From IMG/VR virus record IMGVR_UViG_3300049165_000080, positions 2,016-66,015 of that record: a DNA stretch of 64,000 bases. One strand, given 5' to 3'. The position numbers and the translations under genes were made by a program. Of this stretch, positions 1-64,000 are shown piece by piece. Numbering within the stretch: position 1 is the stretch's first letter; the number at the start of each line of letters is the position of its first letter. This DNA comes from a virus. Lineage: Duplodnaviria; Caudoviricetes. The notes beneath the pieces were generated by a model that worked only from the letters and a program-made list of their open reading frames with translations, did not search any database and had not been told where the DNA came from.

Positions 1-324
1 CAGTAGGCCGACCATGAACCCGTACCGGGCAGGGCCCGCTGCTTTGCCGAGCAGGTCCCACGGCGCGGGGAACCGCTCCACCGTCACCGGGCGCCCTTCG
101 CCGGCCCGCTGGACCGCCCACGCGTCCGCGATCATGTCGGAGACGAGAACGCCGTCGCGGCTGCGGTAGTGGCCATGGATCAGATGGACGCCGCCGTAGC
201 GTTCCAGGATGGCGTCGCACTGCCGGTAGACGAGCGGGACATCGTCGAAGGTACGGGTAGCGGCGAACAGCAGATGGAACAGCGACGGCTCCGGCGTCGG
301 TGACGCCGGGGAAGGGTCAGGCAT
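1..324 (-). CDS. SLOG-superfamily (DUF2493/YspA-like) protein, runs off the window edge
   Basis: Hand translation from ATG at 324: MPDPSPAS...LIHGHYRSRDG...DMIADAWA...VERFPAPWDLLGKAAGPAR, matching the HG..AD.WA..FPA.W..GKAAGP.R pattern of DUF2493; absent from the ORF track. Confidence 0.7.
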   Translation of the reverse strand, partial: MPDPSPASPTPEPSLFHLLFAATRTFDDVPLVYRQCDAILERYGGVHLIHGHYRSRDGVLVSDMIADAWAVQRAGEGRPVTVERFPAPWDLLGKAAGPARYGFMVGLL

Positions 325-712
325 CGCACACCTCCCGTACCAGCTCCAGCAGATGAGCGGCGTGGCAGTGGTCCGACTCCCCCGGCTTCGGAGTAGGACA
401 CCAGCAGGCGAGATCCCGGCCGGCGAGCTCATCGAGGCGGAGCATCAGATGCGGCTGCTCGATCACCCACGACGAGTACAGGTCCACGGCCTGCTCGCGG
501 GTCATGGGCGTGAGGGAGACGAGGCCGCGGGCTCCGCCTGGGAATGCGGCGGCGATGTACGGCCACAGCGGGGAGTCGTTGCGGATCTTCTCGCCGACCT
601 TGAACGGGTTGCCCCAGATCGTCGTTCGATCTACGCAGACCGCGCCCTCCGGAAGCTTCGAGCCTTTGGTCCTCTTGCGCTGGATGCGCTTCGGCTGTCG
701 CGGGTCAGGCAT
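317..712 (-). CDS. DUF4326 domain protein
   Basis: VDRTTIWGNPF and LAGRDLACWC motifs. Confidence 0.85.
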   Translation of the reverse strand: MPDPRQPKRIQRKRTKGSKLPEGAVCVDRTTIWGNPFKVGEKIRNDSPLWPYIAAAFPGGARGLVSLTPMTREQAVDLYSSWVIEQPHLMLRLDELAGRDLACWCPTPKPGESDHCHAAHLLELVREVCDA

Positions 713-1061
713 GGCCTACTCCGGATGTCCAAGGCAGCGCGAGTCCATCGCCAGCGCGGCGGGGAACAACATGCAGGTGCAGGTGGAACACGGACTGGGT
801 GGCGTCCCGCCCCACCGACGTGATCACATTGCAGGAGCCGACCTCAGCGGCGTACTCGGCTGCGGCCTCCATCGTCATGGCGGACACTTCCGGGTCCTCT
901 GCCACGTCTCGTACGTGGGTGGTGGGGATCACCAGCGTGTGCCCCTCGGTGGCGGGGTTCAGCGGCTTGAACGCGATAGCGGCGGGCCAGGTGCGGACGA
1001 TTGTGGCGGGCGCTTCCCCTGCGAGGATGTCGCAGAAGATGCAGCGGTCAGGGGCGGTCAC
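705..1061 (-). CDS. HIT family nucleotide hydrolase
   Basis: CIFC N-terminus, GHTLVIP, HLHLHVVPR histidine triad. Confidence 0.93.
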   Translation of the reverse strand: MTAPDRCIFCDILAGEAPATIVRTWPAAIAFKPLNPATEGHTLVIPTTHVRDVAEDPEVSAMTMEAAAEYAAEVGSCNVITSVGRDATQSVFHLHLHVVPRRAGDGLALPWTSGVGHA

Positions 1062-1146
1062 CGGGTACCTCTTTCAAGATCGTTGCGGTTTGGTATGCGG
1101 CTCTCCCCCCGTCCCGACCAAGACAGGAAAGGAGGGAGAGCCAGGG

Positions 1147-1488
1147 TCAGCAGAACTCGCCGTCGTAGAAGGGGACACCCCGCTCGGCGCGGAAGGACAC
1201 GGCCTTTCGCTCCCAGTCCCACATGCGCGCCTCGCCAGCGGCTATCGCGTCGGCGGGCCGCTTCGTCGCATCCTCCATGAACTCCTCCCACGGCACCTCA
1301 TAGCCGCTCTCCGCCATGACCTTCACGTCCGGGCGGGACAGGAACTCGCGCCACGCCTCCACGGTCACAAGCCCGAGATCGCGGTGCGCCCGGAAGAGGA
1401 ATTCCTTGCCGCCGACGTGCTTGCCGATGTGCAGCCCTTCATCGCCCTCGGTCGTCTCAGGAGTGATCGCGTAGTAGTTGGTGCTCAT
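1147..1488 (-). CDS. Hypothetical phage protein
   Basis: ORF in operon orientation with an upstream AAGGA RBS. Confidence 0.7.
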   Translation of the reverse strand: MSTNYYAITPETTEGDEGLHIGKHVGGKEFLFRAHRDLGLVTVEAWREFLSRPDVKVMAESGYEVPWEEFMEDATKRPADAIAAGEARMWDWERKAVSFRAERGVPFYDGEFC

Positions 1489-1592
1489 CGGTCGGGTTCC
1501 TTCCGTTCAGGGGGTCGGGGTCAGAGGCGGCCGGGAAAGCGTTTCCCGGACTGGGGTGGGGTGGCCCGGCAGGGAGGAGCCGGGCCAGAGGG

Positions 1593-2171
1593 TCAGGCGT
1601 CGGGGTGGGCGATGCCTCGGGCGCGCTCCAGATCGCTGTCCGCCTGCGGAGTACCGGCGCCATTGACCAGCAGGTAGATCTCCGCCTCTTCGCGCTCCGT
1701 GCCCACTCGCGCCTCGCAGACGGGAAGCTGGGCCATCCGCATGAAGCGCCGCTGCCCGACGATGGTCAGCCCCGAGAAGCGGACATAAGGGCCGTCTTCC
1801 GTGTCCTCGCTGGCTTCGATCTGGTCAGCAAGGAACCAGGAAGCTGGCACTGCAAAGTCGCTGTTGTACCAGGCGATGGCGGTGAGCATGCGCTGCTTGC
1901 CGTCGATCATGGCGTAGGCGGGGCCGAGTTCACGTCCGCGTTCCCAGGAGCTGGTCATGCGGTCGTTGATGATCATTGCGGGGATGGGGAGACCCAGCAG
2001 CCACGACTTCACGAGCGCGACCCTCTGGTCCGGCGTCCACACGTCGCCGCGCTGGTACGGGGTGTCCAAGAGCAGGTCGCTCTCCTGGACCAGCTTCGCC
2101 AAGCCGATCGCCTCCCGGTTGGTGGCGTTCAGGCTCCGGCGCTCCAGCGGCTGATCGGCCTGGCGGGTCAT
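1593..2171 (-). CDS. Stand-alone DUF262 (ParB/Srx-like, GmrSD N-terminal) protein
   Basis: PYQRGDVW, LPIP and IDGKQR motifs; start taken at MTRQ. Confidence 0.85.
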   Translation of the reverse strand: MTRQADQPLERRSLNATNREAIGLAKLVQESDLLLDTPYQRGDVWTPDQRVALVKSWLLGLPIPAMIINDRMTSSWERGRELGPAYAMIDGKQRMLTAIAWYNSDFAVPASWFLADQIEASEDTEDGPYVRFSGLTIVGQRRFMRMAQLPVCEARVGTEREEAEIYLLVNGAGTPQADSDLERARGIAHPDA

Positions 2172-2209
2172 GCGGCACCTTCCTTTGGTCGTTGATGGGT
2201 TGAGGGCGG

Positions 2210-2410
2210 TCAGGCGGCGGGGCACAGGGCGGCCAGAGGGTTGCCGCAGTCCGGGCAGCGCCACGCGTCGGGGGCTGCCGGGCGGCCCTCAGGAGGCTCC
2301 CCACACGAGACGCAGCGGGCGGCAGGGCGAGGCCGGTGGAGGATGACCCGGACGCCTTCAACGAGCGCGCAGGCGAACTGGCCGGGTGGGCGGGGGATGA
2401 GGTTTCGCAT
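2210..2410 (-). CDS. Small Zn-finger-like protein
   Basis: CVSC and CPDC pairs. Confidence 0.45.
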   Translation of the reverse strand: MRNLIPRPPGQFACALVEGVRVILHRPRPAARCVSCGEPPEGRPAAPDAWRCPDCGNPLAALCPAA

Positions 2411-2430
2411 CGTGCACTCGATTCACAGAG

Positions 2431-2739
2431 TCAGGCGGGAAGCAGAGGCCGGATGTCCACGGACGGGTCCAGCTCGGCGAGGTCGACCATCGCCGTGAAG
2501 TAGGCGGCGGACGCGTCGAGGTGGGCCTTGCGCAGGCCGGCGATGACGGGGCTGGTCTCGGCCTTGATGTCGGCGAGGCCGAACACGAAGGCGGACGTGG
2601 CGGCGTCGGGCACGCGGAGCGCGCGGCGGAGCCGGCGGGCGGCGTCTACGAGGTCACGACCGGTGACGCGGGCGGCGAGCCTGGCATCCCACAGGAGGAA
2701 CTCGGTGGTGTAGCTGCCGTCCGGGTTGGTCGCGGGCAT
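2431..2739 (-). CDS. Hypothetical protein
   Basis: MPATNPDGSY start after a GAGGAG RBS. Confidence 0.6.
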   Translation of the reverse strand: MPATNPDGSYTTEFLLWDARLAARVTGRDLVDAARRLRRALRVPDAATSAFVFGLADIKAETSPVIAGLRKAHLDASAAYFTAMVDLAELDPSVDIRPLLPA

Positions 2740-2812
2740 CGGGTGCTCCTCGGGATCGGAGGGAAAGCGGTTACCGAGAGGTGGCCCGGAGGATTGCCCG
2801 GGCCCGGGAAGG

Positions 2813-3019
2813 TCAGGCGTCGAGAGCCGCCAGCTCGTCGGCCCGGTAGTCGGCGGGCAGAGAGTCCGGGTCTCCGTCCAGGACCACGCCGTAGCCGCCG
2901 TGTTCGGCGGGCAAACAGCAGATGGTGCCGAGCGTCCCGGCCGGGGCGGAGAACGCGCCCTCCCATGCGGCAGGGGCGTCAACGGTGGTCCGGACCCGCT
3001 GACCGATGCGGAAAGTCAT
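2813..3019 (-). CDS. Small SH3/KOW-like hypothetical protein
   Basis: MTFRIGQRVRTT...GTLGTI...YGVVLD, after an AAGGAG RBS. Confidence 0.6.
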   Translation of the reverse strand: MTFRIGQRVRTTVDAPAAWEGAFSAPAGTLGTICCLPAEHGGYGVVLDGDPDSLPADYRADELAALDA

Positions 3020-3029
3020 GGTCGGCTCC

Positions 3030-3242
3030 TTAGTCCTCAAAGTTTGTTTCCAGCAGCGCCAGGGCGGTCTGCAGGACGCTGTCGATACCCATGGCGACAG
3101 CAGGCAGATCCGCATAGTTGAGGCCGCCACGGTTGGCCTCGATCGCGACGGCGACGTGTTCGCGGGCCGAGTTCATGAGGACGATCAGTTCCTCAACGGT
3201 GACGTTCTCGGTCTGGGCCTCGGTGGCCATGAGCGTCATCAC
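3030..3242 (-). CDS. Hypothetical protein
   Basis: AGGAG RBS, operon orientation. Confidence 0.6.
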   Translation of the reverse strand: MMTLMATEAQTENVTVEELIVLMNSAREHVAVAIEANRGGLNYADLPAVAMGIDSVLQTALALLETNFED

Positions 3243-3322
3243 TTCTCCTGTGGTTGAGGTGGGCCAGCGCTTGCGGGTTCAGGGAGGGAAAGGGAGCCCG
3301 GGGTTCCCCCCGGGCCAGGAGG

Positions 3323-3508
3323 TCAGAGGTCGAGCAGTTCGCGGGCGTCGGCGAGCTCCAGCCAGTAGCCGTCCCGGATCTCGGGGGTCTGGTCGGCGAG
3401 GAAGCGGTCCCTCAGCTCGGGGATGTTCCGGCTGAGCATCTGGTGCATCGCCACGATGATCGCGGCGGTGGCCCTCTCGTCTGCGGTGGCGGTGCTGGTG
3501 GCGGTCAT
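3323..3508 (-). CDS. Hypothetical protein
   Basis: MTATSTAT start with GGGAG RBS. Confidence 0.55.
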   Translation of the reverse strand: MTATSTATADERATAAIIVAMHQMLSRNIPELRDRFLADQTPEIRDGYWLELADARELLDL

Positions 3509-3650
3509 TTCGTCTCCCTGGCGTCTCGCTCCATGCTGATGCCTCAACCGTATGGCTTACCCATGCACCTGTCAATGACATCCATGCGCCTGGTTTTCCA
3601 ATGCAGTGCGCGGCCTAGGAATGCGCCCCTGACCCGCATACACTGATCGC

Positions 3651-3884
3651 ATGGCACGACCCACTCACCCCTGGATCCCAGTCGGCATCGACGGCATAGC
3701 CGCCGAGCTCGGCGTCTCCGAGAACACCGTCATCGCCTGGCGTCGCCGCTCGGCCGAGTGGGTCAACGTGGCCAAGTTCCCCGAGTCGGAAGGCAAGATC
3801 TCCGGTCGCGACTGGTGGTGGCTCCACGACGTACTGGAGTGGGCGAAGGAGACCGGCCGTCTCAAGCAGCCCGCCGGCGAGTAG
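3651..3884 (+). CDS. Small helix-turn-helix DNA-binding protein (AlpA/excisionase-like)
   Basis: DGIAAELGVSENTVIAWRRR HTH, followed by FPE..G..WWW. Confidence 0.8.
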   Translation: MARPTHPWIPVGIDGIAAELGVSENTVIAWRRRSAEWVNVAKFPESEGKISGRDWWWLHDVLEWAKETGRLKQPAGE

Positions 3885-3900
3885 CCGCTCACCGCCCTCA

Positions 3901-4272
3901 TCAGCCCGCGACCTGAGCGAGAACCCGGCAGCCCACCACCGTGCCGTCGGCATTACGAACCTCGCCGTAAGGCACAAGCAGGTCATCACGACCCGCCTGT
4001 CCGAGAGCCAGCGCCAGCGAAACGACGTACCGGACCCCGTCGACAGGCTGCGGCAGGTCGTGCGCATGCCCGTACTCGACGCCCTCGATCGGGATGCCGT
4101 CGACGTAGGTCCAGGTGCCTAAGTCGATCGTGGCCAACCTGGCGACGGTTCCGGACGGCGGGATCAAGTGCAGCGTCCAGCGCGCCGGATCGTTGACGCG
4201 GTCTGGCGTATCGGGACGGCAGATGCGGATCGGGTGCGGGGTCAGGTTGACGATCCGCCGCTCGGCCTTCAC
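3901..4272 (-). CDS. Conserved phage hypothetical protein (VNLTPH motif)
   Basis: IVNLTPHPIRI...YVVSLALA...DLLVP pattern. Confidence 0.7.
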   Translation of the reverse strand: MKAERRIVNLTPHPIRICRPDTPDRVNDPARWTLHLIPPSGTVARLATIDLGTWTYVDGIPIEGVEYGHAHDLPQPVDGVRYVVSLALALGQAGRDDLLVPYGEVRNADGTVVGCRVLAQVAG

Positions 4273-4688
4273 GACGCCTCCCCCGACTGGTCAGCAGGCT
4301 CGGTCACGTCGATGCTCAGCTCGTCTCGTAGGCGTCGCAGCCGCTCCCACGACCAATGGGCGAGCCGGGTCTCACCGGCCAGGTTCCGCATGTCCTCCGT
4401 GCCGGACTGGTGGACGGCGGCCAGGATGCGCAACCACGCCACGTCCACCCATTCCGTGACGGAGTGCGGGTAGCAGCGGTGGCGGCCCGACCGTTCGGGG
4501 CCGGTGGTGGGCGGGCAGCCGACCTCGATCAGTGGGTACGAGTACCGCCCGATCAGCAGGTCACAGTCCCGATGGCCGTCTATGCCTGAGGTGATCGCGG
4601 CGATGGCCGGTTCGGGCTGGCTGTACTCGGCTGGGGTGGTGATGGCCGGGTCGTGGGAGAGGCATAGGACGCGGTAGACGCTGCTCAC
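4269..4688 (-). CDS. Hypothetical protein
   Basis: GTG start overlaps the upstream stop (GTGA); YRVLCLSHDPAI. Confidence 0.6.
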   Translation of the reverse strand: MSSVYRVLCLSHDPAITTPAEYSQPEPAIAAITSGIDGHRDCDLLIGRYSYPLIEVGCPPTTGPERSGRHRCYPHSVTEWVDVAWLRILAAVHQSGTEDMRNLAGETRLAHWSWERLRRLRDELSIDVTEPADQSGEAS

Positions 4689-5029
4689 CGGGACGCCTCC
4701 CCCGCCTGCTCGGCGAGACGTCGGCGGATCGCCATACGCCACTGACGGGCAACCGCCTCCACCTGAAGCAGCTCATCGAGGAGCTTCTCGGGATCCACTT
4801 CGGCGAACGCCTCGCTGACCTCCTCGCACAGGATGTGCTGCCAGGTGACCTCGCCGGTAGCGGCGGCGTCCTGGCACCACTCGCGCGCCAGGTCGGCGTG
4901 CGCTTTCGCGTCGTGACTGTCGCTGGTCCCGTCCGGGTGGTTTTGCGGTCCGAACTTGGCGTCCTGGCGGCGCATCTCCTCCCGGACTTCGTCCTCTTCG
5001 CGGGTCAGGTTGGCGGTGAAGTAGCTCAT
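4685..5029 (-). CDS. MazG-like all-alpha NTP pyrophosphatase
   Basis: ILCEEVSEAF...DELLQVEAVA helical EExxE / ExxQ pattern. Confidence 0.6.
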   Translation of the reverse strand: MSYFTANLTREEDEVREEMRRQDAKFGPQNHPDGTSDSHDAKAHADLAREWCQDAAATGEVTWQHILCEEVSEAFAEVDPEKLLDELLQVEAVARQWRMAIRRRLAEQAGEASR

Positions 5030-5151
5030 GGTTCGTTCGATTCCTCTCTCGGACAGAGCTCGGTGGGTTGCCGAACCCTGCGACTAAACGATCACTAGTT
5101 CTGATCGGGGAGCGCTGAGAGCCGTTCAGAAGCCGTCAGCGCTCCCGGTTG

Positions 5152-5508
5152 CTACACGGAGACCGGGTCGGCCTCTTCTCCCGCCACAGACGGTTTCTGG
5201 GTCCGCCGATGGCCTACGAAGACGGGCGGGAGACCCGCCCGGTTGAACAGGTGGTCCGCCGCCGCCCACGGCGCCAGCCCTTGCTCACCCAAGACGGCCA
5301 GCTCGCCCAGCACCACCGCCTCCGCCGCCTCGTCTGCCGGCGTGAACGAATACGGCGTCACGATCTTGACCGGGGCCTGCCCGCTCACCGACGCCCAGTC
5401 CAGCGGCGACGGCTCCTCGTCGGCCCCCTGCGGCGTCTCCACCGGAGGGGCAGAGCTCCAGATGCCCGACAGGCGATCCCACACGTGGTGGGTGTACGGC
5501 CACGTCAC
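5152..5508 (-). CDS. Hypothetical protein
   Basis: Overlapping-stop operon chain. Confidence 0.5.
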   Translation of the reverse strand: MTWPYTHHVWDRLSGIWSSAPPVETPQGADEEPSPLDWASVSGQAPVKIVTPYSFTPADEAAEAVVLGELAVLGEQGLAPWAAADHLFNRAGLPPVFVGHRRTQKPSVAGEEADPVSV

Positions 5509-5921
5509 GGCTTGCCGCCGTTCAAGACCCGAGCCACAGCCAGAGCGCCATCGACGAAAGCGACGCAGGTGGTCTCCTCGTCGTTGCAGGCTGTGCAGAA
5601 CTTGGTGTCCGGCAGGCCCGCATAGTCCGGGTCCTGCGGGTGCTCCCGCGCGACCCGGGCGGCGGACTCCAGCCAGGAGGCGAGAGGCTCCCGGGCGTTG
5701 ATCAGCGTCGCCACCAGCCGCGCCAGGACGCGGTCCTGCACGTCGAAGTAGTGGCAGTTCCGGCAGATCTCGGCGGGCTCGTCGTGGTTGCCGCAGATCA
5801 CCACGACCGAGGTGTCCCGTTCCACCACTCGCGCGGTCACGGCGGGCAGCAGGTGTTCCCGTGCTCGTGCAGCCGCCGTCCGCATCTCGTCGGCGGGTGC
5901 CTCGGTCTTGATCTCAGGCAT
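5505..5921 (-). CDS. Hypothetical protein with Cys motifs
   Basis: MPEIKTE start; CRNCH and CTAC. Confidence 0.55.
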   Translation of the reverse strand: MPEIKTEAPADEMRTAAARAREHLLPAVTARVVERDTSVVVICGNHDEPAEICRNCHYFDVQDRVLARLVATLINAREPLASWLESAARVAREHPQDPDYAGLPDTKFCTACNDEETTCVAFVDGALAVARVLNGGKP

Positions 5922-6282
5922 GCTCACTCCCGTTGACGATGCGGACGATCTTGAGAGCGTGCTCGTAGTCCTGCGGCATCGGACCGTCCACGGACAGGTG
6001 CACGCCCTGCCAGGACTCCAGCCAGACGGCGACAGGCTCCAGCAGTGCACGCGCCAGGTGGTCCTCGGACGGGCCGCCGGTGCTCGCACGCTCGACAGCC
6101 AGGCGGAGCGCGTCCGTCGCCGCCGCGAACTCGTCGGCGAGAGTCCTGGTCTTGCCGGGTGCGAGCATCTCGACCGCGCAGGCCCGGCAGAACTCGCCGT
6201 CTCGACCCTCGAACAGGTGCAGGTGCCCGGTGGTGGAGCTGCACCGCGTACAGGTGAGCGTCTCGGTCTTGGAATCGCTCAT
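5914..6282 (-). CDS. Hypothetical protein with N-terminal Zn ribbon
   Basis: CTRC and CRAC; coupled stop/start. Confidence 0.55.
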   Translation of the reverse strand: MSDSKTETLTCTRCSSTTGHLHLFEGRDGEFCRACAVEMLAPGKTRTLADEFAAATDALRLAVERASTGGPSEDHLARALLEPVAVWLESWQGVHLSVDGPMPQDYEHALKIVRIVNGSEHA

Positions 6283-6641
6283 CGGGCGAACACCTCGCCC
6301 TCGCGCTCGGCGACGGGCGCGTCCACGGCCTGCCAAGTCGAGCACGGCCAGCACTCGGTGTGGTCGTGGTTGTCCACGCAGTCCTCGGTCTGCGAGTCGC
6401 CCGGCGCGCAACACTCGCGGCAGATCGAGTACTGGTAGCCGGACCGGCACACCTCGCCGAGCTCGTTCACCACCACCACGTCGGCGCCGTCGTCATGCTC
6501 GGCGTGACGGCACTCCTCGTAGATCTTGAACTCGGCGTGGATGTCACGGACTTTCGCGACCTTGGCGCGCAGGTCGTTGATCTCGCCCTGCTGGTCCAGC
6601 AGCTTCTGGGCGATCTCCAGGCTGTTGACGTACTCAGGCAT
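6279..6641 (-). CDS. Hypothetical Cys/His-rich protein
   Basis: Coiled coil then CRECC and WPCST. Confidence 0.6.
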   Translation of the reverse strand: MPEYVNSLEIAQKLLDQQGEINDLRAKVAKVRDIHAEFKIYEECRHAEHDDGADVVVVNELGEVCRSGYQYSICRECCAPGDSQTEDCVDNHDHTECWPCSTWQAVDAPVAEREGEVFAR

Positions 6642-7014
6642 GGTCGGGGGTCCCCTCGGTGTTGGTCATCGCCTTGTTCATCACGTGGTCGAGCAGCGCC
6701 CGCAAGATCGCCTGTTCGCGCGGCGGGAGGTTTTCGATGCTCCAGAGGTCGCTGTCCACCTCGTGGCGGCTGCCATCGGTGGCGGTGTAGATCAGCGAGG
6801 GCCCGGCCGCCTGCTTCGATGTCACGGCCGCGCCGTCGAAGCGACGCAGGGCTTCCGCGATCCGGTGCGCGGTGCTGGCCTCCAGGGGGCTGCCCCTTTC
6901 GGCGTTGCGGATCGTTCCCCGACTCACGCCCGCAAGCTCGGCCAAGTCCTGCTGGCTCAGTCCTCGCTCAAGTCGCAGGCGGCGGGTGTCAGGGTCGATG
7001 GGCTCAGCGACCAT
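6634..7014 (-). CDS. XRE-family HTH protein
   Basis: LRLERGLSQQDLAELAGVSRGTIRNAERG. Confidence 0.9.
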   Translation of the reverse strand: MVAEPIDPDTRRLRLERGLSQQDLAELAGVSRGTIRNAERGSPLEASTAHRIAEALRRFDGAAVTSKQAAGPSLIYTATDGSRHEVDSDLWSIENLPPREQAILRALLDHVMNKAMTNTEGTPDHA

Positions 7015-7222
7015 GTGGGGCCTCTTTCGGGACGGATGGGCCAGGGCAGTTCGCCAGCGAGTGGCCCTGCCTCGTCGAACGGGCTTTGAGCGGGTTGTGC
7101 TGATCGCACTCGTCGACCGCGCGACCGAGGTCGATCAGCCCGCACGGCTCCTGAGGGCACGGGCATTCGTCCTCGATCTCGTGGCCCTCCCAGGACCGGC
7201 CGATATGGAATCCGGTGATCAC
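7004..7222 (-). CDS. Small Cys-rich hypothetical protein
   Basis: GTG start after GGAG; CPCPQEPC and CDQH. Confidence 0.55.
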   Translation of the reverse strand: MITGFHIGRSWEGHEIEDECPCPQEPCGLIDLGRAVDECDQHNPLKARSTRQGHSLANCPGPSVPKEAPHGR

Positions 7223-7280
7223 GGCATCTCCTCCGCGATCTTGGTCGGGTCTGGCAGTCCAGGAGGCAGGACAGCGGGCC

Positions 7281-7949
7281 TCATCCGCGCTCCCCATGCT
7301 CGAAACGAGCCGAACGGGCAGCGCGGTAGGCGTCATCGACACGGGCCGAGACGGGCACGATGCTGGTCGGTTGCGCCTTCGTCACGTCCGCCACGTCGGG
7401 CTGTAACAGGGAGCGGCCGGACTGGTAGAGCAGCGCCCCCAGAGCGGAGATCCCCGCCCCCTCGTACGGCTTGAGCAGCACCGTGTCGGACATCTCCGCG
7501 GTGACGACCTTCGGCAGCGATAAGAAGGCGACCTGCGAGTACTGCACGTCAGCGCAGGCGCAGAACTTGTCGCATGTCGCGTAGCCCTGCTGCGACACCA
7601 TCCAGTGCAGGTGTGCCGTCCCCGGCTCCGGGATCGGGCCGAGCACCAGCACGGTCGTCTCGTAGAACGGGTTCGGCCGGCCGAGCCCCGTCTTGGGGTG
7701 GACGGCATCCCCGATCAACTTCAGGTCCAAGTTGATCGGGTCGCCCTTCACCTCCACCCACGTGCCGAGCGTCGGCAGGTAAAAGTCGGGCAGGTAGCGG
7801 CGCCGCTGGAACTCGGGGCCGATCTCGAAGCCTTGGGGCTCGTACTCCCATGGCACGCCGAGCGTGTCCAGGAAGACACCCCATCTGGCCTCCAACCTGG
7901 AGCGGAAGCGGCAGCCCTTGTACTCGGTTTCGATCGCCTGGATGGTCAC
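7281..7949 (-). CDS. PD-(D/E)XK restriction-endonuclease-like nuclease
   Basis: FRSRLEARW, WEYEPQGF, YLPDFYLP, WVEVKG. Confidence 0.85.
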   Translation of the reverse strand: MTIQAIETEYKGCRFRSRLEARWGVFLDTLGVPWEYEPQGFEIGPEFQRRRYLPDFYLPTLGTWVEVKGDPINLDLKLIGDAVHPKTGLGRPNPFYETTVLVLGPIPEPGTAHLHWMVSQQGYATCDKFCACADVQYSQVAFLSLPKVVTAEMSDTVLLKPYEGAGISALGALLYQSGRSLLQPDVADVTKAQPTSIVPVSARVDDAYRAARSARFEHGERG

Positions 7950-7960
7950 GTCAGGTCCTC

Positions 7961-9322
7961 TCAGGAGACGGCGTGCAGGTTGGGGCGGACATTGCTTGGG
8001 TCGGGCTCGAAGTCCATGGCTCGTGCGTAGTGCGGCTGCCAGGCGAGCGTGATCGTGGCGGTGCGGCCTTGCCTGTGCTTGTCGACGATCAGCTCGATCT
8101 CGCCTGCGCGGGCGGACTCGGGCTCGTAGGCGTCCTCGCGGTGCAGCAGGATCACCACGTCCGCGTCCTGCTCCAAGGAGCCCGACTCGCGCAGGTCCGA
8201 CTTGCTCGGACGCTTGTTGGTGCGCTGCTCAGGGCCGCGGTTCAACTGGCAGCCCACAACGATCGGGATGCCGAACTCGCCCGCGAGCTTCTTCAGGCTG
8301 CGGCTCAGGTCCGACACTTCGACCTGGCGGGATTCCGACCGTTTGCCGCTGGACATCAGCTGCAGGTAGTCGACGACGACGAGCGCCGGCATCATGCCGT
8401 TGCGCCGCATGCGGCGGATGCCCGCGGCCAGGTGCGCGATGGTCATCGCCGAGTTGTCGTCGATGATCAGGTCGCTGTACTCGGCGAGTTGCGCCTGGGC
8501 TCGGGCCACGCTCGCCCATCCGGCGTCGGTGAGGTCGCCCTTCTGCAGGGCGGTCAGGTTGACCCTTCCCAGGGCGGCGATCATCCGCAGCGCGATCTCG
8601 TCCTTGGACATCTCCAGGCTGGCGAACAGCACCGGCTTGCCGAGCTTGTGGCGGACGTGAGTCGCCATGTTGACCATCACGACGGACTTGCCCATGCCGG
8701 GCCTCGCACCCACGATGATCAACTGTCCGGGGCGGAGCCGCGTCAGCAGATCGTCCAAGTCCGCCCAGCCTGTCGTCACCCCAGCGACCGGCTCCTTGGA
8801 GTCGAACCGGTCCAGGATCGGGCCGACCACATCGGCCACGGCCGCCGCGGTGGAGGTGGACGCCTGCAGCCGGGTCGCCTCGTCGATGGCCGACCGGACC
8901 GCGTCCACCCGCTCGTCCAAGTCGATGTGCCGGGCGCCCATGATCTGCTTGACCCGGTCGCCTGCGCTGATCGTGTGGCCGGTGACGGACGCTTCGATCA
9001 CCTGGCCGATGTAGTAGCCGACGTTCGTCGCGGTCGGGACGCCGGCGATCAGGTCGTGCAGGGTGAGTGCGCCGCCGATCTTCGCCAGGTTGTGATGCTT
9101 GTCCAGCTCGTCGGCCACCATCACAACGTCGACCGGCATGTTGCGGTTGGCCAGTGCGCTGATCGCCTCGAACACCAGCTGGTGGGCGCCGCGGCGGAAG
9201 TCGCCGCCCTGCAGCCGCTCCAACGCCTGCGCCGTCGCGTCAGCCGACAACATCATCGAGCCGAGCACCGCAGCCTCAGCTTCCAGGTCCTTCGCGAGCT
9301 GCGCGTCGATGTCGTCGGTCAC
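7961..9322 (-). CDS. dnaB: Replicative DNA helicase DnaB
   Basis: GARPGMGKS Walker A, SLEMS, VVVDYLQLM, QLNR, LRESGSLEQDAD. Confidence 0.98.
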   Translation of the reverse strand: MTDDIDAQLAKDLEAEAAVLGSMMLSADATAQALERLQGGDFRRGAHQLVFEAISALANRNMPVDVVMVADELDKHHNLAKIGGALTLHDLIAGVPTATNVGYYIGQVIEASVTGHTISAGDRVKQIMGARHIDLDERVDAVRSAIDEATRLQASTSTAAAVADVVGPILDRFDSKEPVAGVTTGWADLDDLLTRLRPGQLIIVGARPGMGKSVVMVNMATHVRHKLGKPVLFASLEMSKDEIALRMIAALGRVNLTALQKGDLTDAGWASVARAQAQLAEYSDLIIDDNSAMTIAHLAAGIRRMRRNGMMPALVVVDYLQLMSSGKRSESRQVEVSDLSRSLKKLAGEFGIPIVVGCQLNRGPEQRTNKRPSKSDLRESGSLEQDADVVILLHREDAYEPESARAGEIELIVDKHRQGRTATITLAWQPHYARAMDFEPDPSNVRPNLHAVS

Positions 9323-9879
9323 TGGCCCGCCCTCAGGTCGTCGCCTTCGAGCACCACGACCGTCGAGCCGTCAGCAAGCCGCGATGTGATCCGCTCGCCC
9401 AGCTTCTCGTCCAGGTTGTCGAGGTTGGAGGTGATGATCGTGGGGCGGGACTGCGCCCACCTCGTGTCGATGACGGGCAGCAGCAGTTCCCGTGTCCACT
9501 CGTTGATCCGAAAGCTGCCCAGGTCATCGAGCGCCAGGACGTCAACCTCGCGCATCTCGCCGAGCCGTTCACGGTCGGCGGGCGGGCCGACGATCTCCTG
9601 CCACTCAGCCTGGCTGCACATCATGATTTCGCCGCCGTATCCGGCTTTGAGGGCGCGTTCCATGACTTCCCAGCTCGACCAGGTCTTGGCGACGCCGGTC
9701 GGTCCGAACAGGACCAGGTTCCCCGCGGTGCGGTCGAACAGGCGCGAACCCCAGTCGGCGATGTCGTCGTGGAGCTCGCCGGCGTGGCGGAGCCGTACGG
9801 GCCGCTTGGCCTGGAAGTCGGCGACGCGCTTACGGCGCCGTGCGGCGCGCCACTCCGACAGGTTGTCGTCGTCGGTCAT
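9319..9879 (-). CDS. DnaC/IstB-like AAA+ helicase loader
   Basis: GPTGVAKT Walker A, LALDDLG Walker B, IITSN, RITSRL. Confidence 0.9.
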   Translation of the reverse strand: MTDDDNLSEWRAARRRKRVADFQAKRPVRLRHAGELHDDIADWGSRLFDRTAGNLVLFGPTGVAKTWSSWEVMERALKAGYGGEIMMCSQAEWQEIVGPPADRERLGEMREVDVLALDDLGSFRINEWTRELLLPVIDTRWAQSRPTIITSNLDNLDEKLGERITSRLADGSTVVVLEGDDLRAGQ

Positions 9880-10889
9880 GATCGCTTCTTTCCGAAGTTC
9901 TTGGCGTTGTTGTAGCCGCCGGCACGCGGCGGCAGGGGCGTGGGGCTCTGGTGGGTCGTGCCGGTGGCGGCCACGGGTGCGCCGCCTCGGGAGTCTCTGG
10001 ACTTGAGCTCCAACTGGCCGTACTGGGCGCGGAACGTCGGCATCGAGTTGATGTTCTTGTGCCAGAAGTGGTCGCGCTGGGTCCAGTCGAGGACGGCGAG
10101 CGCCTCCTGAAGATCGACGCCGTCCTTGTCGAGCAGCAGTCGCGCCTCGGTGCGCCACGCGTCAGTCACCTCCACCGGGCGTTGGCGGTAGTCCTTCTTC
10201 ACCAGCCAGGCGAGGAGGCGGGCGCACATCTGCTCGACGTCTTCGCGGATCTCGGACGAAGAGAGGTTTTCTTTCTTCTTCTTCTTAGAAGAAGAACTTC
10301 TCTTGTCCGGGATTGATCCACTGGCCAGATTGGCCGATGGATCTGAGCTGGGGTTTTCCCCTTCCAGAGGCTCCATTGGCCAGTCTGGCCACAGGTCCTC
10401 CTGTCCACCGGCCAATTTGGCCACTGGATCTGAGCTGCGGGAATGCTCACCCACCGGCCAATTTGGCCACTGGATGACGTCTCCACCGGCCAAATTGGCC
10501 ACTGGATGGAGCTGCTGGTCAGAGCCACTGGCCAAATTGGCCACTGGACCACCGGCCAATTTGGCCACTGGATCTGAGCTGGGGCTAAGCCGAACGGCAT
10601 CGGGCAGCCGCAGCCCCTTCCCATCCACGCGCCGCTGCCGCGCGATGAAGCCGCACTCCTCCAATTGGTCGAGGTAGCGGCGCGCCGAACGACCACTAAC
10701 GAGCGCGTCCATCGCCACCTCCTCCTGACTGGCCGTGCACTCCCACATCTCGTTCACCCGGCGTGCGAGGCACATGAGCACGACCCGCGCGCCGGGGTTG
10801 TTGGCGATCTGCTGAGCCCACGCCCAGTCGATCGCCGCCTGGTTCAGGCCCGCGGCTTGAGAGCCCGCGGGGTCTTGGTCGTCGGTCAC
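9876..10889 (-). CDS. Phage replication initiator (N-terminal wHTH, iteron-encoded linker, C-terminal helical domain)
   Basis: SQEEVAMDALVSGRSARRYLDQLEECGFI wHTH; internal PVAxLAxG repeats; lies upstream of the loader and helicase. Confidence 0.85.
   Translation of the reverse strand: MTDDQDPAGSQAAGLNQAAIDWAWAQQIANNPGARVVLMCLARRVNEMWECTASQEEVAMDALVSGRSARRYLDQLEECGFIARQRRVDGKGLRLPDAVRLSPSSDPVAKLAGGPVANLASGSDQQLHPVANLAGGDVIQWPNWPVGEHSRSSDPVAKLAGGQEDLWPDWPMEPLEGENPSSDPSANLASGSIPDKRSSSSKKKKKENLSSSEIREDVEQMCARLLAWLVKKDYRQRPVEVTDAWRTEARLLLDKDGVDLQEALAVLDWTQRDHFWHKNINSMPTFRAQYGQLELKSRDSRGGAPVAATGTTHQSPTPLPPRAGGYNNAKNFGKKRS
10318..10584. repeat. Iterons: about 7 copies of CCAC(C/T)GGCCAA(A/T)TTGGCCACTGGAT inside the initiator gene; probable lytic origin
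   Basis: Copies near 10318, 10372 (degenerate), 10405, 10451, 10483, 10525 and 10549; palindromic core GGCCAA-N-TTGGCC. Confidence 0.85.
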
Positions 10890-11002
10890 GTACAGCGGCT
10901 CTCTCTCGGTGATGCTCGGGTCGGGACTACGAGAGCTAGGGCCGTCTTCGGGGTTGAGCCACTTCGATCCCCCCTGGTCACTCAGGTGTTCGAGTCCATA
11001 AT

Positions 11003-11056
11003 ACGCACAAAGTGCGTGTTAAGAAGTCCGGTTATGAAGACACGCAGAAGATGCGT
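11003..11056. promoter_or_regulatory. Two ACGCA-N5-TGCGT palindromic operators
   Basis: 11003-11017 and 11042-11056, in the AT-richer divergent gap. Confidence 0.65.
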
Positions 11057-11102
11057 GTTTTATCATCAAGTTGTGGTAACGGGCACATGAGACGCTGAAG
11101 GA

Positions 11103-11345
11103 GTGGACTCCGAGATGACCGCCGAGCTTGTAGAAGCCGCGACCGCCTACAACGAGGCGCCCAAGCGGCTGCGTGAAGCGATCGTCCAGGCCGCTGAGAC
11201 GCACGACGCCACCGCCGTCGAGATCGCCCGCGCCATCAACTTCACGTACTCCGTCGACTACATAGCGAAGATCGTGCGAGAGGCCGGCGTCTCCCGGCCG
11301 CGCGGTCGCCGTAGGCGCACCCCGCCCGAGCCCTCCTCCGACTGA
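11103..11345 (+). CDS. Small HTH regulator
   Basis: TAVEIARAINFTYSVDYIAKIVR; divergent from the replication operon. Confidence 0.7.
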   Translation: MDSEMTAELVEAATAYNEAPKRLREAIVQAAETHDATAVEIARAINFTYSVDYIAKIVREAGVSRPRGRRRRTPPEPSSD

Positions 11346-11350
11346 CCTGT

Positions 11351-12160
11351 TCACGCCGCGGCCTCCCTATCCCGCCGCTTACGCAGCTCGGCCGCCCGGT
11401 GGCGGCGCCGGTCGTACTCGCGGGAGGCGGCCACCACCAGCGGCGACCGCTCGCCTTGGCGGCGGTGCGCGTGGTTGCAGCGCCGCAACTCCTGCTCGTC
11501 CATCAGCGCGACGCGGCGGCGCAGCTCCGCTTCGAGGTCGGCGTCCGGCAGGTCGATCAGGTCGTCGTCCCAGCCGGCAGGTGGCGGCCAGTCGTTACGG
11601 GCCGCCATCGACCGGGCCAGGGTCGCCCCTGGCGAGGGCGGCGCCGCGGTCGTCGACAGCCGGTCGTACAGGTCGCGGACCGCCCGCGCCGTCTCGGCGG
11701 ACACGCGAGGGTTGCGCGGCACCTTGTAGTAGTTGGTGACGCTGCGGCCGAGCTGGGCGGCCTGGTCGCTCAGCGAGTAGCCGAGTGCGATCAGGGCTTG
11801 AACCCGGCGGCGGGTGCCCGCGGCGTCGACTAATGCCCGGCCGGGGAGGGCGTCCAGGTCGAACGTGACCGCGAGCAGAGAATCCGCGGTGATCGCGAGC
11901 GGGCCGCGGACGTGCCCTCCGGCCATCAGGTCGATCACGCAGGCGTGTGAGACGCCCGCCAGATCGGCGATGGCGTACTTGGACAGGCCGCGCGCCATCA
12001 GCCCGGCAACGTGCGCGCGTACCACCTCGGGGTCTCTGTAGGAGGACCAGCGGCCGTAGGCGATCAGCCGGTTGCGGTTGGCCTTGTAGCGGTTCTTCGC
12101 CGCCCTGCACGAGACGCACCGGCAATTGCGGCTTGTGGTGCCGTGCTTGGTCTCGGCCAT
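11351..12160 (-). CDS. HTH-containing phage protein
   Basis: LSKYAIADLAGVS HTH, GTRRRVQALIALGYS, PPAGWDDD; N-terminal CRCVSC. Confidence 0.75.
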   Translation of the reverse strand: MAETKHGTTSRNCRCVSCRAAKNRYKANRNRLIAYGRWSSYRDPEVVRAHVAGLMARGLSKYAIADLAGVSHACVIDLMAGGHVRGPLAITADSLLAVTFDLDALPGRALVDAAGTRRRVQALIALGYSLSDQAAQLGRSVTNYYKVPRNPRVSAETARAVRDLYDRLSTTAAPPSPGATLARSMAARNDWPPPAGWDDDLIDLPDADLEAELRRRVALMDEQELRRCNHAHRRQGERSPLVVAASREYDRRRHRAAELRKRRDREAAA

Positions 12161-12603
12161 CACGCCACCACGCCTTCGCGGCGGCGCTCGGTGTAGCAGG
12201 GGATACAGCGCCCCATCAGCCCGTCCGCGGCAGCGCTGTCCTTGTAGTACTCGGCCGCCGGTTTGGCTTCGCCACAGTCCTTGCACGCCTTGTCGTCGGC
12301 AGTCTCGGACCGGCTGCCGGCCCGCCGTGCCCGCCGGCGCTTCTCGGAGGCGCGCTCATCCTCGGTGAGGCCCCCGTAGATACCGTGTTTTTCCGGGTTG
12401 GTGATCGCATAGTCCAAGCACTGCCGGCGAACGGGACAGCCGGAGCACACCTTCTTGGCCTGCGCTTCGCGCCGATCCCTCTCCGGCTGGCGTTCACCGT
12501 CAGCGCCGAAGAACAGGTAGATGTCGAAGGTTCGGCAGGCGGCGCCGAGCCTCCAGCCGTGACCGCCTGCGGGAGGGTCGGGGCGGATCGATCGCCTGGT
12601 CAT
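12160..12603 (-). CDS. whiB: WhiB family Fe-S transcription factor with C-terminal CxxC extension
   Basis: AAC...FF...AKKVCSGCPVRRQC...GIYGG; then CKDC and CIPC. Confidence 0.93.
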   Translation of the reverse strand: MTRRSIRPDPPAGGHGWRLGAACRTFDIYLFFGADGERQPERDRREAQAKKVCSGCPVRRQCLDYAITNPEKHGIYGGLTEDERASEKRRRARRAGSRSETADDKACKDCGEAKPAAEYYKDSAAADGLMGRCIPCYTERRREGVVA

Positions 12604-12615
12604 GATTCCTCCGTC

Positions 12616-12783
12616 TCAAGGTCTTCCGTCGAGTGCGGCGAGGTCCGCGGCGAGCCGCCACGCCCGCAGTTCGACCTCTGCTCCGGCCCGTACGAGGGCA
12701 GGAGCGGACTCGTCGCGGGCGGCTGCTTCCAGGCAGGGGATGTGGCGAGCGATCCGGTCGAGGTGCTCGGCGAGGTCATGCAC
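12616..12783 (-). CDS. Hypothetical protein
   Basis: Short operon-oriented ORF with GTG start. Confidence 0.45.
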   Translation of the reverse strand: MHDLAEHLDRIARHIPCLEAAARDESAPALVRAGAEVELRAWRLAADLAALDGRP

Positions 12784-12982
12784 GGCTGCTCCTGAATGTC
12801 CAGCGGGGAGCGAGTGACGTGGACACATGCCACAGCTGGCCGCACTGGTAGACGGATGTCCGCGCGTCGGGGTGGAAGGTCTTGCCTGCCCGGCGGGCGT
12901 CCCGCCGGGTCACGTAGGAGACCTTGCCGCAGCCGGAGCAGGCCCCGACGTGAGCGCGGAACGAAGGGATGGCGTCACCCAT
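12776..12982 (-). CDS. Small Zn-finger-like protein
   Basis: CSGCGKVSY...ARRA...YQCGQLWHV. Confidence 0.55.
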   Translation of the reverse strand: MGDAIPSFRAHVGACSGCGKVSYVTRRDARRAGKTFHPDARTSVYQCGQLWHVSTSLAPRWTFRSSRA

Positions 12983-13127
12983 CGCTGGCCTCCTGCTGGT
13001 CGGGAAGGCCGAACAAGGCGTCGTCTTGCGGGTCGTCGGCTCGGGCATCACACGCCGGCCAGTGCTCTACCGGTGTGTGGCCGTCTATGGCGGCCTGCTG
13101 GCAGCAGGGGCGAAGGTCGGGGGTCAT
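12975..13127 (-). CDS. Small hypothetical protein
   Basis: MTPDLRPCC; ATGA coupling to the upstream gene. Confidence 0.45.
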   Translation of the reverse strand: MTPDLRPCCQQAAIDGHTPVEHWPACDARADDPQDDALFGLPDQQEASDG

Positions 13128-13840
13128 GCGGCGGCCTCCGCGAACAGGTCGAGCTGCTCGGGCTGCGGCGCCGGCGCGACGTGACAAGGGCAGGGGCAGA
13201 GCCACCGGCAAACCCGGTCGGCCAGCAGCACCACGGCCAGGGTTCCGCGCCGGGCGCCGGTCGGGGACGGCGTCGGGTGGGTGAACGGGGCGGGAAGGTG
13301 GAGCGGGTGGATGCCGGTCCGGTCGCAGATCAGCGTCTCCCACGTGAACTGCGGGGTCGCCCGGTGGCACCGCTCGTGCTGGTTGGTGTCGGGGCTGCAC
13401 CAGTGGGTTGCCTCGTACTGGCAGGCGCAGGAGACTGCGGCGAGCGGGGCGTCGCGGTGCTGCTTGCGCATGCCGTTCGTCCAGGCGTGCTCCCGGACCC
13501 AAGCGGCCTCGCCCTGCGTCATCTGACGCGGGCACGGGCAAGGGCACAGCGACCGACACGCCCGGTCGGCGTACCAGACCGCCGTGGGCGGGATGTAGTC
13601 CAGCGGCCGGTTCTTGATCCACCACTCGGGGCGCGGCCGGATCGCCCATCGGTCGCAGAACTCGTGACGGCCGGTGGAGCACATCCCGCAGACGCCGGCC
13701 ATGCACTCGCAGACCGAGGCGGACAGGGCCGCGTCGTAGGTGTAGCCGTCTGGACCGCACCAGAGCTGGCGGCGCATGAAGGGCAGCCAGGCGAACTCAC
13801 GGATCCATGTGGCCTGCAGGGAGGTCATTGGGTCGGTCAC
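13124..13840 (-). CDS. Two-repeat Cys/His-rich protein (DUF6248-like)
   Basis: WIREFAW...ADRACRSLCPCPC and WVREHAW...ADRVCRWLCPCPC. Confidence 0.7.
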   Translation of the reverse strand: MTDPMTSLQATWIREFAWLPFMRRQLWCGPDGYTYDAALSASVCECMAGVCGMCSTGRHEFCDRWAIRPRPEWWIKNRPLDYIPPTAVWYADRACRSLCPCPCPRQMTQGEAAWVREHAWTNGMRKQHRDAPLAAVSCACQYEATHWCSPDTNQHERCHRATPQFTWETLICDRTGIHPLHLPAPFTHPTPSPTGARRGTLAVVLLADRVCRWLCPCPCHVAPAPQPEQLDLFAEAAA

Positions 13841-14046
13841 GGCTTCTCGCCCTCCTCCAGTGCCTTGATGTCGGCCCACAGTCGCTTCAGGGCGTCCGGG
13901 GACAGCTCGTCAAGGTCTGGCAGGGGCCGCTTGGCCTCGCGGCGCTCGCGCAGGCTGGTGCGCGCCCACATGACGGCGCCGGCCGCGAACACGGCCACGA
14001 CGAGGGCGCCGATCCCGGTGAGGATGTCGCGGATCAGGTCAGCCAC
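13837..14046 (-). CDS. Small membrane protein
   Basis: One N-terminal hydrophobic helix. Confidence 0.6.
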   Translation of the reverse strand: MADLIRDILTGIGALVVAVFAAGAVMWARTSLRERREAKRPLPDLDELSPDALKRLWADIKALEEGEKP

Positions 14047-14302
14047 GGTCGCCTCGCTCCGCGTCCCATCGCATGAACTCGGGGACGTCCTCGTCGGCGA
14101 GCTGCCGCCGGAGGGTGGTCGGCTCGGAGGCGGCCAGCCAAGCCGCCACCTCGGTACGGTCCAGGGCGAGGTTGTGGGCGGGGTCGGCCATCTCGGCGAG
14201 CGTGAAGCGGCGGCCGAGCCCGAAGCCGACCACCAAGGTGAATGCTGCGAACAGCACGCCGGCCGCGAAGCCGGACACGACGGCCTGCCCGATGGTGATC
14301 AC
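14039..14302 (-). CDS. Small membrane protein
   Basis: N-terminal TM helix; coupled ORFs. Confidence 0.6.
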   Translation of the reverse strand: MITIGQAVVSGFAAGVLFAAFTLVVGFGLGRRFTLAEMADPAHNLALDRTEVAAWLAASEPTTLRRQLADEDVPEFMRWDAERGDRG

Positions 14303-14580
14303 GGCTTGCCCTCCATCCGCTCGTGCAGGAGGGCGACGGCGTCGGAGCGGCGGAGCTGCTCGACCTCGGCGGCCAGCCGCTCGTTCTCCACGACCAGCTC
14401 GGCGTTCGCCTTCTGCGACCGCGCCAGAGCCCTCTCAGCCGAGCGGGTGTCGGCGTCCTTGCCGCGACCCCAGAACCACCACACGCCGGCGTTAGCGGCA
14501 GCGATAGCGGCCAGAGCGGCGATGAGCAGCAGGCCGGCCCAGTCCCCCGTCGAAGCCAGGATGTGAACGGCACCCCACAT
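14299..14580 (-). CDS. Membrane-anchored coiled-coil protein
   Basis: TM helix followed by heptads. Confidence 0.55.
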   Translation of the reverse strand: MWGAVHILASTGDWAGLLLIAALAAIAAANAGVWWFWGRGKDADTRSAERALARSQKANAELVVENERLAAEVEQLRRSDAVALLHERMEGKP

Positions 14581-14792
14581 CACTTGAGGACCTCCTGTGC
14601 GCCCGCGTTGAAGGCCGCATTGATGGCCTTCAACGCGTGGTAGGCCAGGGCGATAGCGAGCGAGGAGCCGTAGCCGATCGGAGGGATGGCCGGGGATACC
14701 TCGTGGTGCAGGACGCCGACCAGAAGCATCAGCGCCCACGCCGACGCTGCGATGCCGGGGATGGTGAGCAGGATGGCGAGGAACCACTTCAC
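14580..14792 (-). CDS. Small two-TM membrane protein
   Basis: Two hydrophobic segments. Confidence 0.6.
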   Translation of the reverse strand: MKWFLAILLTIPGIAASAWALMLLVGVLHHEVSPAIPPIGYGSSLAIALAYHALKAINAAFNAGAQEVLK

Positions 14793-15160
14793 GATGTCTC
14801 ACCGCCGTCCGGCTCGCGCTTGAACAGGGCGCGGATCTCTTCGATCGCGAACGTCAGCCGCTCGGCACGGATCGGGTCGCTGTCGGCGACGGCATCCCGC
14901 AACGTGCCGAGTTCGCCGACTCTGCGGATGGCGGTGCGCATCAGACTGCGCGTCCGGTTTGCGGATCTGTCGGCCCGGTCCTTCTGTGCGGCCAGGCGTG
15001 CGGCCCAGTCGGCGGCGGCTGACTCCATCTCGGCGAGTTCGGCGTTGAGCCGCTCCACTTCGGCCCGCATCGCATACGCCTCGTCCCGCAACCGGATCGG
15101 GTCCGTGTCCACGAGAGCGTCGAGTTCTCCGTGCGAGGGCAGCTTGATCGGCTCAGCCAT
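14789..15160 (-). CDS. Coiled-coil hypothetical protein
   Basis: Heptad pattern; operon chain. Confidence 0.6.
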   Translation of the reverse strand: MAEPIKLPSHGELDALVDTDPIRLRDEAYAMRAEVERLNAELAEMESAAADWAARLAAQKDRADRSANRTRSLMRTAIRRVGELGTLRDAVADSDPIRAERLTFAIEEIRALFKREPDGGETS

Positions 15161-15695
15161 CGGCCTGCCCGCCGTCCTGGTCTGCCTGAGCGGCCTCGCG
15201 AGCCTCCAGGACGGCGTAGTACTCGCTGAGCTTCACCGGCTGCCACACAGTGAGGTCGACCCGGTCCTCCGGGATGGGCCTGGACCAGGTGGCGTACAGG
15301 GCCTCGTCGATGACCTCCAGGCCGCATGTGAGCATGGCCAGGCTGACGAAGCACTCCTTCGGCATGCCGGGCATCGCGTCGCGCGGGTCCGGCTGATGCA
15401 GCTCCGCGAGGCGGGCGTCGATCGCCTTGCCCGCCTTCTTGGCCAGGCGCGGCATCAGGTAGCCGGTGCGGGAGTCGACTCGCCACCCGTCTGGGACGTC
15501 GTCCCCCTGCTCGTGGCTGATGCCGAGGACGCGGCCGGAATGCCCGACGTAGACGCTGCGGGTGCCGAACCCGTGCTCGTCGAGGAACGCCTTCATCTGC
15601 TCGCCCCACGCCTCGCGGGCGGCGGTGGTGTGCCAGGCGATGATCGCGGTGGCGGCGGTGGTGCGGTACACGGTCTTCGTTGCGTACTCGCTCAT
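15153..15695 (-). CDS. Hypothetical protein
   Basis: Coupled ORF with GC-third-position bias. Confidence 0.65.
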   Translation of the reverse strand: MSEYATKTVYRTTAATAIIAWHTTAAREAWGEQMKAFLDEHGFGTRSVYVGHSGRVLGISHEQGDDVPDGWRVDSRTGYLMPRLAKKAGKAIDARLAELHQPDPRDAMPGMPKECFVSLAMLTCGLEVIDEALYATWSRPIPEDRVDLTVWQPVKLSEYYAVLEAREAAQADQDGGQADG

Positions 15696-16138
15696 GAGGC
15701 GTCGCCCCTGTCTGCCTGAGCGGCCTCGTAGGCGTCGGCCATCGCAGCGAGATGGGCGGCAAGCTCACGCGCTCCCGCCGGGTCCAGGTCCCACACGTCT
15801 ACGCCGCGCGGGTTGAACAGGATTCCGTCCGAGGTCAGCGACAGAAGGTCTCCGCCGTCATCCCACGTCAGCCCGAGCTTGGCGGGATGCTCCAGCACGA
15901 TCGGGACTGCCTCGCCCGGCAGGACGACCGCCCGGAAGTGGACTCTCGGGAGCTTCGTCGCGTAGTCGGTGGCGTACGGCTCGATCTCGATCCGCACCAC
16001 GTTGCCGCTCGCCGACAGGGACGGATGCCAGTAGTTGCCGTCGTGGTAGTCGTTGTCGCCCATGGTCAGCATCTCGGCGACGTTCTCCGGCGTGGGAGGA
16101 GTGGCCGCGACCGGCGTCTCGGGGGTTTCGGTGCTCAC
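15692..16138 (-). CDS. Hypothetical protein
   Basis: Coupled ORF with GTG start. Confidence 0.6.
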   Translation of the reverse strand: MSTETPETPVAATPPTPENVAEMLTMGDNDYHDGNYWHPSLSASGNVVRIEIEPYATDYATKLPRVHFRAVVLPGEAVPIVLEHPAKLGLTWDDGGDLLSLTSDGILFNPRGVDVWDLDPAGARELAAHLAAMADAYEAAQADRGDAS

Positions 16139-16304
16139 CGGGGGGTCCTCTCGTACGGGCGGATGGTGGGGCGGGTGGTGCGGGGACGGGTGAAGTCCTC
16201 GGCGTCGGGCACGGGAGGGCAGATGCTGGCCATCGACCAGCCCGTGAACGATCCGCGCCGCGCCGCGCGACGGCAGCGCCGGCCGGTGTGGCGAGAGAAG
16301 AGGC

Positions 16305-16715
16305 TCATGAGACGGCCCCGGAACGCTCCAGCTCGTCGTGAGCGGCGGCGAACCGGTCCAGGCTGGCGTCCGGGGCGTGAGACATCTCCCCGCCGAACGG
16401 GGGGACGTTCACTCCAGCGGCGGAGAGCAGGTCGGCGTAACCCTTGGCGACGTCCTGGGCGGCGCGGGCCTGGTTCTCGGCGGTCCGCTTCTCGCCGTCC
16501 TTCTCGATCGTCCGGACCTGCAGCTCGCTGATCTCCTTCTCCAGTTGGGCGATCTCCTCGCCCAACTGGACGGACAGGCCGCCCTGGACGGTGGCGTAGC
16601 GGGCCGCCTCCTCATGCTTGGCGAGGATCTCCGTCACCACTCGCTGGCCGGCTTCCGGGCTGGCGAACACGACGGGCGGCAGCGGGGTGGCGATCTGATC
16701 GTTCTTGCGGTTCAC
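16305..16715 (-). CDS. Coiled-coil hypothetical protein
   Basis: AGGAG RBS, heptads. Confidence 0.6.
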   Translation of the reverse strand: MNRKNDQIATPLPPVVFASPEAGQRVVTEILAKHEEAARYATVQGGLSVQLGEEIAQLEKEISELQVRTIEKDGEKRTAENQARAAQDVAKGYADLLSAAGVNVPPFGGEMSHAPDASLDRFAAAHDELERSGAVS

Positions 16716-16790
16716 GGTTGCTCCTGAGTCAGGTGTGGTCTGGTTTGGCTTGCACGCCTCCCGGAGGAGGCGAGCAAGCAGGGGGGAAGG

Positions 16791-17183
16791 TCAGGCGGGA
16801 GGGAGTGCGGTCACGTGCCGCGTGGCCACGAGAACCAGCCGGGGCGGCAGTTCCCACCGGTCACGCTTGCGCCGCTCGTCAGGCCGCCGCTCGCACACGT
16901 CGGCGGCGAACATCCTGAGCGTCACGAGAAGGCCCTCTATGGCACCGTGCACGTGCACCCAGGCACTGTCCGTGCCTCGGTTGAGCAGGAGGCGGATCTC
17001 GGGCTCGTCCATCTCGTAGATGACCGCTTCGGCGAGCCGGATCTGCTCCTCGCGAGGAAGAGCTCGCGCGCCGTACTGGTGAAGGTCGATCTCCAGGCCA
17101 TAGCCGGGAGGCAGCGACGGGTGCTCTGCGTACAGTCCGCCGAGGGTTTCGAGCCCGCGCGAGATGGCGAGGTTGTCGGTCAT
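16791..17183 (-). CDS. Hypothetical protein
   Basis: Coupled to the antirepressor stop. Confidence 0.6.
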   Translation of the reverse strand: MTDNLAISRGLETLGGLYAEHPSLPPGYGLEIDLHQYGARALPREEQIRLAEAVIYEMDEPEIRLLLNRGTDSAWVHVHGAIEGLLVTLRMFAADVCERRPDERRKRDRWELPPRLVLVATRHVTALPPA

Positions 17184-17968
17184 GCGATCTCCCCGATGGC
17201 GAACAGGGCGGACTGGTGGTTGAAGTGCTTGACCAGCCGCTTACGCAGCCAGTCGAGCCCTTCAGGGGTGACGCGGGTGGTGGGCGTCGAGTCGTTGCCC
17301 GCCTTGGTCGGGATGACCTTGAAGTAGCGATCCAAGGGCTTGACCTGGTACGGCGTGTTGTTCGCCTTGAGGATCTTCAGGTCGTCCGAGCGGAGCAGAT
17401 CAAGGAAGTTGTTACGGCCCAGACCGCCCGTGATGCGGGAGAAGATCTGCGCCACGGCCGCCCAGTCGAACGTGCCGTCCGCTTCCATCAGGTCCGCGTA
17501 CGCCTCAGCCAGAGGCAGCAGCTCGTCGCGCTGCTTCTCTGCGACAGCGCGGGCCTCAACCTCGTCAGCGAGGCGACGGAGCGCCGCCGCGTAGTCCTCG
17601 GGGATGGCCGGCCTCGCCTGCGCCACCAGTTCGCCGCGACGCAGCGCCGGGAGGACTTCGGCGAACACCCACTTCTGGAAGCGGGTCACCTGCTCGCGGA
17701 TGGCCCCGTTCTTGATCCGCGCGGTCTGACGCTGGCCCAGCACCCGATAGAAGCCCGCCTCCGTGACGTGCCACATCTTCTGCTCGCCGCCAAGGGTGGG
17801 AGCTGTCTCCCACCCTTTCTCGTCCTCGGGAACCGTGCGGAGCATGTCCTTGGCCGCGTGAAAGGCGAGCGACCGGGCGAGACCGGGAGCCTGGATCTTG
17901 AACGAGTCCCCGACTGGAGTGATCTCCAGGTTGAACTCGCCGTTGTCGAAGAGCTGGATCTCGCTCAT
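17180..17968 (-). CDS. Phage antirepressor (BRO-N plus KilA-C/ANT domain)
   Basis: WHVTEAGFYR...FQKWVFAEVLPALRRG; PEDYAAALRRLAD; TTRVTPEG. Confidence 0.9.
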   Translation of the reverse strand: MSEIQLFDNGEFNLEITPVGDSFKIQAPGLARSLAFHAAKDMLRTVPEDEKGWETAPTLGGEQKMWHVTEAGFYRVLGQRQTARIKNGAIREQVTRFQKWVFAEVLPALRRGELVAQARPAIPEDYAAALRRLADEVEARAVAEKQRDELLPLAEAYADLMEADGTFDWAAVAQIFSRITGGLGRNNFLDLLRSDDLKILKANNTPYQVKPLDRYFKVIPTKAGNDSTPTTRVTPEGLDWLRKRLVKHFNHQSALFAIGEIA

Positions 17969-18180
17969 GCGGCCGGCCTCTCGGTGACGGCCATCTGGCG
18001 GCGCTTCTCGTACTTCTCGATCGACGCGAGGAACACCCTGACGGGCGAGTTGCGCGCCTCGCCCAGCTTGATCGCTTCGATCTCGCCCGAGCGGATGCGC
18101 TTGAGCAGCGTCGGACGGCTGATGTCGAGGCGTCCACAGGCTTGCGCGGGGGACAGATACAAGTCGCTCACTCCCTTCAT
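17965..18180 (-). CDS. Excisionase-like HTH_17 protein
   Basis: YLSPAQACGRLDISRPTLLKRIRSGEIEAIKLG. Confidence 0.85.
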   Translation of the reverse strand: MKGVSDLYLSPAQACGRLDISRPTLLKRIRSGEIEAIKLGEARNSPVRVFLASIEKYEKRRQMAVTERPAA

Positions 18181-18276
18181 ACTCTTTCCATCTCTTGCCA
18201 ACTCTAGACGCACTTAGTCACCCATGGGAAGGGAAAACGACCAGAGACCTCTAGCCATCTCTGTACACATGGATGT

Positions 18277-18639
18277 GTGAGCGAAGACGCCCCCGCACGC
18301 CCGTTCCTCGAACTGATCGAGGCCACCCTCGCCAGCCAAGGCAAAACCAAGACCTGGCTCGCCAAGCGCGCCGGAGTCAGCCGCGCCGCGATCAACAACT
18401 GGCGGGCGCAGCCCCGCACCCCGCAGGCATCGAGCGTCCTCGCCGTCGCCGACACCCTGGGCATCGACCACGACAAGGCGCTCAGGCTGGCCGGCCTCCC
18501 CTCTGCCGGCAGTACGCCACCCGATGACACGACGGACCTGTCCGCGTTCACCCCGCCAGCTCTCGTGGAGCGAATCCACCGCCTGACCAGCGAACTCGAC
18601 CGGCTTACCGACGAGCTCCACCGTCGCGTCAAGGACTGA
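18277..18639 (+). CDS. XRE-family repressor-like protein
   Basis: TWLAKRAGVSRAAINNWR...PQASSVLAVA. Confidence 0.85.
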   Translation: MSEDAPARPFLELIEATLASQGKTKTWLAKRAGVSRAAINNWRAQPRTPQASSVLAVADTLGIDHDKALRLAGLPSAGSTPPDDTTDLSAFTPPALVERIHRLTSELDRLTDELHRRVKD

Positions 18640-18719
18640 CACGGTCGTCTCCCTTCCTGGTCTGGGTGGCCCGCTGCTGCTCTTGGCCCCCGATCGGCGA
18701 GAGCAGCAGCGGGAGGGGG

Positions 18720-19133
18720 CTAGAACGGGGCGTCGAGAGAGATCGGCTCCCACAGGTGGACGGTCAGAGTCCGCCGCCACGCCTGCCCCTTGTGCTTGCG
18801 CGCCAGATCCAGGGCCGCCTCGGCGAAGTCGCCGTCCTGGATCGGGTCAGCCGGATCCGGCTGGACCTTGCCCAAGGTGACCGCCCACTCCTCGCGGGTC
18901 GGCAGCGCCTCCCACTCGGCGATCCGCTGGCGAGCCTCACGCAGCTCCGCGATCAGCTCCGGCACCCGCAGGTAGACGATCCGCCCCCATGCCGGGAGAC
19001 CGCCGGGCTCCTCGGCGAGGGCGTAGAGCTTCTGCAGGCCGTCCAGGTCGAGCGGTTCAGGCGCCGGGTACCAGTCGCACGGTTCGGGCTCTCGGTCGTC
19101 TCCCGGCTCGTACAGGTCGTCTACGTGCGTCAC
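18720..19133 (-). CDS. Hypothetical protein
   Basis: GTG start after GAAGGG; convergent with the XRE gene. Confidence 0.55.
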   Translation of the reverse strand: MTHVDDLYEPGDDREPEPCDWYPAPEPLDLDGLQKLYALAEEPGGLPAWGRIVYLRVPELIAELREARQRIAEWEALPTREEWAVTLGKVQPDPADPIQDGDFAEAALDLARKHKGQAWRRTLTVHLWEPISLDAPF

Positions 19134-19152
19134 GGTTGTTCCCTTCAGGGGG

Positions 19153-19497
19153 TCAGGGGGTGTCGATATCGGAGGGCGAGCCATATCGGGCGACGTCCTC
19201 CGCCATCGCTGCGAGGCAGCGCAGGCAGCACCCGCACGGCGTCTCATCCGGCTGCCGGGTCGTGCACCCGACCGCGCCGGCCGGGCAGTCGTGGTCAGCG
19301 GGGAGCTTCTCCTTGCACCAGCCGCAGTCCCGCATGTCCTGCACGGGCGGCATGGAAGCCACCGCCAGTGCAGCGACCAGCAGCCCCTCATCGGCGGCAC
19401 GGACAGCGCCACACCCCGTACAGGCCAGCCGGGTCTCATCGGCGGCGTGCGGGTGCACCTGGAGGCAGGAGGGACAGAACACCTCGATGACGCTCAC
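19153..19497 (-). CDS. Multi-CxxC zinc-binding protein
   Basis: CPSC, CTGC, CGWC, CGCCLRC. Confidence 0.65.
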   Translation of the reverse strand: MSVIEVFCPSCLQVHPHAADETRLACTGCGAVRAADEGLLVAALAVASMPPVQDMRDCGWCKEKLPADHDCPAGAVGCTTRQPDETPCGCCLRCLAAMAEDVARYGSPSDIDTP

Positions 19498-19880
19498 GAC
19501 GCCTCCCGATCCCAGGAAGCGACCAGCCAGCCCTCGGCCGTCGCCAGAGCCGGATTGGCGTGAACCCAGTTGTGGCAGTCACGGCACAGGCACACGCACT
19601 GGGCCGGGTCGGTGATGTCGGCGCCCCTCGAACGCATGCGCGGCTCGTGGACGTCGGTAGAGCGGGCCGCATCGCAGCGCTCGCAGGCGGGACGCTCGGC
19701 GAGGAGCTCGGCGACCAGCAGACGGCGAACCCGGTACGTCGCCTCCTGCTTCTTCGATCGCGCCTTCAGCGGCGCGTTCCGCTTGGGCGGGTTGGCCTTC
19801 GCCTTGAAGCCGGCGCCGCGAGGCATCTCCGTCTTCGCGTTCAGCGGCGTCTTCCGCTGGGGCATCGGCGAGCGCTTCAC
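19494..19880 (-). CDS. HNH endonuclease
   Basis: CERC...DVHE...CLCRDCHNWVH. Confidence 0.85.
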   Translation of the reverse strand: MKRSPMPQRKTPLNAKTEMPRGAGFKAKANPPKRNAPLKARSKKQEATYRVRRLLVAELLAERPACERCDAARSTDVHEPRMRSRGADITDPAQCVCLCRDCHNWVHANPALATAEGWLVASWDREAS

Positions 19881-20221
19881 AGTTGACCACCCGCCAACTG
19901 CATCTCCGCCCGCGCGGTGGACTGGATAGTCCTGCCGACGTCGATACGCGCATGCAAAGCGCGGATGTGCTCCTTCTGCAGCCGGACCGCGGCGGCGGCC
20001 TTGCCGAACACCCGCCACAACTGGTCGGTGCTCATCACTGCCGCCTGCTTGCGGTCCTCCACCGAGCCGACAGCGTCACGGAACGCCGCCGCGAACGCCA
20101 CCTTGAAGTCGCCCTCGGCCTCGACAGCGATGAACTCGAGGTCTGCCAGCTTGTTAACCCCGTCGTCCAGGTCGCGGGAGAGCTGGCCGAGCTGCTTGAC
20201 GATGGTGAGCATCTCGGTCAC
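19877..20221 (-). CDS. Helical hypothetical protein
   Basis: Coupled downstream of the recombinase. Confidence 0.65.
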   Translation of the reverse strand: MTEMLTIVKQLGQLSRDLDDGVNKLADLEFIAVEAEGDFKVAFAAAFRDAVGSVEDRKQAAVMSTDQLWRVFGKAAAAVRLQKEHIRALHARIDVGRTIQSTARAEMQLAGGQL

Positions 20222-21240
20222 GACGACTCACCGCCGTTCATCCACTTCTCGTCAACTTCGTCCAGCGCGTTCGAGCGCTCGGCCTGCTTCGGGTTCGAGA
20301 TCGTGTCCTTGACGAGCTTGTTGTGCTCCTTCTTCTGCGGGCCGGTCATCGTCCCCACGGCCTCAAGCTGCTCGTCGGTCACCTTCGACCTCGAGATGGT
20401 GCCGTCCTTGTTCCGGGGCAGCCCATCGGCGGGAAGCTCGAGCACCTTCTGTCGTTCCTTGATGGCCTCGAGCAGACGGTTCGCCGTCTCGGAGTTGATC
20501 CGCTGGCCGCGCATCGCGTCGATGACGTCCTGGCGGAACCCGCCCACATGCTCGAGGTCCGCTTCCGCGAGACGCTTCTCGAACACGCCCACCCAGTCGC
20601 CGTCCACCACGACTTGCGCGTCAGCGGCGTGCTGACGGGCAGGCGCGGCGCGCTGGCCGGCGTCCGCGACAGCGTTCTCAGCAGCGGGGTTGGCGCGGTC
20701 GCCCTTCATCCACTGCTCGAGCGCGACACCGAACCGCTGCCCGGCGTTCCGCAGCGCGTCCCCGATCAGCACCTTGACCGCGTCGGACTGCTTCGACGGA
20801 CACGACCCGTAGCCCGGCCTGGTGACGCCGCAAATCGTGAGCTTGATCCAGAGGCCAACCGGGTTGCCGAAGTCGTCCAGATCAAACTTCGGAGGCGCCG
20901 CATCCAGCACCAGCTTGATGACCTCGGGCTTGCCCGTCGCGACCGCAGCAGCCATAACCTGCGGATCCACATCGCGCTCGAGCGGCTCCCACGACCACTC
21001 GGGATCGACCTCGAGCAGCCGTTCGGTGACGTGCGCGTGGCCCACATAGTCGATGTGGATGTGCCGCTCCGACACCCACGCCTGGCACTCCTCACACCGC
21101 TTCTCGTGGTGCTTGCCGCACTTCATCTTCCTGTCTGAGCACTCCCGGCAGGTGACGCGCGGGAGCTTGCCGATCTGGTCGTCCTTGAACGGCACCATCA
21201 GCTCGAGCAGTTTGCTTCGCTCGAGGTCCGTCACGCTCAC
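20218..21240 (-). CDS. Rad52/Sak-like single-strand annealing protein
   Basis: IDYVGHAHVTERLLEVDPEWSWEP, GLWIKLTICGVTRPGYG, IGDALRNAGQRFGVAL. Confidence 0.8.
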   Translation of the reverse strand: MSVTDLERSKLLELMVPFKDDQIGKLPRVTCRECSDRKMKCGKHHEKRCEECQAWVSERHIHIDYVGHAHVTERLLEVDPEWSWEPLERDVDPQVMAAAVATGKPEVIKLVLDAAPPKFDLDDFGNPVGLWIKLTICGVTRPGYGSCPSKQSDAVKVLIGDALRNAGQRFGVALEQWMKGDRANPAAENAVADAGQRAAPARQHAADAQVVVDGDWVGVFEKRLAEADLEHVGGFRQDVIDAMRGQRINSETANRLLEAIKERQKVLELPADGLPRNKDGTISRSKVTDEQLEAVGTMTGPQKKEHNKLVKDTISNPKQAERSNALDEVDEKWMNGGESS

Positions 21241-21557
21241 TGGTTGTCGTCTCCCTCGTCGTTGGGGGTGTCGGTGTAGTCGCGCTTGCTGAGCTCGAAG
21301 TCGAGTTCCGCTTCGTGGCCGATGTCGGGTCCTTCGCCCACGGGGATGCCGGCGCGGCGGCGGGCGTAGCGGGCCACGTACGCGTCGATGGACGCCTCGG
21401 ATATCCGCACGTGGTCGTGCGTCGACTCGACGTTCAGGCCTGCCCGCTGGCCGTTAACCCCCATCACGTCCTGCGCGGTCAGCAGGCGGCCTGTCTCGTT
21501 CCAGATCCGGGTGATGGTCTGGCTGACGGTCAGCCAGCGGATAGGGGGCGCCGTCAC
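21237..21557 (-). CDS. Hypothetical, possibly HTH, protein
   Basis: WLTVSQTI...RISEASIDAYV resembles xis-like proteins. Confidence 0.55.
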   Translation of the reverse strand: MTAPPIRWLTVSQTITRIWNETGRLLTAQDVMGVNGQRAGLNVESTHDHVRISEASIDAYVARYARRRAGIPVGEGPDIGHEAELDFELSKRDYTDTPNDEGDDNQ

Positions 21558-21841
21558 AGGTCACCGCCCAGGAAGCGGACGTACAGGCAGCGCCGACCAC
21601 CGACAGTCCGCGACACGGCATCGAACTTGCCGATCAGAGCCAGCGCCTCAATACGGCCGTTACGGACGCGGGATGCGTACTGGCCGGCGGACAGGGCGTC
21701 GTTGAGGATGGCGACGCGCGCCCACTCGCCGGGCCTACGGGTCAGCTCAGAGGCGACCTCGCGCCAGGCGAGGGGCGGACCGCTGCCTACGCTGCTCGTT
21801 CGGGGCGGGTCCTCGAAGGCGACCTCTCGGGAGATAATCAC
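21554..21841 (-). CDS. Hypothetical protein
   Basis: FEDPP...ELTRRPGEWARV...YVRF. Confidence 0.65.
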   Translation of the reverse strand: MIISREVAFEDPPRTSSVGSGPPLAWREVASELTRRPGEWARVAILNDALSAGQYASRVRNGRIEALALIGKFDAVSRTVGGRRCLYVRFLGGDL

Positions 21842-22230
21842 GCCGCTACTCCCGTCTGTGCGGCGAGGCTCGCGGCCTTGGCCAGCGCCTCGAACACCTC
21901 GGAGTTCTCCGGTCGTGCGTCTCCCGGGAGGCGCTCGCCGTCATGCCACCGGCCGATCTCGACGCACAGGTCTTCCAGGTCTGCGGTCGCCACGCTGGGG
22001 ACGGCCACCGAGGCGAACAGCCGGGCCGCCGCCACCAGCTCGCAGTCCTTACGCGCCTGCTCTTCCTCGTCCAGTTCCTGCAGCGCGACCCACAGGCGCG
22101 GGTCCTGGCCAGCGGCGACAGCCATCGCGCCGAGGACGCACACCTTCCCGGCGTACTCGTAGTTGTTGAAGCACCGGCCGCGCTGCTGCAGGACGCCGAT
22201 CGTGGCGTGCAGGATCGTCTCGGCGTTCAC
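21838..22230 (-). CDS. DUF6197-like protein
   Basis: VLQQRGRC...VCVLGAMA...WHD...EVFEAL. Confidence 0.65.
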   Translation of the reverse strand: MNAETILHATIGVLQQRGRCFNNYEYAGKVCVLGAMAVAAGQDPRLWVALQELDEEEQARKDCELVAAARLFASVAVPSVATADLEDLCVEIGRWHDGERLPGDARPENSEVFEALAKAASLAAQTGVAA

Positions 22231-22357
22231 CGCGTCTCACCGACCCGGTTCTCGAAGTTGATGACCGCCTGCCGGTAAGCGCGCGGAGAGAGGCGCTTCA
22301 GGTCCTCCCACACTTCGGTCTGGCCGGCCACGTCGGCAGGGGCGGGGATTGGGGAGG

Positions 22358-22795
22358 TCACTTCGACACCTCCGCCTGCTTGCGCGGGGTGCCGTCCAGG
22401 TCGAAGGAGAGCGCGTACTGGACGTCCTCGATCACGCCGACCACGACACGGCTACACACCCGGTCTGCCGTGGTGTACACCTTCACGTGCAGCGGCCCGA
22501 ATCCGATCTTCACGCCGCCGTGCTTGCCGTCCGCCCACTCCTCGACCGGGGCGCCGAACTCGCGTCCCCTCTTCGCCGCGTCCACGATGAACGCGACAGG
22601 GTCCTCGCCGTACGGGGGAACGATGTTCGTGTATCGCGCCAGGTAGACGGTGGCGCGCTCCGCCAGGTCCGGGTTCGCGGAAAGGAATGCCGCCACCTGC
22701 TCGTAGGCGCGGGCGTACTCCAGCGCCTCAGCGACGGACTTGGGCTGCTCGGCCTCCGGCGTCGTGCCGGTCTCGGCCTGCTCTATCGTGGTCAT
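22358..22795 (-). CDS. Hypothetical protein
   Basis: AAGGAG RBS before MTTIEQ. Confidence 0.65.
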   Translation of the reverse strand: MTTIEQAETGTTPEAEQPKSVAEALEYARAYEQVAAFLSANPDLAERATVYLARYTNIVPPYGEDPVAFIVDAAKRGREFGAPVEEWADGKHGGVKIGFGPLHVKVYTTADRVCSRVVVGVIEDVQYALSFDLDGTPRKQAEVSK

Positions 22796-22987
22796 TGCCT
22801 GCTCCTTGTTCATGGTCCGAACGGGTTGAGCGGGACTCGCGGGTCCGGCAGTTGGCTCTGCTGGGCCCGCACTTACGTGGTCAGGGCTGGAGGTATCCGG
22901 CGGCGATCTCAAGCGCGTCGTCGAGGTCGAGCCGCAGGCAGTGGACTGCAAACGCCTCAGCGCACGCGGCGCCGTACTCGGCGGCGG

Positions 22988-23326
22988 TCATGCCGCGCCC
23001 TGCTGCCGGTAGAGGCGGCTGACGGAGAAGTCAGCGGTCGGGATGTTCGCGGCGTTCGCCGGCATGGGCTTGTGCTGCTGCACTGGCCTGGCGGGCTGCG
23101 GCTTGCGGCGCTCGGCCGTCTGCTGCTTCTCGCGCGGCTTGGCCTGCTTGGGCTCCTGTGCGCCGTCGCGGATGATCTGGGTGAGCTGTTCGTCGGTCCA
23201 CGAAACGTGATGGCCGATCTTCGTGCGGGGGATGTTGCCTGCCGCACCCTGCTGGTACATCCAACTGGGGCTCTTGCCGACGATCAGAGCCGCCTGGTGT
23301 ACGTCGTACTTCTTGGGGGGCGTCAT
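22988..23326 (-). CDS. Excisionase-like HTH protein
   Basis: YDVHQAALIVGKSPSWMY...IPRTKIGHHVSWT. Confidence 0.8.
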   Translation of the reverse strand: MTPPKKYDVHQAALIVGKSPSWMYQQGAAGNIPRTKIGHHVSWTDEQLTQIIRDGAQEPKQAKPREKQQTAERRKPQPARPVQQHKPMPANAANIPTADFSVSRLYRQQGAA

Positions 23327-23580
23327 GCGGGCTTCCGCTCGGGCTCGCTGTCGGGTGTGAGTAGGTCGTCGATCTCGACGTTGAGCGCTGTCGCCAGTGC
23401 GGTCAGGAGGGGCGGCGAGGGCTTGTCGCCGCGCTCCAGCTGGCTGATGCGGGTGCGGTCGATCTTGTGTCCAGCCTCGCCGCAGAGGCGTGCGAGGTCC
23501 GCCTGCAGGAGCCCGCCGCGTTCGCGGTGTCGCCGGAGGCGTCGGCCGTCGAACGGGAGGCTGTTCTCCGTCTTTGCCAT
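23323..23580 (-). CDS. Cro-like XRE repressor
   Basis: LRRHRERGGLLQADLAR...ISQLERGDKPSP; first gene of the leftward arm. Confidence 0.88.
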   Translation of the reverse strand: MAKTENSLPFDGRRLRRHRERGGLLQADLARLCGEAGHKIDRTRISQLERGDKPSPPLLTALATALNVEIDDLLTPDSEPERKPA

Positions 23581-23585
23581 GGCTT

Positions 23586-23698
23586 CACATTAGCTCTCAT
23601 GGCATCTCATCGTCAATAAAAACCTCTCATCCCTTCTCTTTTCCATCCATCACTTGAGTCATTGCCCGTAGTCAAGAGATGTCATGTGAGCTAAAGTG
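23586..23698. promoter_or_regulatory. cro/cI divergent operator region with inverted 23-bp sites
   Basis: CACATTAGCTCTCATGGCATCTC (23586-23608) matches the reverse complement of 23676-23698 at 20/23 positions. Confidence 0.75.
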
Positions 23699-23738
23699 AG
23701 GCGACGAGCGAGCAGACGACACACGGGAGGCTCGGGTC

Positions 23739-24197
23739 ATGCAGCCCGACCGCGAAGCTCCAGGTCGCCTAGATGCCGCGATGGACAAGAGGCGACTAGA
23801 ACTACGGCCACCGCTGAAGTGGAACCAGGTCGCCGAGAGAGCCGGCCTGTCCATCGGACACCTCAGCCGCATACGTAAGGGCGAGGCCCCGATCACCAAG
23901 CTGGCGGCCACACAGATCGAGACGGCCCTTGAGTGGGAGCCGGGAACCGTCGCCCAGATCATGGCCGACGAGACGACGGACACCGCCATCCCCAGCGTCG
24001 CCCCCTTGAAGGTCGTCCCGTCTCCCGGCGACTTCGCCGCGATCGAAAACCCTTCTCCGACCGAGGCGGCGATGATCGCCTACATGGCTGCGATGCGGAA
24101 GGAGATCGAGGAGCTCAACGCGAAAGTGGACGCCCTCGCGCGCGAACGCGATCGAGACGAGCCCAGCCAGAGCAGCCGTGACCAGAAGAGGGCATAA
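23739..24197 (+). CDS. CI-like immunity repressor
   Basis: WNQVAERAGLSIGHLSRIRKGE...IETALEWEPG; divergent from cro. Confidence 0.85.
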   Translation: MQPDREAPGRLDAAMDKRRLELRPPLKWNQVAERAGLSIGHLSRIRKGEAPITKLAATQIETALEWEPGTVAQIMADETTDTAIPSVAPLKVVPSPGDFAAIENPSPTEAAMIAYMAAMRKEIEELNAKVDALARERDRDEPSQSSRDQKRA

Positions 24198-24359
24198 CTG
24201 CTGTCCGAAATGACAAATTGGGACATTCCGGCTTTGGAATGTCACAGAATGACCACAATCCAGTAATGGGCATAGACCCCCCAAGGGGCGCAGGCGTCAC
24301 ATAAAGGTCCCGACAGCCCAAACGGCGGGATAGCAAACGCTCTGCACCATCATGGGGAG

Positions 24360-24746
24360 GTGGAGGACGTTTTGACGTCCCCAATTAGCAACGACGCTTC
24401 TTCCTACAGGTCCATCGAAAAACTGATCCAAAAAGCGCTGGGACTCACCAGTCGATCTCTGCGCGAACAAGCCCTCGCCCAGGCGATGGCCAACACTCGG
24501 ATAGAACTCGACGAAGCACGCCGCCAAGCCAGCATCGGCGGCGACGCCACAGCCACGCCCATAGAGGTCGTACAGGTGATGCGGGCCCCCAAGGGCGTGG
24601 ACCGCACCGCGGTCGTCTACCACGACGGAATGGTCATCAAAGCAAGGTTGCACCCGAGCGGTAAACGTAACCCGGAACGCGAGGCCGCAGTCTGGGCCTG
24701 CATCCGTGACACCGCCATAGCTACCCGAGAGCAGCAGAAGAAATGA
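24360..24746 (+). CDS. Hypothetical protein (lysogeny region)
   Basis: GGGAGG RBS; lower-GC sequence. Confidence 0.6.
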   Translation: MEDVLTSPISNDASSYRSIEKLIQKALGLTSRSLREQALAQAMANTRIELDEARRQASIGGDATATPIEVVQVMRAPKGVDRTAVVYHDGMVIKARLHPSGKRNPEREAAVWACIRDTAIATREQQKK

Positions 24747-25567
24747 GCGGCGAACAGCCGGAGGAGGAATCCGGCACAGTACATGAGTACCGGCGGCAGC
24801 ATTTGGAGCCGGAAATCGCTGCCATGTCCGTCGAGGTCGACGAGGACGAAAATCCGACACTGATTGTCAATATCGAGGATCCCACCGCGAAGAAGGCGAT
24901 CAAAAAGGTCATCGTCTGGCTCGGTGTCCTCGGCGGCATCACCGAGTGGCTGCGGCAGTCAACCCGCCAGCAGGTCGTAGCGGTCATGGCCGGCACCGCG
25001 ACGGTGGCGACCGCAGCCACCATGGCCGCCACGGACATGATCCGCGACAAGGACCAGACGGGCAGGGGACAGATCGTCACCGAGCGGATCATCACCCTGC
25101 CGCCCGCTCCGCCCGTGACCGTCACCGCCGCAGTCGAGCCCACGCCGACGAGAGCGGAGTCGACCAGCAGGGCGACGCCGCCCGCCAGCCGCCGTACCTC
25201 GCCGGTCATTGACCCCATAGCGCGTCCGGCACGCACCAGCGCGCGACCGACCCCGGCGCGGACCCGCGCCGTCAGGACGCTCTCTCCGGAACGAACCCGC
25301 GCCCCCGAACGGACCCGCGCACCAAACCCGACACGTGCAACCCGCCCGCCAGGCGACCTCGACCAGCCGGCATCCGTTCCGACCCCGACGACTCGGTCTT
25401 CAGTCCCCCTCCCGACTAGCCTCCCGACTTCCCTCCCGAATCTGGCTGAGCAGACCATCGCACCGGACCTCGATCTGCCACCCACCCTTGCCGCGGTCGG
25501 CGACGGGTGTGACGGGATCGTGCGGGTCGACCTGGATCCGCTGCTCGATGTGTGCGTGCTCGGCTAG
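24743..25567 (+). CDS. Membrane protein with Pro/Thr/Arg-rich extracellular stalk
   Basis: Hydrophobic segments then (E/N)RTRAP repeats and a C-terminal Cys pair. Confidence 0.7.
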   Translation: MSGEQPEEESGTVHEYRRQHLEPEIAAMSVEVDEDENPTLIVNIEDPTAKKAIKKVIVWLGVLGGITEWLRQSTRQQVVAVMAGTATVATAATMAATDMIRDKDQTGRGQIVTERIITLPPAPPVTVTAAVEPTPTRAESTSRATPPASRRTSPVIDPIARPARTSARPTPARTRAVRTLSPERTRAPERTRAPNPTRATRPPGDLDQPASVPTPTTRSSVPLPTSLPTSLPNLAEQTIAPDLDLPPTLAAVGDGCDGIVRVDLDPLLDVCVLG

Positions 25568-25604
25568 CTTGTCCCCATACCCCCCGACCCCTGGCGAGGT
25601 CCAG

Positions 25605-27326
25605 ATGGCACACGCGTATGTGCGCAATGGCGTGATCAACGTCCGATGGCGGAACGCTCCAGGTAAGACCCCTAAGTGGCCGTCCACCTCCCTCAACCCG
25701 GAAACTGGCCGGCCTTTCAAGACGGAGACCGAAGCGGAGAAGTGGGGCAACGAGCAGGAGGTGAAAGCCCGGCTCGGTCTCCTCGACGAGCCCGAGCCGG
25801 AGGCCGCGGATGATGACATCACCGTCAACGAGTGGTTCGTCCGCTGGTGGGACGGCCTCGATGTCGGCCTGCGAGCACGCGGCAATTACGCCTACCTGTT
25901 CCGGGCGCACGTCCTGCCGGAGTGGGGCGAGTGGAAGCTGGGGGACATCAAGGCTTCCGACGTCAACGCCTGGGAACAGCGCATGATCAAGGCAGGGTAC
26001 GCGCGTGACGGTGTCGCCAGCGGCGCCCGGACGCGCCTGTCGACCCTACTCGGCGATGCGGTCACCGAGAAGCTGATCGGCTCCAACCCTGCGCTGCGAC
26101 AGCGGCACCGGGGGCGCCGCTCCGGAGTCGGCACGGGGGGCCGCGGCAAGGAGAAGCAGGCGCTCACCCCGTTCGAGGCGCTGGCACTCGCCGAGCGGAT
26201 GGGCGTCATGTCGGGCCGCGACGACGAGTTCATCATGGGCGTCACCATGGCGTGGGGGACGCTCCGCTACGGCGAGGCGATCGGGCTGCAGCGCGCGTAC
26301 GTACGACTGGGCCAGATCCGCGTCGACTGGCAACTCATCGAAGCGGGCGGCGACTTCTACCTCGGACCGCCGAAGGACGACAGCAACAGGGATGTCGACA
26401 TCCCGCCGTTCTTGCAAGGCTTACTGAACCGGCAGATCGCCTCCCATCCGGAGCGGCGGTGCAGGTGCACGCCGAAGTCGATCGACGGCCAGCAGGAGCA
26501 GCCGTGCCAGGGCGGCGGCGCGTTCGTCTTCCTGGGCGAGCGCGGCGGCCACCTCCGCAACAGCAACTTCGCGCGGCGGGTGTTCGACCCTGCGACCGAT
26601 GGGTGGTACCCGACTTCGAAGGGCAGGCGCGGGACGAAGGAGCACCGGGACAAGGACCGGAAGGCCGGCGTGGCCTACAAGCCGATCCTGGTCGAACTGG
26701 ATAGCCCGTGGCCGGGCTCGCCGCTCCCGGCGTGGCCGGCGGCTGTCCCGGGGCAGCCGTACGAGGCTCCGCCGGTGCGCGGCTATCAGCGGCGCCCGCT
26801 CGGGCTGGGTGTGAACGTGGCCTCGTCGCGGACGGACCTGGTGGAGTTCGCTATCGGGCGGGGGGTGGCGGTGGAGGTGGCACACCAGATGACCCGGAAC
26901 GAGATTTTGGACCGGTTCGTTCGCTCCACCTATGTGTCGGAGTACGCGCCGGTCGCGTCGTGGGCGCCGATCAAGGAAGGGGTGACTCCGCACGAGTTGG
27001 CCCGGCACACGCATGCGACGTGGCTGATGGATCTGGGGACGCCGCTGCAACTCCGAGACGATCGGATGGGGCACGCGTCGCCGGAGATGCGGGGCATGCG
27101 CGGGACGTACTCGCATGTGTCACGGGAGTCGCGGGTGTGGCTGCGCGGGGAGTTGGAGCGGCTGTGGCAGGACGCGTTGGCGCGGCGGGCGTGGTTCGGT
27201 CTGCATTCTCCGGTCGCGGCGCTCGACGAGTTGCTGTCTCCGTTCCGTGACGGGAGGAAGGTTCCGGTCGCGCCTCACGAGTCGCGCGGGGAGGTGCTCC
27301 AATTCCCCGCCGTGCAGGTGGGTTAA
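25605..27326 (+). CDS. int: Tyrosine integrase with large insertions
   Basis: LRYGE (R), HELARHTHAT (HxxxR), RMGH, YSH; SAM-like N-terminal domain; next to attP. Confidence 0.92.
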   Translation: MAHAYVRNGVINVRWRNAPGKTPKWPSTSLNPETGRPFKTETEAEKWGNEQEVKARLGLLDEPEPEAADDDITVNEWFVRWWDGLDVGLRARGNYAYLFRAHVLPEWGEWKLGDIKASDVNAWEQRMIKAGYARDGVASGARTRLSTLLGDAVTEKLIGSNPALRQRHRGRRSGVGTGGRGKEKQALTPFEALALAERMGVMSGRDDEFIMGVTMAWGTLRYGEAIGLQRAYVRLGQIRVDWQLIEAGGDFYLGPPKDDSNRDVDIPPFLQGLLNRQIASHPERRCRCTPKSIDGQQEQPCQGGGAFVFLGERGGHLRNSNFARRVFDPATDGWYPTSKGRRGTKEHRDKDRKAGVAYKPILVELDSPWPGSPLPAWPAAVPGQPYEAPPVRGYQRRPLGLGVNVASSRTDLVEFAIGRGVAVEVAHQMTRNEILDRFVRSTYVSEYAPVASWAPIKEGVTPHELARHTHATWLMDLGTPLQLRDDRMGHASPEMRGMRGTYSHVSRESRVWLRGELERLWQDALARRAWFGLHSPVAALDELLSPFRDGRKVPVAPHESRGEVLQFPAVQVG

Positions 27327-27360
27327 TCGACTCCGTCGCGCAAATATCGCGCACAACACG

Positions 27361-27397
27361 AAACGCCCGACTCCAAGTGATCTTGGATCGGGCGTTT
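27361..27397. terminator. Hairpin terminator between int and the att core
   Basis: AAACGCCCGA..TCCAAG-TGAT-CTTGGA..TCGGGCGTTT. Confidence 0.8.
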
Positions 27398-27410
27398 TGC
27401 CTTGTCAGAC

Positions 27411-27457
27411 TGGGAGCCCCCAAACGGAATCGAACCGTTGACCTTCTCCTTACCATG
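27411..27457 (-). tRNA. 3' half of tRNA-Thr(GGT); att core, not a complete tRNA
   Basis: Reverse complement CATGGTAAGGAGAAGGTCAACGGTTCGATTCCGTTTGGGGGCTCCCA = anticodon loop, T arm and acceptor 3' strand; no D arm or 5' strand upstream. Confidence 0.88.
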
Positions 27458-27601
27458 CAGATCCGGCCATACCGCCCACCAGGCCGGGACCGCTAAGCCG
27501 CAGGTCAGCGTACCAACCTTTATCAGCCAGTATCAGCCACGCGAGATCATTCACAGGCGACCGTCGCGCAAATATCGCGCAGCATGATCGACTCGCCACC
27601 G

Positions 27602-27868
27602 TCACGATCTGTCACCCGCGTTGGGCCACTCCTCCGGCGGCGCTACGAACGTCCCCAGCGACGGCACCGGACGCACATACCCCTGCGCCTCCAACTCGTC
27701 AACCGCATGCCGAGCTGTGTTCAAACCGATACCGAACTCCTGAGTCATCCTCTGCAGGCTCGGGATCTTCGTCCGTGGCGGATAGACGCCATCCAGGATC
27801 CGCTGCCGGAGAACCTCCATGAGCTGTAGCCAGCGAGGCCGTTCCGGATCCGGCACCCAATCGATCAT
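27602..27868 (-). CDS. GntR-family wHTH regulator (Kor-like)
   Basis: LRQRILDGVYPPRTKIPS...FGIGLNTARHAVDELEAQG...GTFV. Confidence 0.92.
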   Translation of the reverse strand: MIDWVPDPERPRWLQLMEVLRQRILDGVYPPRTKIPSLQRMTQEFGIGLNTARHAVDELEAQGYVRPVPSLGTFVAPPEEWPNAGDRS

Positions 27869-28234
27869 GAAGAAACGGTAGTGATACCAGGCAGTACTCA
27901 GTCCGCCGGGAACTGCCCGGACGCGCCTGGGCATGCCTGGGCATGCCCATGACAAACGGCGGGTAGAGGGACGAAAGCGGCGGCGCGGGAAACACTCCTG
28001 CCGGAGCTGTCGGGCCCGCGCCGTCGCACCCCCACAATCACCGAGTGCGGGGACTGGGAGTGCGGGGACAAGACGCTTCCGGCAAGGGCAGCTTTCTTCC
28101 GCCTCGGGAGGGGCCATCTCTACCCGGAGGTAGAGCCGTATGTCCCGCATCCGAGAACGTTCCAAAGGCTGCACATCAAGCGGGCAAGATGCGCGTCTAA
28201 CACCCCCGTCATCACCTACCCCCCAGGAGAATGC

Positions 28235-28927
28235 ATGCGTCTCATCGCACGCGCTGCCGCCGCTGTCATCGCCGCGGCGGTCCTGCCCGCTCTCGCATTA
28301 CCGGCCGGCGCGGCAGCTAAGCCGAAGCTGCCGAAGGGCACGATCATCGCGGTCGTCACCAAAATTGTGGACGGGGACACGATCGACGTCCGCCGGGCCG
28401 GACGAAGCATGCGGGTCCGACTGCTGGAGGTCGACACCCCCGAGCGGGGAAAGTGCTGGTTCTCGTCGGCGACGAAGCGGACGTCGTCCCTGCTGCCGGT
28501 CGGTAAGGCCGTCTACCTGCTGCGGGACAAGGACCCGAAAGACCAGTACGGGCGGTGGCTGTACTACGCGTTCAACGCGAAGGGTGTGCACGTCAACCGC
28601 AGCCTCGTCCGGTACGGGTACGGCAAAGCCGTCCTCTACAAGCCCAACGACCGCTACATCAGCGTGATGCGCGCCGACCAGGTCAAGGCCAAGAAGGAAC
28701 GGCTGCGCATCTGGTCCGGCCGGTGCGACAAGCCCGGCGGCACCACACCCACCCCGACACCCACCCCCACGCCGACGAAGACCACCAAGCCATCCGGCAC
28801 CGACCCCCGGTACAGGACGTGCGGCGATGCCAACGCGGCAGGCTACGGCCCGTACCGCCGCGGGGTTGACGCGGAGTACTCCTGGTACCAGGACCGCGAC
28901 GGAGACGGAGTCGTCTGCGAGCGGTAG
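28235..28927 (+). CDS. Secreted staphylococcal-type (SNase) nuclease with C-terminal Excalibur Ca-binding domain
   Basis: Signal peptide; IVDGDTI, RLLEVDTPE, DQYGRWL; PT linker; C..A...DRDGDGVVCE. Confidence 0.92.
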   Translation: MRLIARAAAAVIAAAVLPALALPAGAAAKPKLPKGTIIAVVTKIVDGDTIDVRRAGRSMRVRLLEVDTPERGKCWFSSATKRTSSLLPVGKAVYLLRDKDPKDQYGRWLYYAFNAKGVHVNRSLVRYGYGKAVLYKPNDRYISVMRADQVKAKKERLRIWSGRCDKPGGTTPTPTPTPTPTKTTKPSGTDPRYRTCGDANAAGYGPYRRGVDAEYSWYQDRDGDGVVCER

Positions 28928-28940
28928 CAGAACAGCGAAG

Positions 28941-28973
28941 CGGCCCCGTCTCCCCCGTGTGGAGGCGGGGCCG
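28941..28973. terminator. GC-rich hairpin terminator
   Basis: CGGCCCCGTCTCC / GGAGGCGGGGCCG. Confidence 0.7.
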
Positions 28974-29093
28974 TGGCCTTGTTGCAGAGTCCAGAGGCGG
29001 AAGTTTCTTAAAGGTCTTCGCGAAACCTCCTGACTTGAGCCCCCTCCCGGCGTAGCGTCGAGCACACAGCCACCCCGAAGCCGGGAGACCCAC

Positions 29094-29945
29094 ATGGCCA
29101 GCACAGAGAAGATCAACGAAGCACGAACGGCGCTCGCCACCCGACTCAAAGACCTCCGCCTCGCCGCCACCATCGAGGGCCAGCGCATGACCGGTGACCG
29201 CCTCGCCACAGCTATGGGATGGGAAGGACGCAAAGCACGCATCTCCAAAATCGAGAACGGCACCCAACTCCCCACCATCGACGACATCGCAGCATGGGCG
29301 ACCGCATGCGGCGCCGACGAAGAGATCCCCGACCTGATAGCGCAGGTGCGCAACATCGACAGCATGTACACCGAGTGGCGGCGCCTGGAGAAGACGGGAC
29401 TCGGCCAGATCCAGGAGGCGTTCGTCGGCCTCTACGAGCGCACCACGCAGCTGCGAGTGTGGCAGCACTCCGCGGTCCCCGGCCTGCTCCAGACGGAGGC
29501 GTACGCCCGCGCCCACCTCGGGACCATCATCGGGTTCCGCGGCATCCCGGACGACCTCGATCGCGCCGTGGCTGCCCGCATGTCGCAGCAGGACAGCATC
29601 GGCGGAGTCAGACGGTTTGTGTTCCTGCTCGGCGAGCAGGCGCTCCACACGCCGATGCTGGACGCAGGCGAAATGCGTGAGCAGCGGGAGCGGCTGGCCG
29701 GCTACACCCACGACCACCCGAACGTGTCCTTGGGGATCCTGCCCCGAGACGTTCGCCCTCCGGTGATGCCGCCGGAAAACTTCTGGCTGTACGACACCGC
29801 CGAGGTGCGCGTGGATGGCGTCGCAGCGCAATTTCGGATCAAGAAGCCCGACGACATCGCCGTCTACGAACAGGCATTCACCGCGATATCCGAGGTGTGC
29901 CTGTATGGGGAGGCCGCCAGGAGACTGATCGACCCCAACGGCTGA
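29094..29945 (+). CDS. XRE-HTH plus DUF5753 regulator
   Basis: ISKIENG HTH; VPGLLQTEAYAR; LGEQAL; actinomycete XRE/DUF5753 architecture. Confidence 0.9.
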   Translation: MASTEKINEARTALATRLKDLRLAATIEGQRMTGDRLATAMGWEGRKARISKIENGTQLPTIDDIAAWATACGADEEIPDLIAQVRNIDSMYTEWRRLEKTGLGQIQEAFVGLYERTTQLRVWQHSAVPGLLQTEAYARAHLGTIIGFRGIPDDLDRAVAARMSQQDSIGGVRRFVFLLGEQALHTPMLDAGEMREQRERLAGYTHDHPNVSLGILPRDVRPPVMPPENFWLYDTAEVRVDGVAAQFRIKKPDDIAVYEQAFTAISEVCLYGEAARRLIDPNG

Positions 29946-30096
29946 TCTTTAAGAAACAAATCGAAACTTCGTTGAGCTGCAACAAGGCACCTCTCTAACG
30001 TCAACGGCGAACACCTTCGCAGGCCAGGCACTCGGGGACCGCGCCACCCGCCTGGCCCGACGCGACCTCCATCCCGTCGCTCGTGAGGAAATCGCC

Positions 30097-30447
30097 GTGT
30101 CCAACGACGCCTCTACCCAGGCCGCCCTCGACATCCACAGCGCAGTCGCAAGAGCCGTTACAGCCTCCCTCGCTGCCGCCGCCCGCGAGCCGTTCGAGCT
30201 CCGCCAACTGGCCGCACTCCAGAGCACCTACCCCGGCTGGAACATCAGCCGCATCCGAGACGAGTCCGGCCGACAGCGGTGGCTCGCCATATACGGCGGC
30301 CCCTTCACAGGCGAGATGCGAGCCGCCGGCGCGGCCACCACGATCCTCAAGTCGGACGCTGCCACCCTCACGGAGGCCCTCGCGTGGCAGTCGGCACTCG
30401 TCGGCGCCGTGACCGCGATACATCAGTCCTCCGGCACCGAGACGTAG
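30097..30447 (+). CDS. Hypothetical protein
   Basis: GTG start after GAGGA; YPGWNI motif. Confidence 0.6.
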   Translation: MSNDASTQAALDIHSAVARAVTASLAAAAREPFELRQLAALQSTYPGWNISRIRDESGRQRWLAIYGGPFTGEMRAAGAATTILKSDAATLTEALAWQSALVGAVTAIHQSSGTET

Positions 30448-30455
30448 CTGCCGCT

Positions 30456-30707
30456 CTACTCCTCAGCCGCCCGAAGCTTCTCAGCGGCGCCCGCCAGCAC
30501 GTAGCTGCCAGTGCCCCGCTCGGTCTCCACCAGACCGGCCTCGCGCAACGCCCGATGCACCTTCTGGGCGACCGTGTTCGACATGTCCCACTCGGTCATG
30601 AGCTCGTGCACCGTGGGCACCCTGTCACCAGGGGCCAGCTCGCCGGCGCGGATCTGGTCGCAGATCGACGCGTATGCCTGGCGCCACTTCGACCGACTCG
30701 GATGCAT
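30456..30707 (-). CDS. Second GntR-family wHTH regulator
   Basis: IRAGELAPGDRVPT...VAQKVHRALREAGLV...GTGSYV. Confidence 0.92.
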   Translation of the reverse strand: MHPSRSKWRQAYASICDQIRAGELAPGDRVPTVHELMTEWDMSNTVAQKVHRALREAGLVETERGTGSYVLAGAAEKLRAAEE

Positions 30708-30884
30708 GCGATCAAGGCTCGTGTGCCGTACCAGGGTGGACATAGCAACACGTAGACGCCCCGTAATACACATGGGGATGGTTTAAGACACCTTGACGTG
30801 GCAGTCTTGGTGCCTGACATAAATCGGGCTCGGCAAGCGCGCGAACGCTCACCGAGCCCTGATCGCACACTGGAGGTGCGACAT

Positions 30885-31139
30885 ATGAACCAGCCTAACC
30901 CGGCGCCCAAGATCCCAGAGTTCAACGTCTGGGAAGACGGCGAAGGCTTCCACGCCACGTGGGCGAAACCGCTCGACACTACCGAGACGTACGCGCGTAT
31001 CCCCGAGCAGACCGACGCCCGGAACATCGCCCAACTTGAGGCCGACTGCGCCTGGCTGCGCATCCGCCGGGACCTCGTGACCAAGTCCGCCTGGCGGCGC
31101 ACAGCAGAGATTCCGTTCCGGACGGGCGACCCGACGTGA
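30885..31139 (+). CDS. Hypothetical protein
   Basis: GGAGG RBS; divergent from GntR. Confidence 0.65.
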   Translation: MNQPNPAPKIPEFNVWEDGEGFHATWAKPLDTTETYARIPEQTDARNIAQLEADCAWLRIRRDLVTKSAWRRTAEIPFRTGDPT

Positions 31140-31339
31140 CGTACCGGCTGGTCCAAGAGGACAACGGCATGTTCTGGATCTACGACAACGGCCTGCCGCA
31201 CTCCCGGTACGGGATCATCCCCGCCGACGACGAAGAGCGCCAGGTGCTCGAAGCGGTGCCCGATCTGCTGAACAAGCAGCCGCAGGACCTGACGCTCAAG
31301 CGGAAGGCGTACTACCTCTACGTGACCAAGCTGTGGTGA
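31136..31339 (+). CDS. Hypothetical protein
   Basis: GTGA coupling. Confidence 0.6.
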   Translation: MTYRLVQEDNGMFWIYDNGLPHSRYGIIPADDEERQVLEAVPDLLNKQPQDLTLKRKAYYLYVTKLW

Positions 31340-31542
31340 CGCACCACCCATAGACAGCCCGATTCCCGTCCGCTGGCAGCTGCGGGAGTCGGGCGTTCAA
31401 CCCGGTCCTAGCGCGGACACGGGAACGCTGGCGGTCCTGCCCTTCCGACTAGAGGGGACGGAGGGCAGGGCCGCCGCATCTACAGGAGGGAGTCTCCGTG
31501 AACAACTGGCCGCACCACCCCCAACGTCCTACCGTCAGGGAC

Positions 31543-31839
31543 ATGAGCCCCACAGACCGTGACCACTTCGCTGCGATCACCACCCCCCGTGGGAGTGTCG
31601 TGAGCATCTCGTTCCTCACCGCCGAGCAGGCCGGCGATGTCACCGACCAGTTCGAGCCGCCCGCCGAGCCACTCGCGCCGATCGAAGCCGGCAAGGAAAC
31701 CCAGCAGTGCAGCAGGTGCAGCGGGGCCGGCGGCTGGAACGAAGAGGTCAGGACGAAGACCGGCAAGGGCGGCGAGGTCGTCACTCAGCGCTGGGTGAGC
31801 TGTAGGCCCTGCGGCGGCACCGGGCGAGTCTCGAAGTAG
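31543..31839 (+). CDS. Small protein with DnaJ-like CxxCxGxG zinc finger
   Basis: CSRCSGAGG and CRPCGGTG. Confidence 0.7.
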   Translation: MSPTDRDHFAAITTPRGSVVSISFLTAEQAGDVTDQFEPPAEPLAPIEAGKETQQCSRCSGAGGWNEEVRTKTGKGGEVVTQRWVSCRPCGGTGRVSK

Positions 31840-31851
31840 AGCCCCTGTACG

Positions 31852-31890
31852 CGACGGCCCCCGCCTACGAATCCCGGGCGGGGGCCGTCG
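31852..31890. terminator. Hairpin terminator
   Basis: CGACGGCCCCCGCC / GGCGGGGGCCGTCG. Confidence 0.75.
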
Positions 31891-31950
31891 TCATCGCTGC
31901 GTCTTGATCAGTCCAAACTCGGGCCGCGCGTCAGCGCGGCAACGGTCACA

Positions 31951-32089
31951 TGAGTAGTTCTCTGAGTAGGTGGAGTGAGTAGTTGGGTGGAAGTGACTTC
32001 CGGTACCTGCGGAACTCATTTCCGGCACCTACCGGAAGTGGCTTCCGGTAGCCCTGGAAGTGGTTTCCGGTACTGGAAGTCACTTCCGG
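31951..32089. repeat. Second iteron array: 5x GGAA(G/C)T-N2-(C/T)TTCCGG plus 3x TGAGTAG
   Basis: Copies at 31989, 32011, 32034, 32056 and 32075; TGAGTAG at 31951, 31963 and 31976. Confidence 0.85.
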
Positions 32090-32103
32090 CACCGAACGCC
32101 CGA

Positions 32104-32832
32104 TCACCAGTCGTCTCCGCGCGACAGCCGGAACATCTTCCAGACCTCCTCATTGCCCTGCTTGCTCCACACGGGCTTGCCCGACTCCGCCATCCGACGA
32201 TTCCAGGCGTCGTAGCACCACGGCTCGTCGCGGCCCTTGGTCTTGCGTGGCGCCGGACAGAAGACGAACTGGCGGACGTTGAACGTCACCCGGCCGTCAT
32301 CGGTGAGCGTGCAGTTGCCTTGCGGGTTGATGAGCTTGTCGCAGTGCTGGCAGGTGAACTTCTTCGATCGAGGGCCGAGGATTGGCAGGTTCGCCCAGTT
32401 GTCCGGGATGACCAGCTCGTACTCGTCGGCCTTGCGCGCGTGCGCGACCGCGTGAGACACGCGCTCGGCCAGCCCCAGCCCTCGGATCACCGCCCACGCG
32501 GTTCGGACCGTACGTTCGCTGTAGCCGGTCTCTCGGGCGAGCCGCTCGTTGCTGGGATGGCAGGAGGTGCCGTCGAACAAGTCTGCGTAGTCCATCGCGG
32601 ACCGAGCCACGAGCTTGACGGAGGATTCCACGAGAAGAATCCGGATAAGGCTGTTCCATCGAGCGACGAAAGGCTTATCGTCGTCATCGGGTCGAATCAC
32701 AGTTGCTAGTGCCTTAGCTGAGCGGTGAAGGAAAGCAACGAGACCCGGAACCCTCGCAGCGCGCGGCGAGCCGTACGGTGGCCAGCGCCCGCGCCAGGTT
32801 CGGATCGATGGCCGACCGGAGTGTTGGCGCAC
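32104..32832 (-). CDS. Replication-initiator-like wHTH protein with Cys cluster (start uncertain)
   Basis: SCHPSNERLARETGYSERTVRTAWAVIRGLGL wHTH typical of Rep/replisome organisers; CQHC; iterons follow the stop. Confidence 0.7.
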   Translation of the reverse strand: MRQHSGRPSIRTWRGRWPPYGSPRAARVPGLVAFLHRSAKALATVIRPDDDDKPFVARWNSLIRILLVESSVKLVARSAMDYADLFDGTSCHPSNERLARETGYSERTVRTAWAVIRGLGLAERVSHAVAHARKADEYELVIPDNWANLPILGPRSKKFTCQHCDKLINPQGNCTLTDDGRVTFNVRQFVFCPAPRKTKGRDEPWCYDAWNRRMAESGKPVWSKQGNEEVWKMFRLSRGDDW

Positions 32833-32850
32833 CCGGCAGCCCCGCAGAAC

Positions 32851-32883
32851 ACGAAGCCCCCGTCCTATGGCGGGGGCTTTCGT
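32851..32883. terminator. Hairpin terminator
   Basis: ACGAAGCCCCCGTCC / GGCGGGGGCTTTCGT. Confidence 0.7.
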
Positions 32884-32891
32884 CTTGTCGG

Positions 32892-33191
32892 TTACTCGGC
32901 GTCTTCGTCGCGGCGGCGCGGGCGGCGCAGGATCGCGAGGATCTCCTCCTGCGACATCGCGGCGATCCGCTCGATCTCTTCCTCGGTAGGCCGCTCGGGC
33001 AGCTCGGCGCCGGGCACGCGCAGGAACCAGTCCACGAGTTGGCTCATGACTTCGGTGCGGTTGCTCTTGACCGACAAGGACGCAATGCCAAACCGCCCCC
33101 ACTTCAGGGCGCCCATTCTCATGCTCTGCTTCGGCGTCTTCGGTTGGTTCGGCACACGGTAACCGTAAGTGCTCATGGTCTCGGTTGTCAT
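32892..33191 (-). CDS. Ribbon-helix-helix-like small regulator (KorB/CopG-like)
   Basis: PKTPKQSMRMG..KW..F......RTEVMSQLVDWFL..PGAELPERP; divergent from the transfer operon. Confidence 0.65.
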   Translation of the reverse strand: MTTETMSTYGYRVPNQPKTPKQSMRMGALKWGRFGIASLSVKSNRTEVMSQLVDWFLRVPGAELPERPTEEEIERIAAMSQEEILAILRRPRRRDEDAE

Positions 33192-33267
33192 TACGCCTCC
33201 AGGGTTGAGGTGGGGGGACACCTCAGGTTAGGGTGGGGGGACACCTAGAGTCAAAGGGAGTCGGTAC

Positions 33268-34800
33268 ATGAACGGCGAGGGCGCTCACTCTGTACAAGAC
33301 CCGGATTGGTGGGCGTGGATCTGGACCCATATCTCCCCCTACCTCCCGCCCGTGTGGGTGTGGTGGATCGTCGGCGGCGCCTGCTGCGTCGTCGCCACCT
33401 GGCTGCTCACCCGCAAGCTCCTGCGCACAAGCGGCAAGGCGTGGACCGCCGGTAGGGCGTACCTGTCCAGCCGTTCCATCGAGGACGTGCTGACCGTCGT
33501 GGCCGCCTCGATCGCCACGGGCGTCTCCGCTCAGGGCATGTGGCGGTTCGCCGAAGACGTGCTGCACCTGCCGTTCGTGCTGCGCATCCTGCTGTTCGCG
33601 TTCATCGAGGTGGCGATCGTCACCAGCGCGGTGCGGGCCCGCCGGAACATGCGGGAGAACTTCTCCGCCGGCGTGGACGGCATGGCCGTGTGGGCTCTCA
33701 CCGTCCTGACCGCGGTCCTGTCCAGCATGGACGCCCGCAGCCTGCCCGAGGCCGTGTTCAGGCTCGCCGCCCCGCTGGTCGCAGCGTGGTTGTGGGAGCG
33801 CGGCATGGCCATCGAGCGGCATCGCATCCGCGGCACCGGGCGGATCAACTGGCGTCTCACCCCCGAGCGCATCATGGTGTGGGCCGGCGTAGCGGAGGCG
33901 CGGGACCGCACCACGTCCGAAGTAGACGCGCACCGGCGGATCACTCGTGTCGCTCTCGCAGCCAAGCGCGTACACCAGCTCCGACAGGCAGGCGTCTCCG
34001 ACCGCAAGCTAGCTCGCGCCGTCGCGCGGCGGGACCGGATGCTCGACCGGGCAGTGGAACACACCGGCCTCGCCCGTGACGCCTCCACGCAGAGCGCACT
34101 GCTCGACATGGTGACGACACTCGGCGGCGGCGACGACCTGTCCCGGAAGCTCGACACCGCGTCTCCGCCGTGGGCGCATCTCGACCATCCGGCCGTCACC
34201 GGCAACGCGCGGCACGCCGAGGCCGTCGAACTGGCTGCCGCGCTGCGCGACCACACCGAGGCGCTCAAGGAGCGCGGCGACGCCGAACTGACCGCCACCA
34301 TCGTGTCGCTCGCCACCTACGTTGCCGGGCGCGATGGGCTACCGGCGCCAGTCCTGTCACCAGGCCCCTTCTCGGCCGCCGAACGGGGCGATGTTCGCCC
34401 CGCCGACGGCGCCCCCGCCGTCGGCCCCGATCGACCGCAGCCCGTCCTGGAACTGGCTCCCGAGACCGACGCGCACGGCGCCGAGGAAGGCCAAACCGAA
34501 GACAGTGGCGAGGACAACGACACCGACCGGAGCAAGCCCACCGAGCAGGACAATCAGGCAGCCGAGGAGTGGATCCGCCGTCGGTGCCGCGGTCAGAACG
34601 GTGTCGGCCAGAAGCCTTCGCCGGCCGACGTCCGGGAGCGTCATGGGTTCTCCCACGGGTGGGCTCGCCGCCGGATCACTCAGGTGCAGTCCCGGATGCT
34701 CTCGCAGGGGTACGTGTTCGAAGACAACGGGCTGGTGCTGTCGCCGGCGCGGGCGTCCGAGAGTGTGGACGCTGCCGAGCGCGGCGAGGTGCCGGCATGA
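33268..34800 (+). CDS. SpdB/DUF2637-like multi-TM spread protein with C-terminal HTH
   Basis: Several TM helices (SAQGMWRF, AFIEVA, RLAAPLVAAWLWER), coiled and low-complexity linker, HTH (SPADVRERHGFSHGWARR). Confidence 0.7.
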   Translation: MNGEGAHSVQDPDWWAWIWTHISPYLPPVWVWWIVGGACCVVATWLLTRKLLRTSGKAWTAGRAYLSSRSIEDVLTVVAASIATGVSAQGMWRFAEDVLHLPFVLRILLFAFIEVAIVTSAVRARRNMRENFSAGVDGMAVWALTVLTAVLSSMDARSLPEAVFRLAAPLVAAWLWERGMAIERHRIRGTGRINWRLTPERIMVWAGVAEARDRTTSEVDAHRRITRVALAAKRVHQLRQAGVSDRKLARAVARRDRMLDRAVEHTGLARDASTQSALLDMVTTLGGGDDLSRKLDTASPPWAHLDHPAVTGNARHAEAVELAAALRDHTEALKERGDAELTATIVSLATYVAGRDGLPAPVLSPGPFSAAERGDVRPADGAPAVGPDRPQPVLELAPETDAHGAEEGQTEDSGEDNDTDRSKPTEQDNQAAEEWIRRRCRGQNGVGQKPSPADVRERHGFSHGWARRRITQVQSRMLSQGYVFEDNGLVLSPARASESVDAAERGEVPA

Positions 34801-34919
34801 GTCCCACCGCGGTGACGTTCGCCACCGTCGTCGCTGTGCTGTTCGCCGCTCACCAGTTCGGCGGCCACTGGTACGGCCAGACTCCACCAGCAGTTCTCGG
34901 CAAGGCCGACCCCCAGTGA
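34797..34919 (+). pseudogene. Truncated DUF3307-like fragment
   Basis: FATVVAVLFAAHQFGGHWYGQT resembles the AH.xgDHW.QT start of DUF3307; stops at 40 aa. Confidence 0.45.
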
Positions 34920-34933
34920 GAAAGGACCAGCGC

Positions 34934-35236
34934 ATGAGCGAGCAGACCCCCTTCCAGTCGGTGCCCAGGTCGAACAGGAAGCCGCCCGCCACCGCCCCGC
35001 CCGCGCCCTCACCGCGAGCCGCACAGCCGCCCGCGGTACACAGCCTGCTGATCGTCGCCGCCGTGATAGGCGGCGCCATCTGGCTCGGCCTGCGGCACGC
35101 CGCAGTCGATCCGGCCCAGGCCGGTGCCGCAGGCGGAGCGGTGTTCGGGCTGCTGGTCGGCGCCGCACTGCCCGGCTGGTGTCAGCGGCTCGGTGACCGG
35201 CTGGGCATCTCCAAGCGGACGCGAGGCCGGCGATGA
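34934..35236 (+). CDS. Small two-TM membrane protein (Spd-like)
   Basis: AAAGGA RBS; two hydrophobic helices. Confidence 0.65.
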   Translation: MSEQTPFQSVPRSNRKPPATAPPAPSPRAAQPPAVHSLLIVAAVIGGAIWLGLRHAAVDPAQAGAAGGAVFGLLVGAALPGWCQRLGDRLGISKRTRGRR

Positions 35237-35478
35237 GGACCGCCCGGCGGTGGGTGGCCTACATCCTCTGGCTCGTGGTCGCCGCCCCCATTCACGTATG
35301 GATCATTTCGTTGCAGCGCCTCGGTGTGCTGGTGGGTGAGGCGCTGGTGTGGCTGGTCGACCTGGCCGCCGCGCTGGCCGGATGGCCGCCCGCCCGTGTC
35401 CTGCTCACGCGTGCGGCGAGGCAGGCGGCCGGAGCTGCCGCCCACGAATTTCGCCCCCCGTCCTGGAGATCAGCATGA
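35233..35478 (+). CDS. Small membrane protein (Spd-like)
   Basis: Hydrophobic; coupled. Confidence 0.6.
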   Translation: MRTARRWVAYILWLVVAAPIHVWIISLQRLGVLVGEALVWLVDLAAALAGWPPARVLLTRAARQAAGAAAHEFRPPSWRSA

Positions 35479-35921
35479 CGATTCGCGGTAAGCGCATGGT
35501 GTGGAAAGGCCGCAACCACACCCGGAAGAACAAGGGTGACCTGCGGGCACTGTTCGCGATCCCGATGACGTCGCCGTCTGCGGTGGCCGACTTCGCCGAC
35601 CAGCTGCGCGCCGTAGGGATGCGCCTGGAGGTGGGCGTCGAAGGGTCGATCGACGACCTTGATGACAACCTCGTCGCGATGATCCGCGAGACCTACAAGA
35701 TGGGCCGGATGGCGGCCCGGTACCGCACCCGCCGGGTCCGGCAACGCGGTGAGGCGCTGCAGAGGCTGGCGGAGGCGTTCGCCAAGAACGCGGTCAAGTT
35801 GAACAGGGAGTTCGAGCAAGTCCTGGCCGCGCTGGAGGACGACGAAGAGCGCGATGCCGCCAAGAAGGGCAAGAAGACGACCCGCCGCACGCCTCGCCCG
35901 GCGTTCAGCCTGGATGACTGA
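35475..35921 (+). CDS. TraA-like plasmid transfer accessory protein
   Basis: Basic helical protein directly upstream of traB, as in Streptomyces traA-traB; the TSPSAVADFADQLR segment resembles TraA. Confidence 0.55.
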   Translation: MTIRGKRMVWKGRNHTRKNKGDLRALFAIPMTSPSAVADFADQLRAVGMRLEVGVEGSIDDLDDNLVAMIRETYKMGRMAARYRTRRVRQRGEALQRLAEAFAKNAVKLNREFEQVLAALEDDEERDAAKKGKKTTRRTPRPAFSLDD

Positions 35922-35929
35922 GGGACGAC

Positions 35930-37978
35930 ATGAGCAGGGTCGAACAGCCCAAGGAGTCCACACGATCGCAGGTCACCCACCGCTACGTCTCCAAGACACT
36001 CCCGATCATGGCGGGGCTGATCTCCATCGTCGGCTACGCGGGGCTGATCGGCGTGACAACGGCATTCACGCCCAACACGCCAGCGGGGCGAGTCGTGCTG
36101 ATGGTGCTGGCCGCGGTGCTTTCAGCGTGGGCATGGGCCGCAGCCAAAGCGCGCCCCCGCAAGGTACGGGTTCACCTGGCGCTCACGGCCGGCGCCGTGT
36201 CTCTGGCCTGTCTGGCGCACGAACTGATCGAGTTCGCCGCCATCTGGCAATGGAGCGCGCTGTTGTGGCTGGCGCTCGCCGTGTCGTGGGTACTGCACAT
36301 CCTGGTCGAGGAGTCGGCGCGCGACCCCCAGGCGGCCGGACCTAAAGCCATCGCCAGCGCAGGCGACCCTCTGCAGGCGGTGTTCACGCTGGCCGCCCAC
36401 GAGACGCATGCCGAGCCGCTCGCGGTGCGCACCACGAAAGCGACCCCGCACAAGATTTCAGGAGTAGTGACGCTTGAGGCCGGCGACGACGCCGAGCAGT
36501 TCCTGAAGGACGGCGGCCTGGCCTCGGTCGAGTCCGGAGCGAACCTACCGCCCGGATCGCTACAGGGTGACCCCTCGCGGCACTCACGCCGTGAGGTGCA
36601 CGTGAACCTGTCAGACCCGACCGCACTCGACACCCCGCCGCGCTGGCCCGGCCCCTCCCGGCCGGGCGCGTCAATCGCCGACCCGATCCACCTCGGCCTC
36701 TTCCAGACTCTCGACGTGTGCGAGGTGACGCTGATCGGCGGGCACGTCGCCATCACCGGCACGTCCGGCGCGGGCAAAGGCTTCGGCGGCGCGTGGGGCG
36801 CCCTCGGCGAGGCGATCACCCGGCAGGACTTGGCCGTGTTCGCCGCCGACCCGGCCAAGGACGAGCAGACGTTCGGGCCGCTGGCCGCGGCGATGCACGT
36901 TGTGGAGTACACGTCCGGCGGCGGGGTGGCCCTGCTGGGCGACCTCAACGCGGAGATTCCGCGCCGGACGGCATGGCTGTCGGCGCGCAAGTATGCGACC
37001 TGGCGTTCAGGGTGCGGCCTGAAGTACTGGCTGGTGTGGCTGGAGGAGTTCCCACGCCTGGTCGCCGAGATGACCGACAGGGAGTGGGAGGACTTCAAGC
37101 TGCTGCTGAAGGAGATCCGCTCAGCCGGCGGGACCGTGGTCATCAGCCTGCAGGACCTTCACCACAGCGAGGTCGACGACATCGGCGTCATCCGCGGACA
37201 GCTCGGCCGGTGGACCTTCGGCATGATGGGCTGGGAGCAGGCCAAACGGTCACTGTCGGACCGGCAGAAGTCGTTCGAGCTGGCCCCCGGCGGGGCGCCG
37301 CAGGACTGGCAGACGAACTGTCCCGGCCGGTCACTGATCGACCTGAAGGGCATGCCGGCCGAGCTGGTGACGGTGCCGCTGCACACGTGGAACTGGGGCG
37401 AGGACGACGCCGAGCGTTACGCCACGATGGAGGCGCACGTCGCCGGGCACACCCACACCAAGGACCTGCCCGACGACGAGTTCACGGCGAGGATCGTGGC
37501 TAAGGCGCGGCAGCGGTCAGAGGCTCACGGCGATGACCTCGACGACGAGGAACGCCAGGACATCCGCGGCAGCCAGGAGTCGACGAGCGTCGGCGAAGCC
37601 GACCATGTCCTGCGCGAGGCCGGCATCTATCCGGAGCCGGGAGACGACGGCATCGACCCGCGCCAGCCGGTGGTGTCGACGGCAGACCCGGCGATCACCT
37701 TCCCTGGCCAGCCGGAGCCTGAGCCGCAGTTGACGCCCGAGCTGGCGCGTCGGCGGCTTCTGGAAACGCTCTGCGAGTGGGCGGTCGAAGGCCGGACCGA
37801 GTTCGCGACCGCCGACATGCGCCCGATATGGGAGGCGGCCGGCTACACCCGCCAGTGGGCGCAGAAGGCGGCGCACAAACTGCACGACGACGGACTGCTG
37901 CTCCGCGAGGGCGGCGTGTGGGTCCTGATTCCGGAGGCGCTGCTGAGGGCCCGCGAGCGCCAGATGGCGGAGGTGTAG
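35930..37978 (+). CDS. traB: TraB-like FtsK/SpoIIIE conjugative dsDNA translocase
   Basis: N-terminal TM helices; Walker A GTSGAGKG; Walker B WLEE; IRSAGG.V.ISLQ; C-terminal wHTH TRQWAQKAAHKLHDDGLL. Confidence 0.85.
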   Translation: MSRVEQPKESTRSQVTHRYVSKTLPIMAGLISIVGYAGLIGVTTAFTPNTPAGRVVLMVLAAVLSAWAWAAAKARPRKVRVHLALTAGAVSLACLAHELIEFAAIWQWSALLWLALAVSWVLHILVEESARDPQAAGPKAIASAGDPLQAVFTLAAHETHAEPLAVRTTKATPHKISGVVTLEAGDDAEQFLKDGGLASVESGANLPPGSLQGDPSRHSRREVHVNLSDPTALDTPPRWPGPSRPGASIADPIHLGLFQTLDVCEVTLIGGHVAITGTSGAGKGFGGAWGALGEAITRQDLAVFAADPAKDEQTFGPLAAAMHVVEYTSGGGVALLGDLNAEIPRRTAWLSARKYATWRSGCGLKYWLVWLEEFPRLVAEMTDREWEDFKLLLKEIRSAGGTVVISLQDLHHSEVDDIGVIRGQLGRWTFGMMGWEQAKRSLSDRQKSFELAPGGAPQDWQTNCPGRSLIDLKGMPAELVTVPLHTWNWGEDDAERYATMEAHVAGHTHTKDLPDDEFTARIVAKARQRSEAHGDDLDDEERQDIRGSQESTSVGEADHVLREAGIYPEPGDDGIDPRQPVVSTADPAITFPGQPEPEPQLTPELARRRLLETLCEWAVEGRTEFATADMRPIWEAAGYTRQWAQKAAHKLHDDGLLLREGGVWVLIPEALLRARERQMAEV

Positions 37979-37981
37979 CCG

Positions 37982-38112
37982 GGTGGCACTTCTGGAGCGT
38001 GGCACCCCGTAACGGGCCGGACGCGAGGGTTACAGGTCAACGGGGTGCAACGCGCCCGTGGCAGCCCATCGTGGCACCTCCGTGGCAGGGACCGTTGCAC
38101 CCCCCGTGGCAC
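37982..38112 (+). repeat. clt-like locus: 8 copies of the 8-mer (C/G)GT(G/T)GCA(C/G)
   Basis: Copies at 37982, 37998, 38045 (inverted), 38057, 38070, 38081, 38093 and 38105, immediately after the traB stop. Confidence 0.75.
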
Positions 38113-38178
38113 CCCCTGAGACGCCCCTCACTCATCATCCTCACCGCTTCACCCCCAAGGCAGACAGGAGCCACGCAG

Positions 38179-38439
38179 ATGCTGATCGACATGCTCGACA
38201 CCCTCACCCAGGCCGCAGCCGCCACCTCGTGGATGGACGGGGCACTGTGCGCCCAAGCCGACCCAGAGGAGTGGTTCCCCAACCCCGGTGAGCACTCCCA
38301 GGCTGCGAAGGCGATCTGTGACGGCTGTCCGATCCGTCAGGAGTGCCTCGACTACGCCCGCGCCGAGGACATCCGGTGGGGCGTTTGGGGCGGCCTGACC
38401 GCCAGCGAGCGCCTCCCCGATCAAGACCTCGCCGCCTGA
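38179..38439 (+). CDS. whiB: Second WhiB family protein
   Basis: ALCAQADPEEWFP...AKAICDGCPIRQEC...GVWGG. Confidence 0.93.
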   Translation: MLIDMLDTLTQAAAATSWMDGALCAQADPEEWFPNPGEHSQAAKAICDGCPIRQECLDYARAEDIRWGVWGGLTASERLPDQDLAA

Positions 38440-38478
38440 CCGACCAGCCCCCTCCACCACTCGAACAGAGGAGACAGC

Positions 38479-38649
38479 ATGGCCAGCGACAAGCCCAGAC
38501 GGCGGCCCAGGATCAGGCAGACGGCGAAGGTCGTTAACAACACGACCGGCCCCGTCCGGATCGACGGCGTCATCGCCTACGACAGCGACGGCAACCCGGT
38601 GGGGCGGGTCGGCGTTGAGGCGCCGGGCGACGAAGACGTTGCGGAGTAG
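38479..38649 (+). CDS. Small hypothetical protein
   Basis: GAGGAG RBS; hand-translated 56-aa ORF MASDKPRRR... Confidence 0.5.
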   Translation: MASDKPRRRPRIRQTAKVVNNTTGPVRIDGVIAYDSDGNPVGRVGVEAPGDEDVAE

Positions 38650-38748
38650 TCCGTGAATGCGTGAGAGCCCTGGGCGGCTTCCCCACTGCCCGGGACTCTC
38701 GCATGTCCAGACTATGCCTTTATGTCCGTTTCGGCGTAGTGTGCTGGC

Positions 38749-38946
38749 GTGGCAACCTGGCACGGCCCCGGCGGCATCGAAGTGGAGCCCATCATCCTCA
38801 ATGATCGGCCACGCCTACGCGTCACCCAGACCGTAAACGGCCGCCGATACCTGCTCGGCTACTGCGCCACCGTCCGCCAGGTGGCCAAGCACGTAGACCT
38901 AGCCGACCTCGTCGAGGTCATCCCGCTCCGCCGCGGCGTCGCGTAG
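38749..38946 (+). CDS. Small hypothetical protein
   Basis: WHGPGGIEVEPIIL...YLLGYC...VDLADL. Confidence 0.6.
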   Translation: MATWHGPGGIEVEPIILNDRPRLRVTQTVNGRRYLLGYCATVRQVAKHVDLADLVEVIPLRRGVA

Positions 38947-39198
38947 CACCTTCTCCGCCGCCTGCCGGCTGTCCACCGTCGCCCACCACGGGTGGGTCTG
39001 GATCTGTACGGCCAGCCGGCGGCACTCGTCCTGCGCTGCCCGCCACTCCTGCCGCTGCTCCTCCGTGGATGGTTCTGCTTCCTGCGCGCGTACGGCTGCC
39101 TCTGATGGCATGGCACGGCCGAGGGTGGCGAGACGCTCCTCAGCGTCCTGGAAGTCGCGTCTCATCTGCAGCAGGTCTTCAGGTGGGGTGTAGGCCAT
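38899..39198 (-). CDS. Helical hypothetical protein
   Basis: MAYTPPEDLLQMRRDF...HPWW. Confidence 0.6.
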   Translation of the reverse strand: MAYTPPEDLLQMRRDFQDAEERLATLGRAMPSEAAVRAQEAEPSTEEQRQEWRAAQDECRRLAVQIQTHPWWATVDSRQAAEKVLRDAAAERDDLDEVG

Positions 39199-39514
39199 GG
39201 CCCGGATCGTAGCCGGGCAGTCGTCCACACCTGCGCCCGGCCTGCACATACACCGATCGAAGGAGGCTCGCCCCGGCCATGCCACGCCGCAGGGACTACG
39301 GTTGGGGCTCCACGTTGTCTCGACCGTGGGGCATCTTTTTGCAACCTGTCGGCGTAGCGTTTCCTATCGTTCCCGCGATCTCGTAAGAGCAGGGAAAACA
39401 ACCCGGAGTGATCGCCCTGTACCAGTGCAGGTCAGTGTTTTCTGTCCCCAGACGAGGTTATGTTGACAGCGAGAGACCAAGTCGAGTGGCTCATCGGGGG
39501 TCGAAGAGGAGGTC

Positions 39515-39718
39515 GTGATGGCGTTACTGCACCGTACGGAGCAGGACCAACCAGAAGTCGAAGTCATAGAGCTCACGGGCGACGAGTACCAAGAAGCCCG
39601 GAGCAATGCCCTGAGCGAACTCGGGGTCACCTATGACGAGTTGGCGCGACAGGCTAAGGAACGCAGGTTCGCGTCGCTCAAGCACCGGAAGCTCTGGCTC
39701 CTCATCCGCGAGTATTGA
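39515..39718 (+). CDS. Small acidic/helical protein (antitoxin-like partner)
   Basis: GAGGAGG RBS; overlaps the next gene. Confidence 0.7.
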   Translation: MMALLHRTEQDQPEVEVIELTGDEYQEARSNALSELGVTYDELARQAKERRFASLKHRKLWLLIREY

Positions 39719-40391
39719 TGTAGCGAAGGTCCACCAGGAGGCTCGTAAGTTCGGCGAGTACGTCCAGCACACGCTGAACGCCACCGTCTGTGATCACGCG
39801 AGGATCACAGCGATGGTCTCCCCGCGAGATCGCGACATCGTCATCGTCGCGAAGGGGCTGTCCAAGACATCCCTGGATAGCGAGTCCTTCCCCCTTCGCC
39901 CCGTACCGCGCTCGGCCATCCGCGCCTGGATGGATCTGTCCTTCCGCTTCTGCTACGACCCCGAAGGCGAGTACTTCACCGTCCTATCGTCCTTCGTCGC
40001 GATCTACGGCGACGAACAAGGCGACACATGCCTCTGCCACTTCGACTACGAACGCAACAAGGCAGACGGCTACCCAGAAGCACACATCCAGGTGTACGGG
40101 CAATCGCCCGTCCTGGACTCCTGGGGAGGCCCCCTGCTGGAGCGTGGCCTCCACCGCCTCCACTTCCCCGCCGGCCACCGCCGCTTCCGCTGGTGCCTCG
40201 AAGACGTCATCGAGTTCGTCATCGCAGAGAAGATGGTGGACGCCAAACCCGGCTGGCAGGACGTCATCGAGCCCGGCCGCAAGATGTTCCATCAGATGCA
40301 GCTGAAGGCCGCCATCCGCCGCGACATCGATACGGCGATCAACTACCTGGAGGACGAGGGGTACACGGTGACCCCACCCCAGAAGCGGTAG
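39633..40391 (+). CDS. Uncharacterised His-motif protein, possible toxin or defence effector (start uncertain)
   Basis: CHFDYER, YPEAHIQ, RLHFP, LEDVIEF; coupled to the small upstream ORF; terminator follows. Confidence 0.65.
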   Translation: MTSWRDRLRNAGSRRSSTGSSGSSSASIDVAKVHQEARKFGEYVQHTLNATVCDHARITAMVSPRDRDIVIVAKGLSKTSLDSESFPLRPVPRSAIRAWMDLSFRFCYDPEGEYFTVLSSFVAIYGDEQGDTCLCHFDYERNKADGYPEAHIQVYGQSPVLDSWGGPLLERGLHRLHFPAGHRRFRWCLEDVIEFVIAEKMVDAKPGWQDVIEPGRKMFHQMQLKAAIRRDIDTAINYLEDEGYTVTPPQKR

Positions 40392-40405
40392 CCGTACAAC
40401 GCAAA

Positions 40406-40445
40406 GCAGCCCCCGCCCGGGTCCGTAGACCAAGGCGGGGGCTGC
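40406..40445. terminator. Hairpin terminator
   Basis: GCAGCCCCCGCC / GGCGGGGGCTGC. Confidence 0.75.
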
Positions 40446-40528
40446 TCGCTGCAGGGCGACGACGCTGACAGCGGAAGATTTGCTCCGCCAAGTCGACATC
40501 CCCGGCAAGGGGCCGTCGAACCGCCCGA

Positions 40529-40798
40529 TCAGGAGAGGCGCAGGAACATCTCCAATAGCCCCTTCCGATCGAGCTCTTGCCGGTACACCGCCGGACAGCC
40601 ATCGCACTGCACGTCGTCGCCATCGATGAAAAGGGTTACCGCCTCGCATTCCTGGCAGTACACGGAGGCGAAGCCGCAGCTGTCACAGAAGCCGGCCAGC
40701 ACGACACGGCCGTCCTCATCCCGCCACTCGCGCATGGAGACGTCGCCGTGCCGGCAGTTGTTAGCAGGGCACGCGACGGAGCTAGGACTTGAGGTCAT
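40529..40798 (-). CDS. Small multi-CxxC zinc-ribbon protein
   Basis: CDSC, CQEC, CDGC. Confidence 0.55.
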   Translation of the reverse strand: MTSSPSSVACPANNCRHGDVSMREWRDEDGRVVLAGFCDSCGFASVYCQECEAVTLFIDGDDVQCDGCPAVYRQELDRKGLLEMFLRLS

Positions 40799-40847
40799 AG
40801 CCTCATTACCTACCAGGCCTCGGCCCATCACAAGAGGCAGACAGCAC

Positions 40848-40884
40848 GAACGGCCCCCACCGTCCGTAGACGGTGGGGCCGTTC
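40848..40884. terminator. Long hairpin ending the late/lysis operon
   Basis: GAACGGCCCCCACCGTC-CGTA-GACGGTGGGGCCGTTC. Confidence 0.8.
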
Positions 40885-41144
40885 GCATCACCCGGGGAGG
40901 GTGGCACTCGCCCACCAGAAGCAGGCGAGGGGATCCGCCCGCCGCTGTACCGCCGTGCGGCGGGTGTCACAGATTCCTGTGGCAGAGGCGGGTCAGTCCG
41001 AGCACCCATCGGGATAGGCGAACCAATGCCAGCGGTTCGCGCCGGACCTGAACCGGGGACGGTAGCCGCTGGCGGGCCGCCGAACCGGTGGCGCTCCGAA
41101 CGCTACCCCGATGGGTGCTCGGACGTACCTTCTCAGGGTAGCGC

Positions 41145-41498
41145 TCAGGCGCTGGTGACCGCCGTCTCCTTCGGCTCCTGGTTCTGCCGCAGCATCAGCG
41201 CCAGGACTGCGGCCAAAGCCGCGATGAGGACGCCCTGCTGAGTGGTGGTGAACGTCAAGCCCGGAAGCCCGAACGCCACGATGCCCGTCAGGACGGTCTG
41301 GGCCGCGCCCGTGATGGCTGCTACGACGAACGGGCGCGTGGTCAGCGCCACGATCAGTGCCAGCACACCGTTCGCGATGGTCATCGTGTAGTCGGCGGCG
41401 TCCCCGGTCAGGGTTCCGAACGCGACCAGGACCGCGAGCAGGGACTGCAGGCCGTACAGGATGGCCGCAGGGTCACGGCCGAGAATCTTGAACTGCAT
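41145..41498 (-). CDS. Holin
   Basis: About four TM helices, MQFKILGRDPA start, lysis-cassette position. Confidence 0.8.
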   Translation of the reverse strand: MQFKILGRDPAAILYGLQSLLAVLVAFGTLTGDAADYTMTIANGVLALIVALTTRPFVVAAITGAAQTVLTGIVAFGLPGLTFTTTQQGVLIAALAAVLALMLRQNQEPKETAVTSA

Positions 41499-41507
41499 GA
41501 CAGCCTC

Positions 41508-42071
41508 CTACGGCTTGACGGTGTAGCCGCCGTTCCAGTCCCAGGACTTGCTGGAGTACACGTCACCGTTGGCCTTGCTCACCCAGGCCGTGTCGGCGTC
41601 GTTGTTGTAGAACTGGCCAGCGGTGCCACAGTCGGGGTCGCTGTTGGCGAACAGCTGGTACTCGTTACCGTTGACTTTCCGGTCTCCGCCCCACCTGCGT
41701 CCGTTGAAGACGGTCACGAACTCGCCGTTGGCGATCGTGGTGGTGGCGTTGTCCGGCAGGTTCGTGACCTTGTACGTGTTGCAGCTGTGGGAGTCTCCCG
41801 CCACCGTCTTGGCGTGAGCCCAGTTGTCCTCGACGAGGACGTTCGCGACGTCGATGGAACCGCCGGACACGTTCTGGAACTTCACGAACTCGCGGTTCCG
41901 GTTCGCGTAGGTGTCCACACCCATGGCGTCGGTACCGACCTCAACAATCTTGAGGACGGTGCCAGGCACGTCAGCGGCAGTGGAAGCCGCGGTAGCGGAC
42001 GACGGTACGCCGGCCATGACCGCCGCGGTGGCGAACGTCGTGACCAGGATCAGGGACTTGTTGATGCGCAT
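41508..42071 (-). CDS. Secreted lamin-tail-domain (LTD)-like protein
   Basis: Signal peptide; LKIVEV..D..G.D...N.NREFVKFQN...IDV; YNNDAD. Confidence 0.7.
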   Translation of the reverse strand: MRINKSLILVTTFATAAVMAGVPSSATAASTAADVPGTVLKIVEVGTDAMGVDTYANRNREFVKFQNVSGGSIDVANVLVEDNWAHAKTVAGDSHSCNTYKVTNLPDNATTTIANGEFVTVFNGRRWGGDRKVNGNEYQLFANSDPDCGTAGQFYNNDADTAWVSKANGDVYSSKSWDWNGGYTVKP

Positions 42072-42278
42072 TGAGGGTGACTCCTCGGATGGGTGACATG
42101 CGAAGAGGCGGCCCGCATCTGGCAGGTCCGCCTCGGGACGACTCTCAACGGAGAGCCGGTTAGTTGGCCTCATCAATGAGGCCGGGGATACGCCCGTCTC
42201 CGGGCTCGTGCTGCTCTACGGGCTCGGGATGCCGCGGCAGCCACGTCTGATACGGCCAGTACTGCAGCCAGAAGCTGG

Positions 42279-42980
42279 TCACTTTCCGAGCGCGGCCAGG
42301 ACCGCGTCCAGCTTCTCGTCCAGATCGTCGAGGCGGGACTTGATGCGGTCCTGCTCCGTCTCCAGCTCCTGCAGGACGGCGGCCGGCGAGCGCTCCGACT
42401 CGGTCTTCTCGCCCTTGTTCATTTTGATCCGGGCGTCATGCCAGACAGCGTTAACGTCCACGTCGTCCTCCTCGATGGTCTTCGAGCCGGTGGGGCTCTT
42501 GGTGAAGGTGCCGTCCCGGACCAGCCGGTACAGGGTGTCGCCGGGGCATGAGGTGCTGTAAAAGTCGCGGTGGCCTTTCACCGCGGCGCCGAGTCCGCGG
42601 CCCATCAGATACGCCCGCAGTTCGCGCACCGCTTCGATCTGCGGCGGCGGCGGCTTCTCGCCAGGCCCCGACATGAGCGTCACGCTGTACCAGGTGGTGT
42701 TACCGCCGGGCTGGGCGGCCTGGGCGTGGTTCTCGCCTCGGCCCTCAAACACGAACCCGTGCGGGCACGCCCCGAAGCTGTATCCGATGTCGACCCACTG
42801 CCGGTTTGATCCGGTGTGGAATTTGCGGGTCCGCCGCCAGTAGTCGACGCAGGATGCGTGCGGCTTGCTGGCGAGGCCCTGGTCGGACCCGTCGTAGTGG
42901 ATGACTAGGCCTTGCCGGGGTTTCGCGTAGGCGGCCCCTGTCGTGCCCCAGCCGAACTCGGCACGCTTCACAAGCTGCAT
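42279..42980 (-). CDS. Endolysin, N-acetylmuramoyl-L-alanine amidase (Amidase_2/PGRP-like)
   Basis: LVIHY, WVDIGY, VFEGRG, GHRDFYSTSCPG. Confidence 0.93.
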   Translation of the reverse strand: MQLVKRAEFGWGTTGAAYAKPRQGLVIHYDGSDQGLASKPHASCVDYWRRTRKFHTGSNRQWVDIGYSFGACPHGFVFEGRGENHAQAAQPGGNTTWYSVTLMSGPGEKPPPPQIEAVRELRAYLMGRGLGAAVKGHRDFYSTSCPGDTLYRLVRDGTFTKSPTGSKTIEEDDVDVNAVWHDARIKMNKGEKTESERSPAAVLQELETEQDRIKSRLDDLDEKLDAVLAALGK

Positions 42981-42983
42981 TTG

Positions 42984-43589
42984 TCAGCCTCCCGGCTCAC
43001 AGGTGTAGGTGGTGGATCCTGGCTCTGTTGGCGTGCACCGGTAGGTGATGCCGAGGTGGGTGAACGTCCAGGAGGTGGGTGGCGGGCCGGGTTCGCCGCG
43101 CGGCCCCGGGTCGCCCTGTTCGCCCTTCGGCCCGGCGGGTCCGTCTTTACCGTCGCCGCCGTCTGCGCCCTTGTCGCCCTTCGGGCCGGGTGGGCCAGTG
43201 ACCGTCTCTCCTGGCTCGCCCCTGGGGCCGGGGCTTCCCGCCACGCCGGCGGGCCCCTGCGGGCCTACAGCGCCATCTTTCCCGTCCCTGCCTGGTCTTC
43301 CCGGCGGGCCACTCGGACCCGGCGAACCACGCGGGCCGACGATCGTCTGCCCCGGCGGACCAGGCTCTCCACGCTCCCCCGGAGGGCCGGCGGAAGGCGA
43401 TACAAGCGGCACCCCGCCCATCCGTTCCACCTGCTCAGACAGGATCTGCCCGTCTTCCTCGGCCTTCCGCAACTGCTCACCCAGCGCGTTGATCTGGATG
43501 GACGCCCACACTCCGAGAAGTGCGACCATGCCCGCGATCGCAATGATGATCCAGTTGCGGCGCACCCGGCGCACATGCTCGCCCATCAC
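42984..43589 (-). CDS. Membrane-anchored collagen-like protein
   Basis: N-terminal TM, short coiled coil, long G-X-Y run, C-terminal YRC...YTC. Confidence 0.85.
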
Positions 43590-43909
43590 GAGCCACCTCG
43601 CGCGGCCATCCAGATCTGGACCACGATGGACACCATCATGAACAGCGCGGGCAGCAGACCTGCGTACACGGCCTGGCGGACGTTCGTGCCGCGCTTCTCC
43701 GTCGCCTGGTCGATCGACGCTTTGAGAGCCTTCAGGTCCTCGGTGAGTTGCCGCCGCATCTCCACGACGTCGGCTTCCAGCTCGGTGAAACGCCGGTCGT
43801 CGAAGCGTCGATCGGCTGTGTACTCGGTCCTTTGGACGAGTTGCGTCAGTGACATGGTCACCTGGTCGATCCGGCGGGAGAGTTCGCCCGGGGATGGGGC
43901 ATCGGTCAC
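43586..43909 (-). CDS. Coiled-coil protein with C-terminal TM (lysis accessory)
   Basis: GTG start after GAGGAG; C-terminal hydrophobic helix. Confidence 0.7.
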
Positions 43910-44069
43910 GTCACTCCTCGCCGTAGAAGGTGTGCCGTCCGCCGGCACCCTCAAGCGGCGGACGGCACGATCAAGGGGTGTCCGGATGTGGACATGCGCG
44001 GGATGTCATCCGGGGGGATGCTTGGGGCGTCTCATTCCGCCACTACAGCCGCCGTCGCTAGGAGTCGTT

Positions 44070-44276
44070 ATGGGTTATCCGCCGCCGGATCCTCGTCAGC
44101 CGCGCAAGGTGAAGGCGGTGCACAAGCAGCGCGGGTTGAGTGGCATGTCGCATGCGACGCATCTGGTGTTGACGGTGTGCACGTGCGGCGTGTGGGGGCT
44201 GCTGGTCTGGTTGCCGTGGTGGCTGTTCAGGATGGTGTTCCGGAAGAAGCGGAAGACCACCTACTACTACCGGTAG
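44070..44276 (+). CDS. Small membrane protein on the strand opposite the late genes
   Basis: AGGAG RBS; MGYPPPDP...HLVLTVCTCGVWGLLVWLPWWL...RKKRK. Confidence 0.65.
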   Translation: MGYPPPDPRQPRKVKAVHKQRGLSGMSHATHLVLTVCTCGVWGLLVWLPWWLFRMVFRKKRKTTYYYR

Positions 44277-44278
44277 GG

Positions 44279-44467
44279 CTAGCTGGCTGCGTCGGCGCGG
44301 AGTTTCTCCAGCTCGGCGGCAAGCTGGTCGCGTTCGGCCATGAACTGCATGGCGATGGCCTCCCACTGCGCGGCCAGATCGAGAGCGGTGTTGCGCTGCT
44401 GAGCAAGCAACGGCGCAACGGCTTCGACCGGGACGGAAAGCCGCTGGTCAGGCTGCTGGTTGTTCAC
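44279..44467 (-). CDS. Small coiled-coil tail-associated protein
   Basis: Follows the tail protein; LLAQQRNTALD. Confidence 0.65.
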   Translation of the reverse strand: MNNQQPDQRLSVPVEAVAPLLAQQRNTALDLAAQWEAIAMQFMAERDQLAAELEKLRADAAS

Positions 44468-47400
44468 GGGACTCCTTCAGCGTGTACGAGAGATACGGCG
44501 CGGTGCCGTGGACGTCGATCTGGTCGCGGCGAGGCTCCACGAGCATGTCCCCGGCGTCGGCCCGGACAGCCTTCACGATCCATGTCACGTGCAGGCCGGG
44601 GCCGCCGTGGATGGTGAACTGGCCGTCCGTCGGGTAGGTGGCGGACGCGTTCCTGATCCCGTCGACGCAGGTGTTGACGGAGACGGCGCGGCCGGTCTTC
44701 AGGGTGAGCGCCTCGAAGTAGCCCGGCAGCGTCACGACCGCCTTGCCTTGGTTGTCGAGGACGACGTCACCCCAGTACTCGACGCCGGCGTGCGGAGACT
44801 CGGTGCAGGCGTGGACAAGGTAGCGGTCATCGTGGACGGGGTGGTCGATGATGAACGACTTGTAGGGGCTGCCCATGATGTACACGTCGGTGTCATCGAT
44901 GTGAATGCCGTGCAGGCCGCCGCCCGCTGTCCTTCGGTACAGGGACACGCCGCCGACTCCGAGCTCGAAGTAGCCGCCGAGAGCGTTACCGGAGAGGTTG
45001 TTCCAGGCGTCCGCCCTGACGAATCCGGGGTAGACGTGGAGTTCGCTTCTGGCGTTGCTCCAGGTGCTGCTCTGCATCGTCATGCCGATGTAGTCCGTGG
45101 TGGTGTCCACGCTCGCTTCGATCTTCGCGAAGGACGATCCCACGGCGGGCATGAACCTGATGACGGGCTGGCTCGCCCCCGAGGGGTTGAAGACGATGCG
45201 CTTCCCGGTGAAGCCTGTGGACACGGTGCCGACCATGGTGACGTTGCCGGTGGCTGCGTCGATGTCTACGGTCTGCTGGCTGCTGCTGTTGTAGGCGGCG
45301 AACCCGTCCCCGTCGAGCTGGATGCGTGCCCCGGACGCCGCCGACCTCAGCTCGAAAGAGCCGTCGGTGTCCAGATGCACCGTCCGCGTGCCGCCGGAGT
45401 TGTAGAGCTGAAGGCCCGAGGTGTTGGACAAGTCAACGCGCGCGCCCGTGGTTGCGCTGCGCAGCGTGAACGAGCCGGTATTGAGCAGGGAGACGAGTTC
45501 GGTGCCGCCGGAGTTGTAGCCGTGCAGCCCGGTCTGGTTGAGCTCGACCCTCTGCCCCGAACTCGCCGTGCGGATGGACGCGCCCAACAACCAGTTCGCT
45601 GAGATGGTGCCTGCGGTGACCTTGGTGACGGTCAGGTCCGAGATGTGCGCGCTGTCGATGAGCGTCGCGGTCGCGGTCGCCGCCGTGGACGGGTCGGATT
45701 TGTTGCCCGCCTGGTCGACGGCGATGACCTTGACGTAGCGGATCGTCGTCTCGGCGACGTCGACCGTGCCGACAGCCGGGATCAGGCCAGCGATCATGCC
45801 CGCGTTCGCGGCGACCTGGCCCTTCAACGTCGTATCGTCCGGCGTGAAGGAGCCGACGCTGCCAACGTGCACTTCAAGATGGGAGAGGTCCAACTCCAAA
45901 TTGAACGTGCCACCGCTGGCCTTGCCGAGCGTGTGCGTAATTTGGATACCGATCAGCGACCCGGCCACCGTAGGTGGAGCAGGCGTGCTCGGCGGGATCG
46001 TGTCCGGGTTCGCCGTCGCCGTCTCTGTGGCGCTCCACTCGCCCTGATTCCCGGCCAGATCAACAGCGCGGATCTGGAAGTCGTAGTCCACGCCCGGCGA
46101 CAAGTCGAGGATCTGCGCCTGCAAATCGCCCCACGGCGCGAACTCGGTCTGCCACGTCGTAGCAGGTGAGACGCCGTACTTGATCTCATAATGCGAGCCG
46201 TCCAGGATCGTGGATCCGTCGGCGTTGAGGGGCAGCAGCCAGTTCACTAGGATCCGAGCGCGCGAGCCCCCCAAGGCGTCCAAGTAGACGCCCGTCGTAA
46301 ACGGAAGGTCCCAAGACACAGCGCCCGGAATGGTGGTGTCAGGGATCGGGCGCGGCCCCACCGGTTCGGTGCCCGCGTTGGTCAAGCTACGGCTGAGTTC
46401 GCCCACACCGATCGTCGTAGACCCGGACTCCGGCGCGAAGTAGTTGCTGAGGTTGATCCACGAACCGTCCTGATGCCGGTACGCGACCGTCATCTGTCCG
46501 GCGACCGGCCACGACGTCTCAACAACCCGCAGTTTGATCGGATTGATCCGTTGCCCGCGGAACGTCACCTCGCTGCTGGTGTCGTACAGCCCTGCGTCTG
46601 GGTCGTACACCCACACGTAGTCGCCGACCGTGAACGACCCGTCCATCTCGTAGTCGTCCGCCACCAGCCGCAGAGCATTGCGGGTGCCCGTGAACCGGTT
46701 GAGCTGCAGCTGTGCACGCGCCTGGGCGTTGCCGGTGGACGTAGCGGACTCGGAGACGAGCCTCGTGCGCTTCACCGGGTTGCCGCGAATGTCCAAGTAA
46801 GGGTTCGACAGGATGTTCGCCGAGCCGGTGGCGGTGCCTTCTCCCTCACCCTCCGCGAGTAGCACGACGCGGGTCGTCCAGTCCTCGACATCACGCGTCA
46901 GCTGCATGTCCCCAGCCAGACCCGTCAGGGTCAGGTCCTTGCCGGCGCCCTTGCGGACGATGACGCACGTCGGGGTGGTGACAAACAGGTTCGCGGCCGG
47001 GCCGGCGTCGAGGGTGGCGTTGTTGTTGACCCGCCACTCGCAGTTCTTGGTGGAGCAGACATAGTCGATTGCCTTGCGGCGGGACTGCCACTGGTGGCGG
47101 CCCGTGTAGGTGCCCGACGCGCTGTACAGGGTGCCCTCGACAACCGCAGTGCTGCCCGCCAGCAGGGCGCGGATGGCATTCGGGAACGTCTGCGCCGTGA
47201 TCGTGACCGGCGACTCGAACACCTCGCCCTTGTCATCCGAGTCGCCCAGCCAGACGGCCATGCCCTGGCCGCCAATGCGCTTGATGTCGTCGAACTCGCG
47301 CTTGGTCAGCACACCCACGTAGCGGGCCATCGTCAGCAGCGAGTCGCCATACTCGGCAGGGTTCACCCGGCCCGGGACGACAGCCACGTGGCCGAAGTAG

Positions 47401-47486
47401 TCGAGCCTGTCCAGAATCTCGCGAGGTGTCTCCTCATCGAGGGTGACCGACCAGGAGCCGAGCCCCATCAACACTTCGGCGATCAC
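44448..47486 (-). CDS. Central tail protein/spike (Tal-like N-terminus, Fn3 repeats, C-terminal chaperone-like domain)
   Basis: 1012 aa; YDFQIRAVDLAGN and VKVIAVDQAGNKS Fn3 motifs; KSFIIDHP..YLVH C-terminus. Confidence 0.85.
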   Translation of the reverse strand: MIAEVLMGLGSWSVTLDEETPREILDRLDYFGHVAVVPGRVNPAEYGDSLLTMARYVGVLTKREFDDIKRIGGQGMAVWLGDSDDKGEVFESPVTITAQTFPNAIRALLAGSTAVVEGTLYSASGTYTGRHQWQSRRKAIDYVCSTKNCEWRVNNNATLDAGPAANLFVTTPTCVIVRKGAGKDLTLTGLAGDMQLTRDVEDWTTRVVLLAEGEGEGTATGSANILSNPYLDIRGNPVKRTRLVSESATSTGNAQARAQLQLNRFTGTRNALRLVADDYEMDGSFTVGDYVWVYDPDAGLYDTSSEVTFRGQRINPIKLRVVETSWPVAGQMTVAYRHQDGSWINLSNYFAPESGSTTIGVGELSRSLTNAGTEPVGPRPIPDTTIPGAVSWDLPFTTGVYLDALGGSRARILVNWLLPLNADGSTILDGSHYEIKYGVSPATTWQTEFAPWGDLQAQILDLSPGVDYDFQIRAVDLAGNQGEWSATETATANPDTIPPSTPAPPTVAGSLIGIQITHTLGKASGGTFNLELDLSHLEVHVGSVGSFTPDDTTLKGQVAANAGMIAGLIPAVGTVDVAETTIRYVKVIAVDQAGNKSDPSTAATATATLIDSAHISDLTVTKVTAGTISANWLLGASIRTASSGQRVELNQTGLHGYNSGGTELVSLLNTGSFTLRSATTGARVDLSNTSGLQLYNSGGTRTVHLDTDGSFELRSAASGARIQLDGDGFAAYNSSSQQTVDIDAATGNVTMVGTVSTGFTGKRIVFNPSGASQPVIRFMPAVGSSFAKIEASVDTTTDYIGMTMQSSTWSNARSELHVYPGFVRADAWNNLSGNALGGYFELGVGGVSLYRRTAGGGLHGIHIDDTDVYIMGSPYKSFIIDHPVHDDRYLVHACTESPHAGVEYWGDVVLDNQGKAVVTLPGYFEALTLKTGRAVSVNTCVDGIRNASATYPTDGQFTIHGGPGLHVTWIVKAVRADAGDMLVEPRRDQIDVHGTAPYLSYTLKESREQPAA

Positions 47487-48661
47487 CGCTTCACCGCCAT
47501 CGTCACCTCAGGGAGCGCCGCAATGTACTGGTTGCGCAGATCAACGGCCTGATCGCCTGACACTGCGGATCCGCCGCCAGCGACGACGCCGGCGTAGAAG
47601 TCCATCGCCGTCACGGCGGTCTTGGTGATGCCGCCGTTGGCGTGCACATCGAAGTTCCTCGCCGAGCCGATCGTGGCCCGGTTTCCGGCCGAGTCGTTCG
47701 CGGTCGCCACCATGTAGCTGGTGCTGTCCGTCATCGACTCCGCGCCGGCCAGGTAGACGGCCAGCGTCCCGGAGTCGCCCCTCTGAAAGTAGCCCTCGAC
47801 GAACCTGGCGCCGCGCCGCAGCGTCAAGTCCAGGACCGCCCGGCCCACCGTCGATCGGTGCTCTGTCAGCCGCAGGACGCAAGCTTCAGGGTCGTTGCGC
47901 AAGATGGTGGCTGCCTCGAACCGGGCGATCTGAGTGCCGCCGACGTCAACCCACCAAGCTTTCGGCCGCCATCCGCTGTCCGTATAGGAGGCGATCTCCA
48001 GGGTGCCGTCTGACAGGAGCGGGCGTACCCGCACCAGCGAGTTGGACAACTCCCAGTCGTCGGCGTCGACCGCCTGCCCGACACCGACGCGCTCGTAGCC
48101 GACCGACAGGATCCGGGTGCGGCCGTCGAGGTAATCGCCGACGTCGCACCCCCACCGCGGGGACACCCCAGTCGGGATGCCGCGGTAGACGGTGATGATG
48201 CCGTCGCTGCCGTCCCGGGTCATCGTGGACGGGATGGTGGCGCCGGTGTAGTAGGCGTAGTGCGCGGGCGGCGGCGCGTGCCAACGCTCCCCGCTCAGCG
48301 AGAAGTCGTTGGCGCGCACCGCACCCGTGAGCCTGGACTCCAGGTCAACGTCACTGTCGCTGCCGTGACGGGCCAGACTCAGTTTCCACTCCGCGACGAC
48401 CACACCTTCGGCGGCTCGGTCCATGATGTCGCCCGAAGCCGAGGTCACCGTGTAGTAGCCGGAGCGTTCCGGCTTGTCCTCCCATACGACCGGCACGAAC
48501 GCCCCCTGGGAGCTGAGGGCGCTCTCATACCGGTACACCACGTCGGCGCGGGTGAGGGGCGGCATGACCTCCCGGCCGGCGACTTGCAGCACGCCAGCTC
48601 CCGTTTCGCTGACGTTCCATGTTTCGCGGACCGTGTACCGGCCGATGCTCAGGTCGCCCAC
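47483..48661 (-). CDS. Minor (distal) tail protein
   Basis: Directly downstream of the tape measure gene. Confidence 0.75.
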   Translation of the reverse strand: MGDLSIGRYTVRETWNVSETGAGVLQVAGREVMPPLTRADVVYRYESALSSQGAFVPVVWEDKPERSGYYTVTSASGDIMDRAAEGVVVAEWKLSLARHGSDSDVDLESRLTGAVRANDFSLSGERWHAPPPAHYAYYTGATIPSTMTRDGSDGIITVYRGIPTGVSPRWGCDVGDYLDGRTRILSVGYERVGVGQAVDADDWELSNSLVRVRPLLSDGTLEIASYTDSGWRPKAWWVDVGGTQIARFEAATILRNDPEACVLRLTEHRSTVGRAVLDLTLRRGARFVEGYFQRGDSGTLAVYLAGAESMTDSTSYMVATANDSAGNRATIGSARNFDVHANGGITKTAVTAMDFYAGVVAGGGSAVSGDQAVDLRNQYIAALPEVTMAVKR

Positions 48662-51600
48662 ACCGTCTCCCGTTCCAGGTCTCGCAGGCCCTCGCGGACC
48701 TGCTGCAGGAACATCCGCACCGCCTGATCGGGCTTACGGAGGTCGAGGATGAGCCCGTCCACGGGCAACACCAGGTCGCCTGCGACACTGATCCCGCCCG
48801 CCGCAGCCGGCATGCCGGATACGTCCGTGCCGACCGATACGGTGGCCGTGCTGGTGAGACCGGCAACAGCGTCCTCCACCAGGCTTCCCGCCTTGTCGAT
48901 GCCCGCGGCCATGCCCGCGGGGATCTCCTTGCCGATGGCCGCGAAGACCTTCGACGGGGAGGCAATACCGAGGATCGACTTCGCCCACCCGGCCAGACCT
49001 CCGAAAAGGTTCTGCACCTCCCCGACGAGCCAATTCCAAAGCGACACGATGCCGTTCCAAAACCCGAGAACCAGGTCCCGGCCCACGTTGTAGAGCGTGC
49101 TGCCCATGCCGCCGAGCGCGTTGACGATCTGGCCGGGCAGGTCCCGGAACCACTGCAGGACGTTGTTGACTCCGTCGCTGACAGCGCGGGTGATGTTGTT
49201 CCAGGCGTCGGCGACGAAGTTGCGGACGTTGTTCCAGGCGTCGTCCCACCGCCTGGAGATCTGCTCCAGGATGCGGGTAATGATCTCTCGTGCTTGTTCG
49301 ATGTGGTCGGAGATGACGTCGCGGATGCGACCCCAGATCTCGGAGACTTTCTCGCGGACTCCGCCGAGCCACTGACCGAACAGGACGGGCAACTGGGCGA
49401 ACCACTGGATGATCCCCTTGACCCAGTCGACGCCGCGTTGGAACCAATCCCTGATCCCCTGGATGAGGTCGGGGATGATCGAGTTGCCGACGAGCAGGTT
49501 GTAAAGCCACTCGAAGACGTCCGCGATCGCGGTCACGGCGACTTCGATGATCCCGGCCACCCACTCGATCGCCACTGCGAGCTTGTCGACGAGCCACGAG
49601 ATGACGGTCGCGATGATCTCGATCAGCGGCGTCAGCACGCTCACGATCAGGTTGAGCAGGACCTCGATCAGCGGCATGACGGCCATGACGAGCTGCGCGA
49701 AGATCCCGATCAGTGATCCCAGCAAGGGCGCAATCGCTGTGATCAACGGTAGCAGCGGCTCCAGGATCGCCATCACGAGCTGCAGCAGCACGTCGATCAG
49801 CGGCGTCACCGCCTGCAGCAGCTGACCGAACACGTTCGCGACCAGGCTGAGAATCGGCGCTACCGCCTGGATCAGCGTGACCAGGACGGGCAGCACGGCC
49901 TGAATGAGCGGCATCAGCGCCTGGACGACCTGCATCACGATCCCGATCAACGGGGTGAGGATCTTCAAGGCCAGGTCGATGAGGATCGCCGCCACCGGCA
50001 GGAGCGCGGCCAGAAGCTGACCGACGACGCCGGCGACGGCGGCGATGACAGGGGCGAGCGTCTGAATCAACTGCACGAAGATCGGCAGGAATTGGACGAC
50101 GAGCGGCACGATCGCCTGCAGCAGTTGCGCCACGAGCCCGATCAGGGGTGTCAGCGAAGGCAGCAGCCCGACGACCGCTTGCACGATGGACAGGAACGCC
50201 GGGGCGAGCGCCTGCAGCGCCGACACGAGCGCTGTGCCGATCTGCGACACCAACTCAACGATGATCGGCAGGATCGGTGTCAGCGCCTGCGCCAGCGTGG
50301 TGATCGCCTGCACGAGGATGCCGCCGAGTTGGGCGGCGATCTGCGTCGCCAGCGCGATCAACGGCGTGAACACGGGCACCAGTTGGGCGATCGACTTCGC
50401 CAGTTGTACGACGAACGGAGCGACCGCTTGGACCGCCTGCAGCAGGACCTTCCCGATCGTCACAGCCAGCTGGCCGATAGGGCCGAGCAGCGGCGTGATC
50501 GCGGTCAGCAGGCTGGAGATGACCGACAGCAGCGTCGAGCCGATGACGGCCGCGATCTGCACGACGATCGGCAGCAGCGGAGCCAACGCCTGCAGCAGCG
50601 TGCTGAACGCCGTCACCAGCTGGCCGACGATGGGCGCCACGGTCTGGAGCAGCTGCACCATGACCGGCAGGGACGCGGCGACGAGCTGGCCGAGGATCGG
50701 CGCCAGCCCGGCGATCGCCTGCCCGAATTGCGCGATGTACGGGGTGATCGCCTGGACGGCGGCTAGGAGCGCTCCGCCGATGGTCTGCAGCGCTTGCCCA
50801 AGCACCGCGATGAGGGGGGTGACGGCCTGCACGACCACGCTGATGGCTTGCACGAACGCGCCGCCGAGCGCGGTCACGATCTGCGTGATGATCGGGATCA
50901 GCGGCGTGATCGCGGGCAGCAAAGACGCCAGCAGCGTCGTGGCTAGTTGCAGCACCTGGGCGACCAACGGTGCGACCGCAGCCAGGAGTTGCCCGAACGC
51001 GGCCAAGATCGGGCTGATCAGTGGCACTACCGTGGTCAGCGCGGAAACCAGGGCTCCGCCGACCGTTGTCGCCAACTGGACCAGGACCGGCACCAGCGCC
51101 GAGGCGAGCGAGGTCACCAGCTGCAGCACGATCGGGATCAGCGGCACCAGCGAGGCGAGCAACTGTGTAACCGCGCCCGCCACCTGGGCCATGAGCGGCG
51201 ACAGGGTTTGGATCGTGGTCGCGAGTCCGCTCCCGAACGCGGCGACGAGCTGTCCCACGACCGCGACGAGCGGCTGCAGAAGCGGGACCAGCGTCTGGAT
51301 GTGCTGCGCCAGCACGGTGCCGAGCAGCGCCAGCACCTGACCGAGCACGGGCAGCAGCGGAGCTATCGCGGCCACCAGGGAGGAGAAGGCCGAGGCGAGC
51401 GGCTGCAGCGCGGGAGCCAGAGCATTGATGGTCTGCCCGACCGCGCCGACGACCGCCTGAATGCCGGGCAGCAGCGACGCCGCCGCCGCGCCGATCTGCG
51501 CGAACACCGGCGCGACCGTCTGGAACAGGCCGCCGATGGTCTGCCCGAGCGGCAGCAGGGCAGGGCCGAGCGCCTGGACGGCGCCCCCCAGCCCGTTGAT

Positions 51601-52953
51601 GACGGCGACGATCCCCGGTGCGATCGCGGCCAGCGCGGGCACGACCGCCTGAATCGCGCCGGTAAGGACCGGCCCGAAAGCGGTCGCCAGATCGGCGACG
51701 AACGGCGCGAGCGTGCCGATCCCGGAGGCTATGGCCGTGATGACAGGGATGAGCGCCTGTCCGACCTGCGCCAGAGATTGGAAGACCGAAACGAGGACTT
51801 GCTGGCCTTTGGCGGAGTTCACCCAAGCGTTGGCGGCGTCCAGGATCTGGCCGAGCACGCCGAGTACGCCCGTGCCGGCGTCCTCAAGCGCGCCGAAGAC
51901 GCCGCGGACGATCCCCCACAGGTCCGAGAGGATGGATCCGAGCTGCTTGAAGACGGCGAGAGCACCTTCTAGCCAGCCCAGCGCCCGACCCGAGGCTGCC
52001 GCCTCCGACAGGAAACGGCCGAACTGCTCCGCCGACTGGGCGATACCCGGCACAAGCCCGGTAAGGAAACGGCTTCCCACCACCGCCAGATCAAGGAAGC
52101 CGCCCAGGAGCGGCTGAACCGCGCCGGACGCCTGCATGATCTGCTCGCGCAGATCCCGCAGGACGCTGCCGACCTTGCCGATAGTCGTCTCGGCCGTCGC
52201 GAACACGACGAACTTCTGACCCACCAGGCCGAACGCGTCCGCGACGCCTTCCAGCAATGGCCGCAACGGCTGAATGGCCGCAACGAACTGCGTGATGACG
52301 CCAGGCCCGAGCCCGCTGAAGAACGCCTCTTGGACGCCCTGCTGGAACTCCCGTAGCGCCGGGACAGCGTCGCGGAACTCGATCGCGAACGTTTTGGCCG
52401 CAGGCGAAAGATTTTCCAGCGCCTCGTTGAACTTCTCGACGTTGCCGGTCAGCGCGGCGCTGAAGGCGTCCGAGACGCCGGCGGTGGCCAGCTTCAGCGT
52501 GACCATCGCGCCGGCGGCCAGCCCGGCTGCGGCAGGCAGCGCGGCGACGGCTCCCGCAGCCGGGGCGAGAGCGGCAGCCAGGCCGAGCACCTGTGTGGCA
52601 GCAGCGCCGGCGCCGGCCGCAAGCGTGGCGAACGCACCCAGGCCGGCACCCATTTTGGCGATGCCCGCGGTGACCTGACCCAGGCTCGGCAGCAGCGCCG
52701 ACGACACGTCGACGCCGAACCGGCCGACAGCCGATGTGGCGCCGTTCAGGCTGGGGAGTAGCGATTTGGTGAAGTTCTTGCCGAACCTGTCGCCGGCCGG
52801 TCCGCCTTCGGAGGAGATGGAGTCGCCGAGGGACTTGCCCGCATCCTTGCCTGCGTCCCCGAGGGGGCCGTTGAGTTCCTTCTCCAGCGCCCGGCGGAAG
52901 CCTTTGGCGCTGGGAAGGATCGTGACGTACGCGGAACCGACCTCGGCCGCCAT
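48649..52953 (-). CDS. Tape measure protein
   Basis: 1434 aa, EVGSAYVTILPS start, periodic L.P helical repeats, LLVGNSIIPDL, ILGIASPSKVF. Confidence 0.95.
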   Translation of the reverse strand: MAAEVGSAYVTILPSAKGFRRALEKELNGPLGDAGKDAGKSLGDSISSEGGPAGDRFGKNFTKSLLPSLNGATSAVGRFGVDVSSALLPSLGQVTAGIAKMGAGLGAFATLAAGAGAAATQVLGLAAALAPAAGAVAALPAAAGLAAGAMVTLKLATAGVSDAFSAALTGNVEKFNEALENLSPAAKTFAIEFRDAVPALREFQQGVQEAFFSGLGPGVITQFVAAIQPLRPLLEGVADAFGLVGQKFVVFATAETTIGKVGSVLRDLREQIMQASGAVQPLLGGFLDLAVVGSRFLTGLVPGIAQSAEQFGRFLSEAAASGRALGWLEGALAVFKQLGSILSDLWGIVRGVFGALEDAGTGVLGVLGQILDAANAWVNSAKGQQVLVSVFQSLAQVGQALIPVITAIASGIGTLAPFVADLATAFGPVLTGAIQAVVPALAAIAPGIVAVINGLGGAVQALGPALLPLGQTIGGLFQTVAPVFAQIGAAAASLLPGIQAVVGAVGQTINALAPALQPLASAFSSLVAAIAPLLPVLGQVLALLGTVLAQHIQTLVPLLQPLVAVVGQLVAAFGSGLATTIQTLSPLMAQVAGAVTQLLASLVPLIPIVLQLVTSLASALVPVLVQLATTVGGALVSALTTVVPLISPILAAFGQLLAAVAPLVAQVLQLATTLLASLLPAITPLIPIITQIVTALGGAFVQAISVVVQAVTPLIAVLGQALQTIGGALLAAVQAITPYIAQFGQAIAGLAPILGQLVAASLPVMVQLLQTVAPIVGQLVTAFSTLLQALAPLLPIVVQIAAVIGSTLLSVISSLLTAITPLLGPIGQLAVTIGKVLLQAVQAVAPFVVQLAKSIAQLVPVFTPLIALATQIAAQLGGILVQAITTLAQALTPILPIIVELVSQIGTALVSALQALAPAFLSIVQAVVGLLPSLTPLIGLVAQLLQAIVPLVVQFLPIFVQLIQTLAPVIAAVAGVVGQLLAALLPVAAILIDLALKILTPLIGIVMQVVQALMPLIQAVLPVLVTLIQAVAPILSLVANVFGQLLQAVTPLIDVLLQLVMAILEPLLPLITAIAPLLGSLIGIFAQLVMAVMPLIEVLLNLIVSVLTPLIEIIATVISWLVDKLAVAIEWVAGIIEVAVTAIADVFEWLYNLLVGNSIIPDLIQGIRDWFQRGVDWVKGIIQWFAQLPVLFGQWLGGVREKVSEIWGRIRDVISDHIEQAREIITRILEQISRRWDDAWNNVRNFVADAWNNITRAVSDGVNNVLQWFRDLPGQIVNALGGMGSTLYNVGRDLVLGFWNGIVSLWNWLVGEVQNLFGGLAGWAKSILGIASPSKVFAAIGKEIPAGMAAGIDKAGSLVEDAVAGLTSTATVSVGTDVSGMPAAAGGISVAGDLVLPVDGLILDLRKPDQAVRMFLQQVREGLRDLERETVWAT

Positions 52954-52977
52954 GCCTCACCCCCGAGCGTGGTTGAG

Positions 52978-53696
52978 TCAGGCGGATTGCGGTCGGAACC
53001 GGTCCAGATAGGCGATGACCTCGGCCGGGTCACGGTCAGTACGGCCGTGCCGGAGTGGCGCGGAAGCCTTCTTCACGCCAGGACGCGGAAGAGGCTTCGG
53101 CTTGGCGCCCTTGCCGTTGCCGCGCTGGTAGTTGCCCTGCCGTAGCACGTCGATGGCCATCGCGAGGAGCTGCTCATTCAGGCCCCACGCAACGTCATCG
53201 CCGAGCAGCGCGCGGGCCAGGGCGGACTCGCGCGGCATGTGCGACAGGTAGCTACGTAGTTCCCGCCACGTCAGAGAGCCGTTGAACAGGTCACGCAGGC
53301 TGAGGTGGTGGTAGTGGGACAGGTCCCACTCGATCGCCTCCCCGTGCTTTTCTAGGAGCGCGTGGAGGCCTGAGATTCCCCCGGCTGCAGGCCGGAGTGC
53401 TCAGTCCACGCCTGGAAGAGCGCGTTGAGGGAGCGCAGCTTCATCGGCTGGGTGTTGAACTCGTCGTAGTCGTCACCCAGCCCGGACCGGAACGCCTCCT
53501 GCATGGCAGCGACGTCTCCCTGGTCTGCGGCGTTGAGCAGGCTCCGGTCGATGTCTTGCAGGTGGGGCAGGCTGTAGGTGCGGCCACCGAAGACGAACTC
53601 GAACCGTTCGCCCGCCGCTTCGGCTTCGACGGCGTCCAGGTCGAACGCCTTGGCGGACTTCACCTGCTTGACGTTGCGGGGACTTCTTGCGGTCAT
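52978..53696 (-). CDS. Tail assembly chaperone pair (gpG/gpGT) with -1 programmed frameshift
   Basis: The short form ends at 53352; slippery G GGG GAA at 53382-53376; the -1 frame reads GISGLHALLEKHGEAIEWDL... without a stop into the 52978-53238 ORF. Confidence 0.88.
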
Positions 53697-53782
53697 GCGC
53701 GGGTCCTTTCATGCGGCGCGCGGGTGCATGGGTGATACCGGGGTGGGTGCGGACCCGCGCGATTCGCGCCCACCCCGGGGTC

Positions 53783-54334
53783 TCAGGAGTACGACCAGTA
53801 GGCGTCGTCGCTGAATTTGGTCAGCACGACGTCGTTGACCGGGTAGCAGGTGACCGTCACGTTGTAGGAGATCGTCTCGTCGTTGACGTAGGTGATCTCG
53901 CCGCGCTCGGTGACTTCGCCGTCGGGCACGTAGATGCGCAGGTGGGTGGAGCCGTCGAGGACATCGAGGATGAACTTCTTGCGGACCACATTCGGCGACT
54001 TCACATCGATCTTGTAGCCGTCGGTGATCTCCTCCATCGTGGAACCCTTGTGGAAGAGCTCCAGCGTGGACGCCTTCGACTCGATCATCGTGAACGACAG
54101 GCTCGCCTTGCTGGACGAGATCAGGGTGCGGACGATCGCGCCGCCCTGCCACGCCTGGATGTCCTGGACGTCCTCGTCATACGCCTCGGTAACGCCGTCC
54201 TCGGAGATGTATCCAAGATCGTTGTACGTGGCCGGGACAGACGAGATGGCCGATGTCGGGGCGGTCGCGGAGGTCGGGCCAGCGTAAACCGCGCCAGTGA
54301 CGGCAACGCGCACCTTCTGTGCGTCAAGCGTCAT
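53783..54334 (-). CDS. Major tail tube protein
   Basis: LGYISEDGVTE...IQAWQGG..VR; YNVTVTCYP. Confidence 0.9.
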   Translation of the reverse strand: MTLDAQKVRVAVTGAVYAGPTSATAPTSAISSVPATYNDLGYISEDGVTEAYDEDVQDIQAWQGGAIVRTLISSSKASLSFTMIESKASTLELFHKGSTMEEITDGYKIDVKSPNVVRKKFILDVLDGSTHLRIYVPDGEVTERGEITYVNDETISYNVTVTCYPVNDVVLTKFSDDAYWSYS

Positions 54335-54405
54335 CGTGTTAACCCTTCGGTGAGCAGCAGAAAGCACCGGCGCGGGGCGGCCGGATAGGGGATGGGTGCG
54401 CGGGT

Positions 54406-54777
54406 CTAGCTCGTGCGCAGGCTGAGCTGCACGGTCATCCACATGCGCGACGACCCGGACTCCAGGTCATCGCGGCGAGTCGGGCCGAGGAACTCCTCCA
54501 CCCGGTAGCAGGCCGCCCCGAGCAGGGTCGTGCCCTGCAAGGCGTGGACAGCGGACCTGGCGGTCATGCACAGATCGTGAACGGCCCCGTCGTCGGCTCC
54601 CCACGCGATCAGGTCGACGCGGGGCCGGTCCCGGACCACGTCATCGGGTCCGCCGACGCGCCGCACCTGCAGCCACAGCGGCGGCCGGGTGCGGGGCACC
54701 CGCGTGTGCGCAGGAACGTCGAGGAGCGGTTCGAGGTAGTCCTTCAAGAGCTTTTCGACGTCGGGATAGGAGGTCAC
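54406..54777 (-). CDS. Tail terminator protein
   Basis: YPDVE, QVRRVGG, position in the neck cluster. Confidence 0.8.
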   Translation of the reverse strand: MTSYPDVEKLLKDYLEPLLDVPAHTRVPRTRPPLWLQVRRVGGPDDVVRDRPRVDLIAWGADDGAVHDLCMTARSAVHALQGTTLLGAACYRVEEFLGPTRRDDLESGSSRMWMTVQLSLRTS

Positions 54778-54782
54778 GGCGG

Positions 54783-55058
54783 CTACCCGGCGGCGTCGAT
54801 GGAAGAGCCGAGAATGCGGTACTCCTCCTCCTGGCCGAGCGCTCCCGGATGGTCGGCGATCACCAGCGCGCGAGCACGGTTGGAGCCGACTGAGGATTCG
54901 GCGTAGTAGTCGACTTCGCCTTCGTGCGGCGGCACCGCCCGGGATTCGGCAGCCGCCACGACCCGGTCCGCCCGCCTCATCAGGTCCCGCTGCACTTCTT
55001 TGGAACGCAGCATCTCCCGCACGCCGGCCCGGTTGAGGACCACACGGACGTTCGGCAT
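54783..55058 (-). CDS. HK97 gp10-like neck protein
   Basis: LNRAGVREMLRS...RARA. Confidence 0.75.
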   Translation of the reverse strand: MPNVRVVLNRAGVREMLRSKEVQRDLMRRADRVVAAAESRAVPPHEGEVDYYAESSVGSNRARALVIADHPGALGQEEEYRILGSSIDAAG

Positions 55059-55059
55059 G

Positions 55060-55398
55060 TCAGCCCTCCATCCTGCGCAGCCGCGCCTCGGTGTGGTGGA
55101 AGCCGGAAAAGTGGTAGGCGGGCCAGGGCGGGCCGTCGAGCTCGTAGACGACGCCGTCCCAATCGATGCGGTCGGCGGCGTCGATGCCGGCCTGGTTGGT
55201 GATGAGCCGCCACATGCCGACGATTTTCATGCGGCCGTCCGGGGTGGATTCGCTGGCCGATTCTTGGTCGATCAGCGCGGTGATGGCTGTTCGGGTGGCG
55301 GCGTCGCCGTAGTCGTAGCTGGTGTTGCCGTACCGGTCGGTGACGGTGGCGGGGTGGATCAGGGTGACGGTGAGCGGCAGGTAGGCGTCGGGGATCAC
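55060..55398 (-). CDS. Head closure/stopper protein
   Basis: TDRYGN, ADRIDWDGVVYELDGPP, HHTE. Confidence 0.8.
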   Translation of the reverse strand: MIPDAYLPLTVTLIHPATVTDRYGNTSYDYGDAATRTAITALIDQESASESTPDGRMKIVGMWRLITNQAGIDAADRIDWDGVVYELDGPPWPAYHFSGFHHTEARLRRMEG

Positions 55399-56402
55399 CG
55401 GGCGCCCACCTTCGGCATCGCGACGGACTCCACCGATTGCACCCACCGGCGCAGATCGGCGTCCGGGTTGAGTTCGGCGGCGCGCTGCGTCGCCCGCTCC
55501 GACGCTGCCGCCCACTCGTGGTGGCGCAGCAGTCGCCTGATCTGCCGCTCCCAGCCGTCGAGGTCGTCCCGGTCGACGAACGTGCCGGCAGTTCCGATAC
55601 ATTCCAGCAGCCCTGGCGTGGGGTGAGCCACGACGGGGATGCCCGAGCACATTGCCTCTACGGCGGTGCGGCCCCACGACTCATACGACGACGGCATCAG
55701 CAGAATCCGGGTTCGGCCGTACACCGCTTCCCGCATCTGCCGGCCAGGCACATGCTCTTGCACGGCGACGTTCGGCAGATCCTTGATGATCTGTTTCCCG
55801 TAGGCGCCTTTCACGGCGAGGAACGAGACGTCCGGCATGCGTTCGGCCAGGCTCCAGAACACGTGGCCGCCCTTGTTGGCACACATGTTGATCAGCGTGA
55901 CCCGGTCGCCCGGCTCGGTGATGTAGTCGGCGGCGATGACCGGGGGCCGCACGACGACTCCTGCGGGAGGTGGGCCGGTCTGGGTGTTCGCCCACCACGA
56001 CAGGCATGAGGCCTGCACCCAGGAGGAGTTGTAGACGACCAGGCTGGGATGCCTGGTGAGCCAATTCCGCTCGTTGACGTGGTCGTTGTGCAGGACGTGG
56101 ACCACCGGCAGGCCGTACAGGTCGCCCAGTATGGTCGCCTGAGGGGTGCCCTTCAGGTGCGTGATGAGCACGTCCGGCCGGTCCTCGACGACCGCGTGCA
56201 CGGCGTCACGGTTGCCGCGATACGGGCGCACTGCCACCCCGTCCAGCATGTACGGCTCGCCCGGCCCGCCCGGGTCGGTCAGCTGAGCGACCACCTCATG
56301 CCCGGCCTCGACCAGCGCGGCCAGCATGGTGTGCAGCGCCCATTCCGCTCCCGCGTTTCCCGCCGGCGGGTAGAGGTGGACCAGCGCCAGGGCGTGCATC
56401 AC
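55395..56402 (-). CDS. GT-B fold glycosyltransferase (GT4-like)
   Basis: YPPAGNAGAE, LMPSSYESWGRTAVEAMCSGIPVV. Confidence 0.92.
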   Translation of the reverse strand: MMHALALVHLYPPAGNAGAEWALHTMLAALVEAGHEVVAQLTDPGGPGEPYMLDGVAVRPYRGNRDAVHAVVEDRPDVLITHLKGTPQATILGDLYGLPVVHVLHNDHVNERNWLTRHPSLVVYNSSWVQASCLSWWANTQTGPPPAGVVVRPPVIAADYITEPGDRVTLINMCANKGGHVFWSLAERMPDVSFLAVKGAYGKQIIKDLPNVAVQEHVPGRQMREAVYGRTRILLMPSSYESWGRTAVEAMCSGIPVVAHPTPGLLECIGTAGTFVDRDDLDGWERQIRRLLRHHEWAAASERATQRAAELNPDADLRRWVQSVESVAMPKVGAR

Positions 56403-56409
56403 GCCTCCC

Positions 56410-56805
56410 TCAGCATGCCGATGTCGGCCGGCAGCCGCGCTGGTGCCGTAGCCCGTCGTCGCGCAGGTCGACCGTGTACGCGGTCGGCTGGCCCGCGTTG
56501 AAGGCGGCCAGCAACATCGCCCGCTCGGCGTCGGTGAGGTAGAGGCCGCCGTCTTCGCCGTAGGACTCCGACACCGACCCCACTGTGACGGAGCGGCGGC
56601 CTCCCGGATTGGTGATGCTGCGCCACGCCACCTTGACCGCCAACGCCCGGGTCAGCTCGACCGCCGGCGTGTACCCGGCGGGCAGGATGGACCGGATCAG
56701 GGCGGAGGCGTCCTCCAGTTCCGCCCGCACCGTGTCCCCCATCGCGACGGTGGACACGGTGCCGTGACGCTGCTCGTAGTCGGTGAGCGTGGCGTAGCAG
56801 GACAT
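56410..56805 (-). CDS. Head-tail connector/adaptor protein
   Basis: YATLTD, LEDASALIRS, VGSVSESY, LYLT.AE. Confidence 0.85.
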   Translation of the reverse strand: MSCYATLTDYEQRHGTVSTVAMGDTVRAELEDASALIRSILPAGYTPAVELTRALAVKVAWRSITNPGGRRSVTVGSVSESYGEDGGLYLTDAERAMLLAAFNAGQPTAYTVDLRDDGLRHQRGCRPTSAC

Positions 56806-57161
56806 CAGCCGTTCTCGACCATCCCGCGCTCGGTGAGCGCGTTCACGATGTCGTCACGGGAGGCGTCGTCGGGCACCTCAACGCCTCGACGTGAAGCGTA
56901 GGCGGCCCACGCGTCGCGGCCGGAACCCTTCCCGGCGCGCGGCGGCTCGGGCAGCCGCGCCTCGGCTTCCCCATCGGTGCGAGTGGCGACCCGCTCCTGC
57001 GGATTGCCTTCCTCGTCCAGGTGGGCGGGGAGTTCGCCCTCCCACACGTCCGGGTTGGTGATCTGCGAGGCTGCCCACTCGGGCAGGTCCTCGCCCGGAC
57101 CGAAAGCGCGGCTCCGGCCCTCGTTGTCGACGACGTGGACAGTAGTTCTCAGGCGGGGCAT
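56805..57161 (-). CDS. Capsid-cluster hypothetical protein
   Basis: FGPGEDLPEWA...ITNPDVW; PPRAGKGSGRDAWAAYA. Confidence 0.75.
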   Translation of the reverse strand: MPRLRTTVHVVDNEGRSRAFGPGEDLPEWAASQITNPDVWEGELPAHLDEEGNPQERVATRTDGEAEARLPEPPRAGKGSGRDAWAAYASRRGVEVPDDASRDDIVNALTERGMVENG

Positions 57162-57171
57162 GGCATTCCTC

Positions 57172-58206
57172 CTAGGCGACGTCAGCGACCATGCTCAAAT
57201 CGGGGTTGGCGAGGATCGGCAGGCCAATCGCGGACGCCTTAGTCCACAGCGCGATCGGGTCCTCGTCCTCGTAGGAACCGGCGACGATGCCGGGCTCTTC
57301 GCCCATTTCGATCGAGTACTTCGGCGAAGTGGCCTCGACGGTGGTGCCCCACAGGGTGGCGCCCAGGTCGCTGGACTCGGGGCTGTTGGCGTCGCCGACC
57401 GTGGGCAGCAGCAGCAGCTTGTCATCGTCGATGATCTTCTCGGCTGCGCCGTTCACCTTCACCTGCGCGTCGTAGGTGTAGATCGGCGGCAGTCCGTGCG
57501 CCTCGAACACCTGGCCGAGCATGCCGGGCGCGACCAGCGTGGGCGTGCCGAGCGCGGTTGCGGCGAGCTGGCGGATCTCCTCGTTGCGGAGCAGATAGTT
57601 CAGCACCCGCGTGCTGGTGACGATGGAGCCGGGCAGTTCACCGTTGGTGGTGATGTACGTCTCCCGCCAGGTCAGCAGGTCCGTCAGCGGCGTCGCCGTC
57701 GCGATGTCGGACCACAGCGTGGCCGGCGCCACCGACATGGACCCCGACCGGCCGAAGTCGGCCTCCACGATGAGGCCGTTCTCATCGATGGTGACCGCAC
57801 CGTTGACGAGCGCGTCGCCGCGGGCCAGCTCCATACGCGCCATGATCGACTTGACCATGCGTTCGGCGTCCGTCATCAGCGCGCCACGAATGCGGTCGTC
57901 GAGCTTGCGCTGCCTGAGCCGGTCGTACTCACCCAGCCGAATCTTCCGGCTGATCGGCGGCAGCTCGCCGGACACCCGGATGACGCCCGGCCTGGAGCCG
58001 ATCGGCGACTCGGCGTCGTACGCCCGGAAGCTCGCGGCCTCGATCAGGCCCTCACCGCCGCGGGTGAACCTGAAGTCCAGGTCGTCGATCGGGTTGTTCG
58101 GCAGCCACCTGGCGAGGGAGAACTGGTTGCGCGCCCAATCCTGGGCGCCTGCCCGCACGTAGCCGGTCAGCTCCGCCGGGGTGATGTAGTCAGTGTTGAT
58201 GAGCAT
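57172..58206 (-). CDS. Major capsid protein (lambda gpE-like HK97 fold)
   Basis: 344 aa after the decoration gene; LPPISRK...EYD; LPILANP. Confidence 0.9.
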   Translation of the reverse strand: MLINTDYITPAELTGYVRAGAQDWARNQFSLARWLPNNPIDDLDFRFTRGGEGLIEAASFRAYDAESPIGSRPGVIRVSGELPPISRKIRLGEYDRLRQRKLDDRIRGALMTDAERMVKSIMARMELARGDALVNGAVTIDENGLIVEADFGRSGSMSVAPATLWSDIATATPLTDLLTWRETYITTNGELPGSIVTSTRVLNYLLRNEEIRQLAATALGTPTLVAPGMLGQVFEAHGLPPIYTYDAQVKVNGAAEKIIDDDKLLLLPTVGDANSPESSDLGATLWGTTVEATSPKYSIEMGEEPGIVAGSYEDEDPIALWTKASAIGLPILANPDLSMVADVA

Positions 58207-58215
58207 CGGAACCCC

Positions 58216-58605
58216 TTAGGCGAAGATGATGCGGCCGGCGACGTCGGCCTTGCCGGCGGCGTTGACCACGACCGGGAGCTTGGACTCGATGACAACGCCA
58301 TGGACGAGCATGGCGGCGCCGATGTCGGTGGTGGTGACACTCGGAATGTCCACGGCGCAGAACAGGAAGCCGGCCAGCACCTCGGTGCCGTCCGCGCCCG
58401 CGTCGTTGTACGGGCCGTACTTGCCGGTCGTGGTGATCAGGCCGAGCGGGATGCCGCTCTTGAAGTACCCGTCCGGGTAGTGGGTGCCCGCCGTGAACGC
58501 AGAGGTGTCCAGAGTGATCGTGCGGGCGGCGTCGGTGCCATGAGCCGAACCGAGCCACGACTGGTCGTCGGAAGCGAAGTTTTCGGTCCTCAGGGAGAGG
58601 TCCAT
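58216..58605 (-). CDS. Head decoration protein
   Basis: DQSWLGS.HG, SGIPLG, GFL; lies between scaffold and capsid. Confidence 0.85.
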   Translation of the reverse strand: MDLSLRTENFASDDQSWLGSAHGTDAARTITLDTSAFTAGTHYPDGYFKSGIPLGLITTTGKYGPYNDAGADGTEVLAGFLFCAVDIPSVTTTDIGAAMLVHGVVIESKLPVVVNAAGKADVAGRIIFA

Positions 58606-58623
58606 GTTGTCTCCTCAGGAAGG

Positions 58624-59358
58624 TCAGGTGGTTTTGTTGCCATGCCGCTCAGCCCACAGATCCCGGCCCGCTGAGACCGACGGCGCCTGCTTGCCGGTCT
58701 GCCGTGCCCCCTGGTCCAGCACCGGAGGCGCGGGAAGGGACGGCGGACCAAGCTGAATAGGCGAAGACCCGAAGTAGTCGACGGCGTCCGCCTCGTACTC
58801 CTCAGCGGTGGCGCCGACGATCCGGCGGGAAGCCGCCAGCAGTTTGGTCGACACCTCGGCCGGAAGCCCGGCCTTGATGGCGGCCTGTAGCCGCAGCAGT
58901 TCGGGCTCCATCGTCGCGACCCGCTGCTCGGCGGCGGTCGCTCGCGCCTCGACCCGCTCCATGTCGGTGCGGGACGCGTCGGCGAGCTTCTGCATCTCGG
59001 CGTCGGCTTCACGCAGGCGCGCGAGCTCCTCCGGGGTGACGTCGATCGCCTTGAGCCGGTCCTCGTGCTTGCGGGCGTGTGTCCGCCAGTAGGCGGCCTG
59101 CTGTTCGGCCGTCATGTCGGCTACCGGCGTGTTCTCCGGGTAGCCGCGCTCTCCTCCCACAGGAGGCTGCACAGGCGGTACGGGCGGCTGAGTGGGCGCT
59201 GTCGGGGCGGGCTGGCCCGTGGCGGGCTCCGGCTGCCCCTGCGGCTGTCCGACGTCCACGGAGCCTCCCAGAACGGGCCACACGACCCTGCCTGAAGGCA
59301 GAACAGCGATGGCCTGGAGGCCGGTGTACGGGTGGACGGGCAGCACGGCAGTGTTCAT
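58624..59358 (-). CDS. Capsid scaffolding protein
   Basis: Pro/Gln-rich N-terminus, QQAAYWRTHARKHE, coiled coil. Confidence 0.8.
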   Translation of the reverse strand: MNTAVLPVHPYTGLQAIAVLPSGRVVWPVLGGSVDVGQPQGQPEPATGQPAPTAPTQPPVPPVQPPVGGERGYPENTPVADMTAEQQAAYWRTHARKHEDRLKAIDVTPEELARLREADAEMQKLADASRTDMERVEARATAAEQRVATMEPELLRLQAAIKAGLPAEVSTKLLAASRRIVGATAEEYEADAVDYFGSSPIQLGPPSLPAPPVLDQGARQTGKQAPSVSAGRDLWAERHGNKTT

Positions 59359-59368
59359 GCGGATGATC

Positions 59369-59400
59369 TCCCATGTCGGGACGTACGCCCATGACGGGCG
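59369..59400 (-). promoter_or_regulatory. Twin GNCAU-loop hairpin leader of the scaffold gene
   Basis: CGCCC-GTCAT-GGGCG and TCCC-GACAT-GGGA; the second includes the SD. Confidence 0.6.
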
Positions 59401-59401
59401 G

Positions 59402-60301
59402 TCAACGGTTCGGAAGGTCGGCGGCCGACGTGAACTTCTGGCCTTTGACCGTGAGTACCGGGCCGATTTCGCCGTGCTCGTGCACGGTGAGCAGCTTGCG
59501 GTAGTCGATTCGTCGGCCTCCCCTGTCGGAGATGCCGAAGCGTTTGTCGATCTCCTCGTGCAAGGGGTCAAGTAGGTCGCCCAAGTTGACGAGGTTGTCT
59601 CCGTTGAAGACGTTCACGCCGCTGCTGGTGCTGCGGACGGCTTGCGCTCCGTCAGTGACGGTGACCGAGTTGATGACCTGCCCGGGGTCCTGGCGGCCGA
59701 CGATCGGCGCCACCGCGCAGTCGCATGCGGGATGGATAGGCAGCAGATCCTCGACGTGGTAGCGCTGGGTAGAGGCCAGCACGCACATGGCGCAGTTCTC
59801 GGCCCCGGTCAGGACCCGCCGGTAGCCGACGATGCGTTCATCGCCGCGCCCCGCCAAGGCGATGCGAGAGGAGTGCGTCTTCGCCAGCTGCAGGTCTGTG
59901 GCCGCGAGCCCTTCCGCCCGACGTAGTCCCGCCTGGATCGCAGCCTTGAGGAGAGCACCGCCAGCCAGGTCCGTCCAGATCTGGATGAACGGGCGACGGT
60001 ACACCTCGACGGCCGGCACCCCGCGCAGGTCGTCTCCGAGGGTCACCCCGGCGGGCTCGACCGGTTCGCCGAGCAGGTCGGACAGGATCGCCGCCAGGTA
60101 GACATCGGTCATGGCCGCCATCGCCTGCTGCGCCCCCGCGACCATCGGCGTCGCTGCCGCTATGAAGCTGTCGGCGTCGGCGTCCCGCCAGGAGGTGAGT
60201 CGGCCGAACAGGTTCACGATCGCGTCCAGCAGCGCGGTGCGCAGCGACGTGGCCGACGAGTTGTACGTGGCGGCGATAGCAGCTTGCTGCGGGTAGGCCA
60301 C
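59402..60301 (-). CDS. Minor head protein (SPP1 gp7/MuF-like)
   Basis: GYRRVLTGAENCAMC...PIHPACDC. Confidence 0.85.
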   Translation of the reverse strand: MAYPQQAAIAATYNSSATSLRTALLDAIVNLFGRLTSWRDADADSFIAAATPMVAGAQQAMAAMTDVYLAAILSDLLGEPVEPAGVTLGDDLRGVPAVEVYRRPFIQIWTDLAGGALLKAAIQAGLRRAEGLAATDLQLAKTHSSRIALAGRGDERIVGYRRVLTGAENCAMCVLASTQRYHVEDLLPIHPACDCAVAPIVGRQDPGQVINSVTVTDGAQAVRSTSSGVNVFNGDNLVNLGDLLDPLHEEIDKRFGISDRGGRRIDYRKLLTVHEHGEIGPVLTVKGQKFTSAADLPNR

Positions 60302-60309
60302 CGCTGCTC

Positions 60310-61782
60310 CTAGGTGAGGTTGTCAGGTGCAGGCCGCGGCGCCGGCGCGGGCTGCCCTGGAACCTGCTGGCCGGCGTTGAGGCTCGCGGCGAGAAACGCG
60401 TCCTGAGCCTGCCCGGCCGTGATGCGCTTGACCTGCTGCGGCGACTCGCCCATCCGTTCGGCGACCACGCCCAGCGGATACCCGATGCTCTTGATCTTCG
60501 TGGCCATGTCCGCGACCACGCTCGGGTTGAGCTGGCGCGGGTCCTTCCACCGGACCTCCGACGACACAAAGTCACGATCCGACCCAGCGATTTTCGCGGC
60601 CAGGCCGAACATGTCCTCCAGAGACTCGCCGAACCCGGTCTGATATTCGCCGATCTTGGCCACGTGGTTCGTGTCCAGCGCGATCACCGTGTCCGCGCTG
60701 ACGTTGATCAGGTCACCCGCGTAGTAGTACGCCGGCGTGTGCGTCAAGATCAGCAGGTCGAGGATGTCGGCCTGGTGAGTTTTCAGGTAACCGATCAAGT
60801 CGGTCTGGGAGAACTCCCCGAACTTGGTGTTCTCACCGGTCGACGCCCACAGTGTGCCCGGGTCAGGCCGGAAAGGCTGCTCCACCTGCGGCTGCCCGCT
60901 GACCGGGTCGAGGATCGGCAGACCCGTCTCCCCGTCCGTGATCGTCTTGAACTTGTGGCCAGTCACGTACTTCTGCCGGAACGCTGAGTACCGTTCCGCT
61001 GTCATCCGGTTCAGCATGCTGAGGTTGATGCGGTCTTGGATGTCGATGCCCTGCGCGAAGTCCGGCACCGGGGACTCACCCAGTTCTGGCGCACAAGTGA
61101 ACGGCACCACCGGAACTTCCTTCAGCGGGTTCTCTTGGGCTTCGACGTGGTTGCCGTCGAAGCCCAGCCGCAGCCCCCAGTTCTCGGCCCCCCACGGCAA
61201 CGCCCGGCCGCCAGAACGCCGACCCGTCTGGTACTTGACAATCCAGTCAGGCAGATAGACCGTGGCCTTCCCCACCTGCTCAATGTCGTCATACCAAGCC
61301 TTCAGCGCGGCGATCCGCTCACCGGTCGCCGGGTCATACTCGACGATCACTTCACGCGGATGCTCCGGAGTGATCAGGGGCCGCTTCGGGTCCTTCGGAT
61401 GCGGGCCAACGATCGCATACGACTCCGACTGGCTGAGCGAGGTCCGCCAGATCTGCTTCTGCTTGGAGTCCATGCGGTTCTGCTGCCACCACCGCCACGC
61501 CTCGTCATCCGACTTGCCGGCGGCGTCCGTCACACCGATCGCCAGCAGTCGGTGAACCGACGCGTCGACCACCATCTGCAGGAAGTTCGTGCGAGCCTTC
61601 CGCTGGAAGTCCAGGTACACCGACGCTGGCCCCTTCGGGCCTTGCGGCAGCGGCGGATTCCCCGAGTAGTAGTCCCACCAGCAGTTCAACTGGATCTGCC
61701 GGTCCCGCAGCTTCCTGCCAAGCCTGAGCAGCCACCAGTCCGGAGACAACGGGGTGGTATCCAGCACGCGCGCACCCCACAT
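60310..61782 (-). CDS. Portal protein (SPP1 gp6-like)
   Basis: YYSGNPP, NFLQMVVD, VPVVPF, EVRWKDP. Confidence 0.93.
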   Translation of the reverse strand: MWGARVLDTTPLSPDWWLLRLGRKLRDRQIQLNCWWDYYSGNPPLPQGPKGPASVYLDFQRKARTNFLQMVVDASVHRLLAIGVTDAAGKSDDEAWRWWQQNRMDSKQKQIWRTSLSQSESYAIVGPHPKDPKRPLITPEHPREVIVEYDPATGERIAALKAWYDDIEQVGKATVYLPDWIVKYQTGRRSGGRALPWGAENWGLRLGFDGNHVEAQENPLKEVPVVPFTCAPELGESPVPDFAQGIDIQDRINLSMLNRMTAERYSAFRQKYVTGHKFKTITDGETGLPILDPVSGQPQVEQPFRPDPGTLWASTGENTKFGEFSQTDLIGYLKTHQADILDLLILTHTPAYYYAGDLINVSADTVIALDTNHVAKIGEYQTGFGESLEDMFGLAAKIAGSDRDFVSSEVRWKDPRQLNPSVVADMATKIKSIGYPLGVVAERMGESPQQVKRITAGQAQDAFLAASLNAGQQVPGQPAPAPRPAPDNLT

Positions 61783-61785
61783 CCG

Positions 61786-63408
61786 TTAGAAGGTGTAGCC
61801 CTGCATCTCTTCGGTCTGCTCAAGCACGCCCTTGGCGATCGCGTCCGCCCGCGCTTCCCACGCCAGAATCGACGCCACCGCAGCGTCGATCTTCCGCGGC
61901 GAGTCCGGATGTTCCTTGCCGATCTGCACGCCCGTCCGCGATACCCGCCTGCGGGCGTTCAGCATGTGCCGGGTCAGCACGTGCGACCCGTCGTGCGTCA
62001 TCTCGCGGTCCACGATCGCGTTGTGCAGACGCTCGGTGGCCCGCACGATCTGCACTGCGCGTCCGCCCGACATCCACCACTCGATTGGATGGTCTCGCGC
62101 GGCTTTCACCTTCAACTGGGCGCCGTACTCGGCCTCCCAGTCGCCAACATGCCCCTCCCACTTGGCCGGGTCGGCGTAGAAGGCGACCACGTTGTACCGG
62201 GAGAAAGCCCCCTGCACCGCCGCGAGAACCTCAACCACCGGAACCTGCCAGCCGTCCGCTGCCGGCCCGTCCGGCTCCTCCCAAATGCCGATCGGAAAGA
62301 TGTGCCCGTCCGAGATTCGACAGCCGATCAGCGCCGTAGCGTCGGTGACGCCGCGGTTGCGCTTGCGGGATCCGTCGAAACCGAGCGCGATCGCCTCGCC
62401 GTCCGCTACAACCCTTGATGCGTCCACGCAGGCGGCCCACTCCGGCTGGGCGAGCCACGAGTCGGACGCGTGAGTGATCTGGTTCAGGAAGTCCGCCCGC
62501 GCCGTCTGCGGATCAGTGCTCGGATCCCAGATGGTTGCGACGATCACATCCAAGTCGACATGGCCGCCGGCGCTGTCAGCGGAGTCACCGTAGGTGTACG
62601 CCAGCCCTTCCAGGAGCGACACACGATCGCCCAAGTCCGTCTCCGGCGGCGCCTCGCGATGGTCGTAGTACAGGCCGTCGTCCTTCGCACGGCCCTCCCG
62701 GATCGCCGCCCAGAATTGGGCCGACATCTCCGCTACCGATTCCTCGCCGGGAATGAACGCGTTCGGCGATTCGATGGTCGTGCCACCGATCTTCGCAGCG
62801 TTGATCCGCATCACCTCGGCAAGGCGAGTGCCGCGGTTGGACTTCACCCACTCCTCGGTCTGGTCCAGCACCGCGAAGACCGGCTTATTGCCCTTGACGG
62901 TCCGCGCCGACGACGTTATCGGCTCGATCTTGCCCCGCGGCAGGTTCACGAAGGTATCGAGGGGCTCCAAGCCCGGGTAGGCGTCCAGCACCGGGCCCTG
63001 CAGCATCTCCAGCAGCGGCGTCCACGTGTTCTTCGTCTGCGTCTCCGACACCGCGGCGATCTGCACCAGCGGGGTACGCACCTCAGCCCACGGCTTGCCC
63101 ACCGGCTGCCCGTTGGCGTCCCAGCCGTCCGGCACCACCGGGCCGAGCGCTTCCACGATCGCCAACGCCGCCAGGAACGGGCTCTTGCCCCAACCACGCG
63201 GCCGGCTGATGACCCCACGCCTGAACCGGCGCTTACCAGTACGCGGGTTGATCTCGTAGAAGCGGAGAACGAAGTCCTCCTGCTCCGGGTACAGCACGAA
63301 CGGCTCGTACTCGCCACGGTCAGGGGCGGCGAGCATCTCCGCGATCCAGTCGATGACGTCATAGCCCAGCGTGGGGACCGCCCCAGGCTCGGGCGGGATC
63401 CACGGCAT
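61786..63408 (-). CDS. Terminase large subunit
   Basis: PRGWGKSP Walker A, AVLDQTE, LGFDGS, KIDAAVA. Confidence 0.96.
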   Translation of the reverse strand: MPWIPPEPGAVPTLGYDVIDWIAEMLAAPDRGEYEPFVLYPEQEDFVLRFYEINPRTGKRRFRRGVISRPRGWGKSPFLAALAIVEALGPVVPDGWDANGQPVGKPWAEVRTPLVQIAAVSETQTKNTWTPLLEMLQGPVLDAYPGLEPLDTFVNLPRGKIEPITSSARTVKGNKPVFAVLDQTEEWVKSNRGTRLAEVMRINAAKIGGTTIESPNAFIPGEESVAEMSAQFWAAIREGRAKDDGLYYDHREAPPETDLGDRVSLLEGLAYTYGDSADSAGGHVDLDVIVATIWDPSTDPQTARADFLNQITHASDSWLAQPEWAACVDASRVVADGEAIALGFDGSRKRNRGVTDATALIGCRISDGHIFPIGIWEEPDGPAADGWQVPVVEVLAAVQGAFSRYNVVAFYADPAKWEGHVGDWEAEYGAQLKVKAARDHPIEWWMSGGRAVQIVRATERLHNAIVDREMTHDGSHVLTRHMLNARRRVSRTGVQIGKEHPDSPRKIDAAVASILAWEARADAIAKGVLEQTEEMQGYTF

Positions 63409-63410
63409 GG

Positions 63411-63887
63411 CTACTCGTTCGACGCCTTGGGATCCGGCAAAGCGTGAAGCACCCCGCGGCGCTCCCTCGACGAGGGCACACTCTCCGGCCGGCGGCCGTC
63501 CGCCTCATCAGCCTGCGCGAACTGCATCCGCAGCCTCGCCCGGTCCTCCATCGTCGCGCCGAACTTCGCCACCCGCAGCCTGAGCTCAGCCGCCTGCGAC
63601 AGATCACCCATCCAGAAGCGTGCGTGAATCAGCGCCGTGTCGAGGAGGAACTGCCAGTCCGTTGAGGAGAAGTGCTCCGCCTGAGGCGACGCCTTCCACG
63701 TCTCCCACCAGTCCACCGTGCGCGCCGGCCACGCCCACTCAATGAGCGCGCCGTCCTGTTCGACCTCGAACGACGGCAGCTCCGGCGCTTCCGCCTTCTC
63801 GAACCGCAGGATCGTCTGCTGATGCGGATCCTTATTCTTCCTCGCTCGCCTTGACGGGTCCTTCGGTGCGGGGCCCATACCGGCCAT
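63411..63887 (-). CDS. Terminase small subunit
   Basis: MAGMGPAPKDP...ELRLRVAKFGAT.EDRARLR. Confidence 0.88.
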   Translation of the reverse strand: MAGMGPAPKDPSRRARKNKDPHQQTILRFEKAEAPELPSFEVEQDGALIEWAWPARTVDWWETWKASPQAEHFSSTDWQFLLDTALIHARFWMGDLSQAAELRLRVAKFGATMEDRARLRMQFAQADEADGRRPESVPSSRERRGVLHALPDPKASNE

Positions 63888-63896
63888 GATGCAACC

Positions 63897-63932
63897 TCCC
63901 ATGTCGGGAAAGCGGAACACCCATGGCGGGTG
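63897..63932 (-). promoter_or_regulatory. Twin GNCAU-loop hairpin leader of terS
   Basis: CACCC-GCCAT-GGGTG and TCCC-GACAT-GGGA(GG); same architecture as the scaffold leader. Confidence 0.6.
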
Positions 63933-64000
63933 ATCCACAGCTCAAGATCGTGAAAGTCCCAGGCCCGTAGGCGGGGGCAGCCACAGCACCTTCCCGGGCG

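Follow-up and report, generated by a model that had tools for sequence, protein, structure and literature searches.

A conserved winged-helix gene and downstream iteron array in a phage genome with an AICE-type backbone: a candidate second origin of replication

Iteron theta replicons (the pPS10, RK2, F, and R6K class) use Rep_3 initiators. Classical iterons are asymmetric; palindromic sites are typical of operators and centromeres. In pAMbeta1-type (class D) theta replicons, the origin lies directly downstream of rep, where the rep transcript can enter it, and there is no iteron array. AICEs are held to replicate by means of RepSA, RepAM, or Prim-Pol. In the general scheme, an iteron origin combines phased repeats of 22–23 bp with an adjacent, readily melted patch that also bears repeats, and with a G+C-rich element (PMC2440964). 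Theta plasmids of Streptomyces have a rep gene and an adjacent non-coding iteron region that includes long inverted repeats (PMC3583192). According to a 2008 review, theta-type Rep proteins and iterons are absent from pMEA-type (RepAM-based) AICEs (PMC2440964). A 2011 survey of AICEs searched only for known Rep profiles (PMC3218068); elements with the cassette described here would therefore have been missed.

The 66-kb record from which the cassette comes is the genome of a siphovirus and combines an O/DnaC/DnaB replicon with an AICE-type backbone (int/attP, GntR, TraA/TraB, clt). The window is the whole stretch of this record that was analyzed, 64 kb in length. The cassette adjoins TraA/TraB within the backbone, a position at which a replication function is expected in AICEs (PMC2440964). 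The O/DnaC/DnaB module is complete and separate from the cassette; that the same genome already has such a module is a point against reading the cassette as a second origin. The AICE block was rejected as a separate insertion in a prophage because no att-type direct repeats of at least 14 bp were found flanking 25–41 kb. The attP core matches the tRNA-Thr border of the element at another locus, L017. Among 50,697 phage records, no match was obtained by megablast with 25.0–41.5 kb or by tblastn with TraB.

The iteron array and its flanking elements

The cassette consists of a gene for a winged-helix protein with a four-cysteine module (wHTH-Cys4) followed by palindromic iterons, three 12–13-mers, and a hairpin. 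Coordinates are given in Table 1.

Table 1. Positions in the window of the cassette features and of other elements mentioned in the text
Feature	Position	Strand	Remarks
GC-rich hairpin	31923–31940		7-bp stem GCCGCGC/GCGCGGC, 4-nt loop
Three 12–13-mers	31951–31984		minus-strand reading nACCnACTCATnn; candidate DNA-unwinding element
TGAGTAG units	31951, 31963, 31976		
Five palindromic iterons, ACCGGAAGTNACTTCCGGT type	31987–32094		array starts 10–14 bp past stop codon
GGAAG-N3-CTTCC units	31989–32001, 32011–32023, 32034–32046, 32056–32068, 32075–32087		
wHTH-Cys4 gene, 198 aa	32104–32700	minus	ORF and GC3; putative origin-binding initiator
Stop codon of wHTH-Cys4 gene	32104–32106	minus	
Upstream gap	32701–32849	minus	lowered G+C; presumed own promoter of wHTH-Cys4 gene
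Terminator-like hairpin	32862–32877		between upstream gene and wHTH-Cys4 gene
Small upstream gene, 94–109 aa	32892–33221	minus	GC3; RHH-like by one lead
23-bp direct repeat, two copies	33203–33246		overlaps start of upstream gene
pC194-like nick site CTTGAT	31903–31908		rejected
O/DnaC/DnaB module	8–11 kb		
O-like initiator gene, 337 aa	9876–10889		
Repeats within O-like initiator gene	10.45–10.57 kb		consensus CCACCGGCCAAATTGG
attP core	27389–27457		
Array directly after traB	38055–38116		12-bp period

The earlier note had described five GGAAG-N3-CTTCC repeats at about 22-bp spacing and three TGAGTAG repeats, and both sets were confirmed. The TRF period of the array was 22, and the iteron centers, counted from the gene side, are 19, 22, 23, and 22 bp apart. 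Both strands of the whole 64 kb were searched for CCGGAAGTNACTTCC with up to three mismatches. Ten of the 15 matches fell inside the 100-bp array, against an expectation of about 4.9 for the full 64 kb. All five matches outside it had three mismatches; the array is real and beyond chance. Because iteron-like sites were found nowhere else in the window, nor upstream of homologues of the gene, the array is a single cis site. The internal repeats of the O-like initiator gene have no sequence in common with the iterons, as had been claimed. It counts against an origin that the iterons are palindromes and that no convincing DnaA box was found. The one candidate is TTCCACC, at the junction that follows the last iteron; all it shares with the actinomycete box is the TCCAC core, and other loci do not conserve it.

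The 12–13-mers are spaced 12 and 13 bp apart, and the three units are conserved across loci. Their patch has a 40-bp G+C content of 0.45, against a mean of 0.675, and ranks fifth in instability among the 40-mers of the window (top 0.1%). The hairpin, which sits 8–12 nt past the third 13-mer, was missed in the earlier note; it lies just beyond the stretch that the note covered. It was present at the same position in 13 of 13 loci scanned and also in L021. Among the eight tetraloop loci, compensatory change was found at five of the eight stem pairs, which vary on both sides, and 96.4% of the stem cells pair, a value reached by none of 500 shuffles; slid controls collapsed. Known RNA families gave only spurious miRNA-hairpin rows, far below gathering scores. 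The pC194-like nick site was discarded, being absent from relatives.

An array in this position might instead serve segregation or copy control, as a partition or incompatibility locus for a protein of the centromere-binding or handcuffing kind. In sopB-sopC and parB-parS the array likewise lies directly downstream of the binding-protein gene, and the cassette has palindromic, dimer-type sites in that place, a single cis site per element, and an array that folds as a whole into a long inverted repeat. However, a ParA-type ATPase was absent from the record (no match to PF13614 or PF01656), and none lay beside the cassette at the other loci; the genes upstream of it encode RHH-like, GntR, or Cro-like proteins. 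Because the completeness of the record is estimated at 81%, the missing partition motor is not an absolute argument. In addition, neither the conserved 12–13-mer triplet nor the hairpin has a function in known centromeres, and the winged helix finds its matches among initiators, with none to ParB, ParG, or ParR. We therefore regard a partition function as quite unlikely.

The array was also considered as the clt. A clt consists of 8-bp TRS repeats beside traB, which are read by the winged helix of TraB. This assignment was rejected because a separate array, distinct from the iterons, lies directly after traB; moreover, the iteron array accompanies the wHTH-Cys4 gene even at loci without TraB nearby.

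The wHTH-Cys4 protein and its gene

A Rep-type wHTH/Cys gene with a start at about 32832 had been proposed. The nature of the gene product held up, with an HTH_36 match (4.6e-6) in Pfam and a Cys4 module, but the start did not: GC3 rises only from about 32650–32700, and the N-terminus of all homologues is MIRPDD, in agreement with the GTG at 32700. HTH_36 was the only Pfam match at E values up to 0.1, and Rep_3 was not matched. The structure prediction suggested in the earlier note gave an AF2 model (pLDDT 93.4) in which a single winged helix is joined by a zinc module. The winged helix, an extended DNA-binding domain, is predicted at residues ~8–106; the Cys4 zinc module and two C-terminal helices follow. 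C117, C120, C148, and C162 are invariant among homologues. When the C-terminal domain was predicted alone, the pLDDT was 85; its best match was the YacG zinc ribbon with Z 2.4, no fold match exceeded that value, and Foldseek gave E values of at least 0.28. A search of solved structures with the protein sequence gave nothing below E 0.04.

Of the seven PHROG families matched, six consist of replication initiators or loaders: phrog_270 (7e-7), phrog_391 (2e-5), and phrog_186 (8.5e-4), which matched over residues ~25–100, and phrog_8102, phrog_1032, and phrog_678. The best-scoring match, phrog_26991 (4e-11), has no annotated function. All PHROG matches end at about residue 100–150, and at the profile level the winged helix appears to match nothing but the N-terminal domains of replication initiators from phages and plasmids in this collection. 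It is also 45% identical over 58 aa to a 391-aa HTH protein that heads the Mycobacterium avium plasmid pVT2. For RepA_N (PF06970) there was no Pfam match, only weak Foldseek rows (4pt7, E 0.037; 5kbj, E 0.052) and an Atlas lead (0.86). The 198-aa protein matched no profile of the AICE Rep families RepSA (PF20199), RepAM (PF12307), or Prim-Pol (PF09250), and had no pairwise similarity to the O-like initiator of the window. Judged from these comparisons, it appears to lie outside all known Rep families. Because it has neither the WH1-WH2 pair of Rep_3 nor the DnaD-like C-terminal domain of O-like initiators, it has no recognizable helicase-recruiting part.

No sigma-70 consensus was found in the upstream gap, and the exact 7-mer iteron core was absent from the 260 nt upstream of the gene in 14 of 14 loci. 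The promoter thus shows no iteron-like autoregulatory site, a further point against an iteron origin. Beyond the gap lies the small gene that had been called an RHH gene. GC3 supports it as real; the RHH assignment comes from a single Atlas lead (0.95 to the RHH_9 cluster), and Pfam, NCBIfam, and PHROGs gave no match. A homologue is shared only with L008. By homology this gene appears to be a neighbor of the cassette that lies outside its conserved part, and its product probably regulates either the divergent transfer operon or the cassette.

Conservation across loci

The wHTH-Cys4 protein has about 133 homologues of 195–230 aa that cover 100% of the query, with a conserved stop codon. These homologues bear on a reading in which the cassette is a decayed remnant, with a truncated initiator and repeats that are a former linker or a chance feature. 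The O-like initiator of the same genome, which has its repeats inside the gene, offers a precedent for such a linker. The uniform length and conserved stop of the homologues nevertheless refute a truncated gene, and the high-confidence fold extends to, and ends at, a conserved C-terminal W. Nor is the array read through into a longer protein: the two longer forms, P0112 and P0121, carry a GIY-YIG domain instead of a translated array, and a search aimed at longer homologues gave just one of them. With the cassette architecture also conserved at all loci, we consider decay extremely improbable.

The order of stop codon, five to six palindromic iterons, three 12–13-mers, and hairpin was found in 14 of 14 loci examined. 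One of them, L012, has a second cassette after a paralogue of the gene, giving 15 cassettes in all. The loci come from Nonomuraea, Micromonospora, Thermomonospora, Nocardiopsis, and others and comprise AICE-like islands together with prophage-like regions. The spacing pattern 19/22–23/23/22–23 is kept across them. The iteron sequences are clade-specific (CCGGAAGT.ACTTCCGG, CCGGAAACCATTTCC, CCCAAAGTCAGTTTCGG, GGTGAAAC..., CCGGCAGC.GTTGCCG, and GGTAACGGTTACC), and the recognition helix is altered in the most divergent cases. The cassette is the sole item common to all loci, the neighboring genes being mosaic, and homologues of the O, DnaC, and DnaB of the window were found in none of the other loci. 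The claim of a self-contained, origin-like unit distinct from O/DnaC/DnaB is supported, as is an initiator type for its winged helix.

RepSA was not found in the same element at any of the AICE-like TraB loci (the window, L004, L008, L009, L016, and L017). For L004 and L017, the absence of another Rep refers to the 10 kb on either side. RepSA was readily detected in the element neighboring L008 (1.8e-149), which demonstrates that the profile test works. In L012 the wHTH-Cys4 gene follows a Cro/CI-type HTH gene; in L006 and L014 the preceding gene is a small one of 80 aa without annotation. Lambdoid phages place their initiator in this position.

The same loci allow a transcription factor with a clustered operator to be weighed. 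Such a protein would act on transcription across the gap by repression, activation, or termination; it might be a Pra-like master switch controlled by GntR, for instance, or a roadblock that isolates convergent or downstream genes. Most fold matches of the 198-aa protein are to regulators with a winged helix, among them Fur/PerR types with a Cys4 site of their own; GntR regulators are frequent neighbors; and in 10 of the 15 cassettes a gene on the same strand starts 60–250 nt past the hairpin. In the window, L004, and L008, however, the array faces a convergent gene, so that there is no promoter to control, and the genes that follow the cassette are unrelated from one locus to the next. Beyond the array no site was found, not even at the promoter of the gene itself, and five phased sites with a three-unit, weakly paired patch exceed the needs of an operator. 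A regulatory role thus seems unlikely.

A GIY-YIG-domain gene follows the cassette in five loci (L006, L007, L011, L014, and L015), with matches to phrog_16880 and phrog_3312 at E values of 1e-13 to 1e-17. A plain theta-origin model does not predict this pairing, which keeps rival readings alive. The protein might mark a site that is nicked or cut by the partner, for homing-type spread or nick-primed initiation, and the copy in the window would then be a nuclease-less derivative. P0112 and P0121, in which the complete wHTH-Cys4 protein is naturally fused to GIY-YIG, and P0137 (HTH_36 plus GIY-YIG) fit such a targeting module. Against it, the fusions amount to about two of 135 family members, and the nuclease is missing from the record; 8 of the 13 further loci lack it too (9 of 14 with the window counted), although the cassette there is intact and conserved. 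Patchy presence at one spot is typical of a free-standing homing endonuclease gene settling beside conserved genes. We hold out little expectation for a targeting module.

A candidate portable origin and known replicons

We lean, with slightly better than even confidence, toward reading 31923–32700 and the promoter gap as an iteron-type origin with a new, previously undescribed initiator family. A small initiator gene with its cognate origin directly downstream would make a portable replication cassette. Dimers of the 198-aa protein would bind the five iterons, which lie about two helical turns apart, so that the dimers would be placed on one face of the DNA. The resulting nucleoprotein complex would strain and open the neighboring triplet of weakly paired 12–13-mers, in a zone bounded by the hairpin. 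The hairpin may also end the initiator transcript past the origin, in which case transcription through the origin would be built in. The host helicase and primase, or the DnaB of the phage itself, would then take over, and autonomous replication would follow. Such a plasmid-type origin, apart from O/DnaC/DnaB, could maintain or amplify the excised circle, for instance by replicating it around conjugative transfer. More broadly, wHTH-Cys4 could be the founder of a new initiator family, with a cassette that serves ICEs and temperate phages of Streptosporangiales and Micromonosporales, a phage that unites a virion, TraB conjugation, and plasmid-type replication, and a GIY-YIG pairing that gives a nick-assisted start without an HUH enzyme; this combination we consider doubtful.

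If the preferred reading is true, an iteron-type module would be the fourth for AICEs and would reveal a class of elements invisible to surveys that use the known Rep profiles. The O/DnaC/DnaB replicon, AICE-type origin, and TraB would together make the phage an unusually clear hybrid with a conjugative element. The cassette is self-contained at about 0.8 kb and, if it replicates, would be a ready-made vector origin for genera without genetic tools (Nonomuraea, Micromonospora, relatives of Actinoplanes, Thermomonospora, and Nocardiopsis). The natural iteron specificities differ and may be mutually compatible, and L012 carries two.

Among known systems, the cassette resembles iteron theta replicons in its four to six repeats phased at 22–23 bp, its weakly paired patch of 12–13-bp repeats, its G+C-rich element, its adjoining initiator gene, and its one such site per replicon. 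It differs from them in that its iterons are palindromic, a promoter operator and DnaA box were not seen, and the origin would lie downstream of the gene; unlike the initiators of Rep_3 replicons, its protein has a single extended winged helix with Cys4 instead of WH1-WH2. The downstream position of the array recalls the pAMbeta1 type, although here a conserved hairpin lies past it and no sequence relationship is known. With the lambda O-like and DnaD-like initiators (PHROG 391, 270, 1032, and 186) the protein shares an N-terminal winged helix of the HTH_36 type, homologous at the profile level, but it has no C-terminal DnaD-like organizer domain, and its repeats follow the stop codon instead of being intragenic.

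As in pWTY27 repAB, pFP1/pFP11 repA, and SCP2 repI/II, which are also of actinomycete origin, a rep gene would lie beside non-coding direct and inverted repeats (PMC3583192). The theta plasmids of Streptomyces likewise have a repeat block able to fold into a long inverted repeat, and carry TraB-type conjugation. Their Rep proteins are much larger (522 aa for pWTY27 RepA), and no sequence relationship to the 198-aa protein was found: in tblastn of the plasmid collection, all matches were to records of Mycobacterium and Micromonospora and were confined to the winged helix. Although the 198-aa protein is unrelated to RepSA, RepAM, and Prim-Pol/RepPP, the cassette occupies the niche of these AICE modules, between the GntR regulators and the TraB transfer genes (PMC2440964, PMC3218068).

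The wHTH-Cys4 gene and its relatives

The window takes in bases 2016-66015 of an IMG/VR virus contig, a record of 66,015 bp that is classed as linear and has a CheckV completeness of 81%. A minus-strand open frame spans 33102 to 32104, and its GC3 profile rose to coding level only at about 32650-32700. Every homologue has the N-terminus MIRPDD, which corresponds to a GTG at 32700. Because of this onset and the shared N-terminus, we assigned the gene a length of 198 aa (see table), in place of the ~243-aa protein described in an earlier note.

The word-indexed search returned 133 relatives, nearly all of 195-230 aa and with 100% query coverage; an exhaustive profile search gave about 20 clusters (50% identity) of full-length members and about 1,200 further proteins that share the winged helix alone. 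A search for longer forms gave one protein, which, like the related database protein P0112, carries a fused C-terminal GIY-YIG domain and does not read through the repeats. Because the relatives share their length and the longer forms are GIY-YIG fusions, we conclude that the stop at 32104 is ancestral. The other suggestion of the earlier note, a truncated initiator with the repeats as its former linker, is therefore ruled out, and the gene is no pseudogene.

HTH_36 was the sole Pfam match (4.6e-6), and NCBIfam gave none. An AlphaFold model built on 31 homologues was confident (pLDDT 93.4) and predicted an extended winged helix (residues ~8-106), a small beta-rich module with four invariant cysteines (C117, C120, C148, C162), and two helices that end at an almost invariant W. 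The top matches of the fold search were generic winged-helix proteins (the TFE/TFIIE-alpha extended winged helix at Z 8.4; Fur/PerR/Zur), with DnaD-N at Z 6.5 and staphylococcal RepA_N structures only as weak rows; the C-terminal half, predicted separately (pLDDT 85), had no structural relative (top Z 2.4, top Foldseek E 0.28). More telling were the PHROG profiles. Of the seven matched families, six consist of replication initiators or loaders (phrog_270, 8102, 1032, O-like 391 and 678, DnaD-like 186), the match being limited to their N-terminal DNA-binding domain; the remaining family, phrog_26991 (4e-11), scored best and is without annotated function. The window's own 337-aa O-like initiator (9876-10889) matched the same families, and pairwise comparison of the two proteins revealed no similarity. 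Over 58 residues, the winged helix shares 45% identity with the 391-aa HTH protein heading the Mycobacterium avium plasmid pVT2. A related protein from an M. avium plasmid bears the annotation Rep; we found no experimental proof of that role in the open literature.

Features of the cassette and the AICE-type backbone (positions in the window)
Feature	Position	Strand	Remarks
wHTH-Cys4 gene	32700-32104	minus	GC3 and homologue N-termini
Five palindromic units, GGAAG-N3-CTTCC			CCGGTAC-type flanks; start 10-14 bases past stop codon
Three 12-13-mers	31951-31984		Beyond iterons; TGAGTAG on plus strand, nACCnACTCATnn on coding strand
GC hairpin	31923-31940		7-bp stem; next after 12-13-mers
Terminator of convergent gene	31852-31890		14-bp arms; last element of series
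AICE-type backbone	25-41 kb		Between late and replication blocks
Integrase			663 aa
attP core	27389-27457		94% identity over 69 bp to tRNA-Thr(GGT) border of L017 element (13468-13536)
GntR regulator
wHTH-Cys4 cassette
RHH-like gene
Membrane protein			510 aa; heads transfer operon; common to Nonomuraea elements
TraA-like gene	35349-35921
TraB	35930-37978		NF041214, 3.4e-68
clt-like array	38055-38116		12-bp period x5; directly after traB

The repeat array in the window and in other loci

The five palindromic repeats at about 22-bp spacing reported earlier were confirmed, with centre-to-centre distances of 19, 22, 23, and 22 bp in order from the gene outward. The iteron pattern had 15 matches on the two strands, of which 10 lay inside 100 bp; because 4.9 were expected across the whole 64 kb, the array is not due to chance. 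Iteron-like sequence occurred nowhere else in the window and upstream of no homologous gene among the loci examined. G+C falls to 45% in the 13-mer patch (mean 67.5%), which ranks fifth among the window's least stable 40-mers. Because the hairpin lies beyond the putative origin and not right after the gene, transcription of the initiator gene probably runs across the repeats and this weakly paired patch before it ends; we conjecture that it may thereby assist opening.

The convergent gene (31498-31839, 113 aa) encodes zinc-finger motifs of the DnaJ type, CxxC...CxxC (PF00684 at 7.6e-4, below the cut-off). Genes of 114 aa and 68 aa after the cassette of L004 match it in size and position, and tblastn gave no sequence match.

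Thirteen further loci were examined, from Nonomuraea (L004, L008, L017), Streptomonospora (L009), Micromonospora (L006, L011, L014), Paractinoplanes (L012), Acrocarpospora (L013), Thermomonospora (L007), Nocardiopsis (L016), a Streptosporangiaceae MAG (L015), and a 111-kb viral contig (L021). All 13 kept the order of stop codon, five to six palindromic repeats, three 12-13-mers, and GC hairpin, with repeat spacing of 19/22-23/23/22-23 bp and the hairpin 8-12 nt past the 12-13-mers. The cassette was the sole element common to all loci, its neighbours being mosaic. Units are alike inside each single array, and the repeats are clade-specific: CCGGAAGT.ACTTCCGG, CCGGAAACCATTTCC, CCCAAAGTCAGTTTCGG, GGTGAAAC..., CCGGCAGC.GTTGCCG, GGTAACGGTTACC, and TCCAACNGTTGGA. 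The recognition helix is likewise altered in the loci that diverge most (e.g., SVVTVNN in L014 vs. SERTVRT). Hairpin variation in the eight tetraloop loci consisted of compensated changes, with both partners altered in five of eight stem pairs; pairing holds in 96.4% of cells, a value equalled by none of 500 shuffles and lost in slid controls, in an alignment centred on hairpins already detected. Judged from sequence, a cognate protein-site pair under selection would be expected to look like this, with its architecture conserved and its repeats specific to each clade. A transcription regulator with a clustered operator is an improbable alternative, there being no target in loci whose array faces a convergent gene.

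The L012 paralogue has its own cassette of the same architecture. This one contig carries two cassettes 7 kb apart (3246-3893, minus, and 10001-10615) that differ in their iterons (TCCAACNGTTGGA vs. CCGGAAGT.ACTTCCGG), a possible sign of tandem elements or of specificities that are naturally compatible.

A GIY-YIG-domain gene lies directly past the cassette in L006 (10844-12184), L007 (10869-11720), L011 (~10800-12128), L014 (~10825-11493), and L015 (~3264-4040). In P0112 and P0121 the whole wHTH-Cys4 protein is fused to such a domain, and P0137 combines HTH_36 with GIY-YIG. That the protein marks a site for this nuclease seems unlikely: 9 of the 14 loci, the window included, are without it and would be unaccounted for, and a search of the window's record found none.

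Genomic context

The window comprises a complete set of siphovirus late genes (TerL, portal, protease, major head protein, tape measure, endolysin), a lambda-like replication module, and an AICE-type backbone between them. In the replication module, the O-like initiator gene is followed by a DnaC-like loader and then DnaB. The initiator gene has its own CCACCGGCCAAATTGG-type repeats (10451-10572) and beside them an A+T-rich patch with the 40-mer that ranks as least stable in the window (10267-10306); we take it to hold a predicted lambda-like origin within the gene. Because the attP core resembles the tRNA-Thr(GGT) border in L017, the phage integrase and attP are of the same type as in this AICE-like relative; the record is in unintegrated form. 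No direct repeats of at least 14 bp bounding the 25-41 kb block were found, and tblastn of TraB against 50,697 phage records gave no match. A 23-bp direct repeat (GGTTAAGGTGGGGGGACACCTCA, two copies, 33203-33246) between the divergent RHH-like and 510-aa genes is a candidate operator. Just past attP, a third, weak HTH_36 match (27674-27763, minus; 2.8e-4) may mark an excisionase-like or regulatory gene.

In L008, L009, L016, L017, and probably L004, the cassette has a TraB-type gene at most 10 kb away. A review credits essentially all AICEs with replication proteins and reports that the pMEA-type elements have no iterons (PMC2440964); a 2011 survey used known Rep profiles as its sole search criterion (PMC3218068). 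Within the ±10 kb examined, RepSA (PF20199, 1.8e-149) was found only in L008, in a second AICE integrated in tandem (15131-20431) with its own tyrosine integrase and FtsK-like gene. Homologues of the O, DnaC, and DnaB proteins of the window were absent from every locus examined. The wHTH-Cys4 gene is preceded by a Cro/CI-type HTH gene in L012 and by a small unannotated 80-aa gene in L006 and L014; this is the slot in which lambdoid phages place their initiator gene.

A putative origin with its initiator

From its sequence, the cassette has the parts, order, and geometry of an iteron origin, beside a protein with an initiator-type DNA-binding domain. We somewhat favor the interpretation that it is a replication origin with its initiator. 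Against this, the sites are palindromic (dimer-type), the protein is without a recognisable helicase-recruiting domain, there is no autoregulatory site, and a simple theta origin would not account for the GIY-YIG association (five loci adjacent, P0112 and P0121 fused). An array downstream of the gene is also the layout of centromeres; a partition (segregation) locus is nevertheless doubtful, because a motor protein was not found in the 81%-complete record. The two origins proposed in the earlier note are supported on anatomical grounds only, in that the phage-like genome has this cassette in addition to a TraB conjugation system and a full O/DnaC/DnaB module.

Neither its sequence nor its domains place the protein in Rep_3, O/DnaD-like, RepSA, RepAM, or Prim-Pol; for RepA_N, Pfam gave no match and the fold search weak rows (4pt7, E 0.037; 5kbj, E 0.052). 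We describe a putative new initiator family and portable origin cassette, found in AICE-like elements and prophages. In its working mode the cassette may be likened to an iteron-type theta replicon, and in layout it is similar to Streptomyces theta plasmids, whose rep gene adjoins an iteron region (PMC3583192).

Follow-up and report, generated by a model that had tools for sequence, protein, structure and literature searches.

A temperate siphovirus genome with a probable actinomycete-type DNA conjugation module between attP and the lysis cassette

The stretch of DNA analysed here (the window; 64,000 nucleotides) covers almost all of the genome of a temperate siphovirus in its non-integrated form, the host being a Nonomuraea-like soil actinomycete. 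We found a complete temperate siphovirus gene set in the window, arranged as terminase to lysis, accessory region, attP-int, cI/cro and early genes; the order in the record is that of the virion genome. The virion module (43586-63938, minus strand; PHROGs) encodes TerS, TerL, portal, protease, decoration, major head, glycosyltransferase, major tail, tape measure and minor tail proteins. The lysis cassette (41145-42980, minus strand; PHROG and Pfam) consists of a holin (41145-41498, minus strand; PHROG E 2e-15), an LTD-like protein (41508-42176, minus strand) and an amidase endolysin (42279-42980, minus strand; PHROG endolysin E 8e-38, Pfam Amidase_2). TerL shares 63% identity with its counterpart in Streptomyces phages SF1/SF3 and 59% with the one in VWB. 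The record itself, of ~66 kb, is listed as 'linear' with a CheckV value of 81%, and its ends are unproven as cos ends.

A tyrosine integrase is encoded at 25605-27326 (plus strand; phrog_1 integrase E 9e-37, with a weak Pfam Phage_integrase match); its ORF is open from 25335, but the start is likely 25605. Next to it lies attP (27333-27582, read from the sequence), whose core is the 3' ~48 nt of tRNA-Thr(GGT), at ~27411-27460 on the minus strand. A 21-bp direct repeat with two occurrences in the record flanks this core, at 27334 and 27563. In N. typhae, the 3' half of tRNA-Thr(GGT) matches this core at 98% identity, and four other Streptosporangiaceae genomes contain matches as well.

The initial annotation had placed a conjugation block between the lysis cassette and attP, with neither a second integrase nor a second att copy dividing it from the virion genes. 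Both statements held. The block, at 33268-38439, occupies the accessory region bounded by attP and the lysis cassette; phage genes flank it on either side, and the whole 66-kb record contains a single tyrosine recombinase and a single copy of the att core. No serine recombinase was found in that record, and searching the window for long-range direct repeats gave no convincing second att pair around the block. Because attP stands between them, int and the tra block lie on one circle. These observations, together with the recurrence of the architecture in independent records and isolate genomes and the presence of the exact Spd protein on 6 contigs, the longest of 67.9 kb, make it very improbable that we are looking at an independent AICE in or beside a phage, or at a chimeric assembly, even though the int-to-traB block has every AICE module and the record is a metagenome-type IMG/VR contig. 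The linkage of the conjugation block to the phage is reproducible, and is neither an accident nor a chimera.

Several regulatory and replication genes lie near attP and the block. A Cro-like HTH protein, the first gene of the leftward early operon (23323-23580, minus strand; Pfam HTH_31/HTH_3, E 9e-12), is divergent from a cI-like repressor candidate (23739-24197, plus strand; weak HTH_3 match), homologues of which adjoin int in the N. typhae C8 prophage. Two short GntR-type wHTH regulators were recognised by Pfam: one adjoins attP (27602-28174, minus strand; E 2.5e-11, aa 118-177), probably begins only around aa 103 of its ORF, and has a homologue that adjoins attR in the N. typhae C8 prophage; the other lies at 30456-30773 (minus strand; E 8e-14). 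Thus, of the GntR and RHH regulators annotated nearby, the former stand, whereas no RHH protein was confirmed by Pfam. A second, plasmid-like replicon candidate (32030-33102, minus strand; Pfam, PHROG and TRF) comprises an HTH_36 initiator-like gene (32104-33102), which matches Pfam HTH_36 and PHROG replication-initiation families, and, downstream of it, three copies of a 22-bp repeat (32030-32089; TRF). A separate phage initiator with internal iterons lies with DnaB at 7961-10889. In the divergent rep/spd promoter region, a 23-bp tandem repeat (33203-33246; TRF score 74) is a candidate operator. At the far end of the tra operon is a WhiB-like regulator (38179-38439, plus strand; Pfam Whib E 1.4e-19), and a WhiB gene is also kept downstream of traB in N. 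typhae.

The first gene of the block (33268-34800, plus strand) encodes a 510-aa, SpdB/DUF2637-like multi-TM protein with 3-4 TM helices in aa 25-155 and a long soluble C-terminal part. It has more than 540 homologues, several of them DUF2637 by UniRef name. Its protein-atlas feature score to DUF2637 clusters is 0.96, with SpdB_N and HTH_SpdB_C clusters close by, and 19 of its 30 nearest named atlas clusters carry DUF2637. The protein gave no match to Pfam DUF2637 (PF10935), even at E 10, and hhalign of the Spd family against either the PhiNon1 DUF2637 protein or the pSN22 protein encoded downstream of traB (L056:3697-4452) was not significant. Homologues that adjoin TraB are 62% (G014), 48% (G007), 50% (G013) and 32% (G015) identical. 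The assignment made initially is retained as a tentative one, on multi-TM character, operon position and atlas score and not on a Pfam DUF2637 match; atlas features and homologue names suggest a protein akin to SpdB/DUF2637, a kinship that is weak by profile methods.

Two small proteins, each with 2 TM helices by hydropathy, are encoded next (34934-35236 and 35233-35478, both plus strand). The first has a counterpart upstream of traA/traB in N. typhae, and the second, whose gene overlaps each neighbour by 4 bp, has a 56% identical homologue there. They are followed by a TraA-like protein (35475-35921, plus strand), whose match to NCBIfam plasmid_TraA (NF041213) is weak: it scores 18 bits (E 0.0018), where the cut-off is 80, and spans positions 41-155 of the 165 in the model. 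Its N. typhae homologue is 83% identical and is encoded directly upstream of traB, and its position and size agree with traA-traB of pSN22, pJV1 and pCQ3. The second small gene and the traA-like gene each start 4 bp inside the preceding gene, and traB starts 8 bp past traA. The coupled rightward operon of spd, two small membrane protein genes, a traA-like gene and the gene for a 682-aa ATPase was thus recovered as first described, with coordinates refined and with TraA resting on a weak match.

The last of these genes, traB (35930-37978, plus strand), is predicted to encode a membrane-anchored, FtsK-type dsDNA translocase of 682 aa that matches NCBIfam plasmid_TraB (NF041214) at E 3.4e-68. In the HMM comparison of TraB with chromosomal FtsK, residues 37-669 of TraB aligned end to end, to model positions 19-635 of 639 (230.7 bits), whereas chromosomal FtsK of 41 Streptosporangiaceae genomes matched only positions 250-420, at ~60 bits. 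The score of 230.7 bits lies far below the NF041214 equivalog cut-off of 800, which nothing within the 41 Streptosporangiaceae genomes attains, suggesting that the model is tuned to Streptomyces; on this basis we treat TraB as a divergent member of the family and not as an equivalog. A tblastn search with TraB matched the annotated TraB proteins of pSN22, pJV1 and pCQ3. There was no match to Pfam, even at E 10, nor, by tblastn at E 1e-5, to 50,697 phage records. The closest homologues are P0004 (91%) and P0006 (58%). A tree test for one clade of phage-borne TraBs was of limited value, as genomic context is missing for most database TraBs.

The domain structure attributed to the ATPase on first reading (TM helices, Walker A and B motifs and a C-terminal wHTH) is supported both by motifs in the sequence and by an AF2 model, which contains helices at 11-131 (four N-terminal TM), an alpha/beta motor at 160-535 and a C-terminal wHTH at 603-666. 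Foldseek ranks 6T8O, the FtsK motor on dsDNA, first among the matches to this model (E 4e-12). Walker A reads GTSGAGKG and Walker B WLVWLEE, so that the Walker A lysine and the Walker B EE are kept. Walker A ends in GKG rather than GKS/T, a form common to five other family members. The conserved SLQR motif is SLQD in the four-member subclade, and the ATPase may accordingly be altered.

Directly after traB we found a clt-like array (37982-38113) of about eight copies of GT(G/T)GCA(C/G)C, one of them inverted, around a TTACAGGTCA box. The 8-bp repeats first noticed here are indeed concentrated: within 115 bp (37999-38113) there are six exact GTKGCASC copies, whereas the remaining 63.9 kb contain 14 (Poisson P ~3e-13). 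Seven to ten 8-bp repeats lie directly 3' of traB here and in G014, G007, G015 and N. typhae, and the TraBs of those four relatives are 26-70% identical to the one described here. TRS arrays also lie 3' of traB in pSN22, pJV1 and pCQ3; the CCGCACA repeats of pSN22 and pJV1 are the published clt (PMC3583192). Across these systems, the repeat motif covaries with the recognition-helix class of the TraB wHTH. The repeat sequences at issue are GTGGCACC, as candidate target of the TraB wHTH, versus the CTGACACC and CCGCACAC repeats. By position and motif, we regard the array as a candidate cognate clt of TraB.

A single-protein scan of IMG/VR gave no match, and megablast of the 30-42 kb region against the 50,697 phage records likewise gave none. 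An alignment-based TraB scan of IMG/VR yielded 17 records with a TraB relative. Virion genes and TraB co-occur in this set: at least 12 of the 17 also carry portal, capsid or TerL genes, in a sample biased towards sequences already called viral. Compared with the phage described here, G014 has the same gene order and TerL, portal and capsid proteins that are 96%, 89% and 94% identical, whereas its TraB is only 36% identical. The TraB of N. typhae is 70% identical, and its gene lies past the lysis gene in a prophage whose heads are unrelated. This N. typhae locus had at one stage been taken for phage-free, there being no virion protein of the window within 50 kb on each side; that reading was dropped, as a portal and a capsid of another type lie 20 kb away.

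The terminase match of N. typhae C8 is on a different scaffold from traB, and C8 is a separate integrated relative. Its 47-bp att pair (tRNA-Val) encloses int, cI, early and virion genes and a holin (85%), and also an FtsK_SpoIIIE protein, a Spd homologue (60%) and the GntR gene adjoining attR. For a phage and tra genes enclosed by one att pair, C8 therefore provides the virion genes, Spd and GntR, but the translocase there is of plain FtsK_SpoIIIE type. Together, these comparisons show that the virion-plus-tra design is recurrent and position-conserved across related phages.

The same comparisons bear on whether the module has any role in spread. An AICE or plasmid fragment might have entered the non-essential region between attP and lysis by illegitimate recombination and persisted as passive cargo; the site is the dispensable 'b-region' position of lambdoid genomes, where mosaic exchange is frequent, and beyond the head genes G000 and G014 have no more than patches of DNA in common. 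We consider this improbable. The ORFs of the tra block are all intact, with a coding-type GC3 of 0.85-0.88, and clt arrays are kept beside TraBs that have diverged to 26-38% identity. In addition, the module lies at the same position with unrelated heads and with different translocases, and cargo would not be replaced like for like.

A phage with conjugation genes is not without precedent, although the first reading of this locus knew of no such lifestyle among tailed phages. A close parallel is pZL12/phage ZL12 (Zhong et al. 2010; GQ919031), which combines a virion module, an FtsK/TraB-type tra gene and GntR on one replicon and which, according to PMC3583192, has a plasmid/lytic-phage cycle and needs its major tra gene plus adjacent genes for conjugal transfer. 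It differs in being a 90-kb, ParAB-partitioned plasmid prophage of Streptomyces, whereas the element described here has a Streptosporangiaceae host, measures 66-68 kb and has no match to CbiA/ParA anywhere in the record; the two share virion genes and a Tra translocase on one replicon, but the ParAB partition genes are absent here, and pZL12 Tra sits on a very long branch away from our TraB. A tyrosine integrase and an attP derived from tRNA-Thr make the element integrative, as AICEs are. In pCQ3 (NC_013449), a 'plasmid' that looks much like pZL12, PGAP-annotated TraA and TraB lie beside capsid and tail genes, and traA-traB is followed by a repeat array resembling that of G015. PhiNon1 of Nonomuraea gerenzanensis (NZ_LT559120) is from the same host genus and has the same overall layout, is found both integrated in a tRNA and circular, and carries a DUF2637 protein and a TM-anchored Walker-A ATPase (weak FtsK match) between int and the virion genes. 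Its proteins have no detectable homology to our TraB or Spd, and its target is tRNA-Val rather than tRNA-Thr. D'Argenio et al. 2016 compared PhiNon1 to pZL12, and their paper describes no transfer module (PMC5431353). Relative to pZL12, pCQ3 and PhiNon1, the element is new as an integrative and apparently widespread variant.

A further precedent suggests a different role for the module. Thoma et al. 2015 proposed that SpdB2 homologues on phiC31 and VWB help to spread phage DNA (PMC4447253); the sentence cited notes only SpdB2 homologues in these phages, whereas the element here also has TraA, TraB and clt. The module could, by extension, act only within one mycelium, moving phage DNA across septal cross-walls with no true donor-recipient conjugation, so that replicating or newly injected DNA reaches neighbouring compartments and gives a larger burst or whole-colony lysogeny. 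TerL here is, as noted above, related to that of VWB itself, and the module is fixed in position while the translocase is swapped (between TraB clades, or for FtsK_SpoIIIE in N. typhae C8), a pattern that fits a general requirement for pumping phage DNA along hyphae. In plasmids, however, transfer between mycelia is the task of TraB with clt and spread within a mycelium that of Spd, and the element here retains the whole set, traA and clt included. The module moreover lies on the cI/int strand, outside the lytic operons, with its own regulators and second replicon as in AICEs, and pZL12 does transfer conjugally (PMC3583192). Action within one mycelium is therefore an unlikely explanation, though the most credible of the alternatives.

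The element also resembles AICEs and small conjugative plasmids (pSAM2, SLP1, pMEA300; pSN22, pJV1, pSVH1, pIJ101). Features in common are int with a tRNA att site, GntR and a replication initiator, here a candidate (PMC2440964), as well as the traA-traB order, Spd (here SpdB-like), and a clt of 8-9-bp repeats right after traB. The three characterised AICEs measure 10.9-17.3 kb (PMC2440964), and the annotations of pSN22 and pJV1 (11 kb, 10-11 features) contain no virion genes, whereas the module here lies in a 66-kb phage. The GntR proteins here are wHTH-only (~90-105 aa), and the initiator is of HTH_36 type, not RepSA/RepAM. Although its tra block may work like that of an AICE, we do not class the element as one because, at 66 kb, it has the virion and lysis modules complete, and virus-like transmission forms no part of how AICEs are defined.

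On balance, we favour the reading that this is a temperate siphovirus whose accessory region is a complete AICE/plasmid-type dsDNA-conjugation module of actinomycetes, and hold this reading, with the transfer mechanism proposed below, to be rather likely. The phage-AICE hybrid suggested at the outset thus gains support, all parts of a TraB-type module being present in a complete temperate siphovirus with a single int/attP. From this gene content and architecture we infer conjugal transfer of the element, which would probably have two ways of moving from hypha to hypha, in virus particles and by conjugation. In a lysogen, the tyrosine integrase would excise the element from tRNA-Thr(GGT). The tra module would be transcribed from the cI/int strand, separately from late genes, with GntR probably in control. 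Where hyphae touch, TraB would form a pore and motor in the membrane, its C-terminal wHTH would read the 8-bp clt repeats, and it would pump the circular, double-stranded phage genome into the neighbouring hypha. Spd and the small membrane proteins would then carry the DNA across septa, and the second replicon would aid establishment before re-integration. The same genome could also be packaged into virions and set free when the cell lyses. Against transfer, a phage genome of 66 kb may instead undergo repression or induction.

Phages and conjugative elements are mostly handled as separate routes of gene flow. We tentatively suggest, at slightly less than even confidence, that elements of this kind form an unrecognised, widespread class of integrative conjugative temperate phages in mycelial actinomycetes, at the least in Streptosporangiaceae and some Streptomyces, in which TraB/clt/Spd is a standard, exchangeable, attP-proximal module. 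If the class is real, these phages would have a virion-free, receptor-independent second route from hypha to hypha, one missed by relaxase/MPF-based surveys. Phage-plasmid surveys grade conjugation by relaxase and mating-pore models (Pfeifer 2021), and MOB-suite labels pCQ3, pSN22 and pJV1 as 'non-mobilizable', which indicates that TraB-type systems are apparently overlooked. The cultured carriers of related elements, Nonomuraea typhae p1410 (integrated prophages) and N. gerenzanensis (PhiNon1), offer a test system, and the conserved clt layout, with its covariation of recognition helix and motif, provides a natural series for TraB DNA recognition. If TraB-mediated transfer is true, a temperate phage could gain access to recipients without its receptor, or pass through a whole colony without killing it, and models of host range, lysogen spread and gene flow would change for antibiotic-producing actinomycetes.

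The window covers bases 2016-66015 of the 66,015-bp record, which is classed as linear by IMG/VR and estimated by CheckV to be 81% complete; GC content is 65-70% across the window, with no compositional break at the tra block. Genes were called by third-position GC and annotated with Pfam and PHROG scans. Minus-strand early genes (1-23580) include DnaB (7961-9322), an HTH_36 initiator whose gene (9876-10889) contains palindromic iterons at 10317-10613, an antirepressor and a cro-like HTH protein (23323-23580). A cI-like HTH protein (23739-24197) and a tyrosine integrase (25605-27326) lie on the plus strand, followed by attP (27333-27582) and a mostly plus-strand accessory block (27.6-40.4 kb). 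The minus strand then encodes a holin, an LTD-like protein and an amidase endolysin (41145-42980), and, at 43.6-63.9 kb, minor tail, tape measure, major tail, glycosyltransferase, major head, decoration, protease, portal, TerL (63% identical to that of Streptomyces phages SF1/SF3, 59% to that of VWB) and TerS. The genes are arranged as in a lambdoid genome that is packaged or circular, rather than as in an integrated prophage. Within the initiator gene, a palindromic unit of ~25 bp, CCACCGGCCAATTTGGCCACTGGAT, recurs several times, an arrangement resembling an origin within a lambda-O-type gene. The integrase is unusually long (573 aa); PHROG and Pfam match it in two stretches that lie apart, suggesting that a large insertion separates the core-binding and catalytic parts. 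A protein with a GmrSD_N (DUF262) domain (1593-2264), encoded at the far end of the early genes, may serve in defence or anti-defence.

We found that ~27411-27460 (minus strand) reads as a tRNA 3' half. The attP core shares 98% identity with the 3'-terminal ~49 nt of tRNA-Thr(GGT) from Nonomuraea typhae and also matches this gene in four other Streptosporangiaceae genomes; no complete tRNA was detected in the window by ARAGORN. The whole record has the core only once, with a 21-bp arm repeat on both sides (27334 and 27563). The record contains one Phage_integrase match, and no resolvase-type recombinase was found in it, in agreement with the initial annotation, which had seen no second integrase or att copy. 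With one integrase and a single att core, the record represents one integrating unit in excised form. The tra block (33268-38439) does lie between attP and the lysis cassette, on the same circle as int and directly across attP.

The block begins with a 510-aa protein (33268-34800) with 3-4 TM segments in residues 25-155, followed by two small membrane proteins of 100 aa (34934-35236) and 81 aa (35233-35478), with two TM segments each, a 148-aa TraA-like protein (35475-35921), the 682-aa TraB (35930-37978) and a WhiB protein (38179-38439; Pfam E 1.4e-19). The description of these genes as a coupled operon holds from the first small gene onward, where a 4-bp start/stop overlap occurs twice and 8 bp separate the end of traA from the start of traB; the 510-aa gene is followed by a 133-bp gap. 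We consider the 510-aa protein SpdB-like with moderate confidence: it is multi-TM, its nearest protein-atlas clusters are the DUF2637, SpdB_N and HTH_SpdB_C families (score 0.96), and several homologues (46-51% identical) bear the UniRef name DUF2637, but no profile test run gave a DUF2637 match. The 148-aa protein has a weak plasmid_TraA match (E 0.0018) and occupies the position of traA in the Streptomyces plasmids pSN22, pJV1 and pCQ3. Of the regulators noted nearby, two short GntR-type wHTH proteins were found, but an RHH protein could not be confirmed. With its 22-bp x3 repeat, a second initiator-like gene (32104-33102, minus strand) would, together with a 23-bp tandem repeat between the divergent rep and spd genes, complete an AICE-like set; given the repeats within the phage's own HTH_36 initiator gene, the element thus has two initiator/iteron sets. 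Elsewhere in the accessory block, a staphylococcal-nuclease and Excalibur-domain protein (28235-28927), possibly a secreted nuclease, is 75% identical in the IMG/VR record G014 and is thus a conserved accessory gene. Between the tra block and the lysis genes lies a two-gene cassette (39515-40391) encoding 67-aa and 252-aa proteins, neither with a family match; the latter has a 74% identical homologue at the same position in a prophage on N. typhae scaffold C8.

TraB has no Pfam match. Its match to NCBIfam NF041214 ('plasmid transfer protein TraB') runs end to end at E 3.4e-68 and 230 bits, short of the 800-bit equivalog cut-off, whereas chromosomal FtsK from 41 Streptosporangiaceae genomes matches this model only over positions 250-420, at ~60 bits; the comparison favors the assignment to TraB. 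In tblastn, the window's TraB matched the proteins annotated as TraB in pCQ3, pJV1 and pSN22 at 24-28% identity. The AlphaFold model (mean pLDDT 76.8) contains four N-terminal TM-length helices, an alpha/beta motor and, after a disordered linker, a winged helix at the C terminus, in line with the TM segment and wHTH first noted, and its best Foldseek matches are dsDNA-bound FtsK motors (E 4e-12) and the TcpA coupling protein. Walker A reads GTSGAGKG, with the post-lysine glycine also present in five other family members, and the conserved Walker B reads WLVWLEE. At residues 406-417, the family-wide SLQR(S/A)D(Y/W)TQ is replaced by SLQDLHHSE, followed by a 2-residue insertion; all four proteins of the subclade to which the window's TraB belongs (58-100% identical) have this variant, which may alter the sensor or arginine-finger region. 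In a quick FtsK-rooted ML tree, this subclade sits on a long branch, and the TraBs of virion-gene-bearing records fall into at least seven separate clades, one including pCQ3; with a known context for only a minority of the database TraBs, we do not infer a number of acquisitions from the tree.

The 8-bp repeat array is present downstream of traB: six exact copies of GTKGCASC, plus near-copies, lie within 115 bp between traB and whiB, versus 14 in the other 63.9 kb (Poisson P ~3e-13). Stronger than this count is the comparative evidence for clt. In the IMG/VR records G014, G007 and G015 and in N. typhae, whose traB genes are 26-70% identical to the window's, the same layout follows traB: one or two repeats (one inverted), a TTACAGGTCA-like box, and five to eight direct 8-bp repeats. 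In the same place, pSN22 and pJV1 have CCGCACA(C/G)(C/G) arrays, which are the published pJV1 clt (PMC3583192). GT(G/T)GCACC repeats pair with a recognition helix ...RQWAQK... or ...RSWVQK..., CTGACACC repeats (G015, pCQ3) with ...RSRAW(L/I)S..., and CCGCACA repeats with ...RDRSWVS.... Such tracking of wHTH recognition-helix class by repeat motif is the pattern expected of a cognate protein-site pair. The conserved box TTACAGGTCA is at 38020-38045 in the window and also 3' of traB in G014, G007, G015, N. typhae and pCQ3 (reading CTTAGGT(C)A in G015 and pCQ3). It sits mid-array in every clt-like array, between the inverted and direct copies, and could be the site of a second protein, e.g. TraA.

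An alignment-based scan of IMG/VR identified TraB relatives at 17 loci in 16 records, four of which carry a TerL related to the window's. Together with the window record, at least 12 of 17 TraB-bearing records contain virion hallmark genes, once portal (PF04860) and HK97 capsid (PF05065) searches are added. G022 has a TerL with 42% identity to the window's, 1.1 kb away from TraB. The key case for whether block and phage are one element is G014 (71.6 kb, CheckV 93%): it shares 87-96% identity with the window in TerS, TerL, portal and capsid and has its genes in the same order (virion, lysis, TraB/Spd block, SNase, early genes), yet Spd is 62% and TraB only 36% identical. The exact window Spd protein is present on six contigs, the longest 67.9 kb.

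Conversely to G014, N. typhae scaffold C2 has TraB (70%), TraA (83%), the small proteins and WhiB 3 kb past the amidase gene of a prophage that has a portal and a capsid of another family than the window's. A second TraB lies ~19 kb from the scaffold's other portal gene; these are the only two PF04860 portals in the 11.4-Mb genome. IMG/VR makes one 'provirus' call here (G001:C2:1-91859, UViG_2895374923_000001), with portals at 26.4 and 64.7 kb and TraB genes at the outer ends (5.5 and 89.1 kb), which looks like two TraB-bearing prophages back to back.

The most direct evidence for a single element comes from scaffold C8, where the first copy of a perfect 47-bp direct repeat (49252-49298 and 146815-146861) overlaps tRNA-Val(CAC) at 49223-49297. 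This tRNA 3'-end repeat bounds a 97.6-kb prophage (G001:C8:49252-146861; loci L004-L008, L063). Between the repeats are homologues of the window's int (29% identical), cI (37%), early genes (up to 81%), g67 (74%) and Spd (60%), as well as TerL, portal, holin (85%), a 777-aa FtsK_SpoIIIE protein (PF01580, E 5e-9) in the TraB slot, and a GntR homologue adjoining attR. Circularisation gives GntR-attP-int, exactly the window's order. Since the 777-aa translocase is no orthologue of TraB, it is the slot that is conserved while its occupant is exchanged. From the architecture shared across records, this att pair and the six contigs with the exact Spd, we consider chimeric and nested-AICE readings very unlikely. 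The gene block first described is confirmed; the phage-AICE hybrid proposed from it is supported by sequence and comparative genomics, and its function we infer.

Our literature search for an AICE combined with capsid and terminase found no such paper. To our knowledge, CONJscan does not cover the relaxase-free TraB system. The phage-plasmid survey of Pfeifer (2021) scored conjugation by CONJscan as relaxase plus mating-pair-formation apparatus. PhiNon1 of N. gerenzanensis has been reported as a plasmid-phage, circular and integrated in tRNA-Val (PMC5431353), the tRNA species that the C8 prophage also targets; that paper contains no discussion of transfer. In a place equivalent to the window's block, the PhiNon1 record has a DUF2637 protein along with an ATPase that is TM-anchored and matches FtsK weakly. 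Thoma et al. (2015) noted SpdB2 homologues on the actinophages phiC31 and VWB and proposed that they help phage DNA to spread (PMC4447253). pCQ3 was deposited as a plasmid and carries PGAP-named TraA/TraB, then capsid, HK97 gp10 and tail genes; from its annotation, it resembles a conjugative phage-plasmid. This Streptomyces 'plasmid' (NC_013449.1, L067) is typed non-mobilizable by MOB-suite and, by annotation reading, also has a tape-measure-size gene. NC_019307.1, named pCQ4 in PMC4924298, is about the same size and gave a TraB match in tblastn.

The initial annotation knew of no such lifestyle in tailed phages, but a conjugative plasmid-phage is already known in pZL12: a 2010 paper, as cited in PMC3583192, describes its 'plasmid/lytic phage cycle', its conjugal transfer requires a major tra gene together with adjacent genes (PMC3583192), and its 90-kb GenBank record (Streptomyces phage ZL12) lists tail genes, ParAB, a GntR regulator and a protein resembling FtsK/SpoIIIE. 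Unlike pZL12, the window element has int and a tRNA attP, and no ParA was found in its record. Real TraB-dependent intercellular transfer is, on balance, the role that we favor for the module; a purely intramycelial role is rather improbable, and inert cargo or an artefact would account for the remaining probability. The element is not a new kind but an integrative variant of the pZL12-type conjugative plasmid-phage, a variant that is apparently common; here it occurs in Streptosporangiaceae, and its module slot and clt layout are conserved.
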